Shown: one piece after another, positions 1 to 64,000 of the stretch | Layout of the letters: each line of letters begins with the position of its first letter | Position numbering within the stretch: position 1 is the first letter of the stretch | NCBI RefSeq assembly: GCF_018977255.1 | Contig: NW_024704742.1 | Coordinates: forward strand, 74,278,001-74,342,000 | DNA length: 64,000 nucleotides | Reading direction: 5' to 3' | Source: Callorhinchus milii | Lineage: Eukaryota | The notes under the pieces: generated by a model | Told to the model about the DNA's origin: nothing | Databases searched by the model: none | What the model saw: only the letters and a program-made list of their open reading frames with translations | Translations under genes and position numbers: made by a program

Positions 1-561
1 CTCCACCAGTCACATCCTGCCAATTCGAGAATGACCCGTTTATCCCTATTCTCTGTTTTCTACCCGTTAGCCACTCTTCAATCCATGCTAATATGTTCCC
101 ATTAATCCCGTGGGCTTTAACTTTGTGCAATAGCCTTTGTGGCACTTTGTCAAATGCCTTTTTAAAATCTAAATATACTACATCTACTGGTTCCCCCCTA
201 TCTAACCTGCTGGATACATCTTCAAAAAACTCTAAAAGATTAGGTAAGCATGACTTCCCTTTTGTAAAGCCATGTTGACTCTGCCTAATCCTGTTATGGT
301 TTTCCAGGAATCCCATAACGACATCTTTAATTAAGGACTCAAGAATTTTCCCTACCACTGATGTCAGACTAACTGGTCTACAGTTCCCCATCTTTTCTCT
401 CCCACCTTTCTTAAATAGTGGTGTTACGTTTGCAATCTTCCAGTCAATGGGAACCGTTCCAGAATCCAGAAAATTTTGGAAGATCAAAGACAAGCCATCC
501 ACTATCTCAGTAGCCACCTCTTTTAAAACCCTAGGATGTAGGCCATCAGGTCCAGGAGATT
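1..561 (-). mobile_element. CR1-clade LINE reverse transcriptase fragment (runs off window start)
   Basis: Minus strand translates as SPGPDGLHPRVLKE...NCRPVSLTSVVGK...QHGFTKGKSC...VYLDFKKAFDKVP, the typical CR1 ORF2 RT N-terminal motifs. Confidence 0.9.
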
Positions 562-1409
562 TTAAGTAGCAGAATCCTTTATCAATTTGAATTACAAGGG
601 GCAGGGCAAGGTCCCAATCAGGTCCCAAGATCTCTATTCTGCAACATCATTAAGAAATGTATTTCCTTTCTTTGTTCTTTTTCTGACAACGTATTACAGT
701 GGAGCCTTGTTATAAGGTGGTAGTTGAGGTCCATTAATATCCCAATCCACCTCATAACGAGATCACAATAGCTGTTTTCACTGGGATTTGCATACCGGAA
801 GCCAAAATGGCAGCTTCTGGGTCATCAAGTCTCCATTGATGTAATTTCTTGTGCACTTGGTATGTGCAGTGTCCAGGAAGTGACTTAGGTGGAGGTCTAT
901 TGACCCACAAGTTGACCATCTAAAGCACAGGAGCAGGTTGGCATGTGGGAAGTGAGCTGGCTGTACACATGCAGAGTGACTGGGGCCCACACCCCATTTC
1001 TGTTATAAATGAACCAGTCCTATGAAGAAGTAACCTGTGCTATAATACAGTGCAATTTTGTACATTATGAACACCAACCTTGTGCCATACAGAAATCCCT
1101 TACAGTATAGATGCACTTTTCGCCTGCAGAACCACCACTTTAAAGATTGTCTTATTCCAACGTATTGTTCATTTTGACTGAATGTCTTCTAAGCTGTTGG
1201 GTAGAAGGTTTAACAGATGTGCACCAATTATAAAGAACATACAGTTTTTAATCCACTTTCTCATATAGTCTTTACTTCTGAAACTACTTAGACTACCCTG
1301 GGAGTGGTTTTGGGGACTCAAACCTATATCTTGCTATGTACATATTCAGCCATTATGAAGGGTTTCACTACACAGACTATCCTAGAAATACTTGAAATCT
1401 ATTTCACAG

Positions 1410-1573
1410 GATGACCTAGACCTTGATAGGAGCTCATTGCCTCGATCAACTAGTGGGAGAGGCTTTCCAAGGAGCCTGGATGATTCTGAGGATGAGGATG
1501 ATGAGGACAGTGGTCACAGCTCAAGGAGACGGGGTAGCAGCTCCAGTGGTGTGACCTATGAAGAATTTCAAGT
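1410..1573 (+). CDS. PKD2: Polycystin-2, third-last coding exon (cytoplasmic tail, acidic cluster)
   Basis: ttcacag acceptor, gtaagt donor, 164 nt; encodes [54 protein letters not shown], matching the polycystin-2 acidic cluster and RRRGS motif. Confidence 0.95.
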
Positions 1574-1679
1574 GTAAGTTGTTCAATACCTTACTTCTGC
1601 TTCAGTGCCCCTCAGGGTCCTCCCTTGAAAACCCAGTATGGGAGGGGTGGGGTGGGGGGTGGTTCTCTTTGGAGCTGAA

Positions 1680-1942
1680 GTGCAATGGCAAGCTTTGTGG
1701 TTTTGGTTAAACTCCAGAAGTACCTCAACACACACCGAGGTCCCCAAACCTTGCCAAACTGGGCCTAATACTGGAATTAGGTAAGCAGGATGTGTCCCTT
1801 AAGGGAGAGTGTACATTCCACTCCAATACACAGGAATTTCCATGTATTGTGAGATGCATGGAGCTCCCAGTTTGGTTTGGATACTCTAATCATGATGATG
1901 GGTTCCGAATGTGTCAGACACCCGGCTGACTAGAAAAAAAAA
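1680..1942 (+). repeat. Unclassified dispersed repeat (related copies near 9465-9590, 18390-18440, 19115-19450, 25930-26130, 42420-42530, 54110-54430)
   Basis: Shared blocks caatggcaagct..tggtt..actcca, ttaggtaagca, gtttggatact, tgtcagaca..c.g.tga followed by an A-run, recognisable by eye in the several copies. Confidence 0.7.
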
Positions 1943-2124
1943 CGGAGAAGCTGCTCAGTAAAATCCACTGGGGCAGAAAACCTTCTGGTATGTCTTCCAA
2001 GCGGCCATTCTTTTTGTGCAGTGAGGTCGATGCAGTCAGTGCACGTTCAGCTGACTACTACCTCCCCCTTAAGTATCAAGTCAATCAGGTGAAGAAAGTT
2101 ATTTTTTTAAAAATAATCCATTGA

Positions 2125-2343
<219 letters not shown>

Positions 2344-2731
2344 TAGTGGATGGATAGTCCCTAGAATGTAAGAACTGTCCAATTTTTCTATATGACTGGA
2401 GTAAACCCGTTGAAGAATCTAATTACTTGCATAACCCCCTGTGGCACTGAACATTGGAAGGCTAATAATACCACAGCGTGAAGGACATTGGATATTCCTA
2501 ATTTACAGCTCCCAATCCAAGGTCCACCAAGCTGGAGAATGCTTCCCAGGCTGTTCCGACTCCCAGCATGGGAGGGAAATCTGACTAGATGGTCCAGGCT
2601 AGACAGTAGATTTTGCTTCCTAGTAGTGGGGGCAGTTGGCGAAGGTTGACTGAAGAATGGAATTTTTACAAATTGTTATTTATAAAAGATTATTTTAATT
2701 ATAATTTGGCATAACAACAACTACTTGCAGT

Positions 2732-3097
2732 TATAATAATGATCCTTGTATTTGATATAGCGCCTTATCACGTCTTTGAGACATCTCAAAAGTGCTTCAC
2801 AGAATATTCCGTAAAGTAAATTGACTATATTTTGTAAGCGAAATGCGGCAGCCAATTACGCACAACAGTGTCCCACAAACAGTCGTGGATTGAAGGGAAC
2901 AATTTATTGTTTTGGAAGGAATTATTACTCCACAGAAAACTGAACCGCCAATCGATTAATAACCGGGTTCCTACTTACTGCTAGGTAAACAGAGGCATGT
3001 GGAGTAAGGAAACTTGCCCAACATTTTGCTCTGCCGGGAATTGAACACGGGTCTCTCGCTTGCGTGGCGAGTGCGCTAACCACTGAGCTGCAGGACT
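2732..3097 (-). mobile_element. tRNA-derived SINE, full-length copy in last PKD2 intron
   Basis: Reverse complement begins with tRNA-like head (agctcagtggttagcgcactcgccacgcaagcgagagacccgtgttcaattccc) and ends in a TTA-type tail; same family as 60519-60817. Confidence 0.85.
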
Positions 3098-3389
3098 TAC
3101 ACAGTGTAGAGTACCAAATTGCCAAATTGCCAAATCACGTGGGGTAGCATCCCAGAGAGCTTAATATATAGTGATAAGAGCGCAGAAGCAACAATAACAA
3201 AATTACATTTGTATAGCGCCTTTCACGTCGGGAGGACGTCCCAAAGCGCTGGATTTATGGCTCAATGTTTCAATGTCTCATATGTTCTACATCACAATCT
3301 CATTGGATACTGCTACTATTGGGCAGCAATCGCAAGTATCCAAACACAAAAACCTGAAAAAAGTGAACTAACTTCTGCTTGACCTGCAG

Positions 3390-3617
3390 GATGAACGATC
3401 TGGTCGTGACAATGATATCCATAGGGAACAAATGGAGCGTTTAGTCCGAGAGGAGCTGGAGCGCTGGGAATCGGATGATACTGTGTCACAGTTGAGTCAA
3501 CATCTTGGAACACCCCTGGGAATGAATTGGCAATCTCGTTCCTGCAGCTCACGCCCTTCCTCCTCTCAGTCCACAGAAGGACTTGATGCTGCTGGTCATG
3601 GAGGCAGTCATGTTTAG
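3390..3617 (+). CDS. PKD2: Polycystin-2, last coding exon
   Basis: ctgcag acceptor; [30 protein letters not shown]...[11 protein letters not shown]...GGSHV then TAG; matches the PKD2 C-terminus. Confidence 0.95.
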
Positions 3618-5750
3618 CGTTGAGAGTGCTTGACGTGAATGGAAGATTTCCTCCAGTGCTTCTTTATATTGTTAGTTCAGTTTGACAATGCAACAGTATT
3701 TAGACATTTATTAAAACAGATTCTGCATCCAGTTGTGAGTTAGTAAATAACAAGCACAGCTTCCACAAACTGTTTTGATGAATTGCATAAGCAGTATTGT
3801 TAAATGTGAATTTTGTAAAGTTTGCCTTGGAACACCCCTGGGATTGATGAAATTGTCTGTATAGTGCACATTCCATTAAGGAGTTCAAAACTAAATGACA
3901 TAAACAAAAGCCAGATCCTTCAGTCCCTGTTAAGAGAAGATTTTGAATATCTGCAAAATATTCCAGTGTGTTCTAAATACATTTTCTGTAGGAAACCAAT
4001 TTGTATGATATTCAGATATATCTTTCTTCCATCCATCTACCTGCTAGTGAATATGTTGCACTTCTGCATGCCTGGGTTTTAATCGATGTTGGTTTTGCTG
4101 CTGCATTGTTTTTTAACCTGATCTCAAATGTAACCTTAACTTCGATGAGGATTTCTTTGGCGACAAGTGAGGCCTGAAAACAATGGGATTAGAAATATTA
4201 AATCTTTTGAATGGGAATTTGAAAAAAAACAGTTCAGATTATATATTTGTCAGTGACCCCCATTCGTCAAATGGCCTTTCAGAGGTTTTATCAAAGGATA
4301 ATTCATCTTTTTCACAGCAGTACAAAATATTTTTTCCTCAACAGATGAAGGTTATGTATAGGGTAGAGTATTGATCTCTCAGAAACTAGTAAAATTGTGA
4401 TTCCCTACCAATAACCTTAAAAACCCAAATAATTCATGCAATAATTTATTAATCATCCACTTGTTCCTAGTTCAGCTACTGTTCTCCTGGAGTTATAGTT
4501 GATGTTCTGTGATCAGTAACTACTAAATCTCACGATGATTAGTGGATGATAGTGTCTTCTTATGAGTTACCATGTCGTGCTTTTTAGCTATTTGTTTATG
4601 AAAGTTAGTTCAGGTATCCAGAAAATGTATCCAGTTGAGTACTGGGCCTATATATTTCTACAATTCTACCTAATATTTCCCAATAATGAATTTACATTAT
4701 GGTTTCAAAACTTTTTGTAAGCTGATAACCTGAACCGAGGTAACTGCTTTCCTGCAGAATGGTTCATAAGCACATTTGATTTCTTGCACTAGATTCTAAC
4801 ATTTATTAATCTTGTTAAGCAATTGCAACCAAACATTACAACCCAAGTATATAATCTAATAGGTTTCCCAGGCTGTATGCATTCTTAGCGCCATTTTGTC
4901 TTGACATTCCTTCTCGCAACATGAGACCATTAGTAGTTTTTCATGTTGAACTCTGTTTTGGAAAGTGAAAAATCTATTTAATCATCTTACCCGATGTTCG
5001 AATGGATAGTTTACATTGAAACCTTTGTTGAATGTTGTTTTCACAGAAGTGGTATAAGTGAGAATGTAAACAACAACTATGAGTGGACATTTATATAGTT
5101 TAACCACTTAATTCAAAATCAGGTTTAGAATAAAATGTTCATTTCCAAATAGAAAAAGGAAAGTGCCTTTGCCAAATGAAACATCTTTTTGGAAAATATC
5201 CCTCATTCTCTGAATATTTTTCCAAATCTTGCTGATTGCTTAGTTTTAACATGTGCCGAATGCAACAAAAGCATTTAATTGTACGTATTAATGCATCACA
5301 CAGTTTTATGAACCAAATGACACTTTATTAATGTGTGAGGTGCAGAACTTTAACAAGCTTCATTTTGAAGTGCATTGTTCATGGAATATCCATGTTATTT
5401 GACACCCCATGTGCCAATGCAGAAAATCTAATCAGTTTTATATATCAAATCAGGATTCTGTATATTTTCTGCATTTATATCTAAATCATGTATCTGACTT
5501 TAACTGTACAGTTTTTAAAATTGTGTTAGGTACAACGTTTATCTTTTTAGTAGGTATAGTGTACACCTCCTTTGATTATTGATTGTGCAGGTCATGGGCC
5601 TGTTATATCAAGCACTTTACTTCCTAATAAACCATCTTTTCTGCAAAATATTTTTTCTTGTGTTTTCACACCAGTCCTCAAATCGCGGTTTAATTTCAAT
5701 ATTGTGAATTTTCAATATTTCAAACAAATAAAATTGTTTGACGGTCTTAA
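3618..5750 (+). other. PKD2: Probable PKD2 3' UTR (~2.1 kb)
   Basis: AT-rich stretch without recognisable repeats after the stop; AATAAA at 5626 and 5727, with interspersed repeats resuming soon afterwards. Confidence 0.6.
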
Positions 5751-7454
5751 ATGTTGAACCCATAGATATCCTATGCATGGTCGCCCAGACATTTTTCTCT
5801 GCTCCACTCCAATGTTAAACATTTAAAAGTATACAGTAAAAATATCTTACTGATCATCGTTGTAATAATATAAGATATGTAACTACAACAACAACAGCTT
5901 GGATTTATATAGTGCCCTTCACTCTGGACGGCATTTCAAAGCGCTTCACAGCAACGGATCCCGGGGCTGAGCCAGGGGGAGGGGGGAGGAAGGTGACCAA
6001 AGGCGCGGTCGAAAAGAAAGGTCTTCAGCCGAGACCTGAAAATAGAAAGAGGGGGCGAGGCAAAGGGAGTGAGGAAGGGAGTTCCAGAGCCATAACTCTT
6101 TGTGACGGTTATTGTTTATTTCTGACTGCCTGTTAATGCTGTGTATGTGACATTCAATTAAAGACAGTCAGGGCTGTGAGCTTCCTCACTTTATATGCAA
6201 TCATGACAAACTGCAGGTATCTAGGGGTAAAATAATCTTTGTTTATGGCCAAGTAAAGTGTTTCATTGGTCCCCTGTTCAGATAAGATACTAAGGAGAGA
6301 TTTGAGCTATCAGCATGTTTGAAGGATTTATTTGGGATAGCAGAGATCAGGCAGCCCCATTACTCCTGTTAGGACTGCACAACAGACTGGTCCTGCTTTG
6401 TTGTCATCAAACCCATGTGCTAAGTTAATTGACAGATGAGTGCTGTGTCTTAACCTCAAAGTGACAGGCTGAGGGGAGAGCTTTTATAATCTTAGCAGGT
6501 CGTGAAAATGTTTTCACATAACAACCAAATGTGCAACGAATAGGGAATTGAGCATTAATGATATCAATGCCATATTAATCTCCCACCATTCCTAGGCAAT
6601 TGAGCCAATTTAGACAAATGACTATAATAAAAAATGACAAAGAACCAAAGTATAGTATCTGATTCAATCTTTGTCCATATTATGCTACAGTGCATTTTTA
6701 CTGACACACCGTTGAGTAGTATCTTGCCATAGAGCACTTCAGACAGTAAGGTGGCAGTATTGCACCAACAAATAGCTTCACTGACTTCTCAGGTAATAAC
6801 ATTTCAAATTCTAACATGTCTCTGATTTACACTGCTGGAAGCAAAGTGATATCGCCTCTACCATTGAAGTGAATAGTGCTGGCAACTCTGATTTCAATAC
6901 TTTCCGTTCCTAAGGAAAGTCCAATTTATACCTTCTATTTCTAATCCCATTAGCCGAGGTAATGCCTTGTTAATGTTTCCTTGAACTATTAAAGGACCAT
7001 TCCCAAGCAGTCCCTGACTGACACCTGCTGTGTTTATAATACAACAAATATGCTGTGAAACAGCTGTTTAAGGTAGACTAAGGAGCACTGTGATTTGTTT
7101 TCAGGTGCTATTTTTCACAACAATTCATTACAAAAGACACAGGTCAACCAACCCTTTTTGGTGGCCAACAAAATAATTGTAGAAATAACAAAATAGCATA
7201 GGTTTATAGCCATAAATCAAGAAATATTCAATCAAAAAATATTTTGTTGGCTGTCAGTGGTATAAACCCAGAAAGAATGTACTATAGCAGTTAATTAAGG
7301 CCCTCAGTTGTTCAAAATTTGAGGGAGAATGAGACAGGTTGCCAATCCTAAGGACTAAATAATATTGACAGTGAAAAATAGAATATTGCAACTAATTATC
7401 AATTTTAATAATGAAAAGAGGTTTTGTTAACTGCAGTGCAATTGTGTACAACAA

Positions 7455-8060
7455 TGGGACAAACCAGGGCTCCTCAGTCTTGAGAGAAGATGTCTCAGAG
7501 GGAACCGCTTGGTGGTGTATAAAGTTTTAAATGGGATAGAAAAATAAACCAAGATCAATACTTTCGGATGAATCAAGACTAGAATAAGAGAACATATGTT
7601 TAGAGTTGCAAAAGGTAATTTCAGGATAGATATCCAAAACCTTTTCTTTACTTTTCTTTTAAGTGAGAGACCTGAGTTCAATTCCAGTCAGGGCGAAACC
7701 TAGGGCAAGTTTCCTTACTCCACACGCCTAATAATAATCCCTCCAAAAAAACAAAATAATAATAAATTGGTCATTTTCAATCTACGACTGTTTGTGGGAC
7801 ATTGCTGTGCGCAATTGGCTGCCGCGTTCGCCCACAAATATACAGTCAATTCACTTTACAGTGTGTTCTGTGAAGCGCTTTGGGACGTCCTCCCGACGTG
7901 AAAAGCGCTATATCAAATGCAAGGATTATTATTATTATTATTATTATTACCCAGAGGATCATTAATGACTGGAACAGGTTACCAGAAAGGGTGGTTAAGA
8001 ACTGGACTCAATCAAAAAACAGCTTGATGCAGTGATGGGAGGATGGTATCGGAAGGCCCT
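7455..8060 (+). mobile_element. CR1 LINE 3' fragment interrupted by a SINE
   Basis: Degenerate CR1 C-terminal sequence (GLLSLERRCLRG...) continues after the SINE at 7950 with ccagaggatcattaatgactggaac. Confidence 0.7.
7662..7949 (+). mobile_element. tRNA-derived SINE (5'-truncated) with (TTA)n tail
   Basis: B-box gagttcaattcc, body gggcgaaacc..gggcaagtttccttactccacacgcc, tail aaatgcaaggattattattattatt. Confidence 0.85.
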
Positions 8061-8344
8061 AAACCAATCCAAACTGTTATTGTGACAACTTGCCCAATGC
8101 ACCAAATCATTGAATGTACAATGATTTCAACTGATGGCTTCTGTAAGATACTTTAAATGCTTGTACAACGCTTCCAATATAAGAACAGCTGGAGTAGATT
8201 TTTACATTATGTTAGCGGAGTACATTATAGGACCATTCAGGCCATCAAGCCTGTTCTACTCGTTTTATTAATCACAAGGTTGCCAGCACATTTAATAGAA
8301 TTTCACTTCTGTTTTAATACTTGTTTATATCTACAGCATCTACA

Positions 8345-9450
8345 TTTTAAGAGGAGGAAGGTTTTCAGATGGGACTTGAAAAAGGGGAGAGAGGGGGCAA
8401 GGCAGAGGGATTGAAGGAGAGTGTTCCAGAGTTTTGGGGCGTAGCGGCTGAAAGCGCGACCTCCAGTGGTGGGGCGGAGGGTGCGAGGGACGAGCAGGAT
8501 GCCGGTGCCAGTGAAGCAGAGGGACCGGGTGATGGATTGGGGAGTGAGGAGAGGTAGGGAGGTGCCAGGGAGTGAATGGATTTGAACACGAGTGTGAGGA
8601 TCTTGAAGTCGATCCGTTTGGTGATGGGGAGCCAGTGAAGCCTGGCCAGAAGTGGTGAGATGTGGGTACGGAGTTTGTTCCGGGTCAGTATGTGGGCGGC
8701 AGAGTTCTGAATGAGCTGGAGTTTTTGCATAGTGCAGCTGGGGAGACCGGCGAGGAGAGCATTTGAGTAATCCAGGCGGGAGGTGACAAACACATGCACG
8801 AGGGTTTCGGCTGCATTTGGGGTGAGGTACGGTCAGAGACAGGCAATGTGGTGGTGGTGGAGGAAGGAGGTCCTGGTCAGGGACTGGATGTGGGGGAGGA
8901 AGGACAGCTGGAGGATGAACTGGACGCCTAGATTGTGCACTGGTTCAGTGAGTCTGAGGGAGAGCCCAGGGAGGTTGAGGAGTTTAGATTCGCAGAAATG
9001 AAGACATTGATGGGAGCCAAGGAGTATGTATGGCTTCTGTCTTGTCCACATTCAGCTGCAGGAAGTTAGCACTCATCCAGGCCCTGATGTCTGCCAGACA
9101 AGCTGATAGAACATCGATGCTGGAGGAGGCAAAGTAGATTTGTGTGTCATCCGCATATGTGTGGAAGTTGACCCCTTATCTGGGGATCACATCACCCAGA
9201 GGGAGCATATAGATAAGGAAAAGAAGGGGGCCAAGGATGGATCCCTGGGGTACCCTGCTGGTGACCGGCAGGGCCTGGAGGAGAAACCATTTGCCGAGAT
9301 GAAGTGGAGGCGGTTGGTTAAGTAGGACTCAAACCATGTGAGTGTGGTCCCACTAAGGTGGATTAGAGAGGCGAGGTGGTGGAGGAGAATGGCGTGGTCG
9401 ACTGTCAAAATGCGGCAGAGAGATCCAGGAGGACGAGGAGTGAGAGGGTT
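8345..9450 (-). mobile_element. L2-clade LINE ORF2 fragment, decayed
   Basis: Minus-strand ORFs VDHAILLHHL..., HVFVTSRLDYSNALLAGLP...LQLIQNSAAHIL...LHWLPI...FKILTLVFK, typical of the L2 RT C-terminus; frameshifted. Confidence 0.9.
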
Positions 9451-9639
9451 TAGCCTTGACGTTAACAAACCAGCTAAAATCGCACAATGCGCCACAGAGA
9501 GCATTATCTGGTAAGCTTTCTGCTGCTTGTCCAGCTAGAACCATACTATCTTTTAAGCCTTTAGTTTGCTTGGTTAACAGCAGCATCCTGTTTGCCTTGT
9601 TTATTGCTGCCTTCAGGCTCTGGCAGCATCAACCTCCAT

Positions 9640-10090
9640 GGTTACACACTACAACTCACCAAGCCAGTTAGGAACCTAGGTGTCTTGTTCGACCCGTAAC
9701 TGTCTTTTCTTCCCCACATCAAAGCCATGACCCGCTCTGCCTTCCCTCACCTCTGTAACATCGCCCGACTCCGCCATTACCTCACTCCTCAGGACGCTGA
9801 AACTCTTGTTCGTGCCTTCATTGCCTCCAGGTTCGAGTATGCAAATGTCCTGCTTGTCGGCCTTCCCAACTTCTCCCTCCACAGGCTGCAGATAATCCAG
9901 AACTCTGCAGCCCATGTCCTCTCCCGCACCAAACTCCGTGATCCCATCTCCCCCATTCTCGCCCGACTCCATTGGCTCCCTATCCTTCAGAGGATCCAGT
10001 TCAAGATCCTGGTCCTCACCTACAAAGCCTTCCATGGCCTCGCCCCACCCTACCTCTGTGACCTCCTAACCCCCTATCAATCCACCCGTG
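9640..10090 (+). mobile_element. L2-clade LINE ORF2 fragment
   Basis: NIARLRHYLT...AFIASRFEYANVLLVGLP...QNSAAHVL...LHWLPILQRIQFKILVLTYKA. Confidence 0.9.
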
Positions 10091-10209
10091 TGTTTCCTAT
10101 TTTAATTCCTATTTGTAGTGTCTTATATTTATCTTTATTAAACTTCATTCAGTTACCAGATGCACAAATCTCTAAAAATATCTACATAGGAAGGTAGGAT
10201 TATTTTTAA

Positions 10210-10697
10210 AAAAATGTCAATGGGGTCTTGGTCTTTATATCTAGAAGGATAGAATATAAAATTGAGACGGTGATGTTGACTTTATGCAAAACCTTAGTTA
10301 AACCACATTTGGAGTATTGTGTCCAATTCTAATCTCCATACTATAAGAGGGATATACAATTCCAACAATGGAAACAGTACAGCACAGGTTTACCTGGATG
10401 AAACCAGGGCTGGCAGGTTACTAATGTCAGGAGAGATTAAACAAGTTAGGCCTTTTACCCCTAGAGAAGAGACATGTTTGAGGGAACCCAATAGAGGTGT
10501 TTAAAATTCTGAAAAGGTTCAATAAAGTTGGCATAAGTAGGTGAGTCCACTACTTGGGGAGTCCATAACCAGGGGAGACCAGTATAAGATAGGGGATCAA
10601 AAAGAGAATTTAGGAGGAATTACTTCATGCAAGGGATATGGGTGGAGAATGTGGAACTTGCTGCCCGAAGCGATAGTTGATTCAGATAGTATAGATC
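10210..10697 (+). mobile_element. CR1 LINE 3' fragment, decayed
   Basis: Degenerate ...KTLVKPHLEYCVQF...WNLLP remnants across frames. Confidence 0.75.
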
Positions 10698-12489
10698 AGT
10701 GGTCACCAATCCTTATGGTCGGCCAACAAATACATTTTTCGTTATTGAATTTTTTTCATTTATGGCCATGTCATGAGTGTCGTGGGTTGGTAGCTACTGA
10801 AACTTTGGTGTGGATTTGCTTAGACTGGTCCAGGTGTTTCCTGGGCCACATCATGACGCTCCAAGGAGTCAATCACGATCGACTGGTCGATTAGATCTCC
10901 TCTGCAAAGACCTTCTGCTTCCTTCCCTTCTGCCAGGTCTGAATCAATATCTTGCCATCAATAACCCAGTGACTACAGACACAATAACACTCTCCACGTC
11001 TTTCATATACAACTAGAGAAGCAAAGGGCAACAAAACACCAAGGGCTCATGTTAAGGTTACTGAATTTAAATAATGTTTGTCATGTTATAAGGTTCATTC
11101 GATATTTAGTGTGGAATACAGATTATTTAATTGGGAAGAATGTATTATGGATGGATTTGCTAGTCAGGATCTTAAAATATCAAATTGTTTGAGTTATTGG
11201 GAGCTAGCGGAGTTTGGGAAAGTTGTCAAATGTGTGCAGAGTCTAGATGTGAAAAGAACACAGGCTGCAAAGTTTGGCTACGTTGGAGCTTGGAAGACCA
11301 GTGAGGAGTGCACTGGAAATAAAACTCAAAAGTAAGAGATATTGTACGCGAATTCAGCAGTCAATTTGCAGAGCACAATGTCCCACATAAAGCCATGAAG
11401 TGAGCCAATTTATTTGGACGGCTGCTGGCCAGGATACCAGAGAAAAAATTGCTTCTTCTTTTTGAATAGTGTTCTGGGATCTTTAACCACCATTGGAAAA
11501 GCCTGGGAAGGTAACAATAGAAATTCAATCATAAAATAATGGCTAATTCATCTAGCAGCCATTGCAGTTGTTGCCGCAAGACAGACAGTGCTACTCAAGT
11601 ATAGAATTGCCACATGCACCTTGTGAGAGGCTGATAGTATCTCCCACAAAATGCACTGACTGACCTGGTCAAAGATTATTCATTGCTGCATTAGAATGAA
11701 ACTGGAGGTGGCCAATGGAATGTGAGTTACACACATCTGATGACATTTTTGAGCTATAATTAACTGTCTAGGACATGACAAAACAAGAAAAGAATGTGTA
11801 GAAACATAAACAGAATAAAGTACATCCTTATCATAGAGTGGAATTCTACCAACTAGAAGCATAAATAACATACTTTTATTTTAACCCTTGCTCAATGTGA
11901 TGGTGAATTTATAGGAGAAAGCGTCAGGAAGAGATTTTTTTTGTTAGTAGGTACATATTCTAATAATGTTGTGTAGACAAAGACATGATGAGGTTTTCGG
12001 ACACCACCAACAACATGTCCAAGGGCATGATGGGCAAATAATGCCCTTTAATTAAATCAAATTGTTGGTTTGCAAACAAACATCAAATTGTTTGAATTCC
12101 TCAGCAATTGTGTAATGTTAATAATGGAGACACCACAGTATGACTGAGTGACATTTCAAACAGTTGTGGCAAAATATCAGCTATAGATTTGTTCGATTGA
12201 CTTCCATGATCTTCCTTGTGAAGTATTCCACAAGTTGAATACCCTTTGCACGAAATGTTCTGCCTTTTTTTTATTTCTGTCTTTTAACTAGTGTGCTATC
12301 ATAGCCATGCGCAGACAGTTGTGTAAGTCCAGCCTCAGTACCATACAGAGACAAAATTTATACAAGAGAATTTCTACAGGAGCACAAAATAGTTTATCAA
12401 ATACAATCTGGTGTGTCAATGAAGAATTAGGATCAGGATATAAATTGCAGTGATTTGTAAGTGGTGGGGAGGAGAGAATAGTTTGGTTA

Positions 12490-12870
12490 ATCTGGTCGCA
12501 CTCTCGTCTCTGGGTCAGAGGTTTCTGAGTTCCAACTCATAGTCTTAGAGCGACACTCCAGTCCAATATATTTATACTGCACCTAAACCCTAGTGTATAA
12601 TACACATACTTATATGGCATCCATATTAATGGAGTTGATGTTGTACAGTTGTTAAACTGAAGTCCTGTCCGCCTGTTCAGGTGGATGTTAAAGATCCAAT
12701 GGAACTAATTGAAAAGAAAAGAGAGTTTCTCTTGACATCCTGGCCAACAAAGCTTCAGATAAATTAATCATTCACTTTATAATTGTTTGTGTGCAAAATA
12801 GCTGCCGTTTACCTAAAAAATGATGGTAATTTGCTGGAAAGTGCTTGGACACTTTATGATGTGCTAAGAC
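12490..12870 (+). mobile_element. Deu-domain SINE (SacSINE1/AmnSINE1-like)
   Basis: Head cactctcgtctctgggtcagagg; core ttaaactgaagtcctgtccgcctgttcaggtggatgttaaagatccaatgg...gagtttctcttgacatcctggccaa resembles the DeuSINE central domain (from recall of the consensus). Confidence 0.6.
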
Positions 12871-13465
12871 ACTGGTGTTTTTATGAATTTCTGCCCTTTG
12901 AACATGAGATTGTAATCCTGTTTAACCTTTTTCTATTCACTTTAATGTTGAATTAGGTTTCTTCACATTGTAATTATTTATGCTACCGCATCCAGCTCAT
13001 TTGAACTCTTTTTGAGTGTAATGGATAGCAGTGAAATGGAAAGTTTGTTACAGATCCTGATATTGTATATTTTTATTTTGTTCAGCCAGATTTCAACTGA
13101 TCCCTAATGAGACAGTAAAGATTACACATGAGATAATAAAGGCTTCAAAAGAGCCACATTTTACGATTAAATAATCAATAGATAGTTAGGCATTCTTGTT
13201 AATCATGTTTTGCAGAGTGATTGTACACAGACGTTATTATACAGCATGACAGTGAAGCAGAACAGAACTTTCTACGCTATTCACAAACAAGTCTGAACTA
13301 TTCCTGCGGGTCATTAACAAAGGTAAGGCTGAGAATCTCTTTCAGTCCAATGTATCAGTTTAAAAAAAAGTGAGATTTGTTTTGTGTTATTCATTTCGCT
13401 TCCTTGGAAACCCATCACTTAGGTCTTTACTTGAATCCAGAACAGCTCTGATAATATAAAGAGGT

Positions 13466-13745
13466 AATAATAAATAATAATAATCCTTGCATTTGATATA
13501 GCGCTTTTCACGTCTTCTACACGTCTCAAAGTGCTTCACAGAATATACTGTAAAGTGAATTGACTGTATATTTGTGGGTGAAATGTGGCAGACAATTGTA
13601 TACAGCAGTGTCCCACAGACAGTCTTGGATTGAAGTGACCAATTTTATTATTGTTATTTTTCTTGAGGGATTATTATCAGGCGTGTGGAGTAAGGAAACT
13701 TGCCCAAGGTTTCGCCCTGCCGGGAATCAAACCCAGGTCTCTCGA
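13466..13745 (-). mobile_element. tRNA-derived SINE
   Basis: (TAA)n then tccttgcatttgatatagcgct...taaggaaacttgcccaaggtttcgccc; close copy of 20642-20970. Confidence 0.85.
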
Positions 13746-14189
13746 TTTAAGGAAAGTGAAAAATGAATAGTGAGTAGGACCCACCTGCATTATCTTCATG
13801 ACTCATGTGCTCTCATACAGCATAATTTAGTACACATAAAGCATAAGGATTTTGCTAAACCTCTTGTAACCTATTGAAATATAATAAAAAAAACTCAAAT
13901 CTGAAAAAGAAATGTAAAAAAACTAACATGTACACTACAATGTTTGATACTTCATAAGTATCCCTGTGCACATCCGAGACAGGCAGTCTACATGGAATAA
14001 ATAATAATAATCCTTGAATTTGATGCAGCACCTATCATGTCAAGTGAACGTCTCAAAACACTTGATAGGATTTATTGTAAAGTCTAGTGACTTTGTAATT
14101 CTAGGTGAACACGGCAAGCAAATTGCACACAGCAATCTCCCACGAATAGCCTTTAAACAAATGACCAATTTTATTTGGGGGCCCCTCAG

Positions 14190-14236
14190 TGTGTACATGT
14201 GTGTGTCTGTGCATGTGTGTGTGTGTGTCTGTGTGT
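14190..14236. repeat. Imperfect (TG)n microsatellite
   Basis: gtgtacatgtgtgtgtctgtgcatgtgtgtgtgtgtgtctgtgtgt. Confidence 0.8.
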
Positions 14237-15474
14237 CACAGTCGAGCTCAATGTTGCCCTGTTCCAAGGTCTGAAAATTTGGACTGTCCAGCAGAGTTGA
14301 CTGAAGGTGATCAGGTGTGGGAATCTAGAATGATTTTTTTCCTTTTCTAGATCTCAAGGGCACAAATTTCAACTCCTAACCTGCCTCCACTGAGATTGAA
14401 CCTCACAGTAAGGGGGGGAATGGCTCATTTTCACATCAGGCAGTATCTGAGGATTTTAACACACCAGTAAAAAATATGCCATTTGTGAGCTGAAACCTCT
14501 AGTAAAGTTAATGGCTCGAAGACTTTGCATATTAGCCTGAGACACGTGTTTATAAAGCACGCTGGCCATATCATCAGCACCAGGTTTGCGGCATGACTAG
14601 TTTTCTCCAGTGAACCCACATGTGGACTTGAGTGACTTCAGCTTCAGTCACAACTCAGGCCTTAGACAGTCTGTGTTGTGCAGGATTATCTGTGTGTTGT
14701 ACAGTGAATGTGTCTGTGTGTCTTATAGGATTCTCTGGAGAAACACTGCTCACAATGTGAGCTCTTTAAGTGATTTATCCATATAATATTTTGTGGTTTT
14801 ACTCTACTCTGAAATTGGTTTGCAGCAGCTTTTATTTCAGTAAGACACACGGTGAAAGCAGTGACGATAGCCATTTTTACACCATTTACGCAATCTCATT
14901 CCTAACACCAACCAGCAATGTTCTGAGTAGACTTTGTAATTTGCTTAAAGTGTTCTTAGTTTCACAGTATCATTGGGGAGGGGCGGAGGGGGGGGGGAAT
15001 TGGAGCCAGTCTGGACTCGAATACATCATATATCTCAGTGCTGTGGCCTCTGATATTTTCCAACCTATGATTTGCGGAATGCTATAATTGTCCAATTGAG
15101 ACTTGTATATTCTGCTGCTGCACCTTCCCCATCAGGGTGTGCACATAGTGAGAGCACACTGACCTTGAGGGTTCACTGACCTTCAGGCTCCTGGCTAGCT
15201 GTCTGTAATGCGTTGAGCTTTCTAATTGCTAGCAATACAATCACTTGATTCAATCCTGCGATGTGAAAGGTGCTACATAAATGCCATTTGTTATTGTTGT
15301 TAATCAGCTGCAAATATAACCGCTTACAAAATATATATTTTTTGCAATTTATTGTCTCTGATGTTGAAAACATCTCAAAATGCATCACGGCTTCACAAGG
15401 AGTTATTGCAAGTGCAGAACCATGCCCTAGCATGAGTCAGCATCTTCACAAAAGCAATGAGCAAAACTTTGTAA

Positions 15475-15720
15475 ACTGAGGTCATGTCTACTTGTTCAGG
15501 TGGATGCTGAAGATCCCTTGGCACTATTCAAAAAGAGAAGGGAGTTTCTCCTGGTGTCCAGCCAACAATCCCTCAAATAAAATTGGTTGCTCGCTCCATG
15601 GCCGTTTGTGGGACATTGCTATGTGCAAATTGCTGCCGCCTTTGTCCACAAAACACAGTCACTGCACCCCAAAATCCTGACATGAAAGACGCTATATAAA
15701 AATTAAAGATTATTATTATT
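15475..15720 (+). mobile_element. Deu-domain SINE 3' half
   Basis: caggtggatgctgaagatcccttggcactattcaaaagagaagggagtttctcctggtgtcc core and TTA tail. Confidence 0.6.
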
Positions 15721-16544
15721 AGCAGAAGTTGGAGTGGTATTAATAACTCGCTAGAAAATGTGAACAGCCAGCATTACCAATGTTGCACAATGTCATTTCT
15801 ACCAGGTTACAAACAACAACAACTTGCATTTATGTAGTGCCCTTCACTTGTGGCAGTGTTTCGGAGCACATGAAATCTAACAAATGGATAACCTACATTT
15901 TTGTATATCTTTTTTAGTGTCAGCCAGGCTCAGTTCCTACCACTCTCACCTCTGACTTAGAAGGCTGTGCGTTCAAACCCCAAATTGGGATATAGTGTAG
16001 AGCTGGGGGAGTGCTGCATTGTTGGAGGTGCCTCCATCACAAAACTCAATGCAATGTACAAAAACAACAACAAATGACGCTTGTGTAATACCCTTCACGC
16101 TGGAAAGACATCCCAGGGTGCTGGACAATAGGGCTTTGAACCCAAGCTGGGAGTTGGGGTCAGGAGGGGTGGAGGGCAGGCGGAGTGGGGTGGGAGGTTA
16201 AGCCGAGGGCACGGTTGAAGAGGAAGGTGTTTAGATGGGACTTGAAAGAGGGGGTGAGGTGGAGGGATTGCAGATGTATTTCAGTATTGAGGTGTAATGG
16301 ATATTTTAGTACCTTCCTTTGGTACTTCTGTGTCGAATTGGTTTTCCAGAGCACCTTGGGCCAGGCATCAGTCATAGTGGTGGTTAACAGAGAATTCTGT
16401 TGTTTAAAATCCTGCTATTCCTGCTACATCCAGTCCCAATGATATTGTATGTTCCATATGTGCATGGAATTTTATGATGTGGTGGTGTTGGAGTGGGGTG
16501 GGGGGGGTGGTAAATAGTGAAGAGGAACGAAAAAGGGATGCGGG

Positions 16545-17180
16545 ATATTATAAGCAAGCTAGCAGAATGGGCAGACAGATGGCAAGTAAATTTAACATAG
16601 GAAAATGCAAAGTAATTCACCTTGTCAGCAAAAAGAGGCCATCTACAGATGGGGAACATAAGAGGAATAGAGGAGCAAAAAAGATCTGGGGATTCAGATC
16701 CACAAATCTCTAAAAGTGTCTACACAAGTAGATAAGGCCAAAGAGATTTTGAGCTTTATATCCTGAGGGATAGAATCTAAAAGTGAGGAAATGGTGTTGT
16801 ATTTATATAAAACCTTCATTAGGCCACATTTTGAGTATAGTTTTCAATTCTGCTCTCCACACTATAGCTGTGATGGAAAGTGTACAGTGTATGTTTACGA
16901 GAATGATACCAGTTACTGCTATCAGGATAGATTGGATAGGTTAGGCCTTTTTTCACTAAAGATGAGACATTCAAGAGGGGACCTAACAGAGGTGTTTAAA
17001 ATTATTAAAAGTTTGTTCCACTTGTTGGTGATTCCATAACCAAGTATAAGATAGTGACTTGGGGATCTAAAAGAAAATTAGGAGGAACTACTTATGCAGA
17101 GGCTTGTGAGATTGTTGAACATGCTGCCTAAAGAATTGGTTGAATCAGATAGTGTAGATGTATTTAAAAGGAAGCTAGAC
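16545..17180 (+). mobile_element. CR1 LINE 3' fragment
   Basis: QMASKFNIGKCKVIH and LYKTFIRPHFEYSFQF...LGLFSLKMRHSRGDLTEVFKII. Confidence 0.85.
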
Positions 17181-19894
17181 CTTCACATGTCACCCACAAA
17201 ATACACAGTCAATCCACTTTACAATGTATTCTGTGAATCCTTTGAGACATCTTGATGACAGGATAAAGCACTATATTGAATACAAGGATTATTATTATTA
17301 TGGAAAGGGGAATAGCGCCTTGGGACGTCCTCCCGACATGAAAGGCACTCTCTAAATGCAATCTTGTTGTTGTTGTTGTTGAATAGAAGAGTAATGGAGG
17401 GAGTAAGGAGTGGGTGGAGACTTATGGAGTATAAATGCTGGCATGTACTGGTTGTTTCCATGCCGTACAGGCTAAGTAAATCTATGTATGTCCTTTCACT
17501 CTGCCATTGACAGTTATGATTCCAACGACTTAGGAACGTGTTAATATGTTGAGTAGGCAACAAGAGATCTGATGCTGAAAGGGTTCTGGAGATATTTGGT
17601 AGCAGGAAATGTGTACTCTTCATTGGGGATAATTTCCATCAGCAACTCAGCTTAAGAACCACTGGTTGTATGTGTTATTCCCTGTCTGTGGAGGGGCTGT
17701 AAGTCACTGTGACATTGACTGCTTTATCTTCATTTAATATACAAAAATGATTTGTATGTAAATTTGGATGAATCAGGCATCTGTTTTGGATGGATCATGG
17801 AAACTCCACACCTTCAAATTGTTCCCAGCTCAACCTCAGCCAGAGGTCAGATTCCTGGCACAATTTGGATTAATAGCTGTGTAAGCTTGACATCGCAATT
17901 CTGCCTGTCATACTCGAACCACTCCTGACCTCCTGCTGCTGGGTTGCTCCTCTACAGTATTATTGATAACATTCTTTAGCTGCTGTTTGGGAAAAAAATG
18001 AAGAAATACTGAAGAGGATTTCTTTTTAAAAAACATAACCTCACACAATAAATAGCCTGCACAAATCTGAGCACTTGCACAGATGATTTATTGTGTGAGG
18101 TTTGTTTAAAGGTTTTTTTTGTCATTGTTCAGGTGCTCTTGTGACACTATTTGAAACGAAAAGGGAGTTTCTCCCAATGTCCTGACCAACAACTCCCACC
18201 CCCAGATAAAATTGTCATTCACCTCATTCATGATTGTTTCTGGGGTCTTGTTGGTGCAAAATAACTCCCTACAAAATCAGTCACTACACTTGAGTAGTCC
18301 TGTCCTGAGCCAGGTAGGTCTGCAGTACTCCAGCAAGCATGGCCCATTAGTAAGACTTAGAGGTGCAGACTGGTAATTGGAAAGGCAACAGGAAGCTTTC
18401 CAGGCAGTGCTCTCAATGGCAAGCTATGCAGTTTCAGCAGTATTGCAATACAACTCTGCAGTCCTAAGCCTTGGCTCCTGCCTAGGCCCATCAAGTTAGA
18501 GGGTGTAGAAGCTCCCCCACTGGATTGCGAGAGGGAAGATGGATGCAAACCTTTCTCCACCCCCAGCTTGATTGATGTGGATCAGATAACCACATGGCAT
18601 GAGATTGCCAGGAATTACAGACACATTCTTCCCCTGGGGAGACCACCACTAATTACATTCACTAGACTGTCAGCACCAGACTGCCAGCTGCTATGGAGCC
18701 TCCCACCAGATCATGAGAAACCTGACTCATCCTGACCACAAGACCAGCAGGAATTAGATTTTCCATCGCTAAAGCGGGAAATATTGCGTTTTGGAAATTT
18801 TAACTAAATCAATCAAGGTTCTGACTGAAATTAGGGAATATTAGGCTGGTGCCGGAGAAGCGCTGAGCTTAAAAACGTAGCTCTGTTTCAAAAATGATGG
18901 CATCACTTCACAAGAACATAAAAAGAATGTAAGAATGTTTTATGAACGAATAGATGAACTTTGAGTGAAAACTGTGATATGTGATGTGATAATTATAAAT
19001 GGTGAAATTATTATTGCTGGTAGTTACCACTACTGTGGAACGTCCCAACCGAATACTGCCATGGGGAACACCCCAATGTCACTCAAATGGTTCAGAGATC
19101 AATTTTTTAAAACAATGTTTTTTGATCAACCGGATGTCTGACACATGCGGAAACCAATCCCCGTGCTGAAAAGTATCCAAGCCAAGCTGAGATTTCCATG
19201 CATCCCACCTTCATATGGAAATCCCAGAGATAGATTGTTGGTATGGAATGCGCCCTCTTCCTGGAGGGACACATCCTGTTTACCTAATTCTAGAAAGTAT
19301 TAGGCTCAGGTTGGCAAGAACCAAGGCTTGGGGACCCCGGAGTGTGCGTTGGGGTAACTGCTGGAGTCTAACCAGCTAAAACATTTACCATTGATATTGC
19401 TGTCTGGCAAGCTTTCCAGGTGCTTGTCCAGCTAGGACCACTGTTAGGGCTTTGGCTTAACAGGAGTTAAGTGGGATGCCTCCCTGCCCCCAGTGACTGG
19501 TCTGCCCTTCAAGGACCTGCCGATGAGCCAGGCTGGACTGTGCTGCCAAAGGTGGTTGCTATAGCTATTGAGCTGGGCAGCGGCACTTTTGATCCTGCTG
19601 CTGAATCCCAGCATTGGGGAATATCATCTTAATTTTAAACAGTGGATAAATGCTGGGATTCGTCTTTTGGCCCAAACCATTTTAATATAGTCAGGGGTGG
19701 GGGTGGGTGGCTGGGAGTGGCTATTGTTTCTCCACAATAATTAACAACTGGGACATCTTTAGAAATGTAATATGCCATGTTGTGAGAATTATCGCTTCAC
19801 ATTCCAATTTATTTACCCAAAAAGCCTATCCCTTTTTGCCCCACATTAGGCTTTGAACTCACAGACTAGTCTTACACTCCAATAAATTGCTAGA

Positions 19895-20200
19895 GATACG
19901 CTGCCGTCCTTTAGATGAGACATTAAAGTGAGGCCCAGTCTGCCTGTTCAGGTAGACGTTAAAGATCCCAATGGTACTATTCAAAATGAGAGGGGAGTTT
20001 CTCTTGGTGTCCTAGCTAACCATCCCCCAGGTAATTTGGTCATTCACTTCATGGCTGTTTGTGGGACATTGATGTGCATAAATTGGCTGTGATGTTCCCA
20101 CAAAATACAGTCACTCCACTTCACAGCAAATTCTGTGAAGTGCTTTGAGACATCCTCCTACGTGAAAGATGCTATGTAAAATGCAAGGATTATTATTATA
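19895..20200 (+). mobile_element. Deu-domain SINE
   Basis: gatgagacattaaagtgaggcccagtctgcctgttcaggtagacgttaaagatcccaatgg core; tail aaatgcaaggattattatta. Confidence 0.65.
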
Positions 20201-20641
20201 TGATCACAAACCCCAACTGGCTGCCTTATCACCATATTCATCAGTTTCTTTTCTCTCTTCATAAAAGCTTTTTGTTGCCTCATGAACCTGTTGAGAAACT
20301 CCAGTTGCCTTTTCATTATGTTTCCTCTGGAAATGTATTACATACAGAAGAACAAAAGAAAAAAGTTTAAGATCCACCTAGTTCGTTTTCCATCTTCCTG
20401 GCGGTCGCATGCACATTTGTCCCAAACTACCTATATACTATATCCCATAATGTTGTTTCCTAACATTAGCACAACATTGTACTTCCTACTGTGTGGTCCA
20501 CATCCCACAACACATTCCAGAATTTGTTGAAAGAATATTTGGGAATATACTGAGCATTCAAGTTGTTATAATTCACTCACTCTAAGATTTCAGGATCCAT
20601 AAACCCTTTGAACCTGTGAAATAATCCCTTAGATACTCTAT

Positions 20642-20970
20642 TAATAATAATAATAATAATAATCCTTGCATTTGATATAGCGCTTTTCACATCTTCTAGA
20701 CATCTCAAAGCCCTTCACAGAATATACTGTAAAGTGAATTGACCGTATATTTGTGGGCAAAACGAGGCAGACAATTGTATACAGCAGTGTCCCACAGACA
20801 GTCATGGATTGAAGTGACCAATTTTATTATTGTTATTTTTCTTGAGGGATTATTATCAGGCGTGTGGAGTAAGGAAACTTGTCCAAGGTTTCGCCTGCCA
20901 GGAATCCAGGTTCCCGGCAGGTGTCTCGCTTGCAAGGAGAGTGCTCTAACCACTGAGTTACAGGACTCCT
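20642..20970 (-). mobile_element. tRNA-derived SINE, full length
   Basis: (TAA)n tail through to ctctaaccactgagttacaggactc (reverse complement of the head). Confidence 0.85.
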
Positions 20971-22499
20971 TATATAATACATAATAAAGGATAATTGTGC
21001 AGATTTAGTCCCATTGGGAATATGTAATTTGTGGATATCGAGTAAAAGATAGGATTAGGTTTAGCATTAATGCCCCTAAAGTCAAATAGTCTAACAACAA
21101 TTACTGTTGAGACCACCTCATACCTGAATAATACCCAACTGGTGATGTACTAAAGGGTGACCAGAACTTTCTATCCAGGTAAAAGGAAAAATGACTCAAA
21201 AACAATTTGAGGAGAGGAGCAAATTTGGCTATTACATTTCTCCTTTAACATATCATTACTAACAGCAAAGCATTCAGGAACAAGGTAATATCCAGTATTT
21301 GGGCTCTACTGGCATGAATGTAGATTACAAAATAAATATTGTTCTGTGAAATGAAGTAGGTGGCTGATCTTCCATTGAACGCAAATCAAATTCAAGCCAA
21401 GCCTGTCATAATGCAAACCATTAAAACCACTCTTCATCCACTCTACTCAGCTCAGGGTCACCAATGGAAAAACACACAAAAACCTTATTCTAGCCCCAAA
21501 CTAGCAATACTCAGTACTGACTTTGTCCATCCAAACAAAAAAAATAGCTGAACATAGATTTCTTTCCAATCATCCCCACACTCATGGGACGACCAACTAC
21601 AATTGGAATCATCAATTACAGATCAGGTACGACCTGATGAGTGATATTAAAAAGAAATCTTAACTAGGTGGGCCATTTTGAATTACAACGCTAACTTATA
21701 TACATTTCTGGTGATCTCTTCCACCGAGGCCTAAATAACCTCACTTCAGTGAGCTGAGCATCTTCCTGATGTGAGATCACAGTGGTTTAAAGAAACAAAT
21801 GACTCGCAACCCAATGAGTCAGATTGTAAAGGTCCTGCCTAGTGTTAAGCTGAATAATACACACTGGGATAATCTGAAGTTTAATCAGTTTGTGCTGAGT
21901 CAACTGATATCAGTGGTGACAGAAGTGGTGCCAACATCCCTGGGCTACAAAGAATTAAATGTGCTCTGATGCTTATCACAGATCACTGTCTAATGATTCC
22001 TGCTGGAAAATGCCAAAGCCAAGATTGGCTGTTCTTCCATCAGTTGAACAGCCCTTGACACTCACTCACTGAGGTTTATCACCCAATAAACCTTCTCTCT
22101 ATCAGTGTGGATATGTGTGGAGTTTGGAAGATGAATATGGACTGTGAAACAATGAGTCCACAATTTTGTTCCTGAGCCCCAGAGGGGAGAGAAAATTGTA
22201 GGAGAGAAAGAATAAAAAACTGAAAGAAATAAATTGCATTTTTATAGCACAGCATCAGAATGAAACGTCCCAAAGTGCTATTTGGAAGACCAACAGAGTG
22301 AGTGAACGACCAACAGAGTGAGTGAGAGGTCACAGAGTAATCAACATACTAAGTGAGGGAATACAGTAATAAGAGATCAGTGGCGTGAGTGAGAAATCAA
22401 CATAAAACAGAATGGTAGATCATAGACAGAATAATAGTTTGGGTAGAGAAATTGCAGATTAAATTTTATGCAGAAAAGTGTGAGGTTAAACATTTTGGG

Positions 22500-22980
22500 A
22501 GGATGGATAAGGAAGAGCTAGAATATACTAAATGATAATATTTTTCAAAGAGATAAGGGTTAAAATACATAAATCTTTAAAGGTGGTAAAGCAGATGGAC
22601 AAAGCTTTAAAGAAAGCTGATGGGATTCTTGGTTTTATAAATAAAGGCATAGAATATAAAACCAAATAGGTAATATTTAACCTGTGGTAAGTGTTAGTTA
22701 GAATGCAGTTAGAGTATTGTGTTTAATTTTTGGCACCTCACTTTAGATAAGATGTCAGGGTCATAGAGAGGGTGCAGAGGAGAATTATTAGGATGATCCC
22801 AGGGATGAGTGATTTGAACTATTGACAGAGACTAGAGGAACAGGGCCTATTTCACCAGAACAGAGAAGGTTCAGGGGAGACCTGATAGAGGTCGGTGAAA
22901 TTATGAGGGATTTTATAGCTTGTAGATAGGGAGAGAATATTTCCACTAGTTGGTGAGAGTCAGTGACTAGATGTCCTGTG
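22500..22980 (+). mobile_element. CR1 LINE fragment, heavily decayed
   Basis: gagtattgtgtttaatttttggcacctcactttagataagatgtc...gagagggtgcagaggaga...aggggagacctgatagaggtc. Confidence 0.7.
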
Positions 22981-22994
22981 TCAGCCTGGCTCAG

Positions 22995-23301
22995 ATAATA
23001 ATAATAATTCTTGCATTTGATATAGCACTTTTCACGTCTTCTAGACGTCTCAAAGCACTTCACAGAATATACTGTAAAGTGTATAATTATGGGCGAAACG
23101 CAGCAGCCAATTGCTCATAGCAGTGCCCCACAAACAGTCATGGATTGAAGTGACCTATTTTTTAATTATTATTGTTTTTTTGAGGGATTATTATCAGGCG
23201 TGTGGTGTAAGGAAACTTGCCCAAGGTTTCGCTCTGCCAGGAATCGAACCCAGGTCTCTCGCTTACGAGGTGAGCGCTCTTACCACTGAGCTACAGGACT
23301 C
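22995..23301 (-). mobile_element. tRNA-derived SINE, full length
   Basis: Same family; ends at ccactgagctacaggactc. Confidence 0.85.
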
Positions 23302-23559
23302 CTGGTATCACACTTGAGGCAGAAGACTGTTGGTTCAAGCCACACCATCGGGATTTTGAACTCGCAGTCGAGGCTGACATACCAATGGTGGTGCTGTCCT
23401 TTGGATGATTTGGGTGAGGACTGAGCACATATCAAAATTGGACTCAATCCTATTTAACCTGAAAAAATTCCAATTTTGATTACTTCAGACATCGTAGTTT
23501 AGATAACCTGCCCCTAAATAAAATATCAGAATGCACTTTTTTCCCTCTCCTGGCACGTT

Positions 23560-23845
23560 TCCCTCTCCTGTATGTCCCTCATGCCCTCTGTTCCATCATT
23601 GGCGGCCACGCTTTCAGCCACCATGCCCTGAAACTCTGGACCACTCTTCCTCTACCCCTCCAATCCTTGGCTCTTCCTTCCCCTTTGTCAGGTCGTACCT
23701 GAAGAATTTTCTCTTCAACCGTGCCTACGGTCACCTTCCCCCATCCCCACCCCTCTGGCTCAGCGTTGTTCTCCGCCACTGTCAAATGCCCTGGGACGCT
23801 ACCCTGTGTGAGGGGCGCTACATAAAGGCAAGTTGTTGTTGTTGT
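23560..23845 (+). mobile_element. L2 LINE 3' end
   Basis: ccatcattggcggccacgctttcagccaccatgccctgaaactctgga...ggcgctacataaaggcaagttgttgttgttg tail. Confidence 0.7.
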
Positions 23846-24439
23846 TTGACAAGAAAACTACAGTTTACTGTAGTAAACTGGCTTCTAAATTAAAACTGAA
23901 TTTAAGACAGTTTTCCAGAACTTTGCACACAAATTTTTCCCTCAGACAAATTTTAAGCCTAAAAACACAAGAAATTTGGGGTCCCCAGTGTTGCCAGTTA
24001 TGAGGTAGAGGTTGGTTAAGAAGCTAAACATTTATTTTTAGAGCTCAGTGTTGAATTGTACTTTCCCAAGTAATTTAATCTTCTGAGGGAGTTGATTCGC
24101 CTTGGGTAATTGTGCAAGGAGATAAAGGTCAGAAATGTCTCCCTGACCCCCTCCAGGGAATCTATTGAAACTTCAGGATATCGATCTTACTTTACAGCCC
24201 ACGTCATTCAATCCTGGCCAACTGCATTCCACAGCTCGCAGCTGCACAGGAATCATTGGGATTTCTCATTGTAAAGGTAAAGCGATGTTTGCTGTCCCAA
24301 TGTCCCAACTTTTGTTGGGATTCTGTTTAACACATCCTTTATTTCATTTTTCAATTTCCAGCCTGATTTGAATCATATAAATTTCTATGAGTGTATTATT
24401 ATAACATTTTAGATCCATAGCATAGTGTTAGTTTGCTCA

Positions 24440-24745
24440 GCTCGCAAGTGAGAGGATCTGGGTCTATTTGGGCAAGTTTCCTTATTCCACACACCTCTGT
24501 TTACCTAACAGTAGGAACACGAATGTCAGTCAATTGGTGGATTGATTTCCAGGGCTAATAATCCCTCAAAAAAAACAATTGGGTCACTCACTCCACAATT
24601 GTTTGTGAGACACTGTTGTCTGCGATTAGCTGCCATGTTTCACCCACAAAATACAGTAATCCACTTTACAATATATTCTGTGAAGCGATTTGAGACGTAC
24701 CAACGACGTGATAAGGTGCTATATCAAATGCAAGGATTATTGTTA
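24440..24745 (+). mobile_element. tRNA-derived SINE
   Basis: gggcaagtttccttattccacacacc body and atcaaatgcaaggattattg tail. Confidence 0.8.
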
Positions 24746-26306
24746 ATATTTATCTATCAATAGTATTGAGATTAACAATTTGATTTTGGGGGTACATAAT
24801 TCACTAACACATAGATGTTAATATTTACTTTACAAAATATTGGCTTTACATAGAAAGTCTATCAAAGCACACTGAAGCTACCAATTACATTGTGTTCCTC
24901 ATCCCTCCGTCCTGATCCTTACAAAGATGTTCCAGAAGACCGCAACATTTAGGGCTAAACAATGAAGTTTGCAAATTGGATTTATTTGACAATTACAATT
25001 GTTTTGACAAATACATTGCCAAGAGCGGAGAATGTTGTAGATGGTGGGGAAGGGATGTGTGCAAATTTTAGTAACAATTCATAGCCTTTGTATTTCTGAT
25101 TTTTCCTATTACAGGAATTAATATTATTAACATTAATAAGATATTACATTGCCTCCCCAACTCTATTCTGTACATCATTTTTGTTTTGTATTTATTGGGA
25201 TATTTCTAATTTTAGAGGATTTTGAATTAAGAAAGCATGTTAAATTTTGCATGGCAACAGAATATTAGTGAATCGAGCAGCTTGGAGCAAGCTAAACTTT
25301 GGAAAGTCTTTTGGTTACACAACATAAAGTGCATTCCTGCAATTTAACACTTAGCAAAATTCGAATTTGCACTCCTGGAGATGAGCAAAAACATAAATTA
25401 AAAATAATGACATTTTAGAGTTGGGATTACCTGATATGTCATAAACAGTTGTTGTTTAACAATCAGAGGGAAGGAAAATGGATTAAAAATACCAGAGAAG
25501 TGAGATGCATCAGACAGGCTCTGTCTGCACTTGTCACAGACAACATTTGAGCTACCGTTTCTCAGAATATCACTAATGAACAGACTTTGACTTTGTCTTT
25601 GAGGTAAGAATCTGTGTTAATACAGGCTATGGTTGAAATCAAATCACTTTGAGGCATTGAATTTGAACGAGTTGGGACAGAATAGCTCACTATCTGTCTG
25701 TCACATGTCACATAGATGTTTCAGTGAATGTGCTGAACAATGTAACTATTGGTGGGGGATGGAATGGGTGGGGAATGGGAGAAAGAGGTACGTTGGGTGA
25801 TGGGCTTGGCAATGGAGTGTTGAAACATGTCGCTGTCTGCAATGGTCTTGGTAATCTGGTTCCTGAGCCAGGCGGTCTGCTGGAATTTAGGGTACTGCTG
25901 ATGAGTTAGGCTGCTTCATTGGCGAGATTGGCTCCCACCAACCTGTGGCTAATATTCTCCAGAAATATGCAAACAGGGTGAGTCCTTCCAGGGATAGAGC
26001 ACACATTCCATTCCAGACACAGGGAAACTCCCAGGTATAAGTGTTACACATATGTAGAACCCTCAGTCTGGTTTGGATATTTTTAAGCACTGCAATCAGT
26101 TTGCATTTGTCAGACATTTATCTGACCAAATAATCCTGAATTTAATAATTCTTATTCCTGGAACCACATAGGTGTGGTCATCTCCACCATACAATTCCCA
26201 ATACTTTGAGATGCCAATATGCCTTTTCAGCAAGCAGATCTTTCATGTTTACACTTTACTCTTATCAACCATTGCTGCTCATTGCTATTTCATAGGAAAT
26301 CAGAGA

Positions 26307-26549
26307 TAATAATAATCCTTGCATTGGATATAGCGCCTTATCATATCATTGAGGTGTCTCAAAGTGCTTCACAGAATATATTGTAGAGTGGATTGACTGT
26401 ATTTGCTGGCTGAAACGCAGTAGCTAATTGCGCACAGCAATGTCCCAAAAACAGCCATGAATTGAGTGACCAATTTTTTTTGGCAGGGAATCCAAAACGG
26501 GTCTTCTCACCTGTGAGACGAGGATGCTAACCACTATGTTACAGGACTC
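26307..26549 (-). mobile_element. tRNA-derived SINE, internally deleted
   Basis: Tail and head present (ctaaccactatgttacaggactc); part of the body is missing. Confidence 0.75.
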
Positions 26550-28058
26550 TGCAAGACTGAAGATAGAAAGAGTTCACTTTTCTATCTTCAGTTCGATTGA
26601 GGGAAGGGGAGGAAGCTCTTTGTGTAATAGCCTTGCCTGAGAACACCTTCATGGCTGCAGTATAATTGCAATTGATGTTTGACAACAGCTTCTGGGTTAT
26701 GACAATGGTAATTCACAAGATTAGAAGAGGCAGTCAGATCAAGAAGGCCCTTTGGTCCTTCATCTCATCTTTCTGGAATACCCGCCCACAATCTTTATAA
26801 GCTCCTTTTTAGATGAGCCTAGAGCCGTGGCTTCAATCACCTTTCCTGATTTTTTTGTGCAAAGAAATACTTCCTGGTGTCCAACTTGAAACTGGCCTTC
26901 ATAACTCTAAATCTTGTGACTTCTTGTTCAGCTGCCTTGGCATTTCTGAGAGTATTGTTCTAGGTTTAAAACAATTTAGCATGTCATGAACCTCTATAAG
27001 ACACTTTTTAAGACATATCTTTTCAGGGCTCAATTACCTCCTTCATTGATCTATCACATGATCCAACGACACTCTGTGTTGTCAACTCGGAATTGTGCAA
27101 ATTCTTCCAAAAGGCGTCTACCAGTCAAGGCTGATATGACTGTCCTGGAGTTAAGCACTGTATTATCAGAGATACCAGCAAACACATTACAATAAGGCAA
27201 TAAAACCCATAGTGTAAAGAAGGAATCAAGACATCCAGATACACAGGCTGGCTCATAAAAGGCATGAAACTGGAAATCATAGACTCAGGGCACTTATATG
27301 AAGCATTTAGCTTTCCCAATGCCTGTGATTAGTCTACATCATAATGTTACCCTTGTAATCTTTACCAAAGTCTGAGCCTGAGATTAAGGAAGCAAATACA
27401 CCTTCTCTCCCACTCCATCAAATAACAACATTAAACCCTTCAGAAATGTGTCGGGTTATCATTGGATAACATTCTGTGAGTAATCCAATGTGCAAAAATC
27501 CCTGCATTATCCTCATTGGCTTGTAGAATTTGGGAAATGGGGTTTAGGAGCACCTGATTCAAAGATTTTGTTTTTTCAATTTTCTCCCAACTTGACTGGT
27601 GTATTATCCCTCAGTAATCATTTGGTACCCAATTGTGGTCATTCTAAATGTATGAGGCTAAACAGGGAGTGTTGGAAATCTACTGAATGTTGAGGAATAT
27701 CAGAACTGAGACTCATCCTGCCCTCCCTTAACATCCCACACGTTCACTGTCCAATGTGAGTTAACTGGATAGCAATTAGGAGCAGGTACCATGACTGATT
27801 CTCCCCCACCCCTCTTTACCCAGAGAGCACTGAGACCAATTTTAGTGCCACAACCACTTCCCTAAGTCTAACACATGGACTAAAGTTGTGATCTACTTGG
27901 TGTGTTATGGCACCGTACAGAATGTGCTTTTACTAACTGAGTGGGAGGAGGAATTCTGCAGAATGTTTTCTTTTAAACTTACACGCTACAAATCAGGGTA
28001 ATATACTTATGGAGTAGGAAGAGAGGTGGTTGGAGCAATGACATAGAAGTGAGGACTC

Positions 28059-28130
28059 TCAGGAAGACAACATGAGGTATAACACAGCCCACCTGAGTGG
28101 GCTGTGTTATACCTCATGATGTCTTCCTGA
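28059..28130. repeat. Near-perfect inverted repeat (34-bp arms, 4-nt loop, 1 mismatch)
   Basis: tcaggaagacaacatgaggtataacacagcccac-ctga-gtgggctgtgttatacctcatgatgtcttcctga. Confidence 0.95.
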
Positions 28131-28325
28131 AATAATGGTGTTTTTTGAAATCCCTCGATTTGAAATCAGTGCAATAGACTGTGATAACCACAGGCATCAT
28201 TTAGAAAAACACATTCAACATTAAAATATCAAAAGAACAACACATCTAACAGCTGAAAATTAGGCAAATGTGAAAATTGCGTTTTTTTTGCCATGTCAAA
28301 CAAAGCAATAAATACTAAATGTTAG

Positions 28326-28510
28326 TTAATAATAATATTCCTTGCATTTGATATAATAATAATAATCCTTGCATTTGATATAGCGCTTTTCACATCTTCT
28401 AGATGTCTCAAAGCGCTTCACAGAATATGCTGTAAAGTGAATTATTTGTATATTTTGTGGGCAGCCAATTGCGCACAGCAGCGTTCCACAAACAGTTGTG
28501 GATTGAGTGA
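28326..28510 (-). mobile_element. SINE 3' half with duplicated tail segment
   Basis: taataat..tccttgcatttgatata occurs twice in tandem, then the family body. Confidence 0.75.
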
Positions 28511-30364
28511 ACAAATTATTATTATTAGCTGTTCTGTTGAAGAGACTGGTAGTTGGGGTATGATTTCAATAATATTAAAACCTTCAATAAGGTTTATAAT
28601 AATACAGCTTGCATTTCATATAGTGCCTTATCACTACATCAACATATCTCAAAGGGCTTCACAAGATTTTATTATGAAGTGTAGTGACTGTGTATTTGCA
28701 GGCAAACACAGTTTTGTGATTTGGGTCAGACTTGAGTCTTATATGTTTTTGTCGAAGTGCTGAAGATTTGATCTACAAATTCAGATTTGATAGGTTTTGA
28801 AGACTCAGCAGGGAATTGCATTTCTGATTTCACCTCAGTGTCTAATGGCCCAAGGGTTAATGGAGGTTGTATCACCTCAACTCATCACATGCCCTCAGCA
28901 CCGATTGGGCAGAGCTTGACTGCCAGGAGGATAAGTTTCCAGCAAGCCAAGCTGTTTTACTCAGTGAATGCAGTCTTTCTGCTCCAGCCTGAGCCTTTCC
29001 TGTGACCAGTCAGAAAGCCTTTGTTTCAGAAAACATTTCATTTTCCTTCCGTGTCTTCTTGAAGAAGAGAGGTAATGACTTTCAATTCTTTACCATTTAT
29101 CCAGTGGCAATTATTTAAGCATGTTACATTAAAGTAATATTGTAAGCATCTTTTCCATCTAAATACAACCTCTTATTAGAATGACTGTTTAAAGGTTAGA
29201 CTGTCATGTGCTATTATAGTAATAATACGAATTTCTTAAACTGACAGAAAATATGCCTTTTTTGTATTGAGTTTTGATTTATTTGGTTTGCTACTATTGA
29301 GCAGCAAACCGAGACCTGGTGATGTAAAGGAACTTTAGGGACTGTAAGTAACTGGTGGGGAGTGGCTGTTTACTAAGTGATAGCCTCAGGAGAGGGATTT
29401 CTGCTGAAGGTAACTCACACATCTGTTAAAGACCCAAAACAGTTTTGAATTGTTTTGTAAAGAGAAAATATAGTGTTTTTTTCACATCAGGGTTTGCCTT
29501 TTTATCACTAGTACAATCAGTGTTTTCCTTAGAAAACTAAAGAGGACCAGGTTGTCGTTCAGAGGTAAATTCCATCCTTACAAGTAGGCTGTCATCCTGT
29601 TCAAATTCCTCTCAAAAAGCCAAAGATTGATGGCCTCCTCCTGCTGCTGTTATTTCTACGATTCTAGGAAAAGTTTGTACTTGGAATTTGAATTCATAGG
29701 GAGTTTTCCCACAAAACATTGCCAGGCTTTCTCTAATCAGGTTAGGTGTCCTGGGCAGAGCTACACCTATCTGATCTGTCCAGCAGAGGGTAGTTACTCA
29801 CCATCATCTATCTCATGCTGTTGCACCTCAAGTGCCCTCCTTCATCTGTTGTGTTCAGAACAGTAAGCTCCTTGTATTCAGTTGCTAAAAATATCCAGGA
29901 TGAATAAAACAAATCCATGTTCTGAGCGCAAAGATTAGCGGTGGAAACAATCACATCAGTTCAAACCACAATTTATAAAAAGTTCTCATGCAGCCAAGCC
30001 TGACATGTTAAAAATATGTACACAAATCTAGCAAAGCTCTCTGTGCCAGCAAACACCCACAACCTTTTGACACTACCAGCTGAGTGAACACTCATCACAT
30101 CCAGGCTTGACTACACTAACTCCCTGCTTGCCAGACTTCCCAACTCTTCGCTCCACATGCTGCAGGTTATTCAAAACTCTTTCAAGGCCTGTCTCAAGAT
30201 CTTCTTCTTTGACTGTGCCTTCGGTCACCCCACCCCCCACTCCCCTACCCTCCAACCCCTAGCTCGGGTGCAAACCCTTGACGGTCCAGCGCCTTGGAAC
30301 ATCCCCCCGATGTGAAAGACACAATATAAATTTGTTGTTATTGTTGAGCCATGCCTTTTGATAT

Positions 30365-30890
30365 TGGTTGTGGAAGGATGTACTTGCCTTGGAGGGGGTG
30401 CAGCATAGATTTACTAAGTTAGTACCAGGGATAAAGGGGATGAGTTACGAGGGTAAGCTGACCAATTTGGGTCTATATTCTCTAGAATATAGAAGAATTA
30501 GAGGGGATCTTATAGAAACCTATAAGATCATCAAAGGGCATAATAGAGTAGATAGTGGGAGATTGTTTCCCCTGGTTGGAAAAACTAAAACCAGGGGTCA
30601 TAACCTTAAGATCAGAGGCCAACCCTTTCGCACTGAGTTAAGGAAGAACTTTTTCACTCAAAGGGTGGTGAATGTATGGAACTCACTACCTCAAAGGGCT
30701 GTTGACGTTCAGTCCTTGAACATATTCAAGACTAGATAGATAGATTTCTTATTGCAAAAGGGATTAAGAGATATAGGGATAAGGCAGGGTCAGGTTATTA
30801 GCTGGAGTTAGATTAGAAGATCAGCCATGATTGAATGGTGGGACAGGCTCGAAGGGCCGAATGGACTACTCCTGCTCCTATATGTTATGT
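30365..30890 (+). mobile_element. CR1 LINE 3' end, well preserved
   Basis: KDVLALEGVQHRFTKLVPG...LGLYSLEYRRIRGDLIETYKI...TRGHNLKI...FFTQRVVNVWNSLP, then the CR1 3' UTR gggccgaatggactactcctgctcct. Confidence 0.92.
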
Positions 30891-30988
30891 TATTTTGCAG
30901 CTTAGGCCAGGCCATCTCTCCAGTTCCAATTCACATGGTAACTAATGGTCTGAAGGGAGATGAATAGCAATCTCTTTCCATTCTGTAC

Positions 30989-31349
30989 CGCATTGGTTAG
31001 AGCACTTGCCTCGTAAGCAAGAGGACATCGGTTCGATTCCTGGGCAGTGCAAAATGTTAGGCAAATTTCCTTACTCCACACGCCTCTGTTTACTTAGCAG
31101 TAAGTTGGAACCTGGTTGTTAGTTGATTGGTGGATCACTTTTCCAGGGGAAATAATCCCTTAAAAAAATTAATAATAATTTGGTCACTCAATCCACAACT
31201 GTTTGTGGGACACTGTTGTGCACAATTGGCTGCTGCGTTTTACCCACAAAATATACAGTCCATTCACTTCACAGTATATTCTGTGAAGTGCTTTGAGAAG
31301 ACTCAACGACGTGATAAGGCGCTATATCACATGCAAGGATTATTATTAT
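30989..31349 (+). mobile_element. tRNA-derived SINE
   Basis: tggttagagcacttgcctcgtaagcaag...ggttcgattcc head; TTA tail. Confidence 0.85.
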
Positions 31350-32879
31350 TCAGGCAGACTAAAACCTATTGAGGAGGACAATGCAAACCCATTTCCATGA
31401 TTTAAACAAGTGTTTGGTGTGTAAAATATTGTAATCTAAATTCAGAGACATGGTGTTGAATAGTTAAGTTTAATGAAAGAGTCCAACTGTAATCCGATAC
31501 ATTTGTAAACTGACATCTCTAGATATTGACTTTCCAAGCAGTGAGGTTACAACTGCATTGAAGAGCTCAATCTCTCTTTGCCCACAAAATACACAGTCAA
31601 TTCACTTTACGGTATATTCTGTAGAGCGCTTTGAGATGTCTCAACAACCTGATAAGGCGCTATATCAAATGCAAGCATTATTATTATTTAGCAAAGCTGC
31701 AATATCACTTCCTATTTGTCCTTTGACCTGTGACCCGTGTAACTGTGGTAGGAGTTGGAGTGCGATAAGATGATCTGCTGTAGATACTAACTTGTACCAA
31801 CAATGGTACAAGAGTCTGTGTGAAAGCTGTCCTGGAGCTTTCAGTTTCTTAAATGTTGGTTGTAAAGTCTCCAAGTTTCACTTCAGAGTAAAATCCATAC
31901 AGGCTTCTGCGCAGAATGAAACAGTGTATGAATGAGGAGTGGATCTTTCCATTTCACATACAAGCCAGACTTTGTGTTCCATTCAATGAACCACTACAGG
32001 CAGCTGGTGTCATATTGTTTGTTTCATTCCTTTCAATGGAAAATGTATTTTCCAACACAGTGAAATCACTTGGGAGAGCCCTTATTGGCAGTATAATGTC
32101 AATTGTGTTACTCTGACAAAGAAGACTCCTCCAATAACGCTGATATAAATAAACTACCCTGGCTGTGATTCAAGCTTTATTGGAATGGATAGAAGATAGA
32201 CTCTGAAGTATTCCCTTACATAAGTCACAGATTTGGAACTAAAAGGACAAGTGTAGATGGCACAGATTAAGAAAGCTTTGCTCATGTACATTTTGTTTGA
32301 AGTTTTTGCCAACCTCCCTTTCAGTGCCAGGATAACGGGGATGAAAGATACCTTTGTGTTGTGTTGACGTGTGCGACATTGATTTGTTTGCCACTTCTCA
32401 ATGGAAAAATTGAAGCCGGTTACACATCTCTTTCTATTCAGCGTTTTACACTGCAGAGGGCTGGCTAGCAACCTCTGGATCCCACCCAAGCCGTATGGCT
32501 ACTCATGGGACTGTGGTGATACAAATGACTGGTGAGTTTGTCAACAAAACAGTCACTACTGTAATTACCTATTGAGAGCTTAGTGATATTTTAACTTGCT
32601 AAGACGCTAGAAAATTGCAAGTTCTTTCTTAAGGTTGCATTTTCATGACAACTGTAACTATCTAGGGATAGGATTCTCCTTGGTTAATACAAGTATAGAG
32701 AGAAGGAAATTCACATTCTTTTTCTCCGTTGCAAATTATTCTGCACAATAAAGGTGAGAGGAGAGCTATCAAGCACTCATGGACACAACTCTGTGTGAAG
32801 GGCGCTATATAAATGCAAGTTGCTGTTATCAATGTTTTGAACGAAACACATTTCTGCATCGGGTGCCTGGAAGATTAAT

Positions 32880-33625
32880 CGTGCAACTTCCTGCAGCTGA
32901 ACGTGGACAAGATGGAAGCCATATTCATTGGCTCCCGTCAACGTGTTCACTCCTGCGAATCTGAACTCCTCAACCTCCCTGGGCTCTCCCTCAGACTCAC
33001 TGAACCAGTGCGCAATCTAGGCATCTGGTTCAACCCCCAACTTCCACCTCCACCACATTGCCTGCCTCCGATCGTACCTTACCCCAAATGCAGCCGAAAC
33101 TCTCGTGCATGTGTTTGTCACCTCCCGTCTGGATTACTCAAATGCTTTCCTCAACGGTCTCCCCAGCTCCACTATTCAAAAGATCCAGCTCAATCAGAAC
33201 TCTGCCGCCCACATACTGACCCGGACCAAACTCTGTACCCACATCTTACCAGTTCTGGCCGAGCTCCACTGGCTCCCCCTCACCAAACGAATCGACTTCC
33301 AAGATCCTCACACTTGTGTTCAAATCCCTTCACTCCCTGGCACCTCGCTACCTCTCCGACCTCCTCACACCCCAATCCACCACCGGGCGCCTCTGCTCAA
33401 CTGGCACAGGCCTCCTGCTTGTCCCTCGAGCCCTCCACCCCACCATCGGAGGTCGCTCCTCCAGCCACTACGCCCCGAAACTCTGGAATGCTCTCCCTCA
33501 ATCCCTTCGCCTTGCCCCCCTCCCTCACCCATTATCACCAGCTGAATGTCCAGTACTGTCCATGTAAAATGCTTTGAGACATGACCCTATGTGAAAGGCA
33601 TTGTTGTACAAATGCAAGTCGTTGT
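32880..33625 (+). mobile_element. L2 LINE 3' fragment
   Basis: HVFVTSRLDYSNAFLNGLP...LHWLPL...; IGGRSSSHYAPKLWNALP; frameshifted. Confidence 0.9.
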
Positions 33626-34417
33626 ACATCAGTGTGATTGATTGGAGTTTTTTCTGACTTGCTGCCGGGTTTATTTTGACAATTATTACACATTGCGGTG
33701 TAAAGCAGATGAGCTGGAACCACATTTCAAGGCTGCACTGTTGTCTGACATTTTGTTTTGTTTGTGCTCTGTGATCACAGTGGGCAAGGCTGAGGACTTG
33801 CCCACAGAGATTCTGTAGCTGGTGCTGCTTTGCTCCACATAAATTAATTCTTTGGGCTTGATGTCAATCACTTCCCTGTGGCATCACATCTGCCCCAGGC
33901 GCAGTTGAGCTCCTTCATCTCCGTTTGGAGCCTCCTTCATCTCATGTCTGCTCCGATTGACAGGTGTAACCACATGACTGGGGCTGTTAATTCCTTGTGG
34001 TATAAGAGATAAGAATGTCACACGAATAACTTTAACTCATCTCACAAATTAATATTGCTGAAGGAGTACAAACTTGTCTTAGGGAATGAAAATCGGTCTG
34101 CACCACCCCACAATTTTGAACCCACAATTTATTTTCTGTTGTTGAGTCTTTACAATTTGCTGCTTTGGCATGACATCTGAACACTGGTTGTGTGGTTGCA
34201 GATTGACTAGATTTCTAGCACTCTTGTCTTTGTCGAGACTTGAGATCACAATCTAGCTTGACACGTCAGTGCAATACTGGAGTGCTGGACTGCCAGAGTT
34301 GAGTGCTTTGAATTCGATTTTAAGCTACCTGTTCTGATAAAGGTTAAAGATCCCATGACCTTGTTTAATAAGTGAAGAGACTATCTCCTGATGTCATGGA
34401 TAAAAATCCCCTGGATT

Positions 34418-34600
34418 ATAATAATAATAATCCGTGCATTTGATATAGCACCTTATCACGTCTTTAAGATGTCTCAAAGCGCTTCACAGAATATACTGTA
34501 AAATGAATTGACTATATATTTTGTGGGGCGAAACATGGCAGCCAATTGCGCACAGCAGTGTCCCACAAACAGTCGTGGATTGACGTGACTAATTTATTAT
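34418..34600 (-). mobile_element. SINE 3' half
   Basis: (TAA)n tccgtgcatttgatatagcacc...gtgtcccacaaacagtcgtggattga. Confidence 0.8.
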
Positions 34601-35601
34601 TTTTTTGTTTAATTATTGTTTATTATTAAACCTTGTTTAAAAAGAGGTTATCTTATTAACTGAGTATTTTAGCAGGAAAAGAATATATGGTGAAGGTGCA
34701 GCATATATTTTACAGAATTTTCAAATAAAACATTTAATATTACCTTCTGTTTATTTATCTGAGATGCCAAATATGACTTAAATGTGGAACAAGCTAGTTT
34801 TTGCAGTTCCAGAAATGTTTAATTTTGCTTCATGTCCATGGAAAACGGCTTCAAGACATTATTTAAACTCACCATCACCTTAGCATAGCACATTTGCCTC
34901 TGGAGTATAAACTTATAGATTCAAGTCTCATATCAGCACTTGAGCTCACTGTCCAGGCTGTTTTAGTGAAGATTTTGATTTCTGAACATTTGCTGAATTT
35001 ATGCACTGGTATTTATTTAACAGCCACTTCTCTACTGTCAGTCTGACTCAGCTGATGGCATTCTTTGAATCAGAATCAAGCCCATGACGGGACCTTAAGC
35101 TCATAGTTTAGGTTAATACTCCAAAGCAATGCTTGGTGAGTGTTGAATTGTCAGAGGTTTATCTGTGTATAATTGTGAATTGAATAGACGTCAAGTGAAT
35201 ATTCTGATCAATGGGGACTAAAATGTAGTTATTACAACTTGTAGATTTACTAGGATAATACCAGGGCTGGCAGGTTACTGCTATCAGATAGACTGGATAG
35301 GTTATGCCTTTTTCACTAGAGAAGCAAAGTTTAAGGGGAGACCTAATAGAAGTGTTTAAAATTATAAAAGCATTCAATAAGGTAAGAAAGCTTAGGACGA
35401 AGAAGGTCATTCAGCTCAATTGATTGCATGCTTCCATATTACCTACCCTATCACCTTCCAATTCCAGCATTGTATTGTTCTTAAGTGAGTCTTGCACCAT
35501 TCCTGGAAACCCATTCTGATGTTGATTCCCTGTGTATTTCTGCCTGCGCTGCTTGAGATGTGATTCTACCATTGTTTTGCTGCAGGTGACTCCACAGCAA
35601 G

Positions 35602-35655
35602 ATGAGAACCATCATTCTAATTGTGTGCCTGATAGGCACAGCTCTCGCCAGCCCA
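35602..35655 (+). CDS. SPARCL1: SPARC-like 1, first coding exon (signal peptide; exon starts at 35586)
   Basis: tgcag acceptor, 16 nt of 5' UTR, ATG; MRTIILIVCLIGTALA-SP = 16-aa signal peptide plus 2 aa; gtgagt donor, phase 0. Confidence 0.9.
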
Positions 35656-36131
35656 GTGAGTGTCACTTTCTCCAGATAAAAATATAATCTTTACTCAACT
35701 CTAATATTCTGAACTATTTGTGAAATGAATATTCATCAAATGAATATTCTGAGTGATAGGGTCGAAAATGTGGTTTTACTAAAAAAAAAGTACTCCAAGT
35801 GAGACTCCTTCCAGTGATAGGAAATACATCACATTAACCCACAGCAACTACACTCTGAAGGTAGTCTGAGTTGGAAGGTATTGGATTTCTCACAAATTAG
35901 TGTGATTACCATAAAGAGTCCCAAATTGTGATTTAAGAAATTCCTGTGAACTGTTTTAATATAATAATAATAATCCTAGCATTTGATATAGCACTCTATC
36001 ATATCGTTGAGACATCTCAAAGTGCAGCACAGAAATATATCATATATTCAAAGATAATTATTGTAATAACTTCATACATTAAAATCAACTTCCTTGCTGT
36101 CATGTTTTACAATCACTGTTTTCATTTTCAG

Positions 36132-36170
36132 ATCCGCAAAACTCGAGATGTGAGCAGTGAGAGTATAGAG
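36132..36170 (+). CDS. SPARCL1: SPARC-like 1, 39-nt mini-exon (IRKTRDVSSESIE)
   Basis: ttttcattttcag acceptor, gag|gtaatt donor, phase 0/0, ends in S-x-E motifs. Confidence 0.8.
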
Positions 36171-36617
36171 GTAATTCTGTGACTCTGTTATGATGGTTTA
36201 TACAAATGTGGTTTTGTTCAATTAATTTACATTCAACCCAAAAAGCTTGCAGAATGACTCTTTTTTCAGTGTTTAGAGTATGTGTCCACAGTTGATTTCT
36301 CCATCAACATAAGCACCGTTGCTGCATAATGACAGATGTTGTGAAACTCACAGATCAGGAGGAGAGGGATGAGGGATCTGGGCAAGAAACAGGACAACTA
36401 GAAGAGTTACAGCCAGTGTTTCTGTGCTTTCAGAAGCTGCTGGGTCTGGAACCAGGAGAAGGGAATGCGTTCCTGGGGAGAGAGTATAATAATTTGATAT
36501 AGTGCCTTATCACGTCTTAGAGATGTCTCAAAGCCCTTCACAGAATATCTGAAGTGAATTGACCGTATATTTTGTGGGTGAAACACGGCAGCCAATTTCG
36601 CACAGAATTGAACATTT

Positions 36618-37121
36618 ACCCGGGGAGTGGGAGCAAGAACCTGGGGGGAGAGGGAGCAAGAACCTGGGGGGAGAGGGAACAGGTACCTGGAGGGAGAGAG
36701 GGAGTGGGTACTCGAGGGGCAGAGAGGGAGCGGGTACCAGGGGTGGGGGGTGGAGAGGGAGCGGGTACCCAGGGTGGGGGGAGTGGGTACCCGGCGGGGA
36801 GAGGGAGCGTACCTGGGGGGGAGAGAGAGGGAACGGATACCTGGGGGGAGAGGGAGCGGGTACCCGGGGGGGGGGAGAGAGAGGGAGCGGGTACCTGGGG
36901 AGAGAGGGAGCGAGTACTGGTTGGGGAGAGAGAGGGTGTGGGTACCCGGTGAGGGAGGAGAGGGTGGGTATCCGGTGGGAGGAGAGAGGGAACGGGTACC
37001 TGGGGGGTGGGGGAGAGGGAGTGAGTACCTGGAGGGGGAGAGAGTGTGGATACCCGGGGAGGGAGAGGGTGTGGGTACCCTGGGGGTGGGGGAGAGAGTG
37101 TGGGTACCCGGGGGGAGAGAG
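36618..37121. repeat. G-rich minisatellite (~22-28 nt units, core gggtacctgggggagagggag)
   Basis: About 20 imperfect tandem units with strong purine/G strand bias; source of several spurious overlapping ORFs. Confidence 0.9.
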
Positions 37122-37563
37122 AGTAGTCTGATACACAGAGAGAGAGGAGAACCTGCCTGGGAAGCAGATGTTTACACTTTTGAATACTGACATGTCACAG
37201 TCCAAAATCATAGTTTATTGTAGACAGAAGTGAAAGTTAAAGTATGTAACCACCCTTACACAAATAGGGATAAACCGGTTTTCATTATTTTTTCAGGGAG
37301 GAAATTCAGACAGTGATGAGGTAAGGAATTATTCAGTGTATTTGCGTGTGTTAAATTGCATGCAGATTGAATAATGAATACTGATAGTTCGACCGTCCCT
37401 CCCCTCGCCTCGGCTTCATGCTCCGCCACTGTCAAGCTCTCTGAGGCGCTAGCCTGCATGAGGGGCGTGATATAAACGCAAGTTGTTGTTGTTAATAATG
37501 CTGGTTCTTCATCTTGCTGCAGACAGTGAGGCACTTTGTAATGTTCTGTCTGTGTATTTACAG

Positions 37564-38322
37564 ATGAACCCCTTGGTTGATCAGCAGTACTTTCTCTATC
37601 CACGTAGATCCCATTCTCAAATCCCTTCACGGCCTAGATATTACCCAGAGGTTTTCCCTGCTGTACCTCCTGAATATTCCCCTTACCACAGCAAATCTTA
37701 TCAGCCTTTTCATTCCCAATACTTTGCAAGGTATCCTGATTACGCTCAACAGCCTTTCTATTCTGATTACAATGAACACCCAGGGTCTATGGTGTATGAC
37801 AGTTATCCGTACAAGTACCATCTCTTCCCTTTGATAAAGAGGATTCATAATCTGGTAGCATATCGTCTGGGGCACCATTCTACAGGCAACAGATTTGGGG
37901 CCATCCGTGAGAGTGCTCCACAGGTCACACCAAGCAGTATGGAAAACACTAGAACTGAGAAACCCATGGAGAATATCACTCCTAGAATACCAAGCCTGGA
38001 TGGTATCTTCATGTATAACAAACCAAATGAGGTCCCGCATGTTTCTGAGCACAATACTGAGCTTGCCCACTTCACTGGGAACTACCTTGAGCAATCGACA
38101 GATGAAATAACTGATGAAGAAGATCCATATGATGTTCTACGAAACTCTGACTCCATAGGGGTGGAACATTTTCGGTCATCCGGAATTGACATTAGTTATG
38201 AGCAAGTTGGCCACGATATTACCTCTTCAGAATCAGCAGATGAAACCTTGAATAATCAGGAATTGGAAAGTCAAGGAGTGTCTCAGGTAGATTACGTGGA
38301 TGATGACAATGAAACGAATAAG
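37564..38322 (+). CDS. SPARCL1: SPARC-like 1, Tyr/Pro/Gln-rich then acidic exon (253 aa)
   Basis: tttacag acceptor, open phase-0 frame of 759 nt, aag|gtattt donor (alternative cag|gtagat after 38286); lies between other exons of the gene in compatible phase. Inclusion in the mRNA is inferred. Confidence 0.75.
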
Positions 38323-38367
38323 GTATTTTTACTCCTTCAATATACAACGAGTCAAATAAATCCCAAG

Positions 38368-39197
38368 CTACAACAACAACAACAAAATTACATTTGTAAA
38401 GCTCTTTCACGTCGGGAGGACGTCCCAAGGCGCTGGATAGACAGAGTTACGGATCTGAGCTGGGAGTCGGGGGCAGGGTGGGGAAGCAGGGAGATCAAAA
38501 GCATAGTTGAAGAGGAGGATCTTGAGATGGGTCTTGAAGGGAGGGGGCGAGGCGGAGGGACTGAGGGATGGAGTTCCAGAGGGTAGGGGAAGATTGGCGG
38601 AAGACCCGCCCGCCAATAGTGGGGTAAGCGAGATGGGGGACGTGAAGGTGAATTAAGCAGGCTGAAGCCGCTGAGCGGAGGGAGCGAGTAGGATGGTAGG
38701 GTGTTAGGATGTCACAGAGGTAGGGGGAAGCAAGACTGTGGAGGGCTTTGAAGGTGAGGACCAGGATCTTGAACTGTATCCTCCGTGTGATGGGAAGCCA
38801 GTGGAGTTGGGCAAGGATGGGGGTAATAGGGTCACAGAGCCTAGTGTGGAAATTCACAGGCTGCAGAGTTCTGGATGATCTGCACCCTATGGAGGGAGGA
38901 GTTGGGGAGGCCGACAAGCAACGAGTTTGCGTAGCCGAACCTCGATGTAATGAAAGCATGTTTGAGGGTTTTGGTGGCCTGCGGTGTGAGACAGTGGCGG
39001 AGCCGGGCAATGTTGTGGAGGGGGGGAAGGCAGAGTGGGTCATGGCGCAGATGTGGGGTAGAAAGGATAGTTGAGGGTCAAACAAGACCCCAAGGTTCCG
39101 GACTGACTTAGTAAGGTGAAGTGTGCAACCATGGATGGTGATGCTGTCAGTGCTTGAGTGAGGGGGCGCTGACGGGAGCCAATCGGGAGAGCCAAAG
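38368..39197 (-). mobile_element. L2 LINE 3' fragment with (TTG)n tail
   Basis: VRNLGVLFDPQLSF...LHWLPITRRIQFKILVLTFKALH...IGGRVFRQSSPTLWNSIP. Confidence 0.9.
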
Positions 39198-39462
39198 TAA
39201 TAATAACATGCCAATTAGCCATAGAGTAATGCACCACAGTATATGTTAAAATAATTAGCAAATATTGATGGTGCCGGGGAAGGGAGGGTTTGGCTTAATG
39301 AAGGAGATGTGCCTGGCAAAGTGAGGCAAGACCTCAGTAAAGTGAACAGAAGTTGATCAATGACCAGTCTGTCTGGCTCATCAATGAGAGGGAAGTTTGA
39401 AATCCCTGATGATTTTGAAAGTGATTGGAAACCATGTGCGGTTACCATTGTTGTTTGTATCC

Positions 39463-39731
39463 AATTCCAGGCACAGGGCGAAACCTTGGGCAAGTTTCCT
39501 TACTCCACACGCCTAATAATAATCCCTCCAAAACTAAAAACAATAATTAAATTGGTCATTTTCAATCTACGACTGTTTGTGGGACATTGCTGTGCGCAAT
39601 TGGCTGCCGCGTTCGCCCACAAATATACAGTCAATTCACTTTACAGTGTGTTCTGTGAAGCGCTTTGGGACGTCCTCCCGACATGAAAAGCGCTATATCA
39701 AATGCAAGGATTATTATTATTATTATTATTA
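39463..39731 (+). mobile_element. tRNA-derived SINE (5'-truncated)
   Basis: Near-identical to the copy at 7680-7949. Confidence 0.85.
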
Positions 39732-39997
39732 ATTGGAAGGTTGTGTTTTCACACCTTTGGCTCTGGCTCACTGGGCTCAGGTGTAACAGTGCACCAGGTG
39801 TCAGTTTCCCACTCACTATTTCTGCTTCAGGCATTGTGTGTGAGAACTGGTTGAATTAAATTGTGGACTAGAGCTAAATGATGCTGTGGTTTTCAGCACC
39901 AGCAAAGAGCATCATGATTCTGGATGTATTCTGTGCTAATCTCACAAACTGTATATGGTTTCAGCATTGTGATGGGATGGTTTCTCTCTGTCTGTAG

Positions 39998-41230
39998 GCA
40001 CAGGACATCAGGACTGAGTCAGTACAAATGACTGACAGCGACAGCAGAGGTGATTCCAGTGAGAGCAACACTTCTGAATCCACTGGGGATGGAGATGAAA
40101 ACAGAGTGGAACAGAAAACTGATCTCAGAGTGGAGTCCACTGAGGATAACACAGCCGAGGACACTGAAGACAGTGAGGATGAAGATAGCAAAGCTGACCT
40201 GAGAAACAATGTCATTGATGACGACAAAACTGATTCCAATGAAGACTATGATAATGACGATGGCAAAGCTCACTTGGGATCGGAGTCCACTGAGGATAAC
40301 TCTGATGAATCCACTGAGGATGATGATAATAGCAAAGCTGACTTGATGGTTGATTCCAATGAGGATAACTCAGCTGAGTCCAATGAGGACAGTGATGAAG
40401 ATAGCGAAGCTGACCTGAGAATGCAATCCATTGAGGACAGCACAGCTGAGTCTACCAAGGACAGTGATGAAGATAGCGAAGCTGACCTGAGAGGGCAATC
40501 CATTGAGGATAGCATAGCTGAGTCCAATGATGACAGTGATGAAGATAGCGAAGCTGACCTGAAAGTGCAGTCCATTGAGGACCTCACAGCTGAGTCCAAT
40601 GATGACAGTGATGAAGATAGTGAAGCTAAACTGAGAGTGCAATCCACTGAGGACAGCACAGCTGAGTCCACTGAAGACAGTAATGAAGATAGCGAAGCTG
40701 ACCTGAGAGTGCAGTCCATTGAGGACCTCACAGCTGAATCCAATGATGGCAGTGATGAAGATAGCGAAGCAGACCTGAGAGTGCAATCCCCTGAGGACCT
40801 CACAGCTGAGTCCAATGATGACAGTAATGAAGATATCGAAGCTGATCTGAGAGTGCATTCCCCTGAGGACCTCACAGCTGAGTCAATGATGACAGTGATG
40901 AAGATAGCAAAGCTAACCTGAGAGTGCAGTCCATTGAGGACCTCACAGCTGAGTCCAATGATGGCAGTGATGAAGATAGCGAAGCTGATCTGAGAGTGCA
41001 ATCCCCTGAGGACCTCACAGCTGAGTTCAATGATGACAGTGATGAAGATAGCGAAGCTGACCAGAGAGCGAGGTTGATTGAAGACAACACATCTGAGTCC
41101 AGTGATGACAGTAATAACAACAGTGCTAAACAACCTGAACTGAATGCTGATTCCAGTGCTTTGAAGTATGATGAGTCTAATGAAGGTGACAGCAATGAGT
41201 CAAATTCTGCACCAAGAAGCCTACAGGAAA
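39998..41230 (+). CDS. SPARCL1: SPARC-like 1, large acidic Asp/Glu/Ser exon with RGD and 72-nt tandem repeat; 1-nt frameshift near 40884 in this sequence
   Basis: tctgtag acceptor (phase 0), a|gtaagt donor (phase 1, matching the next exon); ORFs 40028-40921 and 40924-41349 carry the same repeat in two frames. Confidence 0.85.
40112..41120 (+). repeat. Coding tandem repeat, 72 nt / 24 aa, ~14 units (SEADLRVQSIEDLTAESNDDSDED)
   Basis: agcgaagctgacctg recurs at 40403, 40475, 40547 etc. Confidence 0.92.
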
Positions 41231-41392
41231 GTAAGTGTCACATCAAGTGGGCTTTTCCATTAATAACACATAAAGCGAGTGTGTTAAATTTGCTGACTTA
41301 TCTGGTCCTTTTCTCTTCAAGTCAGAATCACTGCTGGGAATGCCACTAATTTATTTTTACAAATTGTAATTGTAATTTTATTTAATTCATAG

Positions 41393-41514
41393 ACCCATGT
41401 AATAACCATCCTTGCAAACGTGGAAAGGTCTGTGAGCTGGACAATGAAGGGAAGCCCATGTGTGTTTGCCAGGACACAAGCACCTGTCCTGCTAGTACCA
41501 CTGACTCTCAGCAC
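41393..41514 (+). CDS. SPARCL1: SPARC-like 1, follistatin-N (EGF-like) exon
   Basis: [41 protein letters not shown]; ag/gt boundaries, 122 nt. Confidence 0.95.
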
Positions 41515-42667
41515 GTGAGTGTTTGTTATCACAATAGCAAAGTCTAGTGAAACAAAAGAATTAAACAAACATTCACTGCTTTATTTCAGATCATGGTTTC
41601 ATCACTGGCACAATTTTCGACTCTGTTACCAACATAATATGCTGGGTGCCAGGGTAAATACTAATTCAAAACACACATCATCTTAACAAAAATATGAATA
41701 TTAATCATGAAAAGCCAATAAACTACATGCAGAGAGTTCTGTGTGTTCTCTTCCAGACTGCTCTGGTGCCAAACAATACCATCTTTTAAGGAAACCACTC
41801 ATTGCAACCCATTCACCTCTTTCCTGAAGGGGACCAGGAAACGTCCCATGGTGTGACGGTTGTTTCTCTGAGCACCAGTCGGTACCATGACTGTTTACTG
41901 ATGTTCTCGGTGACTTTGGGGTCCTCAAACTTTAGGATTCTCCCAAAATCCCTTGGTAGTTGAGCCAATCTTATGAACTAATCTTATGCTGTGATTCATG
42001 AACTGAATCAATACCAACTGGTTTGGACTACTGCTTGTAAGCAGAATTTGGAAAAGGAAAGTTAATAAAATAAATATGATTTCATGGGTTTATCTGATAA
42101 AATACAAAGAACCGATTCTTTTATATTCTTATTCGGGATCTTGTTAGCGCTGAATTGGTTCCAAGGTGACATGCCTGGCAACAGATTGTTGGAATCAAGC
42201 CAGCCCTCTGTGGTGTCCCAGTAGACCAGGTCCTAAGTCAGGCACTTTCGCAGTATTCCAGGGCACTGCTGATGACAGCACAGCCCAGCCTGGCTCATCT
42301 ACAGGACCCGGAGAGGCAGACCAGTCACTGGAGGCAGAGAGTCATCCCACTCAGCTCCTGTTAATCCTGCAAGCCAAAGCCCTAACAGGTCAGGTGTTCC
42401 TCACTGGACAAGGAGTGGGAAAGCTTGCCGAACACCAATATCAATGGCAAGCTATGTGGTTTTAGCTGGTTAGACTCCAGCAATACCCCAACGCATGCTC
42501 TGGGGTCCCCAAGCCAACCCGCAAGAAATATTCAATCAAGAAAATGTATTTTGTTTTGCCAACCATACAGGTTGGCCACCACTGTTCTAGGGATTATGTT
42601 AGTTTGTCCATAGTTGCTAAACTTCAACATTTTTCCTTGTATTATTAAACAATTTGTTTTTTTCCAG

Positions 42668-42788
42668 GTGTGTGGCACAAATAACCGAACCTATGAAAGC
42701 TCTTGCCAATTCTTTGCCTCCAAGTGCATTCTTGAAGGAACAAAGAAGGGACACGGACTCCACCTGGACTACTTTGGGCCCTGCAAAG
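42668..42788 (+). CDS. SPARCL1: SPARC-like 1, Kazal exon
   Basis: [40 protein letters not shown]; 121 nt, ag/gt. Confidence 0.97.
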
Positions 42789-43189
42789 GTAAGTTTGTAA
42801 TGCAAGAAGTGTCTAAGGTCCAAATTATTAAGCACATGGAGTTTGTAACGATTCCATAACTATCCAGGTTTCAATATTTTCATTTATCATAGATTTAAAT
42901 TAAGATAAGACTGTTACAATAATCTACTATGCAAATAATGTACATAATACAACAGGAGTGGATGTATCTTATTGGTACCTGTAGGGACTTTGACTAATCT
43001 GTGCTTTGATATGTCATTCTAAGAACAAATTGCTTCGCCAATACAGTACCATAGTATTAGCAGCAATACGATTTTCTCACCTGAAATATATTGCATTGAA
43101 TATGGTGCAAGGAAAACAATTAGCTACTTCTTTAAACAGACAGTCTAATTTGCAATGATACAAAATATGCTTCATGTATTAGCTTGGTT

Positions 43190-43540
43190 AGTTTGGTTCA
43201 GTTGGTAGCTCTCTTGAAACTCTGTGGGTTCAGCCCTCAGCAGGATCTAGGTTGAGATAATATTGATGAAGTGCTGCATTGTAAAAGGCACTATCCTTTT
43301 GGTGAGATATTAAACAAAGGTCCTGTATGTGTTGAGGTGGACATTAAAGAGCAGGGAGTTCTTTGAGTATCCTGTCCCAATATTCCTCCCTCATCCAACA
43401 TTCACAAAACTATGAATTGATTATTTTTTGTCATTGTCATTTCAATTATGTTATGGGTACAGATTAGCTGCCAGGTTTGCCTATATTTCAACCGTCAAAA
43501 TAGCTCACTGCATAAAATGTTATGTCAAATGCAAGAATTA
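43190..43540 (+). mobile_element. Deu-domain SINE, decayed
   Basis: ggttcagttggtagctctc head; gagatattaaacaaaggtcctgt..aggtggacattaaaga core. Confidence 0.55.
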
Positions 43541-43652
43541 AAAAAAATCTGATTTTTGAAGAATTCGGTGGCCTTATTAATTAAATTACATCTATACAAA
43601 ATTTACATTGAAAAAATGAGGCTTTAACATGGTTTATTTTGGTTCTTTCTAG

Positions 43653-43789
43653 ACACAGCTCCATGCCAGGATAATGAATTGCTTCAGTTCCCTTTGCGGT
43701 TACGTAATTGGCTGAAGAATGTCCTAATGCAAATGTACGAGCGCGATCTTCAGATCCCTGGAATCCTTACTGAAAAACAGAGAAACAGA
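43653..43789 (+). CDS. SPARCL1: SPARC-like 1, EC domain exon (alpha-A helix)
   Basis: [46 protein letters not shown]; 137 nt, ag/gt. Confidence 0.95.
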
Positions 43790-44594
43790 GTGAGTTGTGT
43801 TGGTTTTGTTCTTCTTTAGTACTTGACTAAATACCAATTGGGAGTTTCATTTTAAACTCAGTTAGATCATCAATCATTCAGGTTGGTCAGATCGTCAGAT
43901 GAAAGAAAAACTTATCATTAACCCTGCTTTAAAAATGTACCTCAAAAATCCCAGTTTTAGGGTATTATCTCCAATTATGCACCACGGTGATCTCTTCTAT
44001 TAAGATCTTTGTCTTTTGGGAATAAGATTAAAGCTACCTAAATTTACCAAGACATTAGACTTTCTGAGAGAGAAAATTCTCATCTCAACTGTTTGAACCA
44101 AGTTTCAGATCTCTTCAATGCATTAATGTTCTCATATCACACTATAACCAGTGTTTCTTGTCCCTATTTATTGATTTCCTTATTACTTCACTCATTCACA
44201 TCTGCATCCTTCCTCAGAAGATGAGATCACACAGGTTGGAAGGCAGGGGTCTCTGAAATCAATGCTCTTCCAGAATTCAACAAGCAATAACCATGAAACA
44301 GTGAAACAAGACTGTCAATTCACCCCACTTGGATCATTGCAAAAGTGAGGAGTAATAGCCACTGGAAGATATTGAGGAAGTGCCTTAAATACATTGATTG
44401 CACATCATAGGCTACATGAGGATTGATTTGAAGGATCCATAAAAGGATTTACAAATTGTGAATCCTGCAGGTGACCCAGATTAGAACTTGCCCCGACCCG
44501 GTTCGGGACAAATATTAACTCAGTGTTTTCAGCAATAGAAGGCGAACATTGTGTCTGAGCTACTACTAACTTTAAAAAAAATCAATATTCCATA

Positions 44595-44725
44595 ATCTTA
44601 AATGTTTTTAATGCATTTATCCAGTAACCCTTTGAATGATTTTATTGATCCAGCCTCAGTGGACACTTGTAATAATGAATTCAACACACTGACAACCCTC
44701 TGAATGAAGAAACTTTGCCCATCTT
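44595..44725 (-). mobile_element. Short CR1 3' fragment just upstream of an exon acceptor
   Basis: Minus strand FFIQRVVSVLNSL...EAGSIKSFKGLLDK. Confidence 0.7.
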
Positions 44726-44768
44726 TTTCTGTTAACAGTACAATTATGGCACAATCCTTTGTTTGTAG

Positions 44769-44914
44769 GTTAAGAAAATTTATGACAGTGAGAAGAATCT
44801 TCATGCTGGTGACCACTTATTGGATCTGCCTTACAGTGATTTCAAGAATTATTATTCATTCATCTATCCAGTTCACTGGCAATTCAGACAGCTGGACCAG
44901 CATCCAACTGATGG
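44769..44914 (+). CDS. SPARCL1: SPARC-like 1, EC domain exon (into EF-hand 1)
   Basis: [49 protein letters not shown]; 146 nt, ag/gt. Confidence 0.95.
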
Positions 44915-45755
44915 GTAAGAAGGAACAAGCTTTATATTGACTTTCTTTTTCTGCTATTCCATTTTTAATTGGAAAACATAGGAAATTAAACTCAAGAGTA
45001 GGTCATTTGGTTCATCAAACCAGTTCTGCTATAAACCATTCTATGTACAACAAACAATCCATGACTTTCTGGGACAGTGATAGATTCTTATTCCTTTATA
45101 GGAAGAGATTTTCTTGGTCATAATCAGTTTTTTTTTTAATCCCAATTTTAAACCCATGTCTGCTTTAACTGATGGACTCACCAGGGGAAAAGTCAATTTG
45201 AGATTGGGTGGAGTTGCATCTGGGCAGGGTGGTAAAGGCGAGCATGCTAGACACATTTACGAAATGGCTTGAGCTTGATGGTCTAATGAGAAGATGGTAG
45301 GTTGGGGATTCATCAAAGACGAGTCTAATTAAACTGAAGGGCCATGTCTCACTTGTATATTACAAACTGAATTCAGTCCAATTACAATTTGGATGGCTAT
45401 TTTCCTTTGGTCAGTGTTGTTCATTAGTATTATGACTGCAACAATTTGCATTTCTATAGACCTCTGCACGTGGGGTAATGTTTTGGAGTACTTCATGATG
45501 TCTGACAACATCAGATGAGTAGTGAAGTCTCATCGTGATTGATAAATCCATCTATTTTACAACGCACTTATATATACAATATGCACACAAGATAGCATCT
45601 CAAAGCATTTTACAAGGCTAGTGTTGGTCTCTGAGCGGGGGTGGGGGATTTGAAAAAAANGTGCATATTTTTCAATGTGTACCAGGCACATGAATGACCA
45701 AAAATATTTGTTGTACTGTGCCATAGAACTCACAATGCTTTCATTCTCATTCCAG

Positions 45756-45904
45756 TTATCTCAGCCATTCTGAGCTGGCTCCCCTTCGTGCTCCATTAGT
45801 TCCTATAGAGCACTGCACCTCCCGATTTTTCACGCAGTGCAACACTGATGGTGACAGATTCCTCTCTTTGAGAGAATGGGCTCACTGCTTTGACATCAGT
45901 GAAG
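45756..45904 (+). CDS. SPARCL1: SPARC-like 1, EF-hand exon
   Basis: YLSHSELAPLRAPLVPIEHCTSRFFTQCNTDGDRFLSLREWAHCFDISE; 149 nt, ag/gt. Confidence 0.96.
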
Positions 45905-46324
45905 GTGAGAAGAGTCATACAGTGAGATTATTTCATCCTCATGAACTGTTAACATTTAATATTTTTATTCATGTTCAAAACTTGCACTTCATATAGAGTA
46001 CATTTATTTCAGTAATTGAAATCTTTGATAATCCATTTAATTCATTGTGTTTTGTAGTATTGTTCGGAATCTAGATTGACCTCCCTCTTTTTACAATTAC
46101 AGCAAAAAGATTAATAAAGGACGGGGTGTGGTCTCATTCACAATTGAATTGGACAACGCCAATGTTGTATAAATATATTACTTTAATCTTCCCAGTGGAA
46201 ATGAGGGATGTGATGCTGTCAGTAGGTGGAATATTAGTGTTGCAGACAGAGTTGAAGAGATAAGGCAAAAAGCTATAATGGACAAAGTAATGCGACTGAA
46301 ACTGCCAAGTCACCAGTCCTTGGG

Positions 46325-47130
46325 GATTAAGAGATTGTCATAGTCAAGCCTGGAGGTGATGAAAGCATGGTTAAGGATCTCAGTGGCCGGAAGGGAGAGG
46401 AGGAGCTGGGCAATTATGCGAAGGTGGGGGAAAGATGAATGGGTCAGGGCACGGATATGTGGTTTTCAAAGCAGTTGAGAATTGACCGAAGTTCCCCACT
46501 AGCTCTGTGAGGTGCAGTGTGCATCCATGTAGATTGATGCTGTCGGAGCCTGAAGTGAGCAGGCGCTAACGGGAGCCAATCAGGAGAGCCTCGGTCTTGT
46601 CAACATTCAACTGGAGAAAGTTAGCTCTCAACTAGAACTTGATGTCTGACGGACAAACGGTAAGAACAGCAGTGGTCTTGGAGTCGAGTAGCAGGCAGAG
46701 ATAGAGTTGGGTGTCATCTACTTCCATGTTAACCTCATGCCTGCGGATGACATTGCCAAGTGGGAGGGTGCAGATATTAAAGAGAGGACCGAGTATAGAG
46801 TCCTAAGAATACAAGTGGTGGTGCAAGGGCAGGAGGAGAAGCTGTTGGCAGATACGAAGTGGAGACTTTGGGATTAGGTAAGAATGAAATCAGCAAAAGA
46901 CAGAAACATGAAGATGGAGCTGAGAGGAGAATCGGTGGAGAAGGATAGAATGGTTAACAGTGTCGAAGGCAGCAGAGAGATCAAGAAGAATGAGAGAGAG
47001 ATCCCTGGTCACAGGAAGGAGGGATGTCATTAGTGACTTTGATCAGTTTCGATACTGTGGCAGCATAGAAGCCAGATTGGACGAGTTTGCTCATAGGTTA
47101 GAGATAGGAATTTGTTAGGCAACAGGGATG
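46325..47130 (-). mobile_element. L2 LINE RT fragment, decayed
   Basis: Minus strand LILLDLSAAFDTVNHSILLHRF..., LGPLLF, LQLNVDKTEALLIG remnants. Confidence 0.8.
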
Positions 47131-47252
47131 GGTCGAGAGACTACCCACTAATTTCAAGTCGCATAGCAAATTAAACAGTAGTTTTAAAAAAAACATTTTA
47201 CTAAATTGATAAGTATTTGTATTGAAGAAATTCCTGTTCCTTTCTCTTACAG

Positions 47253-47281
47253 AAGACATTAATCCTGATCTTACCTTCTGA
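47253..47281 (+). CDS. SPARCL1: SPARC-like 1, last coding exon (EDINPDLTF*)
   Basis: tttctcttacag acceptor, phase 1; SPARCL1-type C-terminus; TGA followed by TGA TAA; AATAAA at 47529, 47731 and 47818. Confidence 0.92.
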
Positions 47282-49816
47282 TGATAAATTGGGACTCCAC
47301 AGACCATCCTCACTAAATTTCAATTCCTTGTACCATTTTTGCTGTGTAACCTACAATTGATGTACATTTAATATCATATCCCTTCATCAATGGCATTAGA
47401 GTAACGCTGAGTTATTTTTTTTCCCTGAAGAGATTCTTTTTGTTTTTGACATACATTTTCTAATATATAGAACATTTATCACAGACATTAAACAGTTTGT
47501 AATACATCTTTAATGATTGCCCCAGGCTAATAAACAAGGTAAACTATTCTTGTGACATCTAGAAAAATCTAATTAATTACTACAACATAAACGTACTGTT
47601 AAAAGGTCAGGGCACATCTGTTAAGTGCAGTAGCACTTCTTATTTGGCCAAGAAACATGCAATAGTAAGGGAGCTTGGCATTTCCCTCAGAAATGATGAA
47701 GATTTACTGATCTCTAGTCTTTCTATGTATAATAAAGGATTTAAAAACAATTATTTCAACAGCAAATCAGTCTCGGTTTATTTGTGTATCTAATTGTTAA
47801 ATGTATTTTTTTGTTTCAATAAACTATTTTAAAAAAGAAAGCTTTGTCGTAACTGATTAACTGTTTGGCCACAAACAAGTCATTGCACTTTACAGTTTAT
47901 CTTGCGAAGTGTTAAGACATTCTCCTGGCATTTAAAGCGCTCTACCAAATATAAGGATTATTTTTTTAAATTGAAAAGATTGGCTCAACTGCAATGGACA
48001 ATGATGATTAAACACCAGCAATAATTATCACACCACTCACAACATTTTACGCCCTACATCCTGCTGACAGCTACTTCCCTCCCTACATCCCAGTAGTTTG
48101 TTCTATATAAAAAAGGGCAGTGTGGGTTGCAGATACGAATATCACTGCTGTCATGATTAATACCAGTGAAATCAAAAAGATGGTCTATGGGTAATATTAT
48201 CTCTTAGGTCTGCATTTCAAATGTGCTATATTGTTGCTCTAAGAGAAAAATGAGTTTCAGCAGGTTGCACCAAGTTAACAGGAGTACAAAGTATAAAACC
48301 TGCCAAAATTAGTTGCAAACAAAATCTCAGACGAGTCCAAAAGGAAAACTGGTCTGGAAGATGAAAAATTGTGAAAACATAAACAAACAGAAAGTGGGAC
48401 ACTCAAAATCTTTTTGCACATTTTTGTGTTGACACAAGGTGGAAACTTGTTTATGCTTCCACATTATAAACAAAGGCATTCCATTTTATAATGTAGTGTG
48501 GACAGGCCAATCGCATTACTTATCCTGATTACCAAAACATACGCCACTCCTAAAATCCATGAAAATCAAAATGGGAGTGATTAATGATTACTGGGATAGT
48601 CATATACGATGCAAACAAGAACAAGTCCAGCTCAGATATAAAACAGCAAAGAGAGGATAAAAATCTTAACAGTTGAGAACTAAAGAAATATCAAACCATA
48701 AATATTTTGCTGTCCCTTTTGAGATTGTTACCCCTCCCCAATCCTCCGCCCACCCTCTAGAAATTCACAGGCCCTGTAAAATTTACACCTCTTCATCAGG
48801 TTTCCCTCAACCTTCTCTGTTTCAGTACAAATTGCTGCTCAGGTCAAGACACTTACCCTATGAGCAGGAATTTTGCCCTATTTGCCCCTATTTACAAATC
48901 CTAAGATCCCATTAACTTTATTTACAGCTTTGTCCTCCTGTCTTCTCACCTTCAAAGATTTATTTGCATTGACCATCAGGTGTCTCTGCTCATCTATTCC
49001 TTTTACAATTTTAATCATTTAGTACATCCAACTTATTCTTCCACCCAAATGTTACCTCACACTTTTGTGCATTAAATTTCATCTCCATCTTTCGACACAA
49101 TCTGCTAGTCCATCTATGTCTTCCTGAAGTTGCTTAGTTTTCTTTAGTAGCATGAATTCAGAATAATTTAAAAAAAGATTAAATATAACTACTACATTAA
49201 GTTCAATGATTCAGGAATGAGAATTGATGTGAACTCGAGGAGGACAAATACAAAGTGTTTGTGTAGCTCCTCATCACATTGACACTTTTCAAAGTATTTC
49301 AAAGGTAATTACTGTCAAGTGAAGTCACTGCTTGTGTAGGTAAGTTTGGCAGTCACAGAAATAGTCGCACACGGCAACATCCCATAAACAAGATAAATGA
49401 CCAATTAATTTGGATTACTGTAGGCCAAGACATCAGGAGAAACCCCTTTCTCTTTTCGAATAGTATATTACCAAGAACTAAACACTGGTTGCCAATAATA
49501 AAGAGGTTGCAAGTGATGCAGGAAGCAAATACATCTAACCCAACAAATCTAGCCAGGGTACAAAGTAAACAGCATTTCTGACATTTTTTAAACTTATAAA
49601 ATGTTAGCACAAAGTGCGCACAGTTTAATATTTACTTTTCTTTTGCCCATACAGTTTAGTGTAATCAGATCATTTCAAGGAGCAGCTGTTGACCTCGTAT
49701 AACACTGAAGGCCTCATTAGTATTCATTTTAATGGTATCTAAGATATTTTTTAGTTGACAGCGTGGACTTGGTAAATCTGCAGAGGATGTGCTCTGCCCC
49801 TCACAAAACAACAAGG

Positions 49817-50220
49817 TGTCAGCTTGGCTCAGTTGGGAGTGCTGTTGCCTCCGAGTCAGAAGGTTGGGGATTCAATCCTCAATTTGGGACCTTGAACTCA
49901 ACAGTGTAAGCTAAACTCCAATACTGTGATAGAGCATTGTTGGAGGTGCCGTCACTTGGAAGAGTTTTTAAGCTTTGTCCTGTCTACCTATTTAGGTGGA
50001 CATTAAAGATATCACAGCACTATTCAAAAAGATGATTTATCCTAGTGTCCAAGACAACAATTCCCCAGAAAAAAATGGTCATTCACTTCATGGTTGTTTG
50101 TAGGACATTATTGTGCAAAAATTGACTGCCACTTTCCCCTACAAATATATTCACTCAGTCAATCCTGTGAAGCTTTGAGACATTTCAGTAAGGCGTATAA
50201 AATGCAAGGATTATTATTAA
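49817..50220 (+). mobile_element. Deu-domain SINE, near full length
   Basis: ggctcagttgggagtgctgttgcctccgagtcagaaggttggggattcaatcc head, aggtggacattaaagat core, TTA tail. Confidence 0.65.
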
Positions 50221-50689
50221 CAAACAACAAAAAACATTTCAATGAAATAATGTAGCATGAGCATCTCATAAAAGACACAGAGTTATGCAGGAGCAAGATG
50301 TTAGGAATGAGGTGAGGTAAATGTAAACAGGATGAATAAATATTACAGACAGCATCATAGAATTTGCAGCATCTGTTCACCAAAACACAGCCACCTAACA
50401 GAGGACAAAACAGGATTATCAGCAAAAATAGAATAGTCATAAAAACATTGAAGAAACTGGCAACCCATCTAAACCAAAAGTTTTTACTATTTTGTGAAAT
50501 TTACCAAACAGTGAAGTAACTGTTCAGTTTTTATTTGCTTATGGCTTCTGGGTGTAGAGAACACATATTTGCTTAAAAAGCCGAGGTCAAATCAAAATGT
50601 GTGCAAATGAAATACTTTTTTGCTTGGATACAGACTACAGAAATACATATTCTTTTGAACTGTCAACAGTGTCTAGGCCTTCAAACATC

Positions 50690-51337
50690 CATTCTTCCTC
50701 ATCCACGGTCTCACACCACAGGCCGCCAAAACTGTCATACATGCACACACTGAGGCTTGACTATGCAAGCTCCTTGCTTGTCAGCCTCTCCAACTCCTGC
50801 CTCCACAGGCTGCAGATCATCCAGAACTCTGCAGCCCATGTCCTCTCCCACACCAGGGTCCGTGACCCTATCACCCCCATCCTTGCCCAACTCCACTGGC
50901 TTCCCATCACACAGAGGATACAGTTGAAGATCCTGGTTCTCACCTTCAAAGCCCTCCATGGTCTTGCTCCCCCCTACCTCTCTGACCGCCTAACCTCCTA
51001 ACATCCTGCCCACTCCCTCCGCTCAGCGAGCTCCGGCCTGCTTCACGTCCCCCACCTCACCCGCCCCACCATTGGCGAGCCGGCCTTCTGCCACTCTGCC
51101 CCCACCCTCTGGAACTCCACACCGCAGTCCCTCTACCCCCTCTCTTGCCTCCTTCAAGATCCATCTAAAGACCCTCCTCTTTGACCATGCTTTTGATCTC
51201 TGATTCCCCGCCCTGCCCTCCACCCTACCCAAACCTGACCCCCAGCTCGGGTCCGAAACTCTGTCTGTCCAGCGCCTTGGGAAGTCCTCCCGACATGAAA
51301 GGCGCTATAGAAATGTAATTTTGTTTTTGTTGTTGTT
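50690..51337 (+). mobile_element. L2 LINE 3' end with (TTG)n tail
   Basis: RLDYASSLLVSL...LQIIQNSAAHVL...LHWLPITQRIQLKILVLTFKALHGLAPPYL. Confidence 0.9.
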
Positions 51338-51654
51338 CGTACACTGGAGATCAACCACTATACCATTTTACAAAGCAATGCTTTGCACAGGAGCTTCTTC
51401 CAACAACCGTTGCTTTTATGTTGTGCCTTTTATGTCGGGCGGTGTCCCAAGGTGCTTTCCTTTCATTTCTATTCAGAAACGGTTTTGTCATTTATGATTC
51501 TCCCACTATCCGTATTCTTTAATTGTGTGAACAGGAAGAACATTTGGTAGTATTGATTACATGAGGACACAACACACTGATTGATAATAATAATGAACAT
51601 TACTGCTCAATCTAGCAAGGTAGAAATAATGGCACCAGAGATTTGTGCTCATCA

Positions 51655-52385
51655 CAGCAACTAGCATTGACATAGCACCCTCCATGCAGGGAGTGTCTCA
51701 GAGCACTTAACAGTGATGGAGCAGGACTCCGAGCCGGGGGGGGAGAGGGAGGTGACAGTAAACAAGTCAAAAAGGTTTTCAGGCGGGGCTTGACAAGGGG
51801 AAGGGGGAAAGGCAGAGGGACTGTGTTCCAAAGGGAGAGTGTTCCAAAGTTTTGGGACGTAGTGGCTGAAAGCGCGACCTCCAATGGTGGGTCAGAGGAT
51901 GCGAGGGTCAAGCAGGAGGCTGGTGCCAATCGAGCGGAGGCACCGGGTGATGGATTGGGGAGTGAGGAGGTCAGAGAAGTAGGGAGGTGCCAGAGAGTGA
52001 ATGGATTTGAACAGAGTGTGAGGATCTTCAAGTCGATCCGTTCGGTGATGGGGAACCAGTGAAGCCTGGCCAGAACTGGTGAGATGTGGGTACGGAGTTT
52101 GGTCCGGGTCAGTATGCGGGCGGCAGAGCTTTGAATGAGTTGGATTGTTTGAATAGTGGAGCTGGGGAGACTGGCGAGTAGAGCGTTTGAGTAATCCAGG
52201 CGGGAGGTGACAAACACATGAAGAAGGGTTTCGGCTGCTTTGGGGTAAAGTAGTTGGAGGTGGTAGAAGCCGGTCCTAGTCAGGGACCAGATGTGGGGGA
52301 AGAAGGTCAGCTGGGGGTCGAATCGGACGCCTAGTTTGCGCACTGATTCAGTGAGGCTGAGGAGAGCCCAGGGAGGTTGAGGAAT
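51655..52385 (-). mobile_element. L2 LINE 3' fragment
   Basis: HVFVTSRLDYSNALLASLPSSTIQTIQLIQSSAARILTRTK...; same subfamily as 8345-9000. Confidence 0.9.
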
Positions 52386-52947
52386 CACAATGTACCAAAT
52401 ATTGAAGCAGATATTATTCTAATAGGGAGTTAAAAAGAGATGGTTTACTTTGGCCCATCTTTCTTGCGACCTAAATGTGCCCAAATGTTTTGGTTTCTTG
52501 CAATTTTTGATTTAACTGTGGAAAAAAGATCAGCACATTTGATGAGATACAGAGAATGCTTTCACTGTGCACAACGAAAACATTGTTGGTTATAGCCAAT
52601 CTTCTCCCAACAACTAATGCTGTATTAGGCAAGCCGTAGCAAAGTTCAAGCTAACAATGCCTACTCACATCATGATGTTTCACTTTCCTATTTAATGTAC
52701 TTTAACCCGATTTTTCTGCCTCTGTGCATTTAAAATTATGTGTTTAATCTACTTCTGTGTGATTATTTGTACAATTAAAACACTATTCATGTAGAAAATT
52801 AATGATATACTTATGGATATCGTACTAACTCATAACTCATTTTCAGCTAAAAATAGTATTGGTTATAGTCCCTCAGCCCTGAAAGACCACATGTTATTGA
52901 TGGAATGGCCATGAATGTAGGCTGCAGCATGTGGCATCATAATATAA

Positions 52948-53244
52948 ATAATAATAATCCTTGCATTTAACATAGCGCTTTGCACCTCTTCGAGACGTCT
53001 CAAAGCTTCACAGAATATACTGTAAAGTGAATTGACTGTATATTTGTGGCAAAACGCGGCAGACAATTGCACACAGCAGTGTCCCACAAACAGTCGTAGA
53101 TTGAAGTGACCAATTTATTATTGTTTTTTTTCTTGAGGGATTGTGTGGAATAAGGAAATTTGTCCAACATTTTGACCCGCCAGGAATCAAACCCAGGTCA
53201 CTCGCTTCTGAGACAAGTGCTCTAACTACTGAGCTACAGGACTC
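52948..53244 (-). mobile_element. tRNA-derived SINE
   Basis: Tail to head (ctgagctacaggactc) of the same family. Confidence 0.85.
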
Positions 53245-56149
53245 TACTTAATGATGGCTGCACTGCATGTAAATAATGAGTTTTAAACTCTTGAAATATA
53301 CAGCCTCTGAAATATTCCAACTCAGTCCCAAGATGCATACACACTTTTGTATCTAGACTAAAAGTGTTTGTTATGGCACTGTACTATAAAACAAGCTTTG
53401 GAATCTCATTCCTGTGGTTACTCTAGCATGGACAGGTATTTGTGTGGCTCAGACAGATGCTCAGCCAGCAGCTGTCTAAAGCCTACAAACATGTTGATGT
53501 GAGAAGATGTTTTAGTGGCAAATTGAACCTCATCAGATCGTATGTTAACCCTTTGTGCATTGAACGTTTGAACTGATCACCCTTGCACTACACAGGATAA
53601 TCACATAATAAATTAACTGATAGAATAAACCACAATACATCAGAAAAAGTCTATAAAATTAACTTTTTTTCCTTAAAAATCAAACAAAGCTTGCACAGTA
53701 ATTTTTTTCTGGTTATGGAGGTAGACAGTCCAGTCCCTTTGTTTGTTTGTCTTTCTCATTAGCAGAATTTAATTAAAGTTGGGCCATTCTCGACAACTTT
53801 CCTCCCTCTGTAAAGCCTGTCTGAATCAGAATACTTGTTGAGGAAGGACTGTTCTATCCATGCTGGGTGGTTACTTCTCTGCCTGGGGAGGAAGCAAGCA
53901 AGTTCTGTTTGGGGCTGAGCAGGTTGAAAAGTAACATGCCTGGTTACTGGACTAATGAAATTGAGTCAATCCTTTGTGGTGGTTTCAGCAGTCTGGTACC
54001 TGAACCAGGTAATGTTGATGACAGACCACGCAGGAGGACTTGGGAGCAGCAGACCAGTCAATGGGGCTGAAATTCTTCCTTGTTGGTAACCCATCAAGCA
54101 AAAGCCTAACAGGTAGGGTGATCCTAGCTGGACTAACAGTAGGAAGCTTGCCAGTGTTCCCAATGGCAAGCTGTGAGGATTTAGCTGGTTGAACTCCCAA
54201 CAGTATCCAAGTAAATACACAGTAGTTCCCGAGACTTAGCTGTTGCCAATCTGCACCAAACTCTCCAGGATTAGGTAAGCATGTTTCGTCTCTTCAATGT
54301 GAGAGTGTGCATTCTATTGCAGACAAAAGGAAATTTCCATACATTTATAGAGCTCTCAGTTCAGTTTGATACTCTTGAGCATGATAATGGGTTTTTGCAG
54401 ATGTCAGACATCCAACTGATCAAAAAAAACTTGCATTGGTATACCAGGTAACACTGAACCCAACAGTAATCTCATACATCCATAACGTGTCACTGCATGT
54501 AAGCTGGTGTGGTATACAACTCCCAAAGTACTCTTGCATCCACTGTTATGTTCCCCACTTAAGGACTTCTGCCCCATATCACCTCCTCAGTTCAACCACC
54601 AATTTCCTCATGATTTTTGTTCCGACAAATACCTAGACTGTTAATTTATCATCTTCCCAACTGAGATTTTCCACAACAGGAATACCAGCAACATGTGTCA
54701 AAGGGTCAAATCTCATGGGGAAACTGGGACGGCTTTGGACCATAAAGCAAGTTTGCTAGGATTTGTTGCCATCGCCTTAATTACATTTACGAGGCATTCA
54801 GCGTTTCCAATTGTGGTGTAAAACAGAATTTGGAAGAGACAGCGCAAACTGTTAAGTAGATTTATCAGCTGTATATTTAGACTGGAACATGAGTCGTGTC
54901 TTCTGAAACATTTGCAAAAAACATTCAATACCCATTTCAATGTTTGTTTTACTCAAATAAAAATGTGTTCTCTTCAAAGGGAACAAAGTTTGGAAAATTA
55001 TATTGCAAATGCTGTACCATGCATAGTCAACCAATCTAATTGTAAGGTCACTGTAAGAAAACACTATAGCAAAAGGGTAAAATGGACTAGATCTACCCTT
55101 AAAAGGTGGCTTTCATAGTGTTACATGTTAATTCGGGCACGTTATTTTAATTATAAGAAGTAAATTGATCATTTGTATAGTTTCTTAAATTATAGAAATA
55201 ACAAGATTTATTTTCATATTCTAATTCTGATTTTTTTTGCCAAGTCAGTGGCTCTGTGAGAATTTACTATTTTAAATTGTTCAAATGTTTAATCTCTTAA
55301 ATGGGATTCAGTCTTGTTGCTTCTGCATTTGGCTATTAGAATAAATGATTGTTTAAACATTGATAGTATCATAATAGTAAAGTACCACTGAAGAACACCA
55401 GTCTCAAATTATTTGAACTTGAAAGTTCTGGCCTTACCCGCATTCAGCAGCACAATTTCAAAAAGGCTTGTCCATTAAGCGACACACCTCAGGGTTCTAC
55501 TTGGAACACTTTAATACATTTATTGACATATCTGAAGACTTTGGGATTTTGCACTATGCACTTCTAAATGAGTTCCCATCTTAGGTCTTCAACCAGAACT
55601 ATGTTCATGGCTATTTAACTTCCCCTCAAAGCCCCATTGCGGATTTGATTGTTCATCCACTCATTTTCCATTACCTGAGGGCTGATCTTTCTGACACTTT
55701 TCTCTCTTCATGTTAAGATTACATTTATTATCTTACTGATAAATTCATATTTTTATTTCCTCAGATCACACAGCTTTAATGCACACAAACCATTCCTTGC
55801 ATAATGCAATCCTGAACTAATTAACTAATTAATTAAATGTTAATCTCAGCAGTGCTCTTTGATGTGGCTGCTTTCAACTCTTCAATGATACAATCTCTTC
55901 ACTAGCCACTATATTTTAATTGATCTCATTAACCCCTGCCCTTTTCAACTTTGATTGTGTCCTATACTATACTCTTCACCAAGATTTCTTCTACATATCA
56001 CTAAAATACTGTAAATGAGAACTTCATCATAACATTCCACTCTCAAAAGTACAGATTAGTAAACAACATCAAGTCATTAAACCCTCCATTAACAGGGGAA
56101 CCTACATCAAATAGTCACAGCATTTATCCAATCTAACTTACATAATAGT

Positions 56150-56295
56150 ATAATAATAATCTTTACATTTGATATAGCACCTTATCACATCATTGAGACG
56201 TTGCCAAGCGCTTCACAGAATATTGTAAAGTGAATTGACTGTACCTTTTGTGGGCGAAACGCAGCAGCCAATTGCGCACAGCAGTGAACCACAAA
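56150..56295 (-). mobile_element. SINE 3' half
   Basis: (TAA)n ...atttgatatagcacc...gcagccaattgcgcacagcagtg. Confidence 0.75.
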
Positions 56296-59200
56296 TGTGA
56301 TAACCTAATGCACATTAGGTTACCAGCAACCGGGCAAACATTGAAAAGGACAAAACCTTTGGATTAGTTACATATCAGCCAGATCCAAATCCTGTGATTA
56401 TCTGGCTTTCAGATGGATTTTTTTAAATTTCAAATTAAAATCAGAACAAACAAAACCATTTGCAGAGGCCAATTAACAATAAATCCACAACAAATATCAC
56501 AAATTAACAGGGAATCAAAAGCCTTGCTCAATTTGCATGATCAGCTACATGGTATTGGGGAGAACAAAACATTGATCCCAATCCAAAAACAAACATTTGG
56601 AATACAGCCCAGCTCACCCAGATGCACAGTGTTCAAAGACAGAAACTGATTTACTGAAAGTTTCTACAGAAAAAATATTGGATAGATTGTCACATCCTCC
56701 TGATGTGAAAGGCGCTATATAATTGTATTGTAACTTGCTGACAAATTAGTTCTTCATTTTCAATAGACATGCAAACTGACCCAATCAAATACTGTAAGAT
56801 CGAAGTCAAGCTCAAACCACAACCAAATTTATACGTATAACAAAGTTTCCTAGTTTACATCAACAAAACATTTAACAAAGTTTAAGTTCAAAAGGCACCA
56901 CAAATGTTGAATTGTTGGTTGCATGTAGGTAGTTAACTCGATGTTTCTAAGAACAACTATCTGACAGAATACTATTACAAAGTTTGTGTTAGGTTACACG
57001 TTGTCATATTGAACATCAAAATACAAAATTGCATTTGGAATCAACAATAGATCTATTTTGAAACAATCCACTTCAGTCTACCAGGCCAGTCAAATAGCAC
57101 TTGTAAACTTGAAAAAATTAGTCTATACCTTACCTGCCCTAAAGAGTATTCCCTCAATATAATTTGAAAGTCAGTGATTTCCGAATTGTTGCAAGTTATG
57201 GAAAACTACAATCAGATGCGTTTCCACAGAAATTACGCTGCATCTCCTCCCAGTCCAGACACTAATAATAGTGGAATATGTTTCAACATGTCATTCATTT
57301 TTATGTCCTTTTATCTAAATCTGCAGAGTATTACAGGTAAGTCTGATTCCATCCTTACCCATCGCACAAAATCTGATGAATTTAAGATGGAATCAGGAAG
57401 ACTAACTGGCAAATGTTTTCTTTCTCATTCCATAAGTGCTGAAACCATTTAAGTATCCTTGTTATTACTGGCCAGGCTGACATCAGATAACTGAGAATGT
57501 TAATAAGAGCAAAGAGCAAGTTCGACTCAGTAACAGGTGGGTGTCCTTATGCCCTCAGCCAATGACCCATTCATCATAACTGATTTCTAAAGACCACAGT
57601 GCACTGCAGATTACTCCAAATTTTCCTCAATGCCAGCATTGGAAAATCATTTACTGCATCTAATGATGGATTTACTGTTTGCATTATAATTAGTGGCAAT
57701 TTTGGGCTCAACTATTCAAGCATGTTATTCAATTTTCTGCTTTCATTTGTAGCACAACAGTATTTCAAACTTTTAACCAGCAAATTACCTTCCCCCAAAA
57801 AAACTGTTGACTGATTTTTCTACTTAGGACCATCCTACATGTTAGGTTCAATGGGTTGAGAACATTAAGTTCTCATTATCTAAAGGGAAATAGAAAAATA
57901 TTTTGCAGAGCAGAGATATTCAGCACATTGCATTAGTTTAACTTGGTACCAATTACAACCTAGTCTAACTGGTTCATTTATTCTGAATTTCATTGCTTCA
58001 TGAGTAATAAGAGTGGTATAAATATAAATAAGGCTAGCACAGTTGGTCAGGACACAAGTGTTATATTCCAAACCTATTGAGGCAGGTTGTGTCTATGCAG
58101 AATATCGATTCTAGATAGTTCAAATGTTTACATCTTAAATTTCCTGATTATGAACTTTATTTTCAACACAATTAAACATTCACTTTATAGAAAAAATAAC
58201 ATTTAGTGTACTTTCTCATTTTATTCCAATTTGGCATAAAAGCCAATAAATTACATAAATCATACAGGATCTATCATCATCAATACAGCCAAGAGTAGCA
58301 ATTCTTTGCTTGAAGTATTGCGCGAGATTAATAATTCACACTAAATTAGGTTGAAATACCCATCATCCTAAACTTTTCAAATATTGTGTAGTTATTAACT
58401 TTGCAACACTGTCTTTTGTTGAATTTCTGAGAGATGCAACATAGCTTTTAAATAAAGTAAAGGCACACTAATTCCTCTACTAGTGATAGACTGGTATAAA
58501 TATGAATAAAGGCTGGCACAGACAGTCAGCACATAAGTCAGCATGTAATTCCAAATCTATTGAGGTGCTTTGTGCCCACGGTTCCAAACCAAAGGCACCA
58601 CTGCCCAATATTGATGATATAGGCTTCAATAGGAGAAATGTGCTGCACTTTGTGCTGGTTTAACCCGATCTTACATTATAGATATGCTAGGTTATCTAAC
58701 CAATATCAGAACTAGGGAAACACATATGGGTTATAATAGTTTGCTGCATTGATAATTTGTACCAGTCTAAAACTAGCCTATATGAATGCAGTCTAGAAAT
58801 GTCTAGATGATGACATTTATTCTGGGTCTGAAATCTATCCACCTTCCAAGAGTTCACAAGTCATTCTCCAGCAAGAAACTTATGTAAAACAGTTTACCAT
58901 AGGGAGGCTTGACAGAAACAGTCATAATAACCTCCTACAAAATGCATCCAATCTTCCATTAAAGCAACAAAAAACATTATGATTGGATACTTCTTAGAAC
59001 TTAAATTACATCAGCACAACTGAGAACTGCTTTTCAATTCAGACATCTCCTGTCTGCTCAATGTACCAAGGGGAATGATTCCAACTTTTTGTTTACCTAT
59101 TGAACTGAATAAACTAACTTTGGCTTGTTAAAAATTGAATCCATTAAAAAGTAAGTATTCCTGGTAAGAAAAATGAAATGGGTAAAACATAACAAATATT

Positions 59201-59344
59201 TCAAATTCTCCTTTCAAAATAAACATTCCCAGTTATCGTAATGTGCTTGTAGATTATGCATTTTGCAATAAAAGTAGCATTGATCCTTTTTCCACAACAC
59301 GATCACTATTTATCTATTCTGCTTGTGGCGCAACTGCATTACAA

Positions 59345-59422
59345 TTAGTTGAGGTCATCCTCATCATCATCTTCTTCATCGTCATCTTGGTCAACGGAAT
59401 CCAAGTCATCTTCGTCTTCAAC
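59345..59422 (-). CDS. USO1: General vesicular transport factor p115, last exon (acidic tail)
   Basis: ttatacag acceptor; VEDEDDLDSVDQDDDEEDDDEDDLN then TAA; p115 acidic C-terminus. Candidate minus-strand AATAAA at 58220-58225 and 58156-58161. Confidence 0.9.
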   Translation of the reverse strand, partial: VEDEDDLDSVDQDDDEEDDDEDDLN

Positions 59423-60518
59423 CTGTATAAAGGAAAGATATTCTTTTGTCACTGTATTTAAAATGCATGAGGCTGACGTAACTTGCACTTATTTATAGCT
59501 GTACATGCAATGGGAAGATCACCAGTGCCATGTACGAGTAATGGTACAATTTCACAACTTTTAGGTACAGACACAATGTTTTACCTGGTTGAAGTGTGCA
59601 TTTAGGAGTCTCTAATGTCTAGCTTCAGACAAACTGCAATTTTGTTCTCCAGCTACAGACAATCAAGATATTTCTTTCTGCTCTCCACCCAACTGAGCGA
59701 TTGCAAATTACAGATCTAACAATTTAAAATTATGTGAGTTCTCAGCAAATTCAGCAGAGAGGCTTTAGCACTAAAAATTTCTGTACACATTAGACAGCCA
59801 GCAATATAATCGAACACTGTCAGTAGCAAAGTTGGTAACAGCTTTGTAACATATTGTTCTAAATACAAGGTGAGATCTTCTTCCTCTAAATTCAGTTCAA
59901 AACTGCTACCATTCTCATACTCAGACTAACAAAACCGAGCTGCAAGATAGCAACAAGATCTCATTGTATATATACTTAAAAGTTGTGAAATTACACACGG
60001 GGTGAGTTACTCCCCACACTGTACAGGTCAATCATGGCTCAGCAATTTCTCAACCCTCAATCATGTTCGGAACTGGATTTTTTTTTTTTAGACAAGTACC
60101 TCAAAAGTAGGGATTAATGAAAGGGGACCAGAATTAGAGAGAAAAAACGAAGAGTGAGAAAAATACAAAGTCATCATACTTTATAGAAAATTCTTTGAGA
60201 CGTTCTCCCAATGGGAAATGTGCTACACCAAACGTGAGGATTATTATTAGTTCAGTCACTACATATTTCAGCTATTCATTGAAGAGTGAATAGCACCCCA
60301 CTAATTAACGTACATCACTGAAATCATAAATAACAAACTAATGTATTTTGAAAGAAGCTCACATTAAGTGTGTCTCATAAGATAGCATATAGTTTATGAG
60401 ATGATATGGAATCAGCCTGAACTTGAATTATGTTCATGTTTCAGTCAATTAACCCAACATATAGCCTGTACTGGGCTCATTAGTGTGAATGTGGTGCAGT
60501 CTGACAAAAAATTTGGGT

Positions 60519-60817
60519 GGAGTCCTGTAGCTCAGTGGTTAGAGCACTTGCCTCGCAAGCGAGAGACCTGGGTTTGATTCCCAGCAGGGCGAAACCTTGG
60601 GCAAGCTTCCTTACGCCACACACCTGATAATAATCCCTCAAGAAAAAAACCCAATAATAAATTGGTCACTTCAGTCCATGACTGTTTGTGGGACACTGCT
60701 GTGCGCAATTGGCTGCTGCCTTTCACTCACAAATACACAGTCAATTCATTTTACAATATATTCTGTGAAGCGCTTTGAGGAGTCCAGAAGACAAATGCAA
60801 GTATTATTATTATTATT
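60519..60817 (+). mobile_element. tRNA-derived SINE, full-length example
   Basis: gagtcctgtagctcagtggttagagcacttgcctcgcaagcgagagacctgggtttgattcccagc: A box, anticodon-like stem-loop (CGC), B box; TTA tail. Confidence 0.88.
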
Positions 60818-60991
60818 AAATTTAGCTTTCATTATAAGACAGATCAATCTGCATCCAAACAGTCAAGTATAAGTATAAGAATTCATAGACAATGTCTGAC
60901 CAACTGGCTGGAAATGTTAACCTCTTCTTTTCAGATGCGGATGGACCTGCTATAGATATGCAGATTTTCCTCTTTTTGGCTGGTATCATAC

Positions 60992-61207
60992 CTGTTCTCC
61001 AAGTTCTTTGAGTTTGTTTTTCAGTCCAAAGATTTTCTGGTCTTGGTCAGCCAGAAGCACAAGCAGATCATCCTGCTCTTTCTTTGAGTCTATGACATCT
61101 TGCTGCAGCTTGCTGTTTTCAGTTTGAAGGATGGCAACTGTACTGTTTGTTGACGCAAGCTGTTGATCCAGGGCACTCTTCTCTTCAGTCATGGCCTTCG
61201 TTTGGTC
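60992..61207 (-). CDS. USO1: p115, penultimate exon (C-terminal coiled coil)
   Basis: DQTKAMTEEKSALDQQLASTNSTVAILQTENSKLQQDVIDSKKEQDDLLVLLADQDQKIFGLKNKLKELGEQ; 216 nt, ag/gt; KKEQDDLLVLLADQDQK is diagnostic of p115. Confidence 0.96.
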
Positions 61208-62164
61208 CTGTATTTACATACAAGAAACAACATACAATATTATAGCACCTTATTTACTTCAAAATGTCTCAAAATGCCTCACAGTAATTCCTCTCAAATT
61301 CTATCTGCATCAGCAAGATCCCCAAATAACATGAAGTGAATGACCAGTTGATTTGAGGGAATGTTGAAAAGGGCACAGGAAGAAACTCCCTTCTCAAAAT
61401 AATATAATGAACTCACAGATCATTGTTTAACTTCTCATCCAAAATATGCAAGCTCCAACAATGCAGCATCTAACCCTATCCTAACCTAGACTGTCAATCT
61501 AGACAAGTCTTGAAGTGAGGCTTGTACCCAGAACAAAAAGTCTGCATTTGCAACAGCCTCATTAAACTCATAGCAAAGAAATGGGTGAAAACTCGATTGG
61601 AATGATGTCTTTCAACAACAAATTAAAGATTTGCTTATTAATACTAATTATTGCAGTCGAATATCATGCCCAAATATATTTATTATAACTCCACCGTATT
61701 TGCCCAAACTGATACAGACTGCTAACATTTTAGAAAGCATTTGATCACGCAAACAACTTCAGACAAGGGAATTAATTGATAAACTGATGTGTAATATACC
61801 ATTAAAACAGAAGGCAGATCGTGCAGCATGTATTGAGACAACAAGACTCAGTTTACTGAAAAATGAACCACAGAGCTACGTGGGTGTGTAACCCAAGCTT
61901 GAGTAATGGCTGTCCAATTAACTGGGGTTTAATTTCCACAAACAGTCCATTCTGGACCATGTTCATACCACATATTGACAAATGTCAGTTGAGCAGCATT
62001 TGTGAAAATAACATTATACCTCTGTAGATTACTACAGGCAAAGGCTGCAATCGTCCATCCGCCCTGGTGCCCGGACTGCCTATATCCTGCCCTGTTTAGC
62101 AAATCAGAGCTCACACTGAGCAATCACACAGTAAGGGTGCAATATACTGTATATACACAGTACA

Positions 62165-62552
62165 ATTGGGATTGTTCTCCTTGGAACAGAGAAGGTTAAC
62201 GGGAGATTTAATAGAGATGTTCAAAACAGAGAGAAACTGTTTCCACTGGTGGGTGGGTCAGTAACCAGAGGCCATAGATTAAGATAGTTGTCAAAAGAAC
62301 CAGAGGGGAGGTGAGAAGAAATGTTTTCACACAGTGAGTTGTTTGAATCTGGAATGCACTGCCTAAAACGGTGGGGGAAGCAAATTCGATAACAACTTTC
62401 AAGAGGGAAGTGGATAGATATTTGGGGAGGACAAATTTGCAAAGCTATGGGGAGAAAGCAGGAAGTGGGATTCATTTGGATAGTTCTTTCAAGAGTCAGC
62501 ACGGGCGTGATGGGCCGAATGGTCTTCTTCTGCGCGCTACAATTCTATGAAT
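62165..62552 (+). mobile_element. CR1 LINE 3' end
   Basis: accagaggccatagattaag...ttttcacacagtgagttg..tctggaatgcactgcct...gatgggccgaatggtcttcttctg..attctatga CR1 tail. Confidence 0.85.
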
Positions 62553-62606
62553 TAATGCAGGCATAAAGCTGCAGAGATCACTTGATGAAATGGCGAATTT
62601 TAAAAC

Positions 62607-62696
62607 CTTTAACTTTCGATTTTCATCCATCAATGCTGATAGTCTGCTTTCCAGCTGTGCGATGTTGCTATCACCGTCTCCTTGTGCAGCCTCCGG
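62607..62696 (-). CDS. USO1: p115, third-last exon (coiled coil)
   Basis: Pyrimidine tract plus aag acceptor, PEAAQGDGDSNIAQLESRLSALMDENRKLK, aag|gtttta donor; 90 nt, phase 0/0. Confidence 0.75.
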
Positions 62697-64000
62697 CTTC
62701 AAAGTGAAAAGAAATGATTCAGGGAAGTCAGCCCACTGATTTGGTTACATTAAACTTAATATAAGAATTTTAATCTTAAAATTGTTCTTTCCTTGATCAG
62801 TCTAATATTTAGAAATGTAGATCATCGCAAATTAACAAGTTGCATTTATAAAGCATCTTATTGAAGAACATATAAAACCACTTGGTAAATATAGTTCCTT
62901 CTTTGCCAAGCAAGGAACAGGGTGATTAAAAGCTAGAGACCAAAGTCACAGACAAAGATAGGTTTTCAGAAATTTAGACAAAGATCAGAGATCAAGCATG
63001 GGAGGGGCAGCAGAGATGGGACGTAGGGCTGGAAAAAGGGTATGGTGAGGAGCGATCTCAAACCAGGGAAATCAACAGCGTCAAGACCTTCTTTTTCTCA
63101 CAAAATAGTAGTCATATGGCTTTTCACAAAAGATGTCTGAAAAATAGTGGGGCTATGTAGACTAGCAACTGAAAGAACAAGTCTGAGTATATTGTTTAAC
63201 TGATTTGACTTTCAGCTGAATCACGTCATAGTCAACCCAGATTATGTTTCTGAGTAACCTCACATCTACTGTTGTGCTGTTTTCTACACTTTCAAAAATA
63301 TAGAATCTTAAGCTCTTACCAATTCAAATATATTGTAAAAGACCGAGAGTGGCTTGTATAAGCAGACAGCTATCCAATACTGTGTACGTGTCTCAGCAGG
63401 TAAAAAGCAAGAATGTGACAGCATCGCTACCAAGATGCTTTTAGTCATTTCTAAAACAAAACTAAATGACCACTGTCATTCCTAAAATGGAAAATTTGGT
63501 TTCTTCTTTGGTGCATCGAAGTTCATTAAAGAAAACAAAGCAATTACTGGACATTGCATCTGTAAAGGGTTAGACTACCACAGTAATTTCTTGTAGGACT
63601 CTTACAATATTTTCAAACACTGCAAATAAACTGAATCAAGCGAATATTTCTAAACATTAATCCACATTATAGAAACTATCATTGTGCTGTTCAATGCCTT
63701 GTTTCAGTGGAGTTTATGGAATACATTGTAATAGAAGGTGATGGAACAAAAATGTGGCAATCACAAATTGGAACTCATTGTATTAATAATGGCTTCTGTT
63801 AGGTATAAAATTGGGAAATTCACTGTACAATACATCTTTTTTAAAAAAAGGATAAAATCTTGAAAGCTGGCAATGGCAATTTTGTCTGGCTTTTCAGGTC
63901 TTTTCTTGGTTGAAAAACACAGAAAATTAAAATGTCAACTACAAACACAATCCAGTCATATTTTCCACCTTCATGTCTCTTTAACAAAAGTCAATGCAAC

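Follow-up and report, generated by a model that had tools for sequence, protein, structure and literature searches.

The gene at positions 35586-47281 of a 64,000-nucleotide stretch of Callorhinchus milii DNA (the window) is sparc-L (SPARC-like 1), which is real and already known. It is almost certainly the sole sparc-L gene of the elephant shark, with 11 coding exons whose product is a secreted matricellular protein of 937 aa. Already in print are the gene itself, its exon plan and repeats, and the view of it as a likely precursor of the SCPP genes of tooth and bone. The exon plan of C. milii sparc-L is drawn in fig. 1 of Leurs et al. (2022), whose supplement S1 holds the 937-aa Sparc-L-Cm sequence, microexon included; the gene was named earlier, to judge from the accessible portions of Enault 2018 and Venkatesh 2014. 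The small addition made here to the record is a tyrosine-rich start to exon 3 in the elephant shark and in the five sharks compared.

The gene comprises the following features, with exons numbered as in an earlier note on this DNA.

35586..35655, forward strand: coding exon 1, with 16 nt of 5'UTR and a 54-nt CDS at 35602-35655 (18-aa signal peptide)
36132..36170, forward strand: coding exon 2, 39 nt, phase 0 at both ends, 13 aa with two SxE sites
37297..37320, forward strand: microexon, 24 nt, phase 0 at both ends, 8 aa (GGNSDSDE) with one SxE site
37564..38322, forward strand: exon 3, 759 nt, 253 aa, identical (100%) to residues 1-253 of the database protein P0001
39998..41230, forward strand: exon 4, large and acidic, 1233 nt as it stands in the window and 1234 with the frame intact, ending in phase 1
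40119..41112, forward strand: tandem array within exon 4, 72-bp unit (24 aa) x 13.8, 80% matches, TRF score 1071
41393..41514, forward strand: exon 5, 122 nt, FOLN (follistatin/osteonectin EGF-like) module and the first part of the Kazal domain
42668..42788, forward strand: exon 6, 121 nt, Kazal domain
43653..43789, forward strand: exon 7, 137 nt, EC domain
44769..44914, forward strand: exon 8, 146 nt, EC domain
45756..45904, forward strand: exon 9, 149 nt, EC domain with EF-hand
47253..47428, forward strand: exon 10, the last, 29 nt of CDS including TGA (47253-47281), then at least 147 nt of 3'UTR

Splice borders are AG/GT and phases consistent throughout the 11 exons, with four phase-0 introns followed by one phase-1 intron. 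The earlier note had proposed ten coding exons, a product of ~929 aa, and phase 0 for the first three coding introns. Its ten exons are all there, with such borders and the lengths it gave, and phase 0 is confirmed, but it overlooked the microexon at 37297-37320, which brings the phase-0 introns to four and the product to 937 aa, the length in supplement S1 (Leurs et al., 2022). The microexon is bordered by a pyrimidine tract and AG (tttttcag) and a GTAAGG donor. Poly(A) signals follow the last exon at 47487 and 47529.

The 5' exons are matched by those of sharks. Exon 1 has AG ahead and GTGAGT behind; because AG precedes the exon at 35586, a non-coding exon probably lies upstream, where none was found. 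Its 18-aa hydrophobic product, presumably cleaved, resembles shark SPARC-L N-termini (6-9 of 18 residues identical to each of four), and tblastn matches to shark signal peptides fall on this exon. The exon 2 product shares 6-9 of 13 residues with four shark SPARC-L proteins, exons 1 and 2 together share 13-17 of 31, and a SPIRKTRD run across their joint is common to Heterodontus SPARC-L. The exon 3 product, whose first ~94 aa are Y/P-rich (16 Y) and whose end is moderately acidic, is colinear with shark SPARC-L (BLASTP E 0.002 and 2e-5).

Domain content and phylogeny bear out the SPARCL1-like identity that had been assigned to the gene. The C. milii protein P0001 (UniRef/EukProt, 898 aa) starts with the opening codon of exon 3; the exon 3 product matches it at 100% identity over 100% of its length, and exon 4 corresponds to its residues 254-664 except at a frame break. 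Pfam places FOLN at residues 667-688 (E 1.6e-8), Kazal at 690-744 (E 1.3e-8 and 4.7e-8), and SPARC_Ca_bdg at 749-884 (E 9.5e-31), all above curated cut-offs. In a tree of 29 FS-EC sequences picked from 240 stored matches, rooted on three cyclostome sequences without an invertebrate outgroup, the elephant shark FS-EC grouped, at 100/99 support, with five SPARC-L proteins of sharks, within a clade of SPARC-L and SPARCL1 (95/92). SPARC formed a separate clade that included skate SPARC (97/92), so that the FS-EC domains do not group with SPARC. A Latimeria row labelled SPARC, on a long branch (0.8), was placed in the SPARC-L clade. Only one neighbour can be recognised in the window, a USO1-like 3' exon at 60989-61213 (minus strand); according to the accessible portion of Enault 2018, the locus is in conserved synteny with that of osteichthyan SPARCL1.

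Transcript-like contigs, taken as RNA-like because they skip introns (no run is recorded as RNA), join much of the exon chain. Record 19, an X4 contig, passes from exon 3 straight into exon 4 (38320 to 39996). A second X4 contig, record 20 (1022 nt), aligns in pieces with the end of exon 4, with exons 8 and 9, and with exon 10 and its 3'UTR, reaching 47401; we infer that it also contains exons 5-7, because its 380 unlisted letters equal their summed length (122+121+137). Among the X6 contigs, record 23 spans exactly 41393-41514, record 24 joins exons 6 and 7, and record 25 joins exons 9 and 10 and ends at 47428. The contigs lead from exon 3 to exon 4 and from exon 4 through exon 10, in keeping with the earlier placement of the 5' and FS-EC exons in one transcript. 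In X1 and X4 contigs exon 3 is spliced at its acceptor; these contigs part from the genome at 37562, leaving 56 and 58 further 5' letters unplaced; no joint of exon 1, exon 2, or the microexon to exon 3 is among the contig rows listed.

It is unlikely, though worth weighing, that exon 3 is a cassette and that the main product is an acidic SPARC-L of about 684 aa without the Y/P-rich module. Exon 3 is in phase 0 at both ends, and skipping it would keep the frame. In the accession table of Leurs et al. (2022) the entry is equated with 'XP_007890095 aa 1-39 + Ensembl aa 254-898'; this amounts to a chain lacking exon 3, and the S11 codon alignment passes straight from the microexon to the beginning of exon 4. 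Because the S14 note and this alignment suggest an exon-3-less model, exon 3 may be facultative. Against its absence from the main product, the X1 and X4 contigs hold spliced exon 3 and an X4 contig carries it on into exon 4, a colinear exon is present in all shark SPARC-L proteins, and no joint from 37320 or 36170 to 39998 occurs among the contig rows listed.

The reading frame is interrupted once in the window, by a 1-nt break at about 40883/4 (site 40880..40887, forward strand) inside the acidic exon, and the "[+1]" attached earlier to exon 4 marks a real 1-nt gap of this assembly. The window reads GAGTCAAT at the site, where the 72-bp repeat consensus reads GAGTCCAAT. That the gene is a pseudogene, or was inactivated in the sequenced individual by this frameshift, is very improbable despite a stop ~11 codons further on. 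The break amounts to one base missing relative to the repeat consensus; the single contig over the site among four runs, from X6, inserts a C behind 40883 and keeps the frame; and P0001, the product of another gene model, has F at that residue and continues in frame. The downstream exons are likewise intact, at 62-69% identity to SPARCL1 proteins, and occur in spliced contigs. The X6 contig could stem from a neighbouring repeat, the units being near-identical. Most likely the break is an assembly error or an allele, and the gene is not dead.

A model that divides the chain into an independent SCPP-like gene of the 5' exons (signal peptide, SxE, Y-rich) and a separate sparc-L transcript of the FS-EC exons has a precedent in elasmobranchs, in which sparc-L 5' exons gave rise to a separate scpp gene (Leurs et al., 2022), and the P0001 model does begin at exon 3, with the chain broken upstream, but this model is scarcely credible given that records 19 and 20 lead from exon 3 to the last exon, that P0001 and the published 937-aa sequence both tie exon 3 to FS-EC, that the 64-kb window holds one copy of each 5' exon (blastn, and tblastn with four shark SPARC-L N-terminal regions, found no second copy of any), and that elasmobranch scpp lies tail-to-tail with sparc-L rather than head-to-tail ahead of it (Leurs et al., 2022).

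The single sparc-L gene encodes a protein whose N-terminal region is, as the earlier note held, Cys-free and of low complexity. There is no Cys in residues 19-695 of the 929-aa model, nor in the products of exons 2-4, and the region is acidic and rich in SxE sites (37 in 701 aa, or 5.3 per 100; Leurs et al. (2022) give 5.1 per 100 aa). Exon 4 contributes 36% D/E, 17% S, 31 SxE sites, and one RGD. Ten of its 24-aa units were picked out by a regular expression; Leurs et al. (2022) describe a 24-aa motif in 11 repeats. Because much of the acidity comes from this lineage-specific 72-bp repeat expansion, it is derived and not ancestral. The compositional modules named earlier do exist in the one polypeptide: a tract rich in Y and P, an acidic array of SxE sites, and a single RGD. 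The RGD, at residue 309 of 937, is within chance frequency: when the 664-aa N-terminal part was shuffled 20,000 times, 12% of the shuffles contained one. RGD occurs in the N-terminal part of 6 of 119 other long matches, and a MAFFT alignment of this low-complexity stretch puts the only other chondrichthyan one, in Heptranchias, ~8-9 columns off.

The predicted protein would open with a signal peptide and an N-terminal domain of about 680 aa that is disordered and lacks Cys, with a Y/P-rich start and then a very acidic, serine-rich region made largely of 24-aa repeats, and would close with a follistatin-like module (FOLN and Kazal) and an EF-hand extracellular calcium-binding module. Once the protein is secreted, its many S-x-E sites may be phosphorylated by the Golgi kinase Fam20C. 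The polyanionic tail might then bind calcium or calcium phosphate, and the C-terminal module, by analogy with SPARC, might bind collagen and calcium.

Comparison with known proteins places the gene among chondrichthyan Sparc-L. It is the Sparc-L described for C. milii, catshark, and skate, as far as the accessible portions of the descriptions show (Enault et al., 2018; Leurs et al., 2022), and agrees with the published C. milii Sparc-L in protein (with P0001 over exons 3-10, with the 937-aa S1 sequence throughout), phases (0,0,0..,1), SxE-rich acidic N-terminus, 24-aa repeat, and FS and EC domains; the window's assembly is one base short in the repeat array. Osteichthyan SPARCL1 (hevin/SC1) and SPARC-L2 have the same domain order (signal peptide, acidic Cys-free domain, FOLN, Kazal, SPARC_Ca_bdg), share 60-65% FS-EC identity with the elephant shark protein, and fall in the same clade. 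Their N-terminal domain is not alignable with that of the elephant shark, whose protein is denser in SxE sites and longer (937 aa versus 515-778 aa in most non-chondrichthyan matches listed).

The relation of this gene to SCPP and SIBLING genes is less direct. Signal-peptide exon, small SxE exon, and 5' phase-0 introns are all present, as in SCPP genes, but this 5' plan is common to SPARC-L itself and does not discriminate between the two. SCPPs are without Kazal and EC domains, whereas here contigs tie exons 3-4 to FS-EC and P0001 has FOLN, Kazal, and SPARC_Ca_bdg. Osteichthyan SIBLINGs (SPP1, DMP1, DSPP, IBSP, MEPE), as far as they are covered in the accessible portions of the literature, are likewise secreted, disordered, and acidic, with S-x-E Fam20C sites and 5' phase-0 introns, and some have an RGD. 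The RGD of the elephant shark gene appears not to be conserved; this gene keeps its FS-EC domains, unlike osteichthyan acidic SCPPs and SIBLINGs. Exon 3 showed no homology to bony-fish SCPP or SIBLING sequences: a phmmer search of 1.84 billion representatives returned one match, the gene itself. Bony-fish Scpp are described as too divergent to align (Leurs et al., 2022). Elasmobranch Scpp, compared by its published description, is alike in its signal peptide, small SxE exon, large exon that is Y-rich and then acidic, and phase-0 introns, but is a separate gene without FS and EC domains. Leurs et al. (2022) report no PDYXXPXX repeat in C. milii, where a single PDY occurs, in one place. The premise behind the earlier note, that cartilaginous fish are without SCPPs, is outdated, since elasmobranchs have an scpp gene (Leurs et al., 2022). 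Its reading of the gene as resembling an SCPP ancestor holds insofar as features inherited by SCPP genes are present in sparc-L, which is already the conclusion of Leurs et al. (2022).

The tyrosine-rich tract departs from the published account. Leurs et al. (2022) score a Y-rich domain as absent from Sparc-L in their table, yet in C. milii and all five shark SPARC-L proteins the opening part of exon 3 has a Y-rich 60-aa window (11-15 Y), while in no 60-aa window of the 114 other long matches does the Y count exceed 4. We tentatively suggest, with slightly more against the idea than for it, that a Y/P-rich tract common to holocephalans and sharks is ancestral in chondrichthyan Sparc-L. If so, the Y-rich domain of elasmobranch Scpp would be a legacy of Sparc-L and not, as Leurs et al. 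(2022) state, an acquisition, and the ancestral gnathostome Sparc-L may already have held Y/P-rich and acidic SxE modules in one protein, as the earlier note proposed.

The gene in the window is the elephant shark (Callorhinchus milii) SPARC-like gene, since the translation of exon 3 (37564-38322, 253 aa) is 100% identical over its full length to residues 1-253 of P0001, an 898-aa C. milii database protein named 'SPARC' in UniRef and also present in EukProt. P0001 has precomputed FOLN, Kazal and SPARC_Ca_bdg domains, which Pfam places at 667-688, 690-744 and 749-884, all above cut-off. Nearly all of the best 120 long matches to this follistatin-like and EF-hand calcium-binding (FS-EC) part are named SPARC-like protein 1, five sharks included (61-69% identity). 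The shorter matches are mostly SPARC and reach similar identity, so a tree is needed to place the FS-EC part. In a tree of 29 sequences chosen by the analyst from 240 matches, rooted on three cyclostome rows with no invertebrate outgroup, the elephant shark protein joins five shark SPARC-L proteins (support 100/99), and this group is nested in a SPARC-L + SPARCL1 clade (95/92). The SPARC clade, skate SPARC included, is separate (97/92). Grouping with SPARC, named in advance as the outcome against a SPARCL1-like identity, was thus not what the tree returned, and the earlier note correctly recognised a real, SPARCL1-like gene. A long branch (0.8) within the SPARC-L/SPARCL1 clade carries a Latimeria chalumnae protein labelled SPARC (P0223), perhaps because the label is wrong and the protein is a SPARC-L paralogue, or because its gene model is poor.

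The ten coding exons that the earlier note proposed between 35586 and 47281, numbered here 1 to 10, all reappear when the chain is rebuilt from the sequence, at the proposed positions and lengths and with canonical AG/GT borders. The gene model is nevertheless incomplete by one microexon:
37297-37320: microexon of 24 nt, phase 0, with a pyrimidine tract and AG before it and GTAAGG after it.
The elephant shark Sparc-L in the supplement of Leurs et al. is 937 aa long and carries eight further residues between exons 2 and 3 (Leurs et al., 2022), and the microexon matches these eight residues. With the microexon and a frame repair at one position, the chain comes to 2814 nt, or 937 codons and a stop; its first four introns lie in phase 0, and the next, behind the acidic exon 4 (39998-41230), is in phase 1.

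Four of 13 listed public sequencing runs (X1, X4, X6 and X10) were compared as contigs, and those of X4 and X6 directly support much of this splicing. The contigs are called transcript-like solely because they skip introns, no run being recorded as RNA. The splice from exon 3 to exon 4 is spanned by X4 record 19, which joins 38320 to 39996. The pieces of X4 record 20 (1022 nt) align to the end of exon 4, to exons 8, 9 and 10 and to the 3'UTR as far as 47401; exons 5-7 together are exactly as long as the 380 letters between these pieces. X6 records supply the exon 6-7 and exon 9-10 joints. At the 5' end, the fit of X1 and X4 contigs to the genome stops exactly at the exon 3 acceptor (37562), leaving 56 and 58 further letters unplaced. 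By sequence comparison, predicted exons 1 and 2 are independently supported by conservation in shark SPARC-L: of their 31 residues, 13-17 are identical to those at the N-termini of four shark SPARC-L proteins, and a run of residues across the exon 1/2 joint is common to elephant shark and Heterodontus. Another X6 contig begins to match the window at 37470, which is 94 nt before the exon 3 acceptor, and its 255 letters ahead of that point are unrelated; it may be chimeric or mark an alternative upstream joint. The intron before the 149-nt exon contains a single N in the assembly, at 45660. Database models of elephant shark sparc-L are incomplete: the signal peptide, the SxE exon and the microexon are missing from the 898-aa UniRef/EukProt entry.

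This assembly does contain the one-nucleotide frame break that had been marked in exon 4: the window has GAGTCAAT at 40880-40887, against GAGTCCAAT in the consensus of the surrounding tandem array (72 bp x 13.8). A dead gene would account for such a break, but the single covering contig among the four runs, from X6, restores a C (none from X1, X4 or X10 reaches this far), although a contig could be misplaced among near-identical array units, and P0001 reads through the site with a different residue, F. The gap is very probably an assembly error or an allele rather than the trace of a dead gene. This 1-nt gap in the repeat array would lead automatic annotation to call a frameshift.

The products of exons 2-4 contain no cysteine. 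Exon 4 encodes 36% D/E, 17% S, 31 S-x-E (SxE) sites and one RGD, and Pfam finds no family in either half of it. Across the N-terminal region as a whole, SxE sites number 37 over 701 aa (5.3 per 100); Leurs et al. give a density of 5.1 per 100 for Sparc-L (Leurs et al., 2022). Exon 3 opens with a 94-residue stretch that has 16 tyrosines and is 16% proline but only 7% glutamine. The RGD is there as claimed and is uninformative: when the 664-aa N-terminal part is shuffled 20,000 times, 12% of the results contain an RGD, as do 6 of 119 other long matches, and the sole other chondrichthyan one, in Heptranchias, lies some 8-9 alignment columns away. A conserved integrin site is unsupported on these grounds.

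Composition bears out a resemblance to SCPP proteins, but the description of the N-terminus as built of SCPP modules is overstated. Exon 3 matches only itself in a phmmer search of 1.84 billion representatives, and a word-based search for it within longer proteins (618 candidates) returns only the gene itself. Pairwise BLASTP against shark SPARC-L is colinear (E 0.002 and 2e-5, 25-26% identity), and tblastn aligns the exon along nearly its whole length, with E-values that are too optimistic, being computed without composition correction. Exon 3 is therefore, as judged from these alignments, a much diverged ortholog of the shark SPARC-L exon rather than an SCPP module brought in from elsewhere.

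No second copy of any sparc-L 5' exon is found in the 64-kb window by blastn or by tblastn with shark SPARC-L N-terminal regions. Beyond sparc-L, 97 stop-to-stop ORFs of at least 75 aa were scanned with Pfam; two give matches, one to RVT_1 and the other to Uso1_p115_C with a weak, sub-threshold Csm1_N:
2-646, minus strand: reverse-transcriptase fragment at the window edge (RVT_1, E 2.9e-12).
60989-61213, minus strand: USO1/p115-like C-terminal exon (Uso1_p115_C, E 1.1e-10), the nearest recognisable neighbour of sparc-L.
About 59348-59461, minus strand: acidic D/E run resembling a p115 tail, downstream of the USO1-like exon.
The tail-to-tail neighbour of sparc-L appears to be USO1, across about 12 kb of repeat-rich spacer with no scpp in it. 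Elasmobranch scpp has a tail-to-tail arrangement with sparc-L (Leurs et al., 2022). A short acidic, serine-rich stretch at 1395-1553 (plus strand) weakly matches shark SPARC-L N-terminal queries (E 0.7-4.7) and may represent an upstream gene's exon or a chance match.

Repeats account for other features of the window:
36620-37150: G-rich satellite in the intron that separates exon 2 from the microexon, with units of 23-26, 54, 79 and 133 bp.
8368-8832, minus strand: interspersed repeat copy with a conserved ORF peptide.
9700-10194, plus strand: a copy with this ORF peptide.
33021-33545, plus strand: a copy with this ORF peptide.
38495-39214, minus strand: a copy with this ORF peptide.
50558-51001, plus strand: a copy with this ORF peptide.
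51612-52418, minus strand: a copy with this ORF peptide.
The satellite generates long stop-free proline-rich ORFs (192-254 aa) on both strands and is the source of the local GC skew; these ORFs were rejected as coding, being artefacts of the repeat. The six interspersed copies share the peptide '...LHWLPI..RI.FKIL.L..K..H.LAP.YL...', and Pfam finds no family in their ORFs. Contig word depth exceeds that of the exons by a factor of thousands at 39339-40005 and in other bins with repeats.

Much of this gene has been described before. The elephant shark genome was reported to have Sparcl1 without SCPP genes, and Sparc and/or Sparcl1 were speculated to mediate mineralisation (Venkatesh et al., 2014). 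The chondrichthyan gene was later named SPARC-L, sister to osteichthyan SPARC-L1/L2 (Enault et al., 2018). Leurs et al. show the C. milii exon plan and its phases (fig. 1), count a 24-aa acidic motif 11 times with 26 SxE sites, and conclude that chondrichthyan Sparc-L ancestrally had an acidic N-terminus rich in SxE, which passed on to Scpp (Leurs et al., 2022). The central proposal of the earlier note, a gene resembling an SCPP ancestor, is therefore this published view rather than a new one, and the lack of SCPPs that it assumed for cartilaginous fish applies to holocephalans only, as elasmobranchs have an scpp gene (Leurs et al., 2022). The gene, its exon plan, acidity, SxE density, 24-aa repeat and role in SCPP origin were already published between 2014 and 2022, and elephant shark sparc-L matters little as a discovery.

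The sequence shows an N-terminus of secreted type and a long acidic domain that is rich in SxE and free of Cys; the FS and EC domains are intact, and transcript-like contigs are spliced. By analogy with the family, the SxE sites would be phosphorylated by Fam20C, the polyanionic tail would bind calcium or mineral, and the EC domain would bind collagen and calcium; the protein may act in the hypermineralised odontode layer. In situ data for sparc-L come from species other than C. milii, namely catshark and, per the paper's discussion, ray (Leurs et al., 2022).

The tyrosine-rich tract is the one small departure from the published account. Counted simply, tyrosines number 14 in the richest 60-aa stretch of the C. 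milii protein and 11-15 in that of each of five shark SPARC-L proteins, against 1-4 in all 114 other long matches. The 2017 work of Kawasaki and colleagues, cited by Leurs and colleagues for acidity, lies outside the literature searched. Within that literature, including the available parts of Leurs et al. (2022), neither an RGD nor a tyrosine-rich tract is described in elephant shark Sparc-L. There, a composition tool flags the elephant shark for D/E- and S-rich regions only, and a Y-rich domain is scored absent from Sparc-L and said to have been 'acquired' by Scpp (Leurs et al., 2022), whereas the tract is counted here in both elephant shark and shark Sparc-L. In this comparison of SPARC-L proteins with the other long matches, the counts suggest, short of proof, that the Y-rich tract is older than the holocephalan-elasmobranch split. 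A tract common to elephant shark and shark Sparc-L would slightly change which Scpp traits are held to be inherited and which newly acquired.

Follow-up and report, generated by a model that had tools for sequence, protein, structure and literature searches.

SCPP-type 5′ exons and a tyrosine-rich exon in the sparc-L gene of the elephant shark Callorhinchus milii

RESULTS

Gene content of the window

The DNA analyzed here, referred to as the window, comprises 64,000 nt of Callorhinchus milii contig NW_024704742.1 (positions 74,278,001 to 74,342,000, forward strand) and carries on its plus strand the gene whose exons are listed in Table 1. Four of these exons are identical to residues 1 to 18, 19 to 31, 32 to 39, and 40 to 292 of the RefSeq protein XP_007890095.1 (SPARC-like 1 isoform X1), and the rest of this protein beyond residue 292 was matched in the window by tblastn. 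Pfam analysis of XP_007890095.1 returned PF09289, PF07648, PF00050, and PF10591 above the cut-off, i.e., the follistatin-N/Kazal and SPARC calcium-binding domains. For residues 666 to 898 of the C. milii UniRef model A0A4W3J2H3, the best non-self matches were the shark Sparc-L proteins of Heptranchias (69% identity) and Heterodontus (66% identity), in a similarity ranking, not a tree, that covered proteins of 493 to 1572 aa. Downstream of the gene, the 3′ exons encoding the C terminus of uso1 are located at 60986-62740 on the minus strand (PF04871, E 1e-10). The identity to XP_007890095.1, the Pfam domains, and the shark Sparc-L nearest matches together identify the gene as the single chimaera sparc-L. 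Its product displays the features of a chondrichthyan Sparc-L, namely a signal peptide, a long acidic N terminus rich in S-x-E motifs, the follistatin/Kazal domain, and the SPARC calcium-binding domain. Since the follistatin/Kazal and EF-hand domains are retained, the gene is Sparc-L and not an SCPP. An initial annotation made from the letters of the window had proposed an SCPP-type exon 2/exon 3 pair in a gene that keeps its SPARC domains, and both the exons and the domains were confirmed.

The exon pair is already annotated and published, and thus represents the known state of chondrichthyan sparc-L: the Sparc-L-Cm protein printed in supplement S1 of PMC9122587 (Leurs et al. 2022) matches the window exons, and, by its authors' account, Fig. 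1 of that paper depicts the C. milii exons together with their phases and S-x-E sites. The pair had been described as invisible, which applies to the list of open reading frames and to A0A4W3J2H3, but not to RefSeq isoform X1. The UniRef/X2 model A0A4W3J2H3 begins at 37564 and lacks the signal peptide and exons 2 to 4; isoform X1 was found in the same cluster. An annotation fix is indicated here, to restore the signal peptide to this public model and to take account of a third mini-exon.

A region upstream of the gene, at 2140-3620 on the plus strand, we take from its translation to be the 3′ exons of a pkd2-like gene; with Pfam, the stretch 2140-3600 gave only a weak, unrelated match. Open reading frame fragments elsewhere in the window are presumably reverse-transcriptase-like. 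Interspersed repeats of very high copy number, reaching a contig depth of about 10^6, occupy 38350-39740 and many introns. The flanks at 3700-28900 and 47300-60900 contain no scpp-like copy of the sparc-L 5′ exons, in agreement with published work in which C. milii lacks scpp.

Table 1. Exons of the sparc-L gene in the window
Feature	Position	Strand	Remarks
Exon 1 (likely non-coding)	28930..29071	+	5′ end approximate; donor at 29072; from tblastn and by-eye likeness to catshark
Exon 2	35586..35655	+	16-nt UTR, ATG at 35602, predicted 16-aa signal peptide plus 2 residues, phase-0 donor
Exon 3	36132..36170	+	39-nt phase-0 mini-exon, R-K-T-R followed by tandem S-x-E
Exon 4	37297..37320	+	24-nt phase-0 mini-exon ending in S-D-E; residues 32 to 39 of XP_007890095.1
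Exon 5	37564..38322	+	759 nt; phase 0 at both ends; begins Tyr/Pro/Gln-rich, followed by a probable homolog of the conserved internal region of shark Sparc-L/Scpp
Exon 6	39998..41230	+	Acidic, 72-nt tandem repeats
Six follistatin-N/Kazal and SPARC calcium-binding exons	41393..47281	+	tblastn with XP_007890095.1 (2 of the 6 exons are not among the matches listed) and Pfam; boundaries read off the sequence: 41393-41514, 42668-42788, 43653-43789, 44769-44914, 45756-45904, 47253 to stop at 47281

Exon structure of the 5′ region

Exons 2 and 3 comprise 18 and 13 codons, respectively, and both are in phase 0, flanked by AG and GT splice sites with an acceptor that is rich in pyrimidines. The reading of exon 2 as a short untranslated leader, a signal peptide of 16 residues, and 2 further residues agrees with the sequence, the splice sites, the hydropathy of residues 1 to 16 (7-residue mean up to 4.0), and their A-x-A end; the signal peptide was judged by these rules. 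The 39-nt exon reads exactly as had been proposed, with basic residues followed by two tandem S-x-E motifs up to the exon end, and corresponds to residues 19 to 31 of isoform X1. A mechanical scan of both window strands yielded 45 open mini-exon candidates of 21 to 60 nt, two of which end in S-x-E (those at 36132 and 37297); both belong to sparc-L. None with such an end was obtained in 20 block-shuffled plus-strand copies, a lenient null, as shuffling destroys the splice signals too. The second of the two, exon 4, is a third phase-0 mini-exon and part of RefSeq isoform X1, so that the direct junction 36170-37564 expected in the initial annotation is not the annotated path but one that skips these 24 nt. 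No counterpart of exon 4 was found in nine fetched shark and ray proteins, and it is likely a lineage-specific (chimaera) extra S-x-E module. Altogether, 37 S-x-E sites precede the follistatin domain. The intron between the two S-x-E mini-exons contains, at 36622-37152 on the plus strand, a G/A-rich degenerate minisatellite with a period of about 23 to 26, which yields the long spurious Pro-rich and Gly-rich open reading frames found there.

The first four coding introns are in phase 0, and the intron after exon 6 is in phase 1 once a missing base is counted. Specifically, a base that RefSeq isoform X1 requires is missing from the window near 40885 (40883-40886), inside the 72-nt acidic repeat, which shifts the frame to a stop at 40921; this is likely an assembly error. 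Exon 6 consists of 36% D/E and 17% S, and its acidic repeat is described in PMC9122587.

The numbering of the exons depends on a candidate upstream exon. The translation of the upstream region contained in a Scyliorhinus torazame protein model found its best window tblastn match at 28930..29071 (E 0.009), with a score equalled in 7 of 300 shuffles. By eye, the donor context of this segment is the same as in the upstream region of catshark sparc-L given in supplement S6 of PMC9122587, and the letters upstream are similar. Searches with short DNA motifs for this exon remained mostly blank. Judged from these sequence likenesses, 28930-29071 is likely the non-coding exon 1, in which case the numbering as exon 2 and exon 3 is right. 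The segment has a GATAA element near its start. Reading by hand, an ATG at 28968 would open an upstream open reading frame of 35 codons that ends with a stop at 35587-35589, in frame with and just ahead of the main ATG; it requires a transcription start upstream of ATG 28968. The public S. torazame model itself appears to translate upstream and exon 1 sequence and to lack most of coding exon 3, and is likely a mis-annotation.

Spliced contigs from four runs of three studies, whose kind we guess to be RNA, were compared with the stretch 37160-40110. In all four runs, 38322 and 39998 were joined across a GT..AG intron. In two runs (X1 and X3), the contig opening exon 5 extends 56 and 58 letters further upstream, and the depth in the bin of 37297-37320 equals the contig depth multiplied by 24/99 (6.02 to 1.46 and 5.6 to 1.36, respectively). 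A third run (X5) showed a depth of 2.27 over this bin, whereas the fourth (X2), whose contig begins at the edge of exon 5, showed none. Inferred from the depth arithmetic and the extra upstream letters, inclusion of the 24-nt exon fits the contig depths in three runs, which speak against the junction 36170-37564. Neither the joint 37320-37564 nor one skipping exon 5 is among the 15 of 84 joints listed. The junctions 35655-36132 and 36170-37297 lie outside the compared stretch and are those of RefSeq isoform X1.

Conservation of the N-terminal motif

An orthologous mini-exon, proposed as a check in the initial annotation, is present in catshark: according to supplement S6 of PMC9122587, it occurs in both sparc-L and scpp, in phase 0, and its acceptor and donor letters are identical to those of the window. 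Exon 2 likewise has an orthologous catshark exon with matching boundaries. All nine fetched shark and ray Sparc-L/Scpp proteins contain R-K-x-R-D and a final S-x-E. R-K-T-R fits the minimal convertase pattern R-x-x-R, the residue at P2 being non-basic (T, A, or V) in each of these proteins and in the window. In the rows of supplement S7 of PMC9122587 that include the N terminus (two partial rows left out), R-x-x-R is kept in 11 of 12 and the segment ends in S-x-E in 12 of 12, as counted by eye; one skate Scpp lacks the first Arg. Of the tandem S-x-E noted in the window, the single final S-x-E is common to sharks, but the tandem pair is not. In bony-vertebrate SPARCL1, R-x-x-R was found within residues 17 to 34 in none and S-x-E in one of 91 rows, these being the rows out of 114 that start with a signal peptide, nearly all from teleosts. 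The available text of PMC7814152, PMC8042750, PMC13188829, and PMC5713400 contains nothing on the mini-exon at 36132-36170.

The tyrosine-rich exon 5

In the comparison given in PMC9122587, Sparc-L is scored as lacking a Tyr-rich domain, and the elephant shark as lacking a conserved internal region. The first 90 residues encoded by exon 5 contain 16 Tyr, the composition there being 24% P+Q and 18% Y. Counted in the same way, 12 to 17 Tyr per 90 aa are present in four shark Sparc-L proteins, 16 to 20 in three shark Scpp proteins, 6 in the Scpp of Pristis, and at most 5 in bony SPARCL1 (114 rows). A PDYxxPxx array was rejected for exon 5, which has only two imperfect motifs of this kind.

The last 140 residues of exon 5 are colinear with coding exon 3 of sharks in a weak alignment, with scores of 55 to 115 for eight shark and ray proteins. 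For four of the eight proteins, these scores exceeded all 1000 local shuffles, whereas for the remaining four they were equalled by 4 to 35 of 1000; among the 114 SPARCL1 controls, scores went up to 60, and two Scpp scores fall inside this range. With a profile of the eight shark and ray regions, exon 5 came out on top among 117 targets, with E values of 2e-4 (C-terminal part) and 0.0025 (whole), and pairwise BLASTP gave an E value of 2e-4. Exon 5 is also phase 0/0, corresponds in its position within the orthologous gene, and shares the uncommon donor start of catshark coding exon 3. The S. torazame model was left out of these comparisons because it lacks most of the region. A database-wide search with exon 5 returned the C. 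milii protein only (1 of 618 candidates; 1 match in 1.84 billion representatives). Hence, the likeness lies below database-wide significance, and the case for homology is built on the pairwise and profile comparisons and on position. Taken alone, the first 113 residues, i.e., the Tyr-rich part, did not rise above local shuffles (10 to 129 of 1000 as high) and are a compositional and positional match only. Taken as a whole, this sequence evidence makes it quite probable that exon 5 is homologous to coding exon 3 of shark Sparc-L and Scpp.

In the cleaned tree alignment of PMC9122587, the chimaera row is empty over the exon 5 region (masked), and the C. milii coding sequence in the Ks alignment of supplement S11 skips exon 5. 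An annotated isoform skips exon 37564-38322. Our own trees of exon 5 with the eight shark and ray proteins have a very long window branch (2.6 to 3.9) and leave the order of scpp and the chimaera split undecided; likewise, the identity of exon 5 outside the conversion tract does not differ between Sparc-L (17 to 27%) and Scpp (19 to 25%).

Comparison with Sparc-L, SCPP, and SPARCL1 genes

Over residues 1 to 292, RefSeq isoform X1 and Sparc-L-Cm are identical to window exons 2 to 5. The C. milii records differ in the single base near 40885 missing from the window, the exons missing from the UniRef/X2 model, and the exon 5 skipped in the S11 sequence. The Sparc-L and Scpp proteins sampled from elasmobranchs (catshark, Heptranchias, Heterodontus, Cetorhinus, Chiloscyllium, and Pristis) share with the window a signal-peptide exon plus 2 residues and a mini-exon of 12 to 13 residues in the same splice context, followed by a Tyr-rich stretch (12 to 20 Tyr per 90 aa in seven of the eight proteins, the exception being Pristis with 6) and the colinear internal region. 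The window differs from them in its extra 24-nt S-x-E exon, its tandem S-x-E, its 24-aa acidic repeat, the lack of a PDYxxPxx array, and the lack of an scpp duplicate within the window.

SCPP genes are defined by an exon 2 encoding the signal peptide plus 2 residues, an exon 3 with S-x-E, and 5′ introns in phase 0 (PMC3039539), and the window gene shares these features with bony-vertebrate SCPPs of both the acidic SIBLING type and the P/Q-rich type. The second exon, counted from the likely exon 1, ends 2 residues into the predicted mature protein, and the short second coding exon 36132-36170 carries S-x-E; the composition is acidic in exon 6 and P+Q-rich at the start of exon 5. In contrast to these SCPPs, the window gene keeps the follistatin/Kazal and EF-hand domains, and a phase-1 intron precedes them, so that not all coding introns are in phase 0. 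The latter criterion is a soft one, since the fourth intron of shark scpp is also in phase 1 (PMC9122587). According to the same paper, the mature regions are not alignable with those of bony SCPPs, and shark scpp resembles sparc-L in its 5′ exon structure, in which the introns are in phase 0 and the signal peptide is conserved and S-x-E sites are present. An S-x-E exon 3, previously taken as diagnostic of SCPP genes, is therefore a feature common to SCPPs and their sparc-L parent. The history of the SCPP family is treated in PMC6117938, PMC3964593, and PMC8656109.

Bony SPARCL1 (hevin) resembles the window gene in its C-terminal domains (61 to 65% identical in the rows listed), its signal peptide, and its acidic N terminus, and differs from it in the absence of the N-terminal R-x-x-R and near absence of early S-x-E in the 91 rows and in the low Tyr count given above. 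Kawasaki et al. in 2017 reportedly argued that SPARCL1L1 has an exon structure like that of acidic SCPPs.

DISCUSSION

In our judgment, it is highly probable that the exons at 35586-35655 and 36132-36170 are the first two coding exons of the single elephant-shark sparc-L and provide a predicted signal peptide and, after it, a short tag, first basic and then acidic, for which phosphorylation by FAM20C is predicted and trimming by a furin-type enzyme is likely. From its sequence, the exon pair is thus predicted to work like the N terminus of an SCPP.

Processing could proceed as follows. Signal peptidase would cut after Ala16, and a furin-type convertase of the Golgi would cut after Arg23, releasing a propeptide of 7 residues. 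The new N terminus would then begin with three S-x-E sites (Ser26, Ser29, and Ser37), which FAM20C would phosphorylate along with other S-x-E sites. By analogy with the expression in catshark, the product may be a calcium- and apatite-binding acidic matrix protein secreted by ameloblast-like cells; catshark sparc-L and fam20c are co-expressed in ameloblasts (PMC9122587). With all 5′ introns in phase 0, duplication, skipping, or detachment of the small exons would preserve the reading frame, and the derivation of SCPP genes from sparc-L via such phase-0 5′ exons is a published route (PMC9122587).

Within this scheme, the cut after Arg23 is the step for which we would claim a somewhat better than even chance. 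Alternatively, the basic cluster may not be a convertase site at all and may stay on the mature protein, as an N-terminal binding element or an element of the signal-peptidase context, so that only S-x-E matters; we consider this conceivable but distinctly less probable. A furin motif is weaker without a basic residue at P2, and P2 is non-basic throughout the nine proteins and the window; moreover, the skate Scpp mentioned above dispenses with the first Arg of the cluster, and the literature searched yielded no paper on furin cleavage of SPARC-L and nothing on specificity. Against this, the arginines at P4 and P1 are fixed in all nine proteins and the window, with a variable P2 and Asp next, which is the pattern expected if R-x-x-R is under selection, and the R-x-x-R site of FGF23 sets a precedent in being cut by furin (PMC12133119).

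It is very improbable that the two exons begin a hidden separate scpp gene, or that they open a short transcript of SCPP type terminating ahead of the SPARC domains. Sharks do possess an scpp built from sparc-L 5′ exons (PMC9122587), the UniRef model starts at 37564 without these exons, and in-frame intronic stops after exons 5 and 6 (open reading frames ending at 38586 and 41349) would make intronic termination possible in principle. However, RefSeq isoform X1 links both exons to the SPARC domains, exon 5 is spliced to exon 6 in every run, and neither a second copy of the 5′ exons nor an Scpp-like match was found elsewhere in the 64-kb window by tblastn or blastn. A chance combination of splice-like sites in an intron can practically be dismissed: an open frame of 39 nt between AG and GT is not rare, as the 45 candidates show, but the RefSeq annotation, the catshark ortholog with the same flanks, and the motif in all nine proteins refute it.

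With the sparc-L identity of the exon pair being established knowledge, the fresh point of this analysis is that exon 5 is tyrosine-rich and likely the shark exon that was reported missing in this species. Neither this homology nor the conserved convertase motif is stated in the literature searched, which did not include Kawasaki's main papers. Because the chimaera row is empty over the exon 5 region and the Ks coding sequence skips exon 5, the tree evidence for an scpp younger than the chimaera split carries less weight than it seems to. The paralogue clock estimate of about 350 My in PMC9122587 is independent of this masking.

A more far-reaching reading, to which we give about an even chance, is that chimaera sparc-L still contains the whole SCPP module, i.e., the signal exon, the convertase/S-x-E mini-exons, the Tyr/Pro/Gln-rich exon with its conserved internal region, and the acidic exon, within a SPARC-domain protein. 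The tyrosine-rich domain of shark Scpp would then be inherited from a sparc-L more than 400 million years old and not be convergent as published. Both SCPP classes of bony fishes could have sprung from a single precursor in which P/Q/Y-rich exons stood alongside acidic ones, the removal of the 7-residue propeptide possibly being common to all. If this reading is true, the tree argument that shark scpp postdates the separation of chimaeras is no longer well founded, as the alignments behind it masked or skipped the homologous exon of the chimaera.

The sparc-L gene of cartilaginous fishes thus has the SCPP-type 5′ exons from which, as published, the phosphoprotein genes of tooth, bone, and milk arose, and its conserved R-x-x-R would add a simple processing step that we did not find described in the papers searched. 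The tyrosine-rich module is likely ancestral in cartilaginous fishes. If exon 5 is indeed homologous to the shark exon, the published comparison table has to be corrected in two rows, and a region common to all three genes becomes available for dating the shark scpp duplication anew, a result of interest to those who study how enamel and enameloid originated.

Follow-up and report, generated by a model that had tools for sequence, protein, structure and literature searches.

A tyrosine- and proline-rich head on a large N-terminal exon of Sparc-L in elephant shark, probably ancestral in cartilaginous fishes

Sparc-L of the elephant shark (Callorhinchus milii) carries, at the start of a large N-terminal exon, a tyrosine- and proline-rich head of 94 residues, an overlooked feature of a gene (sparc-L, SPARCL1) that is already known and whose sequence is in print. 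The segment encoding it, within the 64,000 nucleotides that we analyzed (the window), almost certainly begins this exon and is spliced in. We consider it likely that such a head is ancestral in chondrichthyan Sparc-L and, a little less firmly, we favor an overall explanation in which this ancestral head was inherited by Scpp, has a disordered self-association role, and generated as a by-product the pentapeptide RPRYY, which invites comparison with bone sialoprotein (BSP, or IBSP).

The gene occupies 11 coding exons on the forward strand of the window, from 35602 to 47281, with AG..GT ends on the first ten (Table 1); no adjacent gene was recognized in the window. When joined, these exons reproduce SPARC-like protein 1 isoform X1 (XP_007890095.1, identical to UniRef A0A4W3J2H3) for 936 of its 937 residues, and the protein is identical to Sparc-L-Cm in file S1 of Leurs et al. 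2022 (PMC9122587) across the first 400 residues displayed there. It has a signal peptide and a long acidic domain I, and the FOLN, Kazal and SPARC_Ca_bdg matches in its C-terminal part all exceed the curated Pfam cut-offs. Its nearest relatives are SPARCL1 proteins in a search that spanned lengths of 493–1572 residues and thus excluded short SPARC proteins, such that the assignment is decided by identity with the published Sparc-L-Cm. The order proposed in the first-pass annotation, i.e., signal peptide, basic and SxE residues, Tyr-rich segment and then acidic sequence, holds in the joined exons. The 5' layout is of the SCPP type, with phase-0 exons, a first exon encoding the signal peptide plus two residues, and then a short exon ending in SxE; but because all of the Kazal and calcium-binding exons, whose loss characterizes SCPPs, are present, Sparc-L is SCPP-like at its N-terminus without being an SCPP.

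Table 1. Features of sparc-L in the window, with positions counted from its first nucleotide.
Feature	Position	Strand	Support
Coding exon 1 (18 aa): signal peptide and 2 further residues	35602..35655	+	Joined exons match RefSeq-derived protein
Coding exon 2 (13 aa): basic RKTR, SxE sites at 3' end	36132..36170	+	
Coding exon 3 (8 aa): second short SxE exon	37297..37320	+	Spanned by the same RNA-like contigs as exon 4 (runs X1, X3)
Head of coding exon 4, Tyr/Pro-rich and net neutral; protein residues 40-133 (of 937)	37564..37845	+	
RPRYY pentapeptide; not conserved in 14 elasmobranch relatives	37630..37644	+	
Remainder of coding exon 4, moderately acidic; homologous to conserved internal region of shark Sparc-L/Scpp	37846..38322	+	
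Coding exon 5: very acidic, with 31 SxE and tandem repeats of 72 bp (24 aa)	39998..41230	+	
Follistatin-like EGF exon	41393-41514	+	Pfam FOLN
Kazal exon	42668-42788	+	Pfam Kazal
SPARC calcium-binding exons	43653-43789, 44769-44914, 45756-45904, 47253-47281 (stop)	+	Pfam SPARC_Ca_bdg, E 9.5e-31

Coding exon 4 (37564-38322; 759 nt, AG..GT, phase 0 at both ends) is transcribed, as the first-pass annotation presupposed: RNA-like contigs from all three runs that yielded them (two studies) include it. Over the region 37160-40115, runs X1, X2 and X3 yield contigs that begin at 37562, two of them bearing 56–58 extra letters in front, and one contig per run jumps from 38320 to 39996, skipping the next intron; the two-base offsets at these joints correspond to an AG that fits on either side. 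Because the RNA-like contigs start at its acceptor and jump the following intron, we take exon 4 to be spliced in, with the proviso that the RNA status of the runs, none of which is recorded as RNA, is a guess made by the tool, and that our reading of them as RNA rests on the intron-skipping contigs. A further run, X6, reads 37160-38394 in one piece, as DNA would.

A model joining coding exon 3 directly to exon 5 does exist. In the accessible parts of the PMC9122587 supplement, XP_007890097.1 (file S14) comprises residues 1-39 plus 254-898, i.e., it lacks exon 4, and the codon alignment (S11) fuses the 8-aa exon directly to the acidic exon. Together with the fact that omission of exon 4 preserves the reading frame, this could be taken to mean that the exon is minor or mispredicted, usually skipped and without a role. 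Such a reading is almost certainly incorrect, given that exon 4 is present in the contigs of every RNA-like run, forms an open frame of 759 nt, and is homologous to shark sequence. An exon-skipping joint was not found among the contig joints listed, contigs being prone to lose rare forms. Since the exon is skippable in frame, alternative splicing could yield proteins with and without the Scpp-like module.

The interval 37564-37845 is open throughout, and translation confirmed the composition attributed to its first 89 residues (16 Tyr, 15 Pro and 7 Gln), the presence and position of RPRYY, and the ending YPYKYHLFP followed by LIKR. Tyrosine is strongly enriched, at 16 of 89 residues vs. 17 among the remaining 809 of the 898-aa protein (Fisher p = 7e-9), i.e., 18% as against 2%, and the head is 17% Pro and 8% Gln with a net charge of 0. 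Because the elevation of Gln (7.9%) is no more than slight, ‘Tyr/Pro-rich’ describes the segment better than the original ‘Tyr/Pro/Gln-rich’. The 22 aromatic residues are mostly spaced one to five apart within a Pro-rich, hydrophilic and neutral stretch that looks disordered, and acidity climbs only past about residue 150 of the exon.

Several other features of the locus merit mention. Relative to the published protein, the window is one base short at 40883-40886, within the 72-bp repeat exon, shifting the frame at residue 588, and this is probably an assembly error. An RGD(S) at 40046-40054 (residue 309 of Sparc-L) lies in an Asp/Ser-rich setting resembling that of SIBLING proteins; RGDS also occurs in Heptranchias Sparc-L (residue 336) and in none of the other five shark Sparc-L, RGD is found in 4 of 114 bony-vertebrate SPARCL1 N-termini, and its presence here may be a chance occurrence. 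An R/K-x-x-R directly follows the signal peptide (36135-36146 in C. milii) in all nine proteins checked, the eight from elasmobranchs among them, and an Arg ends the head (37837-37842) in each of the five aligned Sparc-L, with a dibasic site in three; these are possible cleavage or heparin-binding sites that could release the Tyr-rich peptide. The 24-nt SxE exon (coding exon 3) is not evident in the Sparc-L proteins of sharks and may have arisen by duplication of coding exon 2, and the intron between the two contains a G/A-rich imperfect tandem array (36622-37152) with a period of about 23–26. Elsewhere in the window are degenerate fragments of LINE-like reverse transcriptase, together with numerous copies of a repeated element that we presume to be SINE-like (9700-10197, 32879-33577, 50558-51200 and 38388-39214), and these repeats attract very high read depth.

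Exon 4 is related to the large exon of shark Sparc-L. Aligned end to end with those of five sharks, it gives local scores of 170, 150, 154, 107 and 99, and in each of the five comparisons none of 500 shuffles (within 15-residue windows) reaches the observed score. By comparison, the best score against 114 bony-vertebrate SPARCL1 N-termini, mostly from teleosts (the best 120 of 427 matches minus six chondrichthyan sequences), is 67, with a mean z of 0.12. The homology signal resides in residues 95–253 of the exon, for which none of the 980–986 scored shuffles reaches the score of an HMM built from the five sharks, and where the SME site, an EEDP/EEP..L..SD block and DETLNN.E are conserved. For a mixed Sparc-L/Scpp HMM under default correction, one in 1000 shuffles scored higher. 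Against individual Scpp, exon 4 aligns with at most 1 of 500 shuffles scoring as high in three of eight cases, and the three skate Scpp are not significant.

The head by itself aligns no better than its composition would predict: 100–187 of 1000 shuffles reach its HMM score, and pairwise z values are 1.5–2.7. Because of this, its homology rests on position and make-up. With respect to make-up, the maximum number of Tyr per 60 residues is 14 in C. milii, 12, 15, 15, 11, 8 and 11 in six shark Sparc-L, and 12–19 in eight elasmobranch Scpp, vs. no more than three in all 114 bony-vertebrate SPARCL1 from the best 120 of 427 matches (94 of them with a signal-like start). Aromatic residues account for 22–25% and Pro for 12–16% of all seven chondrichthyan Sparc-L heads, and Asn for 17–22% of the shark heads vs. 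2% of that of C. milii. Counts made by eye from the accessible supplement of PMC9122587 give three to four Tyr in the heads of two skate Sparc-L and about six in that of Chiloscyllium. Because sharks are related to one another and do not constitute independent points, the informative contrast is between chimaera plus sharks, on the one hand, and skates plus bony vertebrates, on the other.

Broader searches returned little beyond the protein itself. A word search with the 94-aa head (three candidates) and a phmmer search of 1.84 billion representatives with the 253-aa exon each found only Sparc-L itself; these blanks are mute on novelty because even the orthologues from sharks are masked by low complexity and rapid divergence. 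A PDB sequence search with the head gave no matches, and the sequence searches recovered no other holocephalan, such that a single holocephalan species enters the comparison. The three SPARC-L2 models in the accessible supplement of PMC9122587 all appear to be N-terminally incomplete.

These observations differ from the published account. Leurs et al. (PMC9122587) score Sparc-L as lacking the Y-rich domain in their Table 1, treat this domain in their discussion as a convergent gain of elasmobranch Scpp, describe the conserved internal region as absent from elephant shark, and report only D/E and S bias from their bias finder for C. milii. Both the Y-rich domain and the internal region are present in the C. 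milii Sparc-L analyzed here, and the Tyr-rich exon is contained in the C. milii sequences of files S1 and S2 of the same paper, where the S2 alignment sets the head and SME site, though not the later block, beside those of sharks. Among the papers listed by our searches, we found none that places a Y-rich head in Sparc-L of chondrichthyans and derives that of Scpp from it; the exon may be discussed by Kawasaki et al. 2017 (J Exp Zool B); the accessible text of PMC6117938, PMC7814152, PMC3964593, PMC8656109 and PMC13188829 makes no mention of such a head, and the supplements of these papers may bear on it.

Under the explanation that we favor, Sparc-L would already have borne the head in the last ancestor that chimaeras share with sharks, and the composition of the head would have been kept while its sequence turned over. 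Elasmobranch Scpp would then have inherited the head with the duplicated exon and subsequently enriched it, and the head of skate Sparc-L would have been reduced. Alternatively, in an extension of the convergence view of Leurs et al., compositional drift at one and the same exon start might have produced Tyr-rich heads independently in Scpp and in the Sparc-L of chimaera and of sharks. We regard this as unlikely: it requires at least two or three gains at one place, vs. a single reduction in skates, and it must contend with the fact that the Arg at the end of the head and the SME site following it are common to all five aligned Sparc-L. In the accessible text of PMC9122587, moreover, the reported conversion tracts span the first two coding exons as well as the last part of exon 3, which leaves the head outside, and C. 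milii has no reported scpp that could act as a source of conversion. A tblastn search with six N-termini across the 64-kb window detected no second copy of the 5' exons among the matches listed.

A link to IBSP was suggested by the first-pass annotation, in which the order of segments mirrored that of IBSP, the Tyr-rich segment could bind collagen or drive assembly, and the five-residue match could be chance. The pentapeptide does occur in the collagen-binding peptide of BSP (per a table in the accessible part of PMC11635874), and rat BSP residues 19–46 bind collagen (as described in the available text of PMC12815950, which also gives the IBSP layout). As in IBSP, a short SxE exon immediately precedes the Tyr-rich part and acidic tracts follow it; Heptranchias retains PRY at the aligned site; and just 1.05% of 200,000 random 28-mers with the composition of the BSP peptide have any exact 5-mer in common with the head. 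This rate is low, but it applies to a head/BSP pair chosen after the fact. Likewise, RPRYY arises in only 0.15% of 200,000 shuffles of the 94-aa head, which is the wrong null because the motif was chosen after the fact. Once several Tyr-rich proteins are compared, the match falls within composition expectation: in 25% of 20,000 draws, shuffling the head produced some 5-mer that is also present in one or more of 13 Tyr-rich heads (the real head shares none), and RPYY, RRPYY and RPPYY occur at unrelated sites in Scpp. These controls were composition nulls, used in place of a profile of IBSP orthologues set against shuffles.

Neither sequence context nor conservation lends support to kinship or to a collagen-binding site. 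With RPRYY set in register, 1 of 23 other positions of the BSP peptide, as given in the accessible source, is identical (by eye), and a second resemblance to BSP pointed out earlier lies about 55 residues beyond the motif; the same peptide has six Lys/Arg and no acidic residue, vs. a net-neutral head in C. milii. RPRYY is absent from all 14 elasmobranch relatives (six shark Sparc-L and eight Scpp) and from the 114 bony-vertebrate SPARCL1 drawn from the best 120 of 427 matches, and among the supplement sequences listed in PMC9122587, where alignments are gapped, it was seen once, in C. milii. A profile search whose length range would include IBSP returned no IBSP among its 12 matches (4817 candidates). 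Pfam, which includes a BSP model, recognized no family in the head or in exon 4 and no BSP family in the 898-aa protein, in a test where HMMER filters discard most matches above E 0.1. The 898-aa protein lacks polyglutamate of the IBSP type, with no run of four or more Glu, and the only RGD of Sparc-L (residue 309 of 937) is surrounded by Asp/Ser and is not the C-terminal RGD with Tyr-rich flanks of IBSP. We rejected membership in IBSP for a full SPARC-family protein with follistatin, Kazal and calcium-binding domains. It is thus very unlikely that the head is an IBSP-like collagen-binding segment in which RPRYY is a functional or inherited motif shared with bone sialoprotein; the match is probably a chance product of composition, and the pentapeptide would be a by-product of the make-up of the head.

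We tentatively assign the head a role in self-association, a reading to which we give slightly less than even weight. In secreted Sparc-L, it would act as a disordered aromatic ‘sticker’ that binds Sparc-L molecules to each other or to other matrix proteins, and this association would cluster the acidic, Fam20C-phosphorylatable stretch behind it for the binding of calcium phosphate. According to the accessible portions of the respective papers, assembly of AMEL and AMBN is driven by aromatic N-terminal segments (PMC7786100), and sparc-L is expressed in catshark ameloblasts (PMC9122587), a comparable observation for C. milii not being found. The Y/F-x-x-Y/L/F-x-Y/F motif of AMBN/AMEL assembly matches once in the head, with 1.22 matches expected from composition, and zero to one times in the six shark Sparc-L heads. 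The nearest ESM Atlas cluster to the head is kappa-casein (score 0.76), which we treat as a lead only. Collagen binding, if any, might more simply be assigned to the C-terminal SPARC domains, described in the available text of PMC6117938 as collagen-interacting and calcium-binding.

A more far-reaching reading, which we consider quite unlikely, is that Sparc-L of the jawed-vertebrate ancestor already bore an aromatic/Pro-rich head, that the Tyr-rich N-terminal modules of bony-fish SCPPs (IBSP, AMEL, AMBN, SCPP5 and caseins) derive from it, and that bony-fish SPARCL1 later lost it. The part that would make RPRYY a literal relic is the least likely of all, to the point of being barely credible. 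If this reading were true, chimaera Sparc-L would be a single gene prefiguring the acidic as well as the P/Q-rich SCPPs, and an optional in-frame exon would toggle an enamel-protein-like module.

Under the narrower explanation that we prefer, a published claim is corrected, in that Sparc-L of the chimaera and of sharks has a Tyr-rich head on a homologous exon, and one claimed convergence, the gain by Scpp in sharks and in bony fish, becomes probable inheritance. Chimaeras, with no reported scpp gene, gain a candidate matrix-assembly module. The head peptide is also a candidate for amelogenin-like self-association, which bears on whether enamel and enameloid have a common origin.

Among known systems, a close likeness is to Sparc-L of sharks (Heptranchias, Heterodontus, Cetorhinus, Scyliorhinus and Mustelus), with orthologous C-terminal domains (62–69% identity for four sharks), a homologous large exon and a Tyr/Pro-rich head; these proteins differ in their Asn-rich heads, in lacking RPRYY and the 24-aa acidic repeat, and in that the separate 8-aa exon is not seen in their sequences. 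Elasmobranch Scpp share the signal peptide, the R/K-x-x-R, the SxE exon and a large exon that passes from a Tyr/Pro-rich head into the shared internal region, but they are without follistatin, Kazal and EC domains, their aromatic content is higher (28–36% vs. 23% in C. milii), and they carry long PDY repeats where the C. milii exon has one PDY and one PEY. The P/Q-rich SCPPs (AMEL, AMBN, SCPP5 and kappa-casein) likewise have an aromatic-rich N-terminal module (as described in the accessible text of PMC7814152), whereas the C. milii head, with only 8% Gln and the assembly motif at chance level, lacks a Pro/Gln core with PXY runs. With IBSP, C. milii Sparc-L has in common the SCPP-type 5' exons, a Tyr-rich N-terminal part, acidic tracts, RPRYY and an RGD somewhere in the chain; it differs from IBSP in having SPARC domains and neither polyglutamate nor a C-terminal RGD, and in that the similarity around RPRYY stops at five residues.

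Follow-up and report, generated by a model that had tools for sequence, protein, structure and literature searches.

An RGDS motif in the acidic exon of elephant-shark Sparc-L is probably an incidental tripeptide

The 64-kb stretch of Callorhinchus milii (elephant shark) DNA analysed here (to be referred to as the window) carries a gene that is, as judged from its sequence, the known and already published Sparc-L gene of this species, and not a SIBLING. The large acidic exon of this gene encodes an RGDS motif. Its RGD is probably incidental, a tripeptide that happens to occur within an acidic phosphoprotein already known, and an integrin function for it is doubtful. The RGD appears to be ordinary because most of the shark relatives do not have it and because its rate across the family is not above the chance level.

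Identity and structure of the gene

The Sparc-L gene has 11 coding exons, located between 35602 and 47281 on the forward strand, and all 10 introns have AG/GT ends. Introns 1–4 are in phase 0, and introns 5–10 are in phases 1, 0, 1, 0, 2 and 1, where the phases from intron 5 onward hold once one missing base is counted in exon 5 (see below). Exon 1 (35602–35655) encodes the signal peptide and is followed by a phase-0 intron. Exon 2 (36132–36170, phase 0) encodes 13 residues with S-x-E sites, and exon 3 (37297–37320, phase 0) encodes 8 residues. The residues modelled for these three exons are those of the published Sparc-L-Cm protein. Exon 4 (37564–38322, phase 0) encodes 253 residues, with a Tyr/Pro/Gln-rich first half and an acidic second half, and is covered by RNA-like contigs. 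Exon 5 (39998–41230) encodes about 411 residues of acidic Ser/Asp/Glu sequence, contains the RGD, and ends in phase 1 after the missing base is counted. The gene model and Pfam locate the follistatin N-terminal (FOLN) part in exon 6 (41393–41514), the Kazal part in exon 7 (42668–42788), and the extracellular calcium-binding (EC) domain in exons 8 (43653–43789), 9 (44769–44914) and 10 (45756–45904), the last of which we take to be the EF-hand region. In the model, exon 11 (47253–47281) contains the stop codon. A G/A-rich degenerate tandem array with periods of 22–26 is found in intron 2 (36622–37152), and a single N is located at position 45660 in intron 9.

The identity of the gene is based on a database match, a published protein of 937 residues, the Pfam domains and the position in a tree. 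A search of longer proteins with exon 4 finds the UniRef row P0001 (A0A4W3J2H3) from Callorhinchus milii at 100%. This protein and the window model are identical at 896 of 898 residues, with the difference located only at the one-base gap. This protein of 937 residues appears under the name Sparc-L-Cm in the supplement of Leurs et al. 2022 (PMC9122587), with the same N-terminus, 24-residue repeat and RGD, from which the window assembly differs by the one-base gap in one repeat. The Pfam families FOLN, Kazal_1/2 and SPARC_Ca_bdg score above the cut-offs at the C-terminus (residues 667–884 of P0001). In a tree of the C-terminal domains (a quick tree with a midpoint root and no SPARC outgroup), the window gene branches as the sister of the five shark Sparc-L rows (SH-aLRT 99). 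Membership of the Sparc-L/SPARCL1 group is seen in the C-terminal follistatin/Kazal and EC domains, in the signal peptide and acidic S-x-E N-domain, and in the grouping with the other chondrichthyan proteins. Synteny of Sparc-L with Pkd2 has been reported (PMC3964593).

No second sparc-L or scpp-like copy was found in the rest of the 64-kb window, by tblastn with five proteins and blastn with five exons, which agrees with the reported absence of SCPP genes at this locus (PMC3964593). A simple exon scan found no other clear gene at 1–35500 and 47400–64000.

The RGDS motif and its setting

The RGDS codons (AGA GGT GAT TCC) are located at bases 40046–40057 of the forward strand, in frame with the exon opening at 39998, which is preceded by a TAG acceptor. 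They encode residues 309–312 of Sparc-L, in the context TDSDS-RGD-SSESN, and the RGD at residue 309 is the only one in the 937-residue model. The sequence-only reading had placed the motif in a Ser/Asp-rich acidic exon, upstream of a frameshift, and both observations are confirmed. Exon 5 is 21% Asp, 17% Ser and 15% Glu (36% Asp plus Glu), and the motif precedes the one-base gap at 40883–40884. The Sparc-L model has 38 S-x-E sites, 31 of them in the acidic exon with the tandem repeats, and cysteine is absent from the N-domain. Ser312, directly after the RGD, opens one of the S-x-E sites, the Fam20C consensus. No MQxD BMP1-type site, a feature of the DMP1/DSPP subgroup located upstream of the RGD, was found in P0001.

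The RGD region is predicted, by charge and hydropathy, to be on the disordered side. Only the N-domain scores as disordered, and the C-terminus consists of folded-family domains. An AlphaFold2 model from a 6-row alignment has a mean pLDDT of 34 and fails to resolve even the end of the protein that is known to fold, and it is not counted as evidence for disorder. There are nine RGD triplets in the six frames of the window, of which eight are outside exons and one, that of Sparc-L, is exonic. Five of the nine read RGDL in similar contexts (at 16974, 22873, 30500 and 35334 on the forward strand, and 10903 on the reverse strand), and are presumably remnants of one LINE family.

A 72-bp tandem repeat, encoding a 24-residue acidic motif, occupies 40119–41112 on the forward strand (TRF counts 13.8 copies when the degenerate ends are included). 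This repeat of elephant-shark Sparc-L has been described, with a published count of 11 (PMC9122587). One unit, at 40832–40902, is 71 bp in length, and the gap that it contains puts a stop after residue 599 of the window model. The protein P0001 and the published Sparc-L read through this site without a frameshift. As assessed from protein records only, the gap is most likely an error or an allele of the assembly.

Contigs from two sequencing runs of one study, neither on record as RNA but guessed to be so, bear on the splicing of exon 5. The X1 contig (794 nt, depth 9.4) aligns with 37949–38320 and has 422 letters remaining, while the X2 contig (295 nt, depth 4.3) aligns with 38114–38320 and has 88 letters remaining. 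Both runs have zero depth in the two intron bins at 39798–39993, and depths of 9.21 and 3.86, respectively, in the bin at 39994–40091. These depths are equal to those predicted if the contigs resume at the exon-5 acceptor (9.4 × 96/98 and 4.3 × 88/98), from which exon 4 appears to be spliced to exon 5 across the RGD codons. The X6 contig covers 39741–40180 with a single difference, at 40141, and the RGD codons are thus unchanged in this sample. That difference is a silent T>C change, and a T>C change at 40107 in the X1 contig converts Val to Ala by codon reading, each observed in a single contig. Run X10, from organism B, gave no contigs at 80% likeness, a result that counts neither for nor against the motif.

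The composition of the exon sets the chance expectation for such a motif. In 20,000 shuffles of exon 5, an RGD is found in 7.3% and an RGDS in 1.3%. Shuffles of the whole N-domain contain an RGD in 12–13%, giving a chance P of about 0.12. The RGD is therefore not clearly in excess over chance in such an acidic tract, to judge from these shuffles. In addition, 17 of the 407 codon triplets of exon 5 are two substitutions away from RGD, which suggests that such motifs are easily gained and lost.

Distribution of the RGD among relatives

The homologue set is the best 120 of 377 matches. Besides the query, it contains 5 shark rows and 1 bird row, and the remaining 113 are ray-finned fishes or rows with no name. 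Among these best 120 matches, an N-domain RGD is found in 6 of the 119 homologues (two of the six rows being from one species), and for all 120 rows together shuffling leads one to expect about 8. As controls, the five remaining permutations of R, G and D are present in 1, 1, 8, 8 and 1 of these 119 N-domains, and KGD is found in 3 of them. The rows are related to each other, with 114 of the 119 not from cartilaginous fishes, so these counts are not independent draws. The seven carriers are scattered over the tree, where they need 6 changes; shuffling of the labels gives 6.9, with a value this low in 47 of 500 shuffles. Outside the sharks, 5 of 114 rows carry an RGD, and its places are unrelated.

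Only one of the five shark rows, that of Heptranchias perlo, has an N-domain RGD. None of the seven elasmobranch Sparc-L N-domains in the alignment of Leurs et al. 2022 has one, as judged by eye and with one row partial (PMC9122587). The five shark rows (Heptranchias P0002, Heterodontus P0003, Cetorhinus P0026, and Scyliorhinus P0039 and P0114) and the seven Leurs rows, with two species shared, give one carrier among 10 elasmobranch species. Within the elasmobranch orthologues and the wider homologue set, conservation of the RGD does not hold, as it is absent from 9 of the 10 elasmobranch species and its frequency among the 119 homologues is that of chance. The SPARCL1 rows of human and mouse in the Leurs alignment (PMC9122587) show no RGD, in agreement with the earlier statement that mammalian SPARCL1 is not known as an RGD protein.

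A text search of the PMC9122587 supplement returned 10 places with RGD, although a motif interrupted by a gap, a line end or a truncated run would escape it. Skate Scpp ends in RGD in two of three species (Raja and Okamejei; Amblyraja has RDD). Within the EC domain, an RGD is present in each of the two skate Sparc-L rows where the window reads AGD, and the row Sparc-L2-Ps has an RGDS in the N-domain (PMC9122587 supplement).

Searches with exon 4 found one match among 618 candidates of the longer proteins, from C. milii and no other chimaera, where coverage is lacking. Among 1.84 billion representatives, exon 4 matched the C. milii protein alone, and the first 134 residues of exon 5 had no match among 1093 candidates, both of which reflect coverage rather than absence.

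The RGDS of Heptranchias is located at residues 336–339 of P0002. It falls in the same part of the acidic sequence, 10–16 residues beyond the place of the elephant-shark motif by ungapped anchors. About 0.03 RGDs are expected per 40-residue stretch over the five sharks, a test that was picked after the Heptranchias case had been seen. For at least two carriers among the six chondrichthyan rows, anywhere in the N-domain, the shuffle P is 0.09. The equivalence of the two sites depends on the alignment. BLASTP superposes the two RGDS motifs by means of a 13-residue gap. With a shared ESN anchor, the two RGDs are at −5 and +5, on opposite sides of it. With MAFFT and the exon-start anchor, the elephant-shark RGD is opposite SND, SND, SND, SQE and SQE, and is 16 residues before the Heptranchias site. 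At the latter, the remaining four sharks have VAD or VAV. The ungapped best match for the first 22 residues of exon 5 is at the exon start in two of the five sharks (both with SND) and elsewhere in three, and is weak. The Heptranchias motif is a mild hint, from these alignments, of an old or recurrent site.

The second half of exon 4 (about 37930–38322 in the window), continuing into exon 5, aligns with an internal region of shark Sparc-L. The BLASTP scores are 37.7 bits for Heterodontus and 32.7 bits for Cetorhinus, against shuffled maxima of 23.5 and 22.7. The score for Heptranchias, 28.1, equals the shuffled maximum, and the match is weak or absent in the two catsharks. Elephant-shark Sparc-L is said to lack the conserved internal region (PMC9122587), and a diverged remnant of it may be present here.

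Comparison with SIBLINGs and with other Sparc-L proteins

The elasmobranch Sparc-L orthologues share with the elephant-shark protein the signal peptide, Tyr-rich part, acidic part, and follistatin plus EC end, the last with 61–69% identity. However, they are less Ser/Asp-rich and have other repeats, and their RGD, in 1 of 10 species, is at a different anchored position. Elephant-shark Sparc-L is the most acidic of those examined in PMC9122587, which cites Kawasaki et al. 2017 for this acidity. Osteichthyan SPARCL1 (hevin) is a co-orthologue with the same domain order and a C-terminal part that is 60–65% identical, but its N-domain cannot be aligned to the elephant-shark one.

The likeness to SIBLINGs (SPP1, IBSP, DMP1, DSPP and MEPE) is in the 5′ exons. 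Sparc-L also has an exon for the signal peptide, then short exons in phase 0 that contain S-x-E sites, and a large acidic exon with an RGD tripeptide. Its RGD lies ahead of tandem phosphorylation repeats, much like the layout of DPP (PMC2803795). As SCPPs derive from Sparc-L, this likeness reflects shared ancestry of the 5′ exons. Unlike SIBLINGs, which have no follistatin or EC domain and are flexible throughout their length, Sparc-L retains the folded follistatin plus EC end. Its introns have non-zero phases from intron 5 (the coding introns of SIBLINGs are in phase 0), there is no tandem SCPP neighbor in the window, and the RGD is not conserved among orthologues. SIBLINGs belong to a tandem cluster next to SPARCL1, and this gene is Sparc-L itself. 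Unlike DMP1 and DSPP, it does not have the MQxDD BMP1 cleavage motif (a feature described in PMC2803795). The view of the RGD as a mark of SIBLING-like adhesion finds no support in this comparison, with the motif absent from nine of ten elasmobranchs and present in 6 of 119 homologues, as by chance.

The RGD is patchy in true SIBLINGs as well. It is missing in 16 of 35 mammalian sequences of DPP, and the DSPP of platypus and of shrew has gained RGDs at positions not used before (PMC2803795). Patchiness is thus no proof of neutrality.

Probable working of the protein and alternative explanations

By its sequence, Sparc-L is a secreted protein. Its signal peptide is followed by a part rich in Tyr, Pro and Gln, then by a long acidic part that is disordered, and the follistatin plus EC end is folded. 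The acidic part is probably phosphorylated by Fam20C at the S-x-E sites and would bind calcium in dental-type mineralization (PMC9122587, PMC6117938). Expression of sparc-L in ameloblasts has been shown only in catshark and ray (PMC6117938). The RGD probably arose in the elephant-shark lineage, within a fast-evolving Ser/Asp/Gly-rich tract, and probably has no selected integrin function. Phosphorylation of Ser146 in osteopontin reduces RGD-mediated binding to αVβ3 (review PMC12192592), and by analogy Ser312, if phosphorylated, would further damp binding to the RGD. The sequence-only reading had proposed that this protein combines mineral binding with integrin adhesion. Mineral binding by the acidic domain is the published view (PMC9122587) and stands, whereas the adhesion part is weakened by the distribution of the RGD.

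Several observations do not sit easily with an incidental tripeptide. The motif is in a secreted, disordered and probably exposed region, and the homologue counts come from related rows, mostly outside the cartilaginous fishes. It is decidedly unlikely, though consistent with this setting, that holocephalans, which are reported to be without scpp/SIBLING genes, gained an integrin-binding RGDS in Sparc-L as a lineage-specific site, converging on DMP1, DSPP and osteopontin. One protein would then join phospho-acidic mineral binding with the anchoring of cells, and phosphorylation of the next Ser by Fam20C could serve as a switch. The apparent transcription and splicing of the exon, the unchanged codons in the X6 sample, the extreme acidity of this Sparc-L (PMC9122587), the reported lack of SCPP genes in C. 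milii (PMC3964593), and the novel RGD positions in platypus and shrew DSPP (PMC2803795) are in its favor. On the other hand, the N-domain would contain an RGD by chance with a probability of 0.12, the rate across the family is at the chance level, and there is no BMP1-type site to release a fragment. An RGDS in the same acidic stretch of Heptranchias, where about 0.03 is expected, could instead stem from an ancestral site that has undergone turnover. In that case, the Sparc-L of early cartilaginous fishes would have had an RGDS near the beginning of the acidic exon. Callorhinchus and Heptranchias would have retained it, in place or shifted, and the other sharks and the skates would have lost it, so that it would be a remnant of the adhesion motif which later became characteristic of SIBLINGs. 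Among the six chondrichthyan rows, the first two branches are those of the carriers, and both read RGDS within the short distance noted above, where BLASTP aligns one with the other. However, the ESN anchor puts them on opposite sides, the other sharks have unrelated residues opposite both sites, and the shuffle P for two or more carriers, 0.09, was obtained before five further negative species from the Leurs supplement were added, all of which makes an ancestral origin very improbable.

That the motif is not translated, either because the frameshift disrupts the gene or because splicing omits the exon, is scarcely credible. The stop introduced by the one-base gap would favor such an explanation, but the database and published proteins read through it, the 10 introns have proper ends and phases that fit with one base counted, RNA-like contigs appear to continue from exon 4 into exon 5, and the RGD is upstream of the gap regardless. 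An incidental tripeptide in a translated acidic phosphoprotein remains the preferred explanation.

Implications for mineral-matrix proteins

The RGD of Sparc-L receives no remark in the main text of PMC9122587, where 'rgd' occurs in one reference title only, or in the available text of PMC3964593 and PMC6117938. Titles and the opening parts of abstracts gave no paper on it, and the subscription literature, for example Kawasaki et al. 2017, may mention it.

If the motif is incidental, as we favor, it is of little consequence, as gene, repeat and sequence have all been published already. A bolder possibility, unlikely on the present comparisons, is that chimaeras use Sparc-L as a SIBLING equivalent, with a phospho-switchable RGDS placed before an expanded acidic repeat, as in DPP, and with the Heptranchias motif marking an old adhesion site in the Sparc-L of cartilaginous fishes. 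If this were true, the integrin motif of SIBLINGs would predate or parallel the SCPP duplications. A functional RGD would bear on how the mineral-matrix proteins of vertebrates acquired integrin binding, and Sparc-L would be a candidate stand-in for osteopontin, DMP1 and DSPP in a lineage that mineralizes its tooth plates without SCPP genes.
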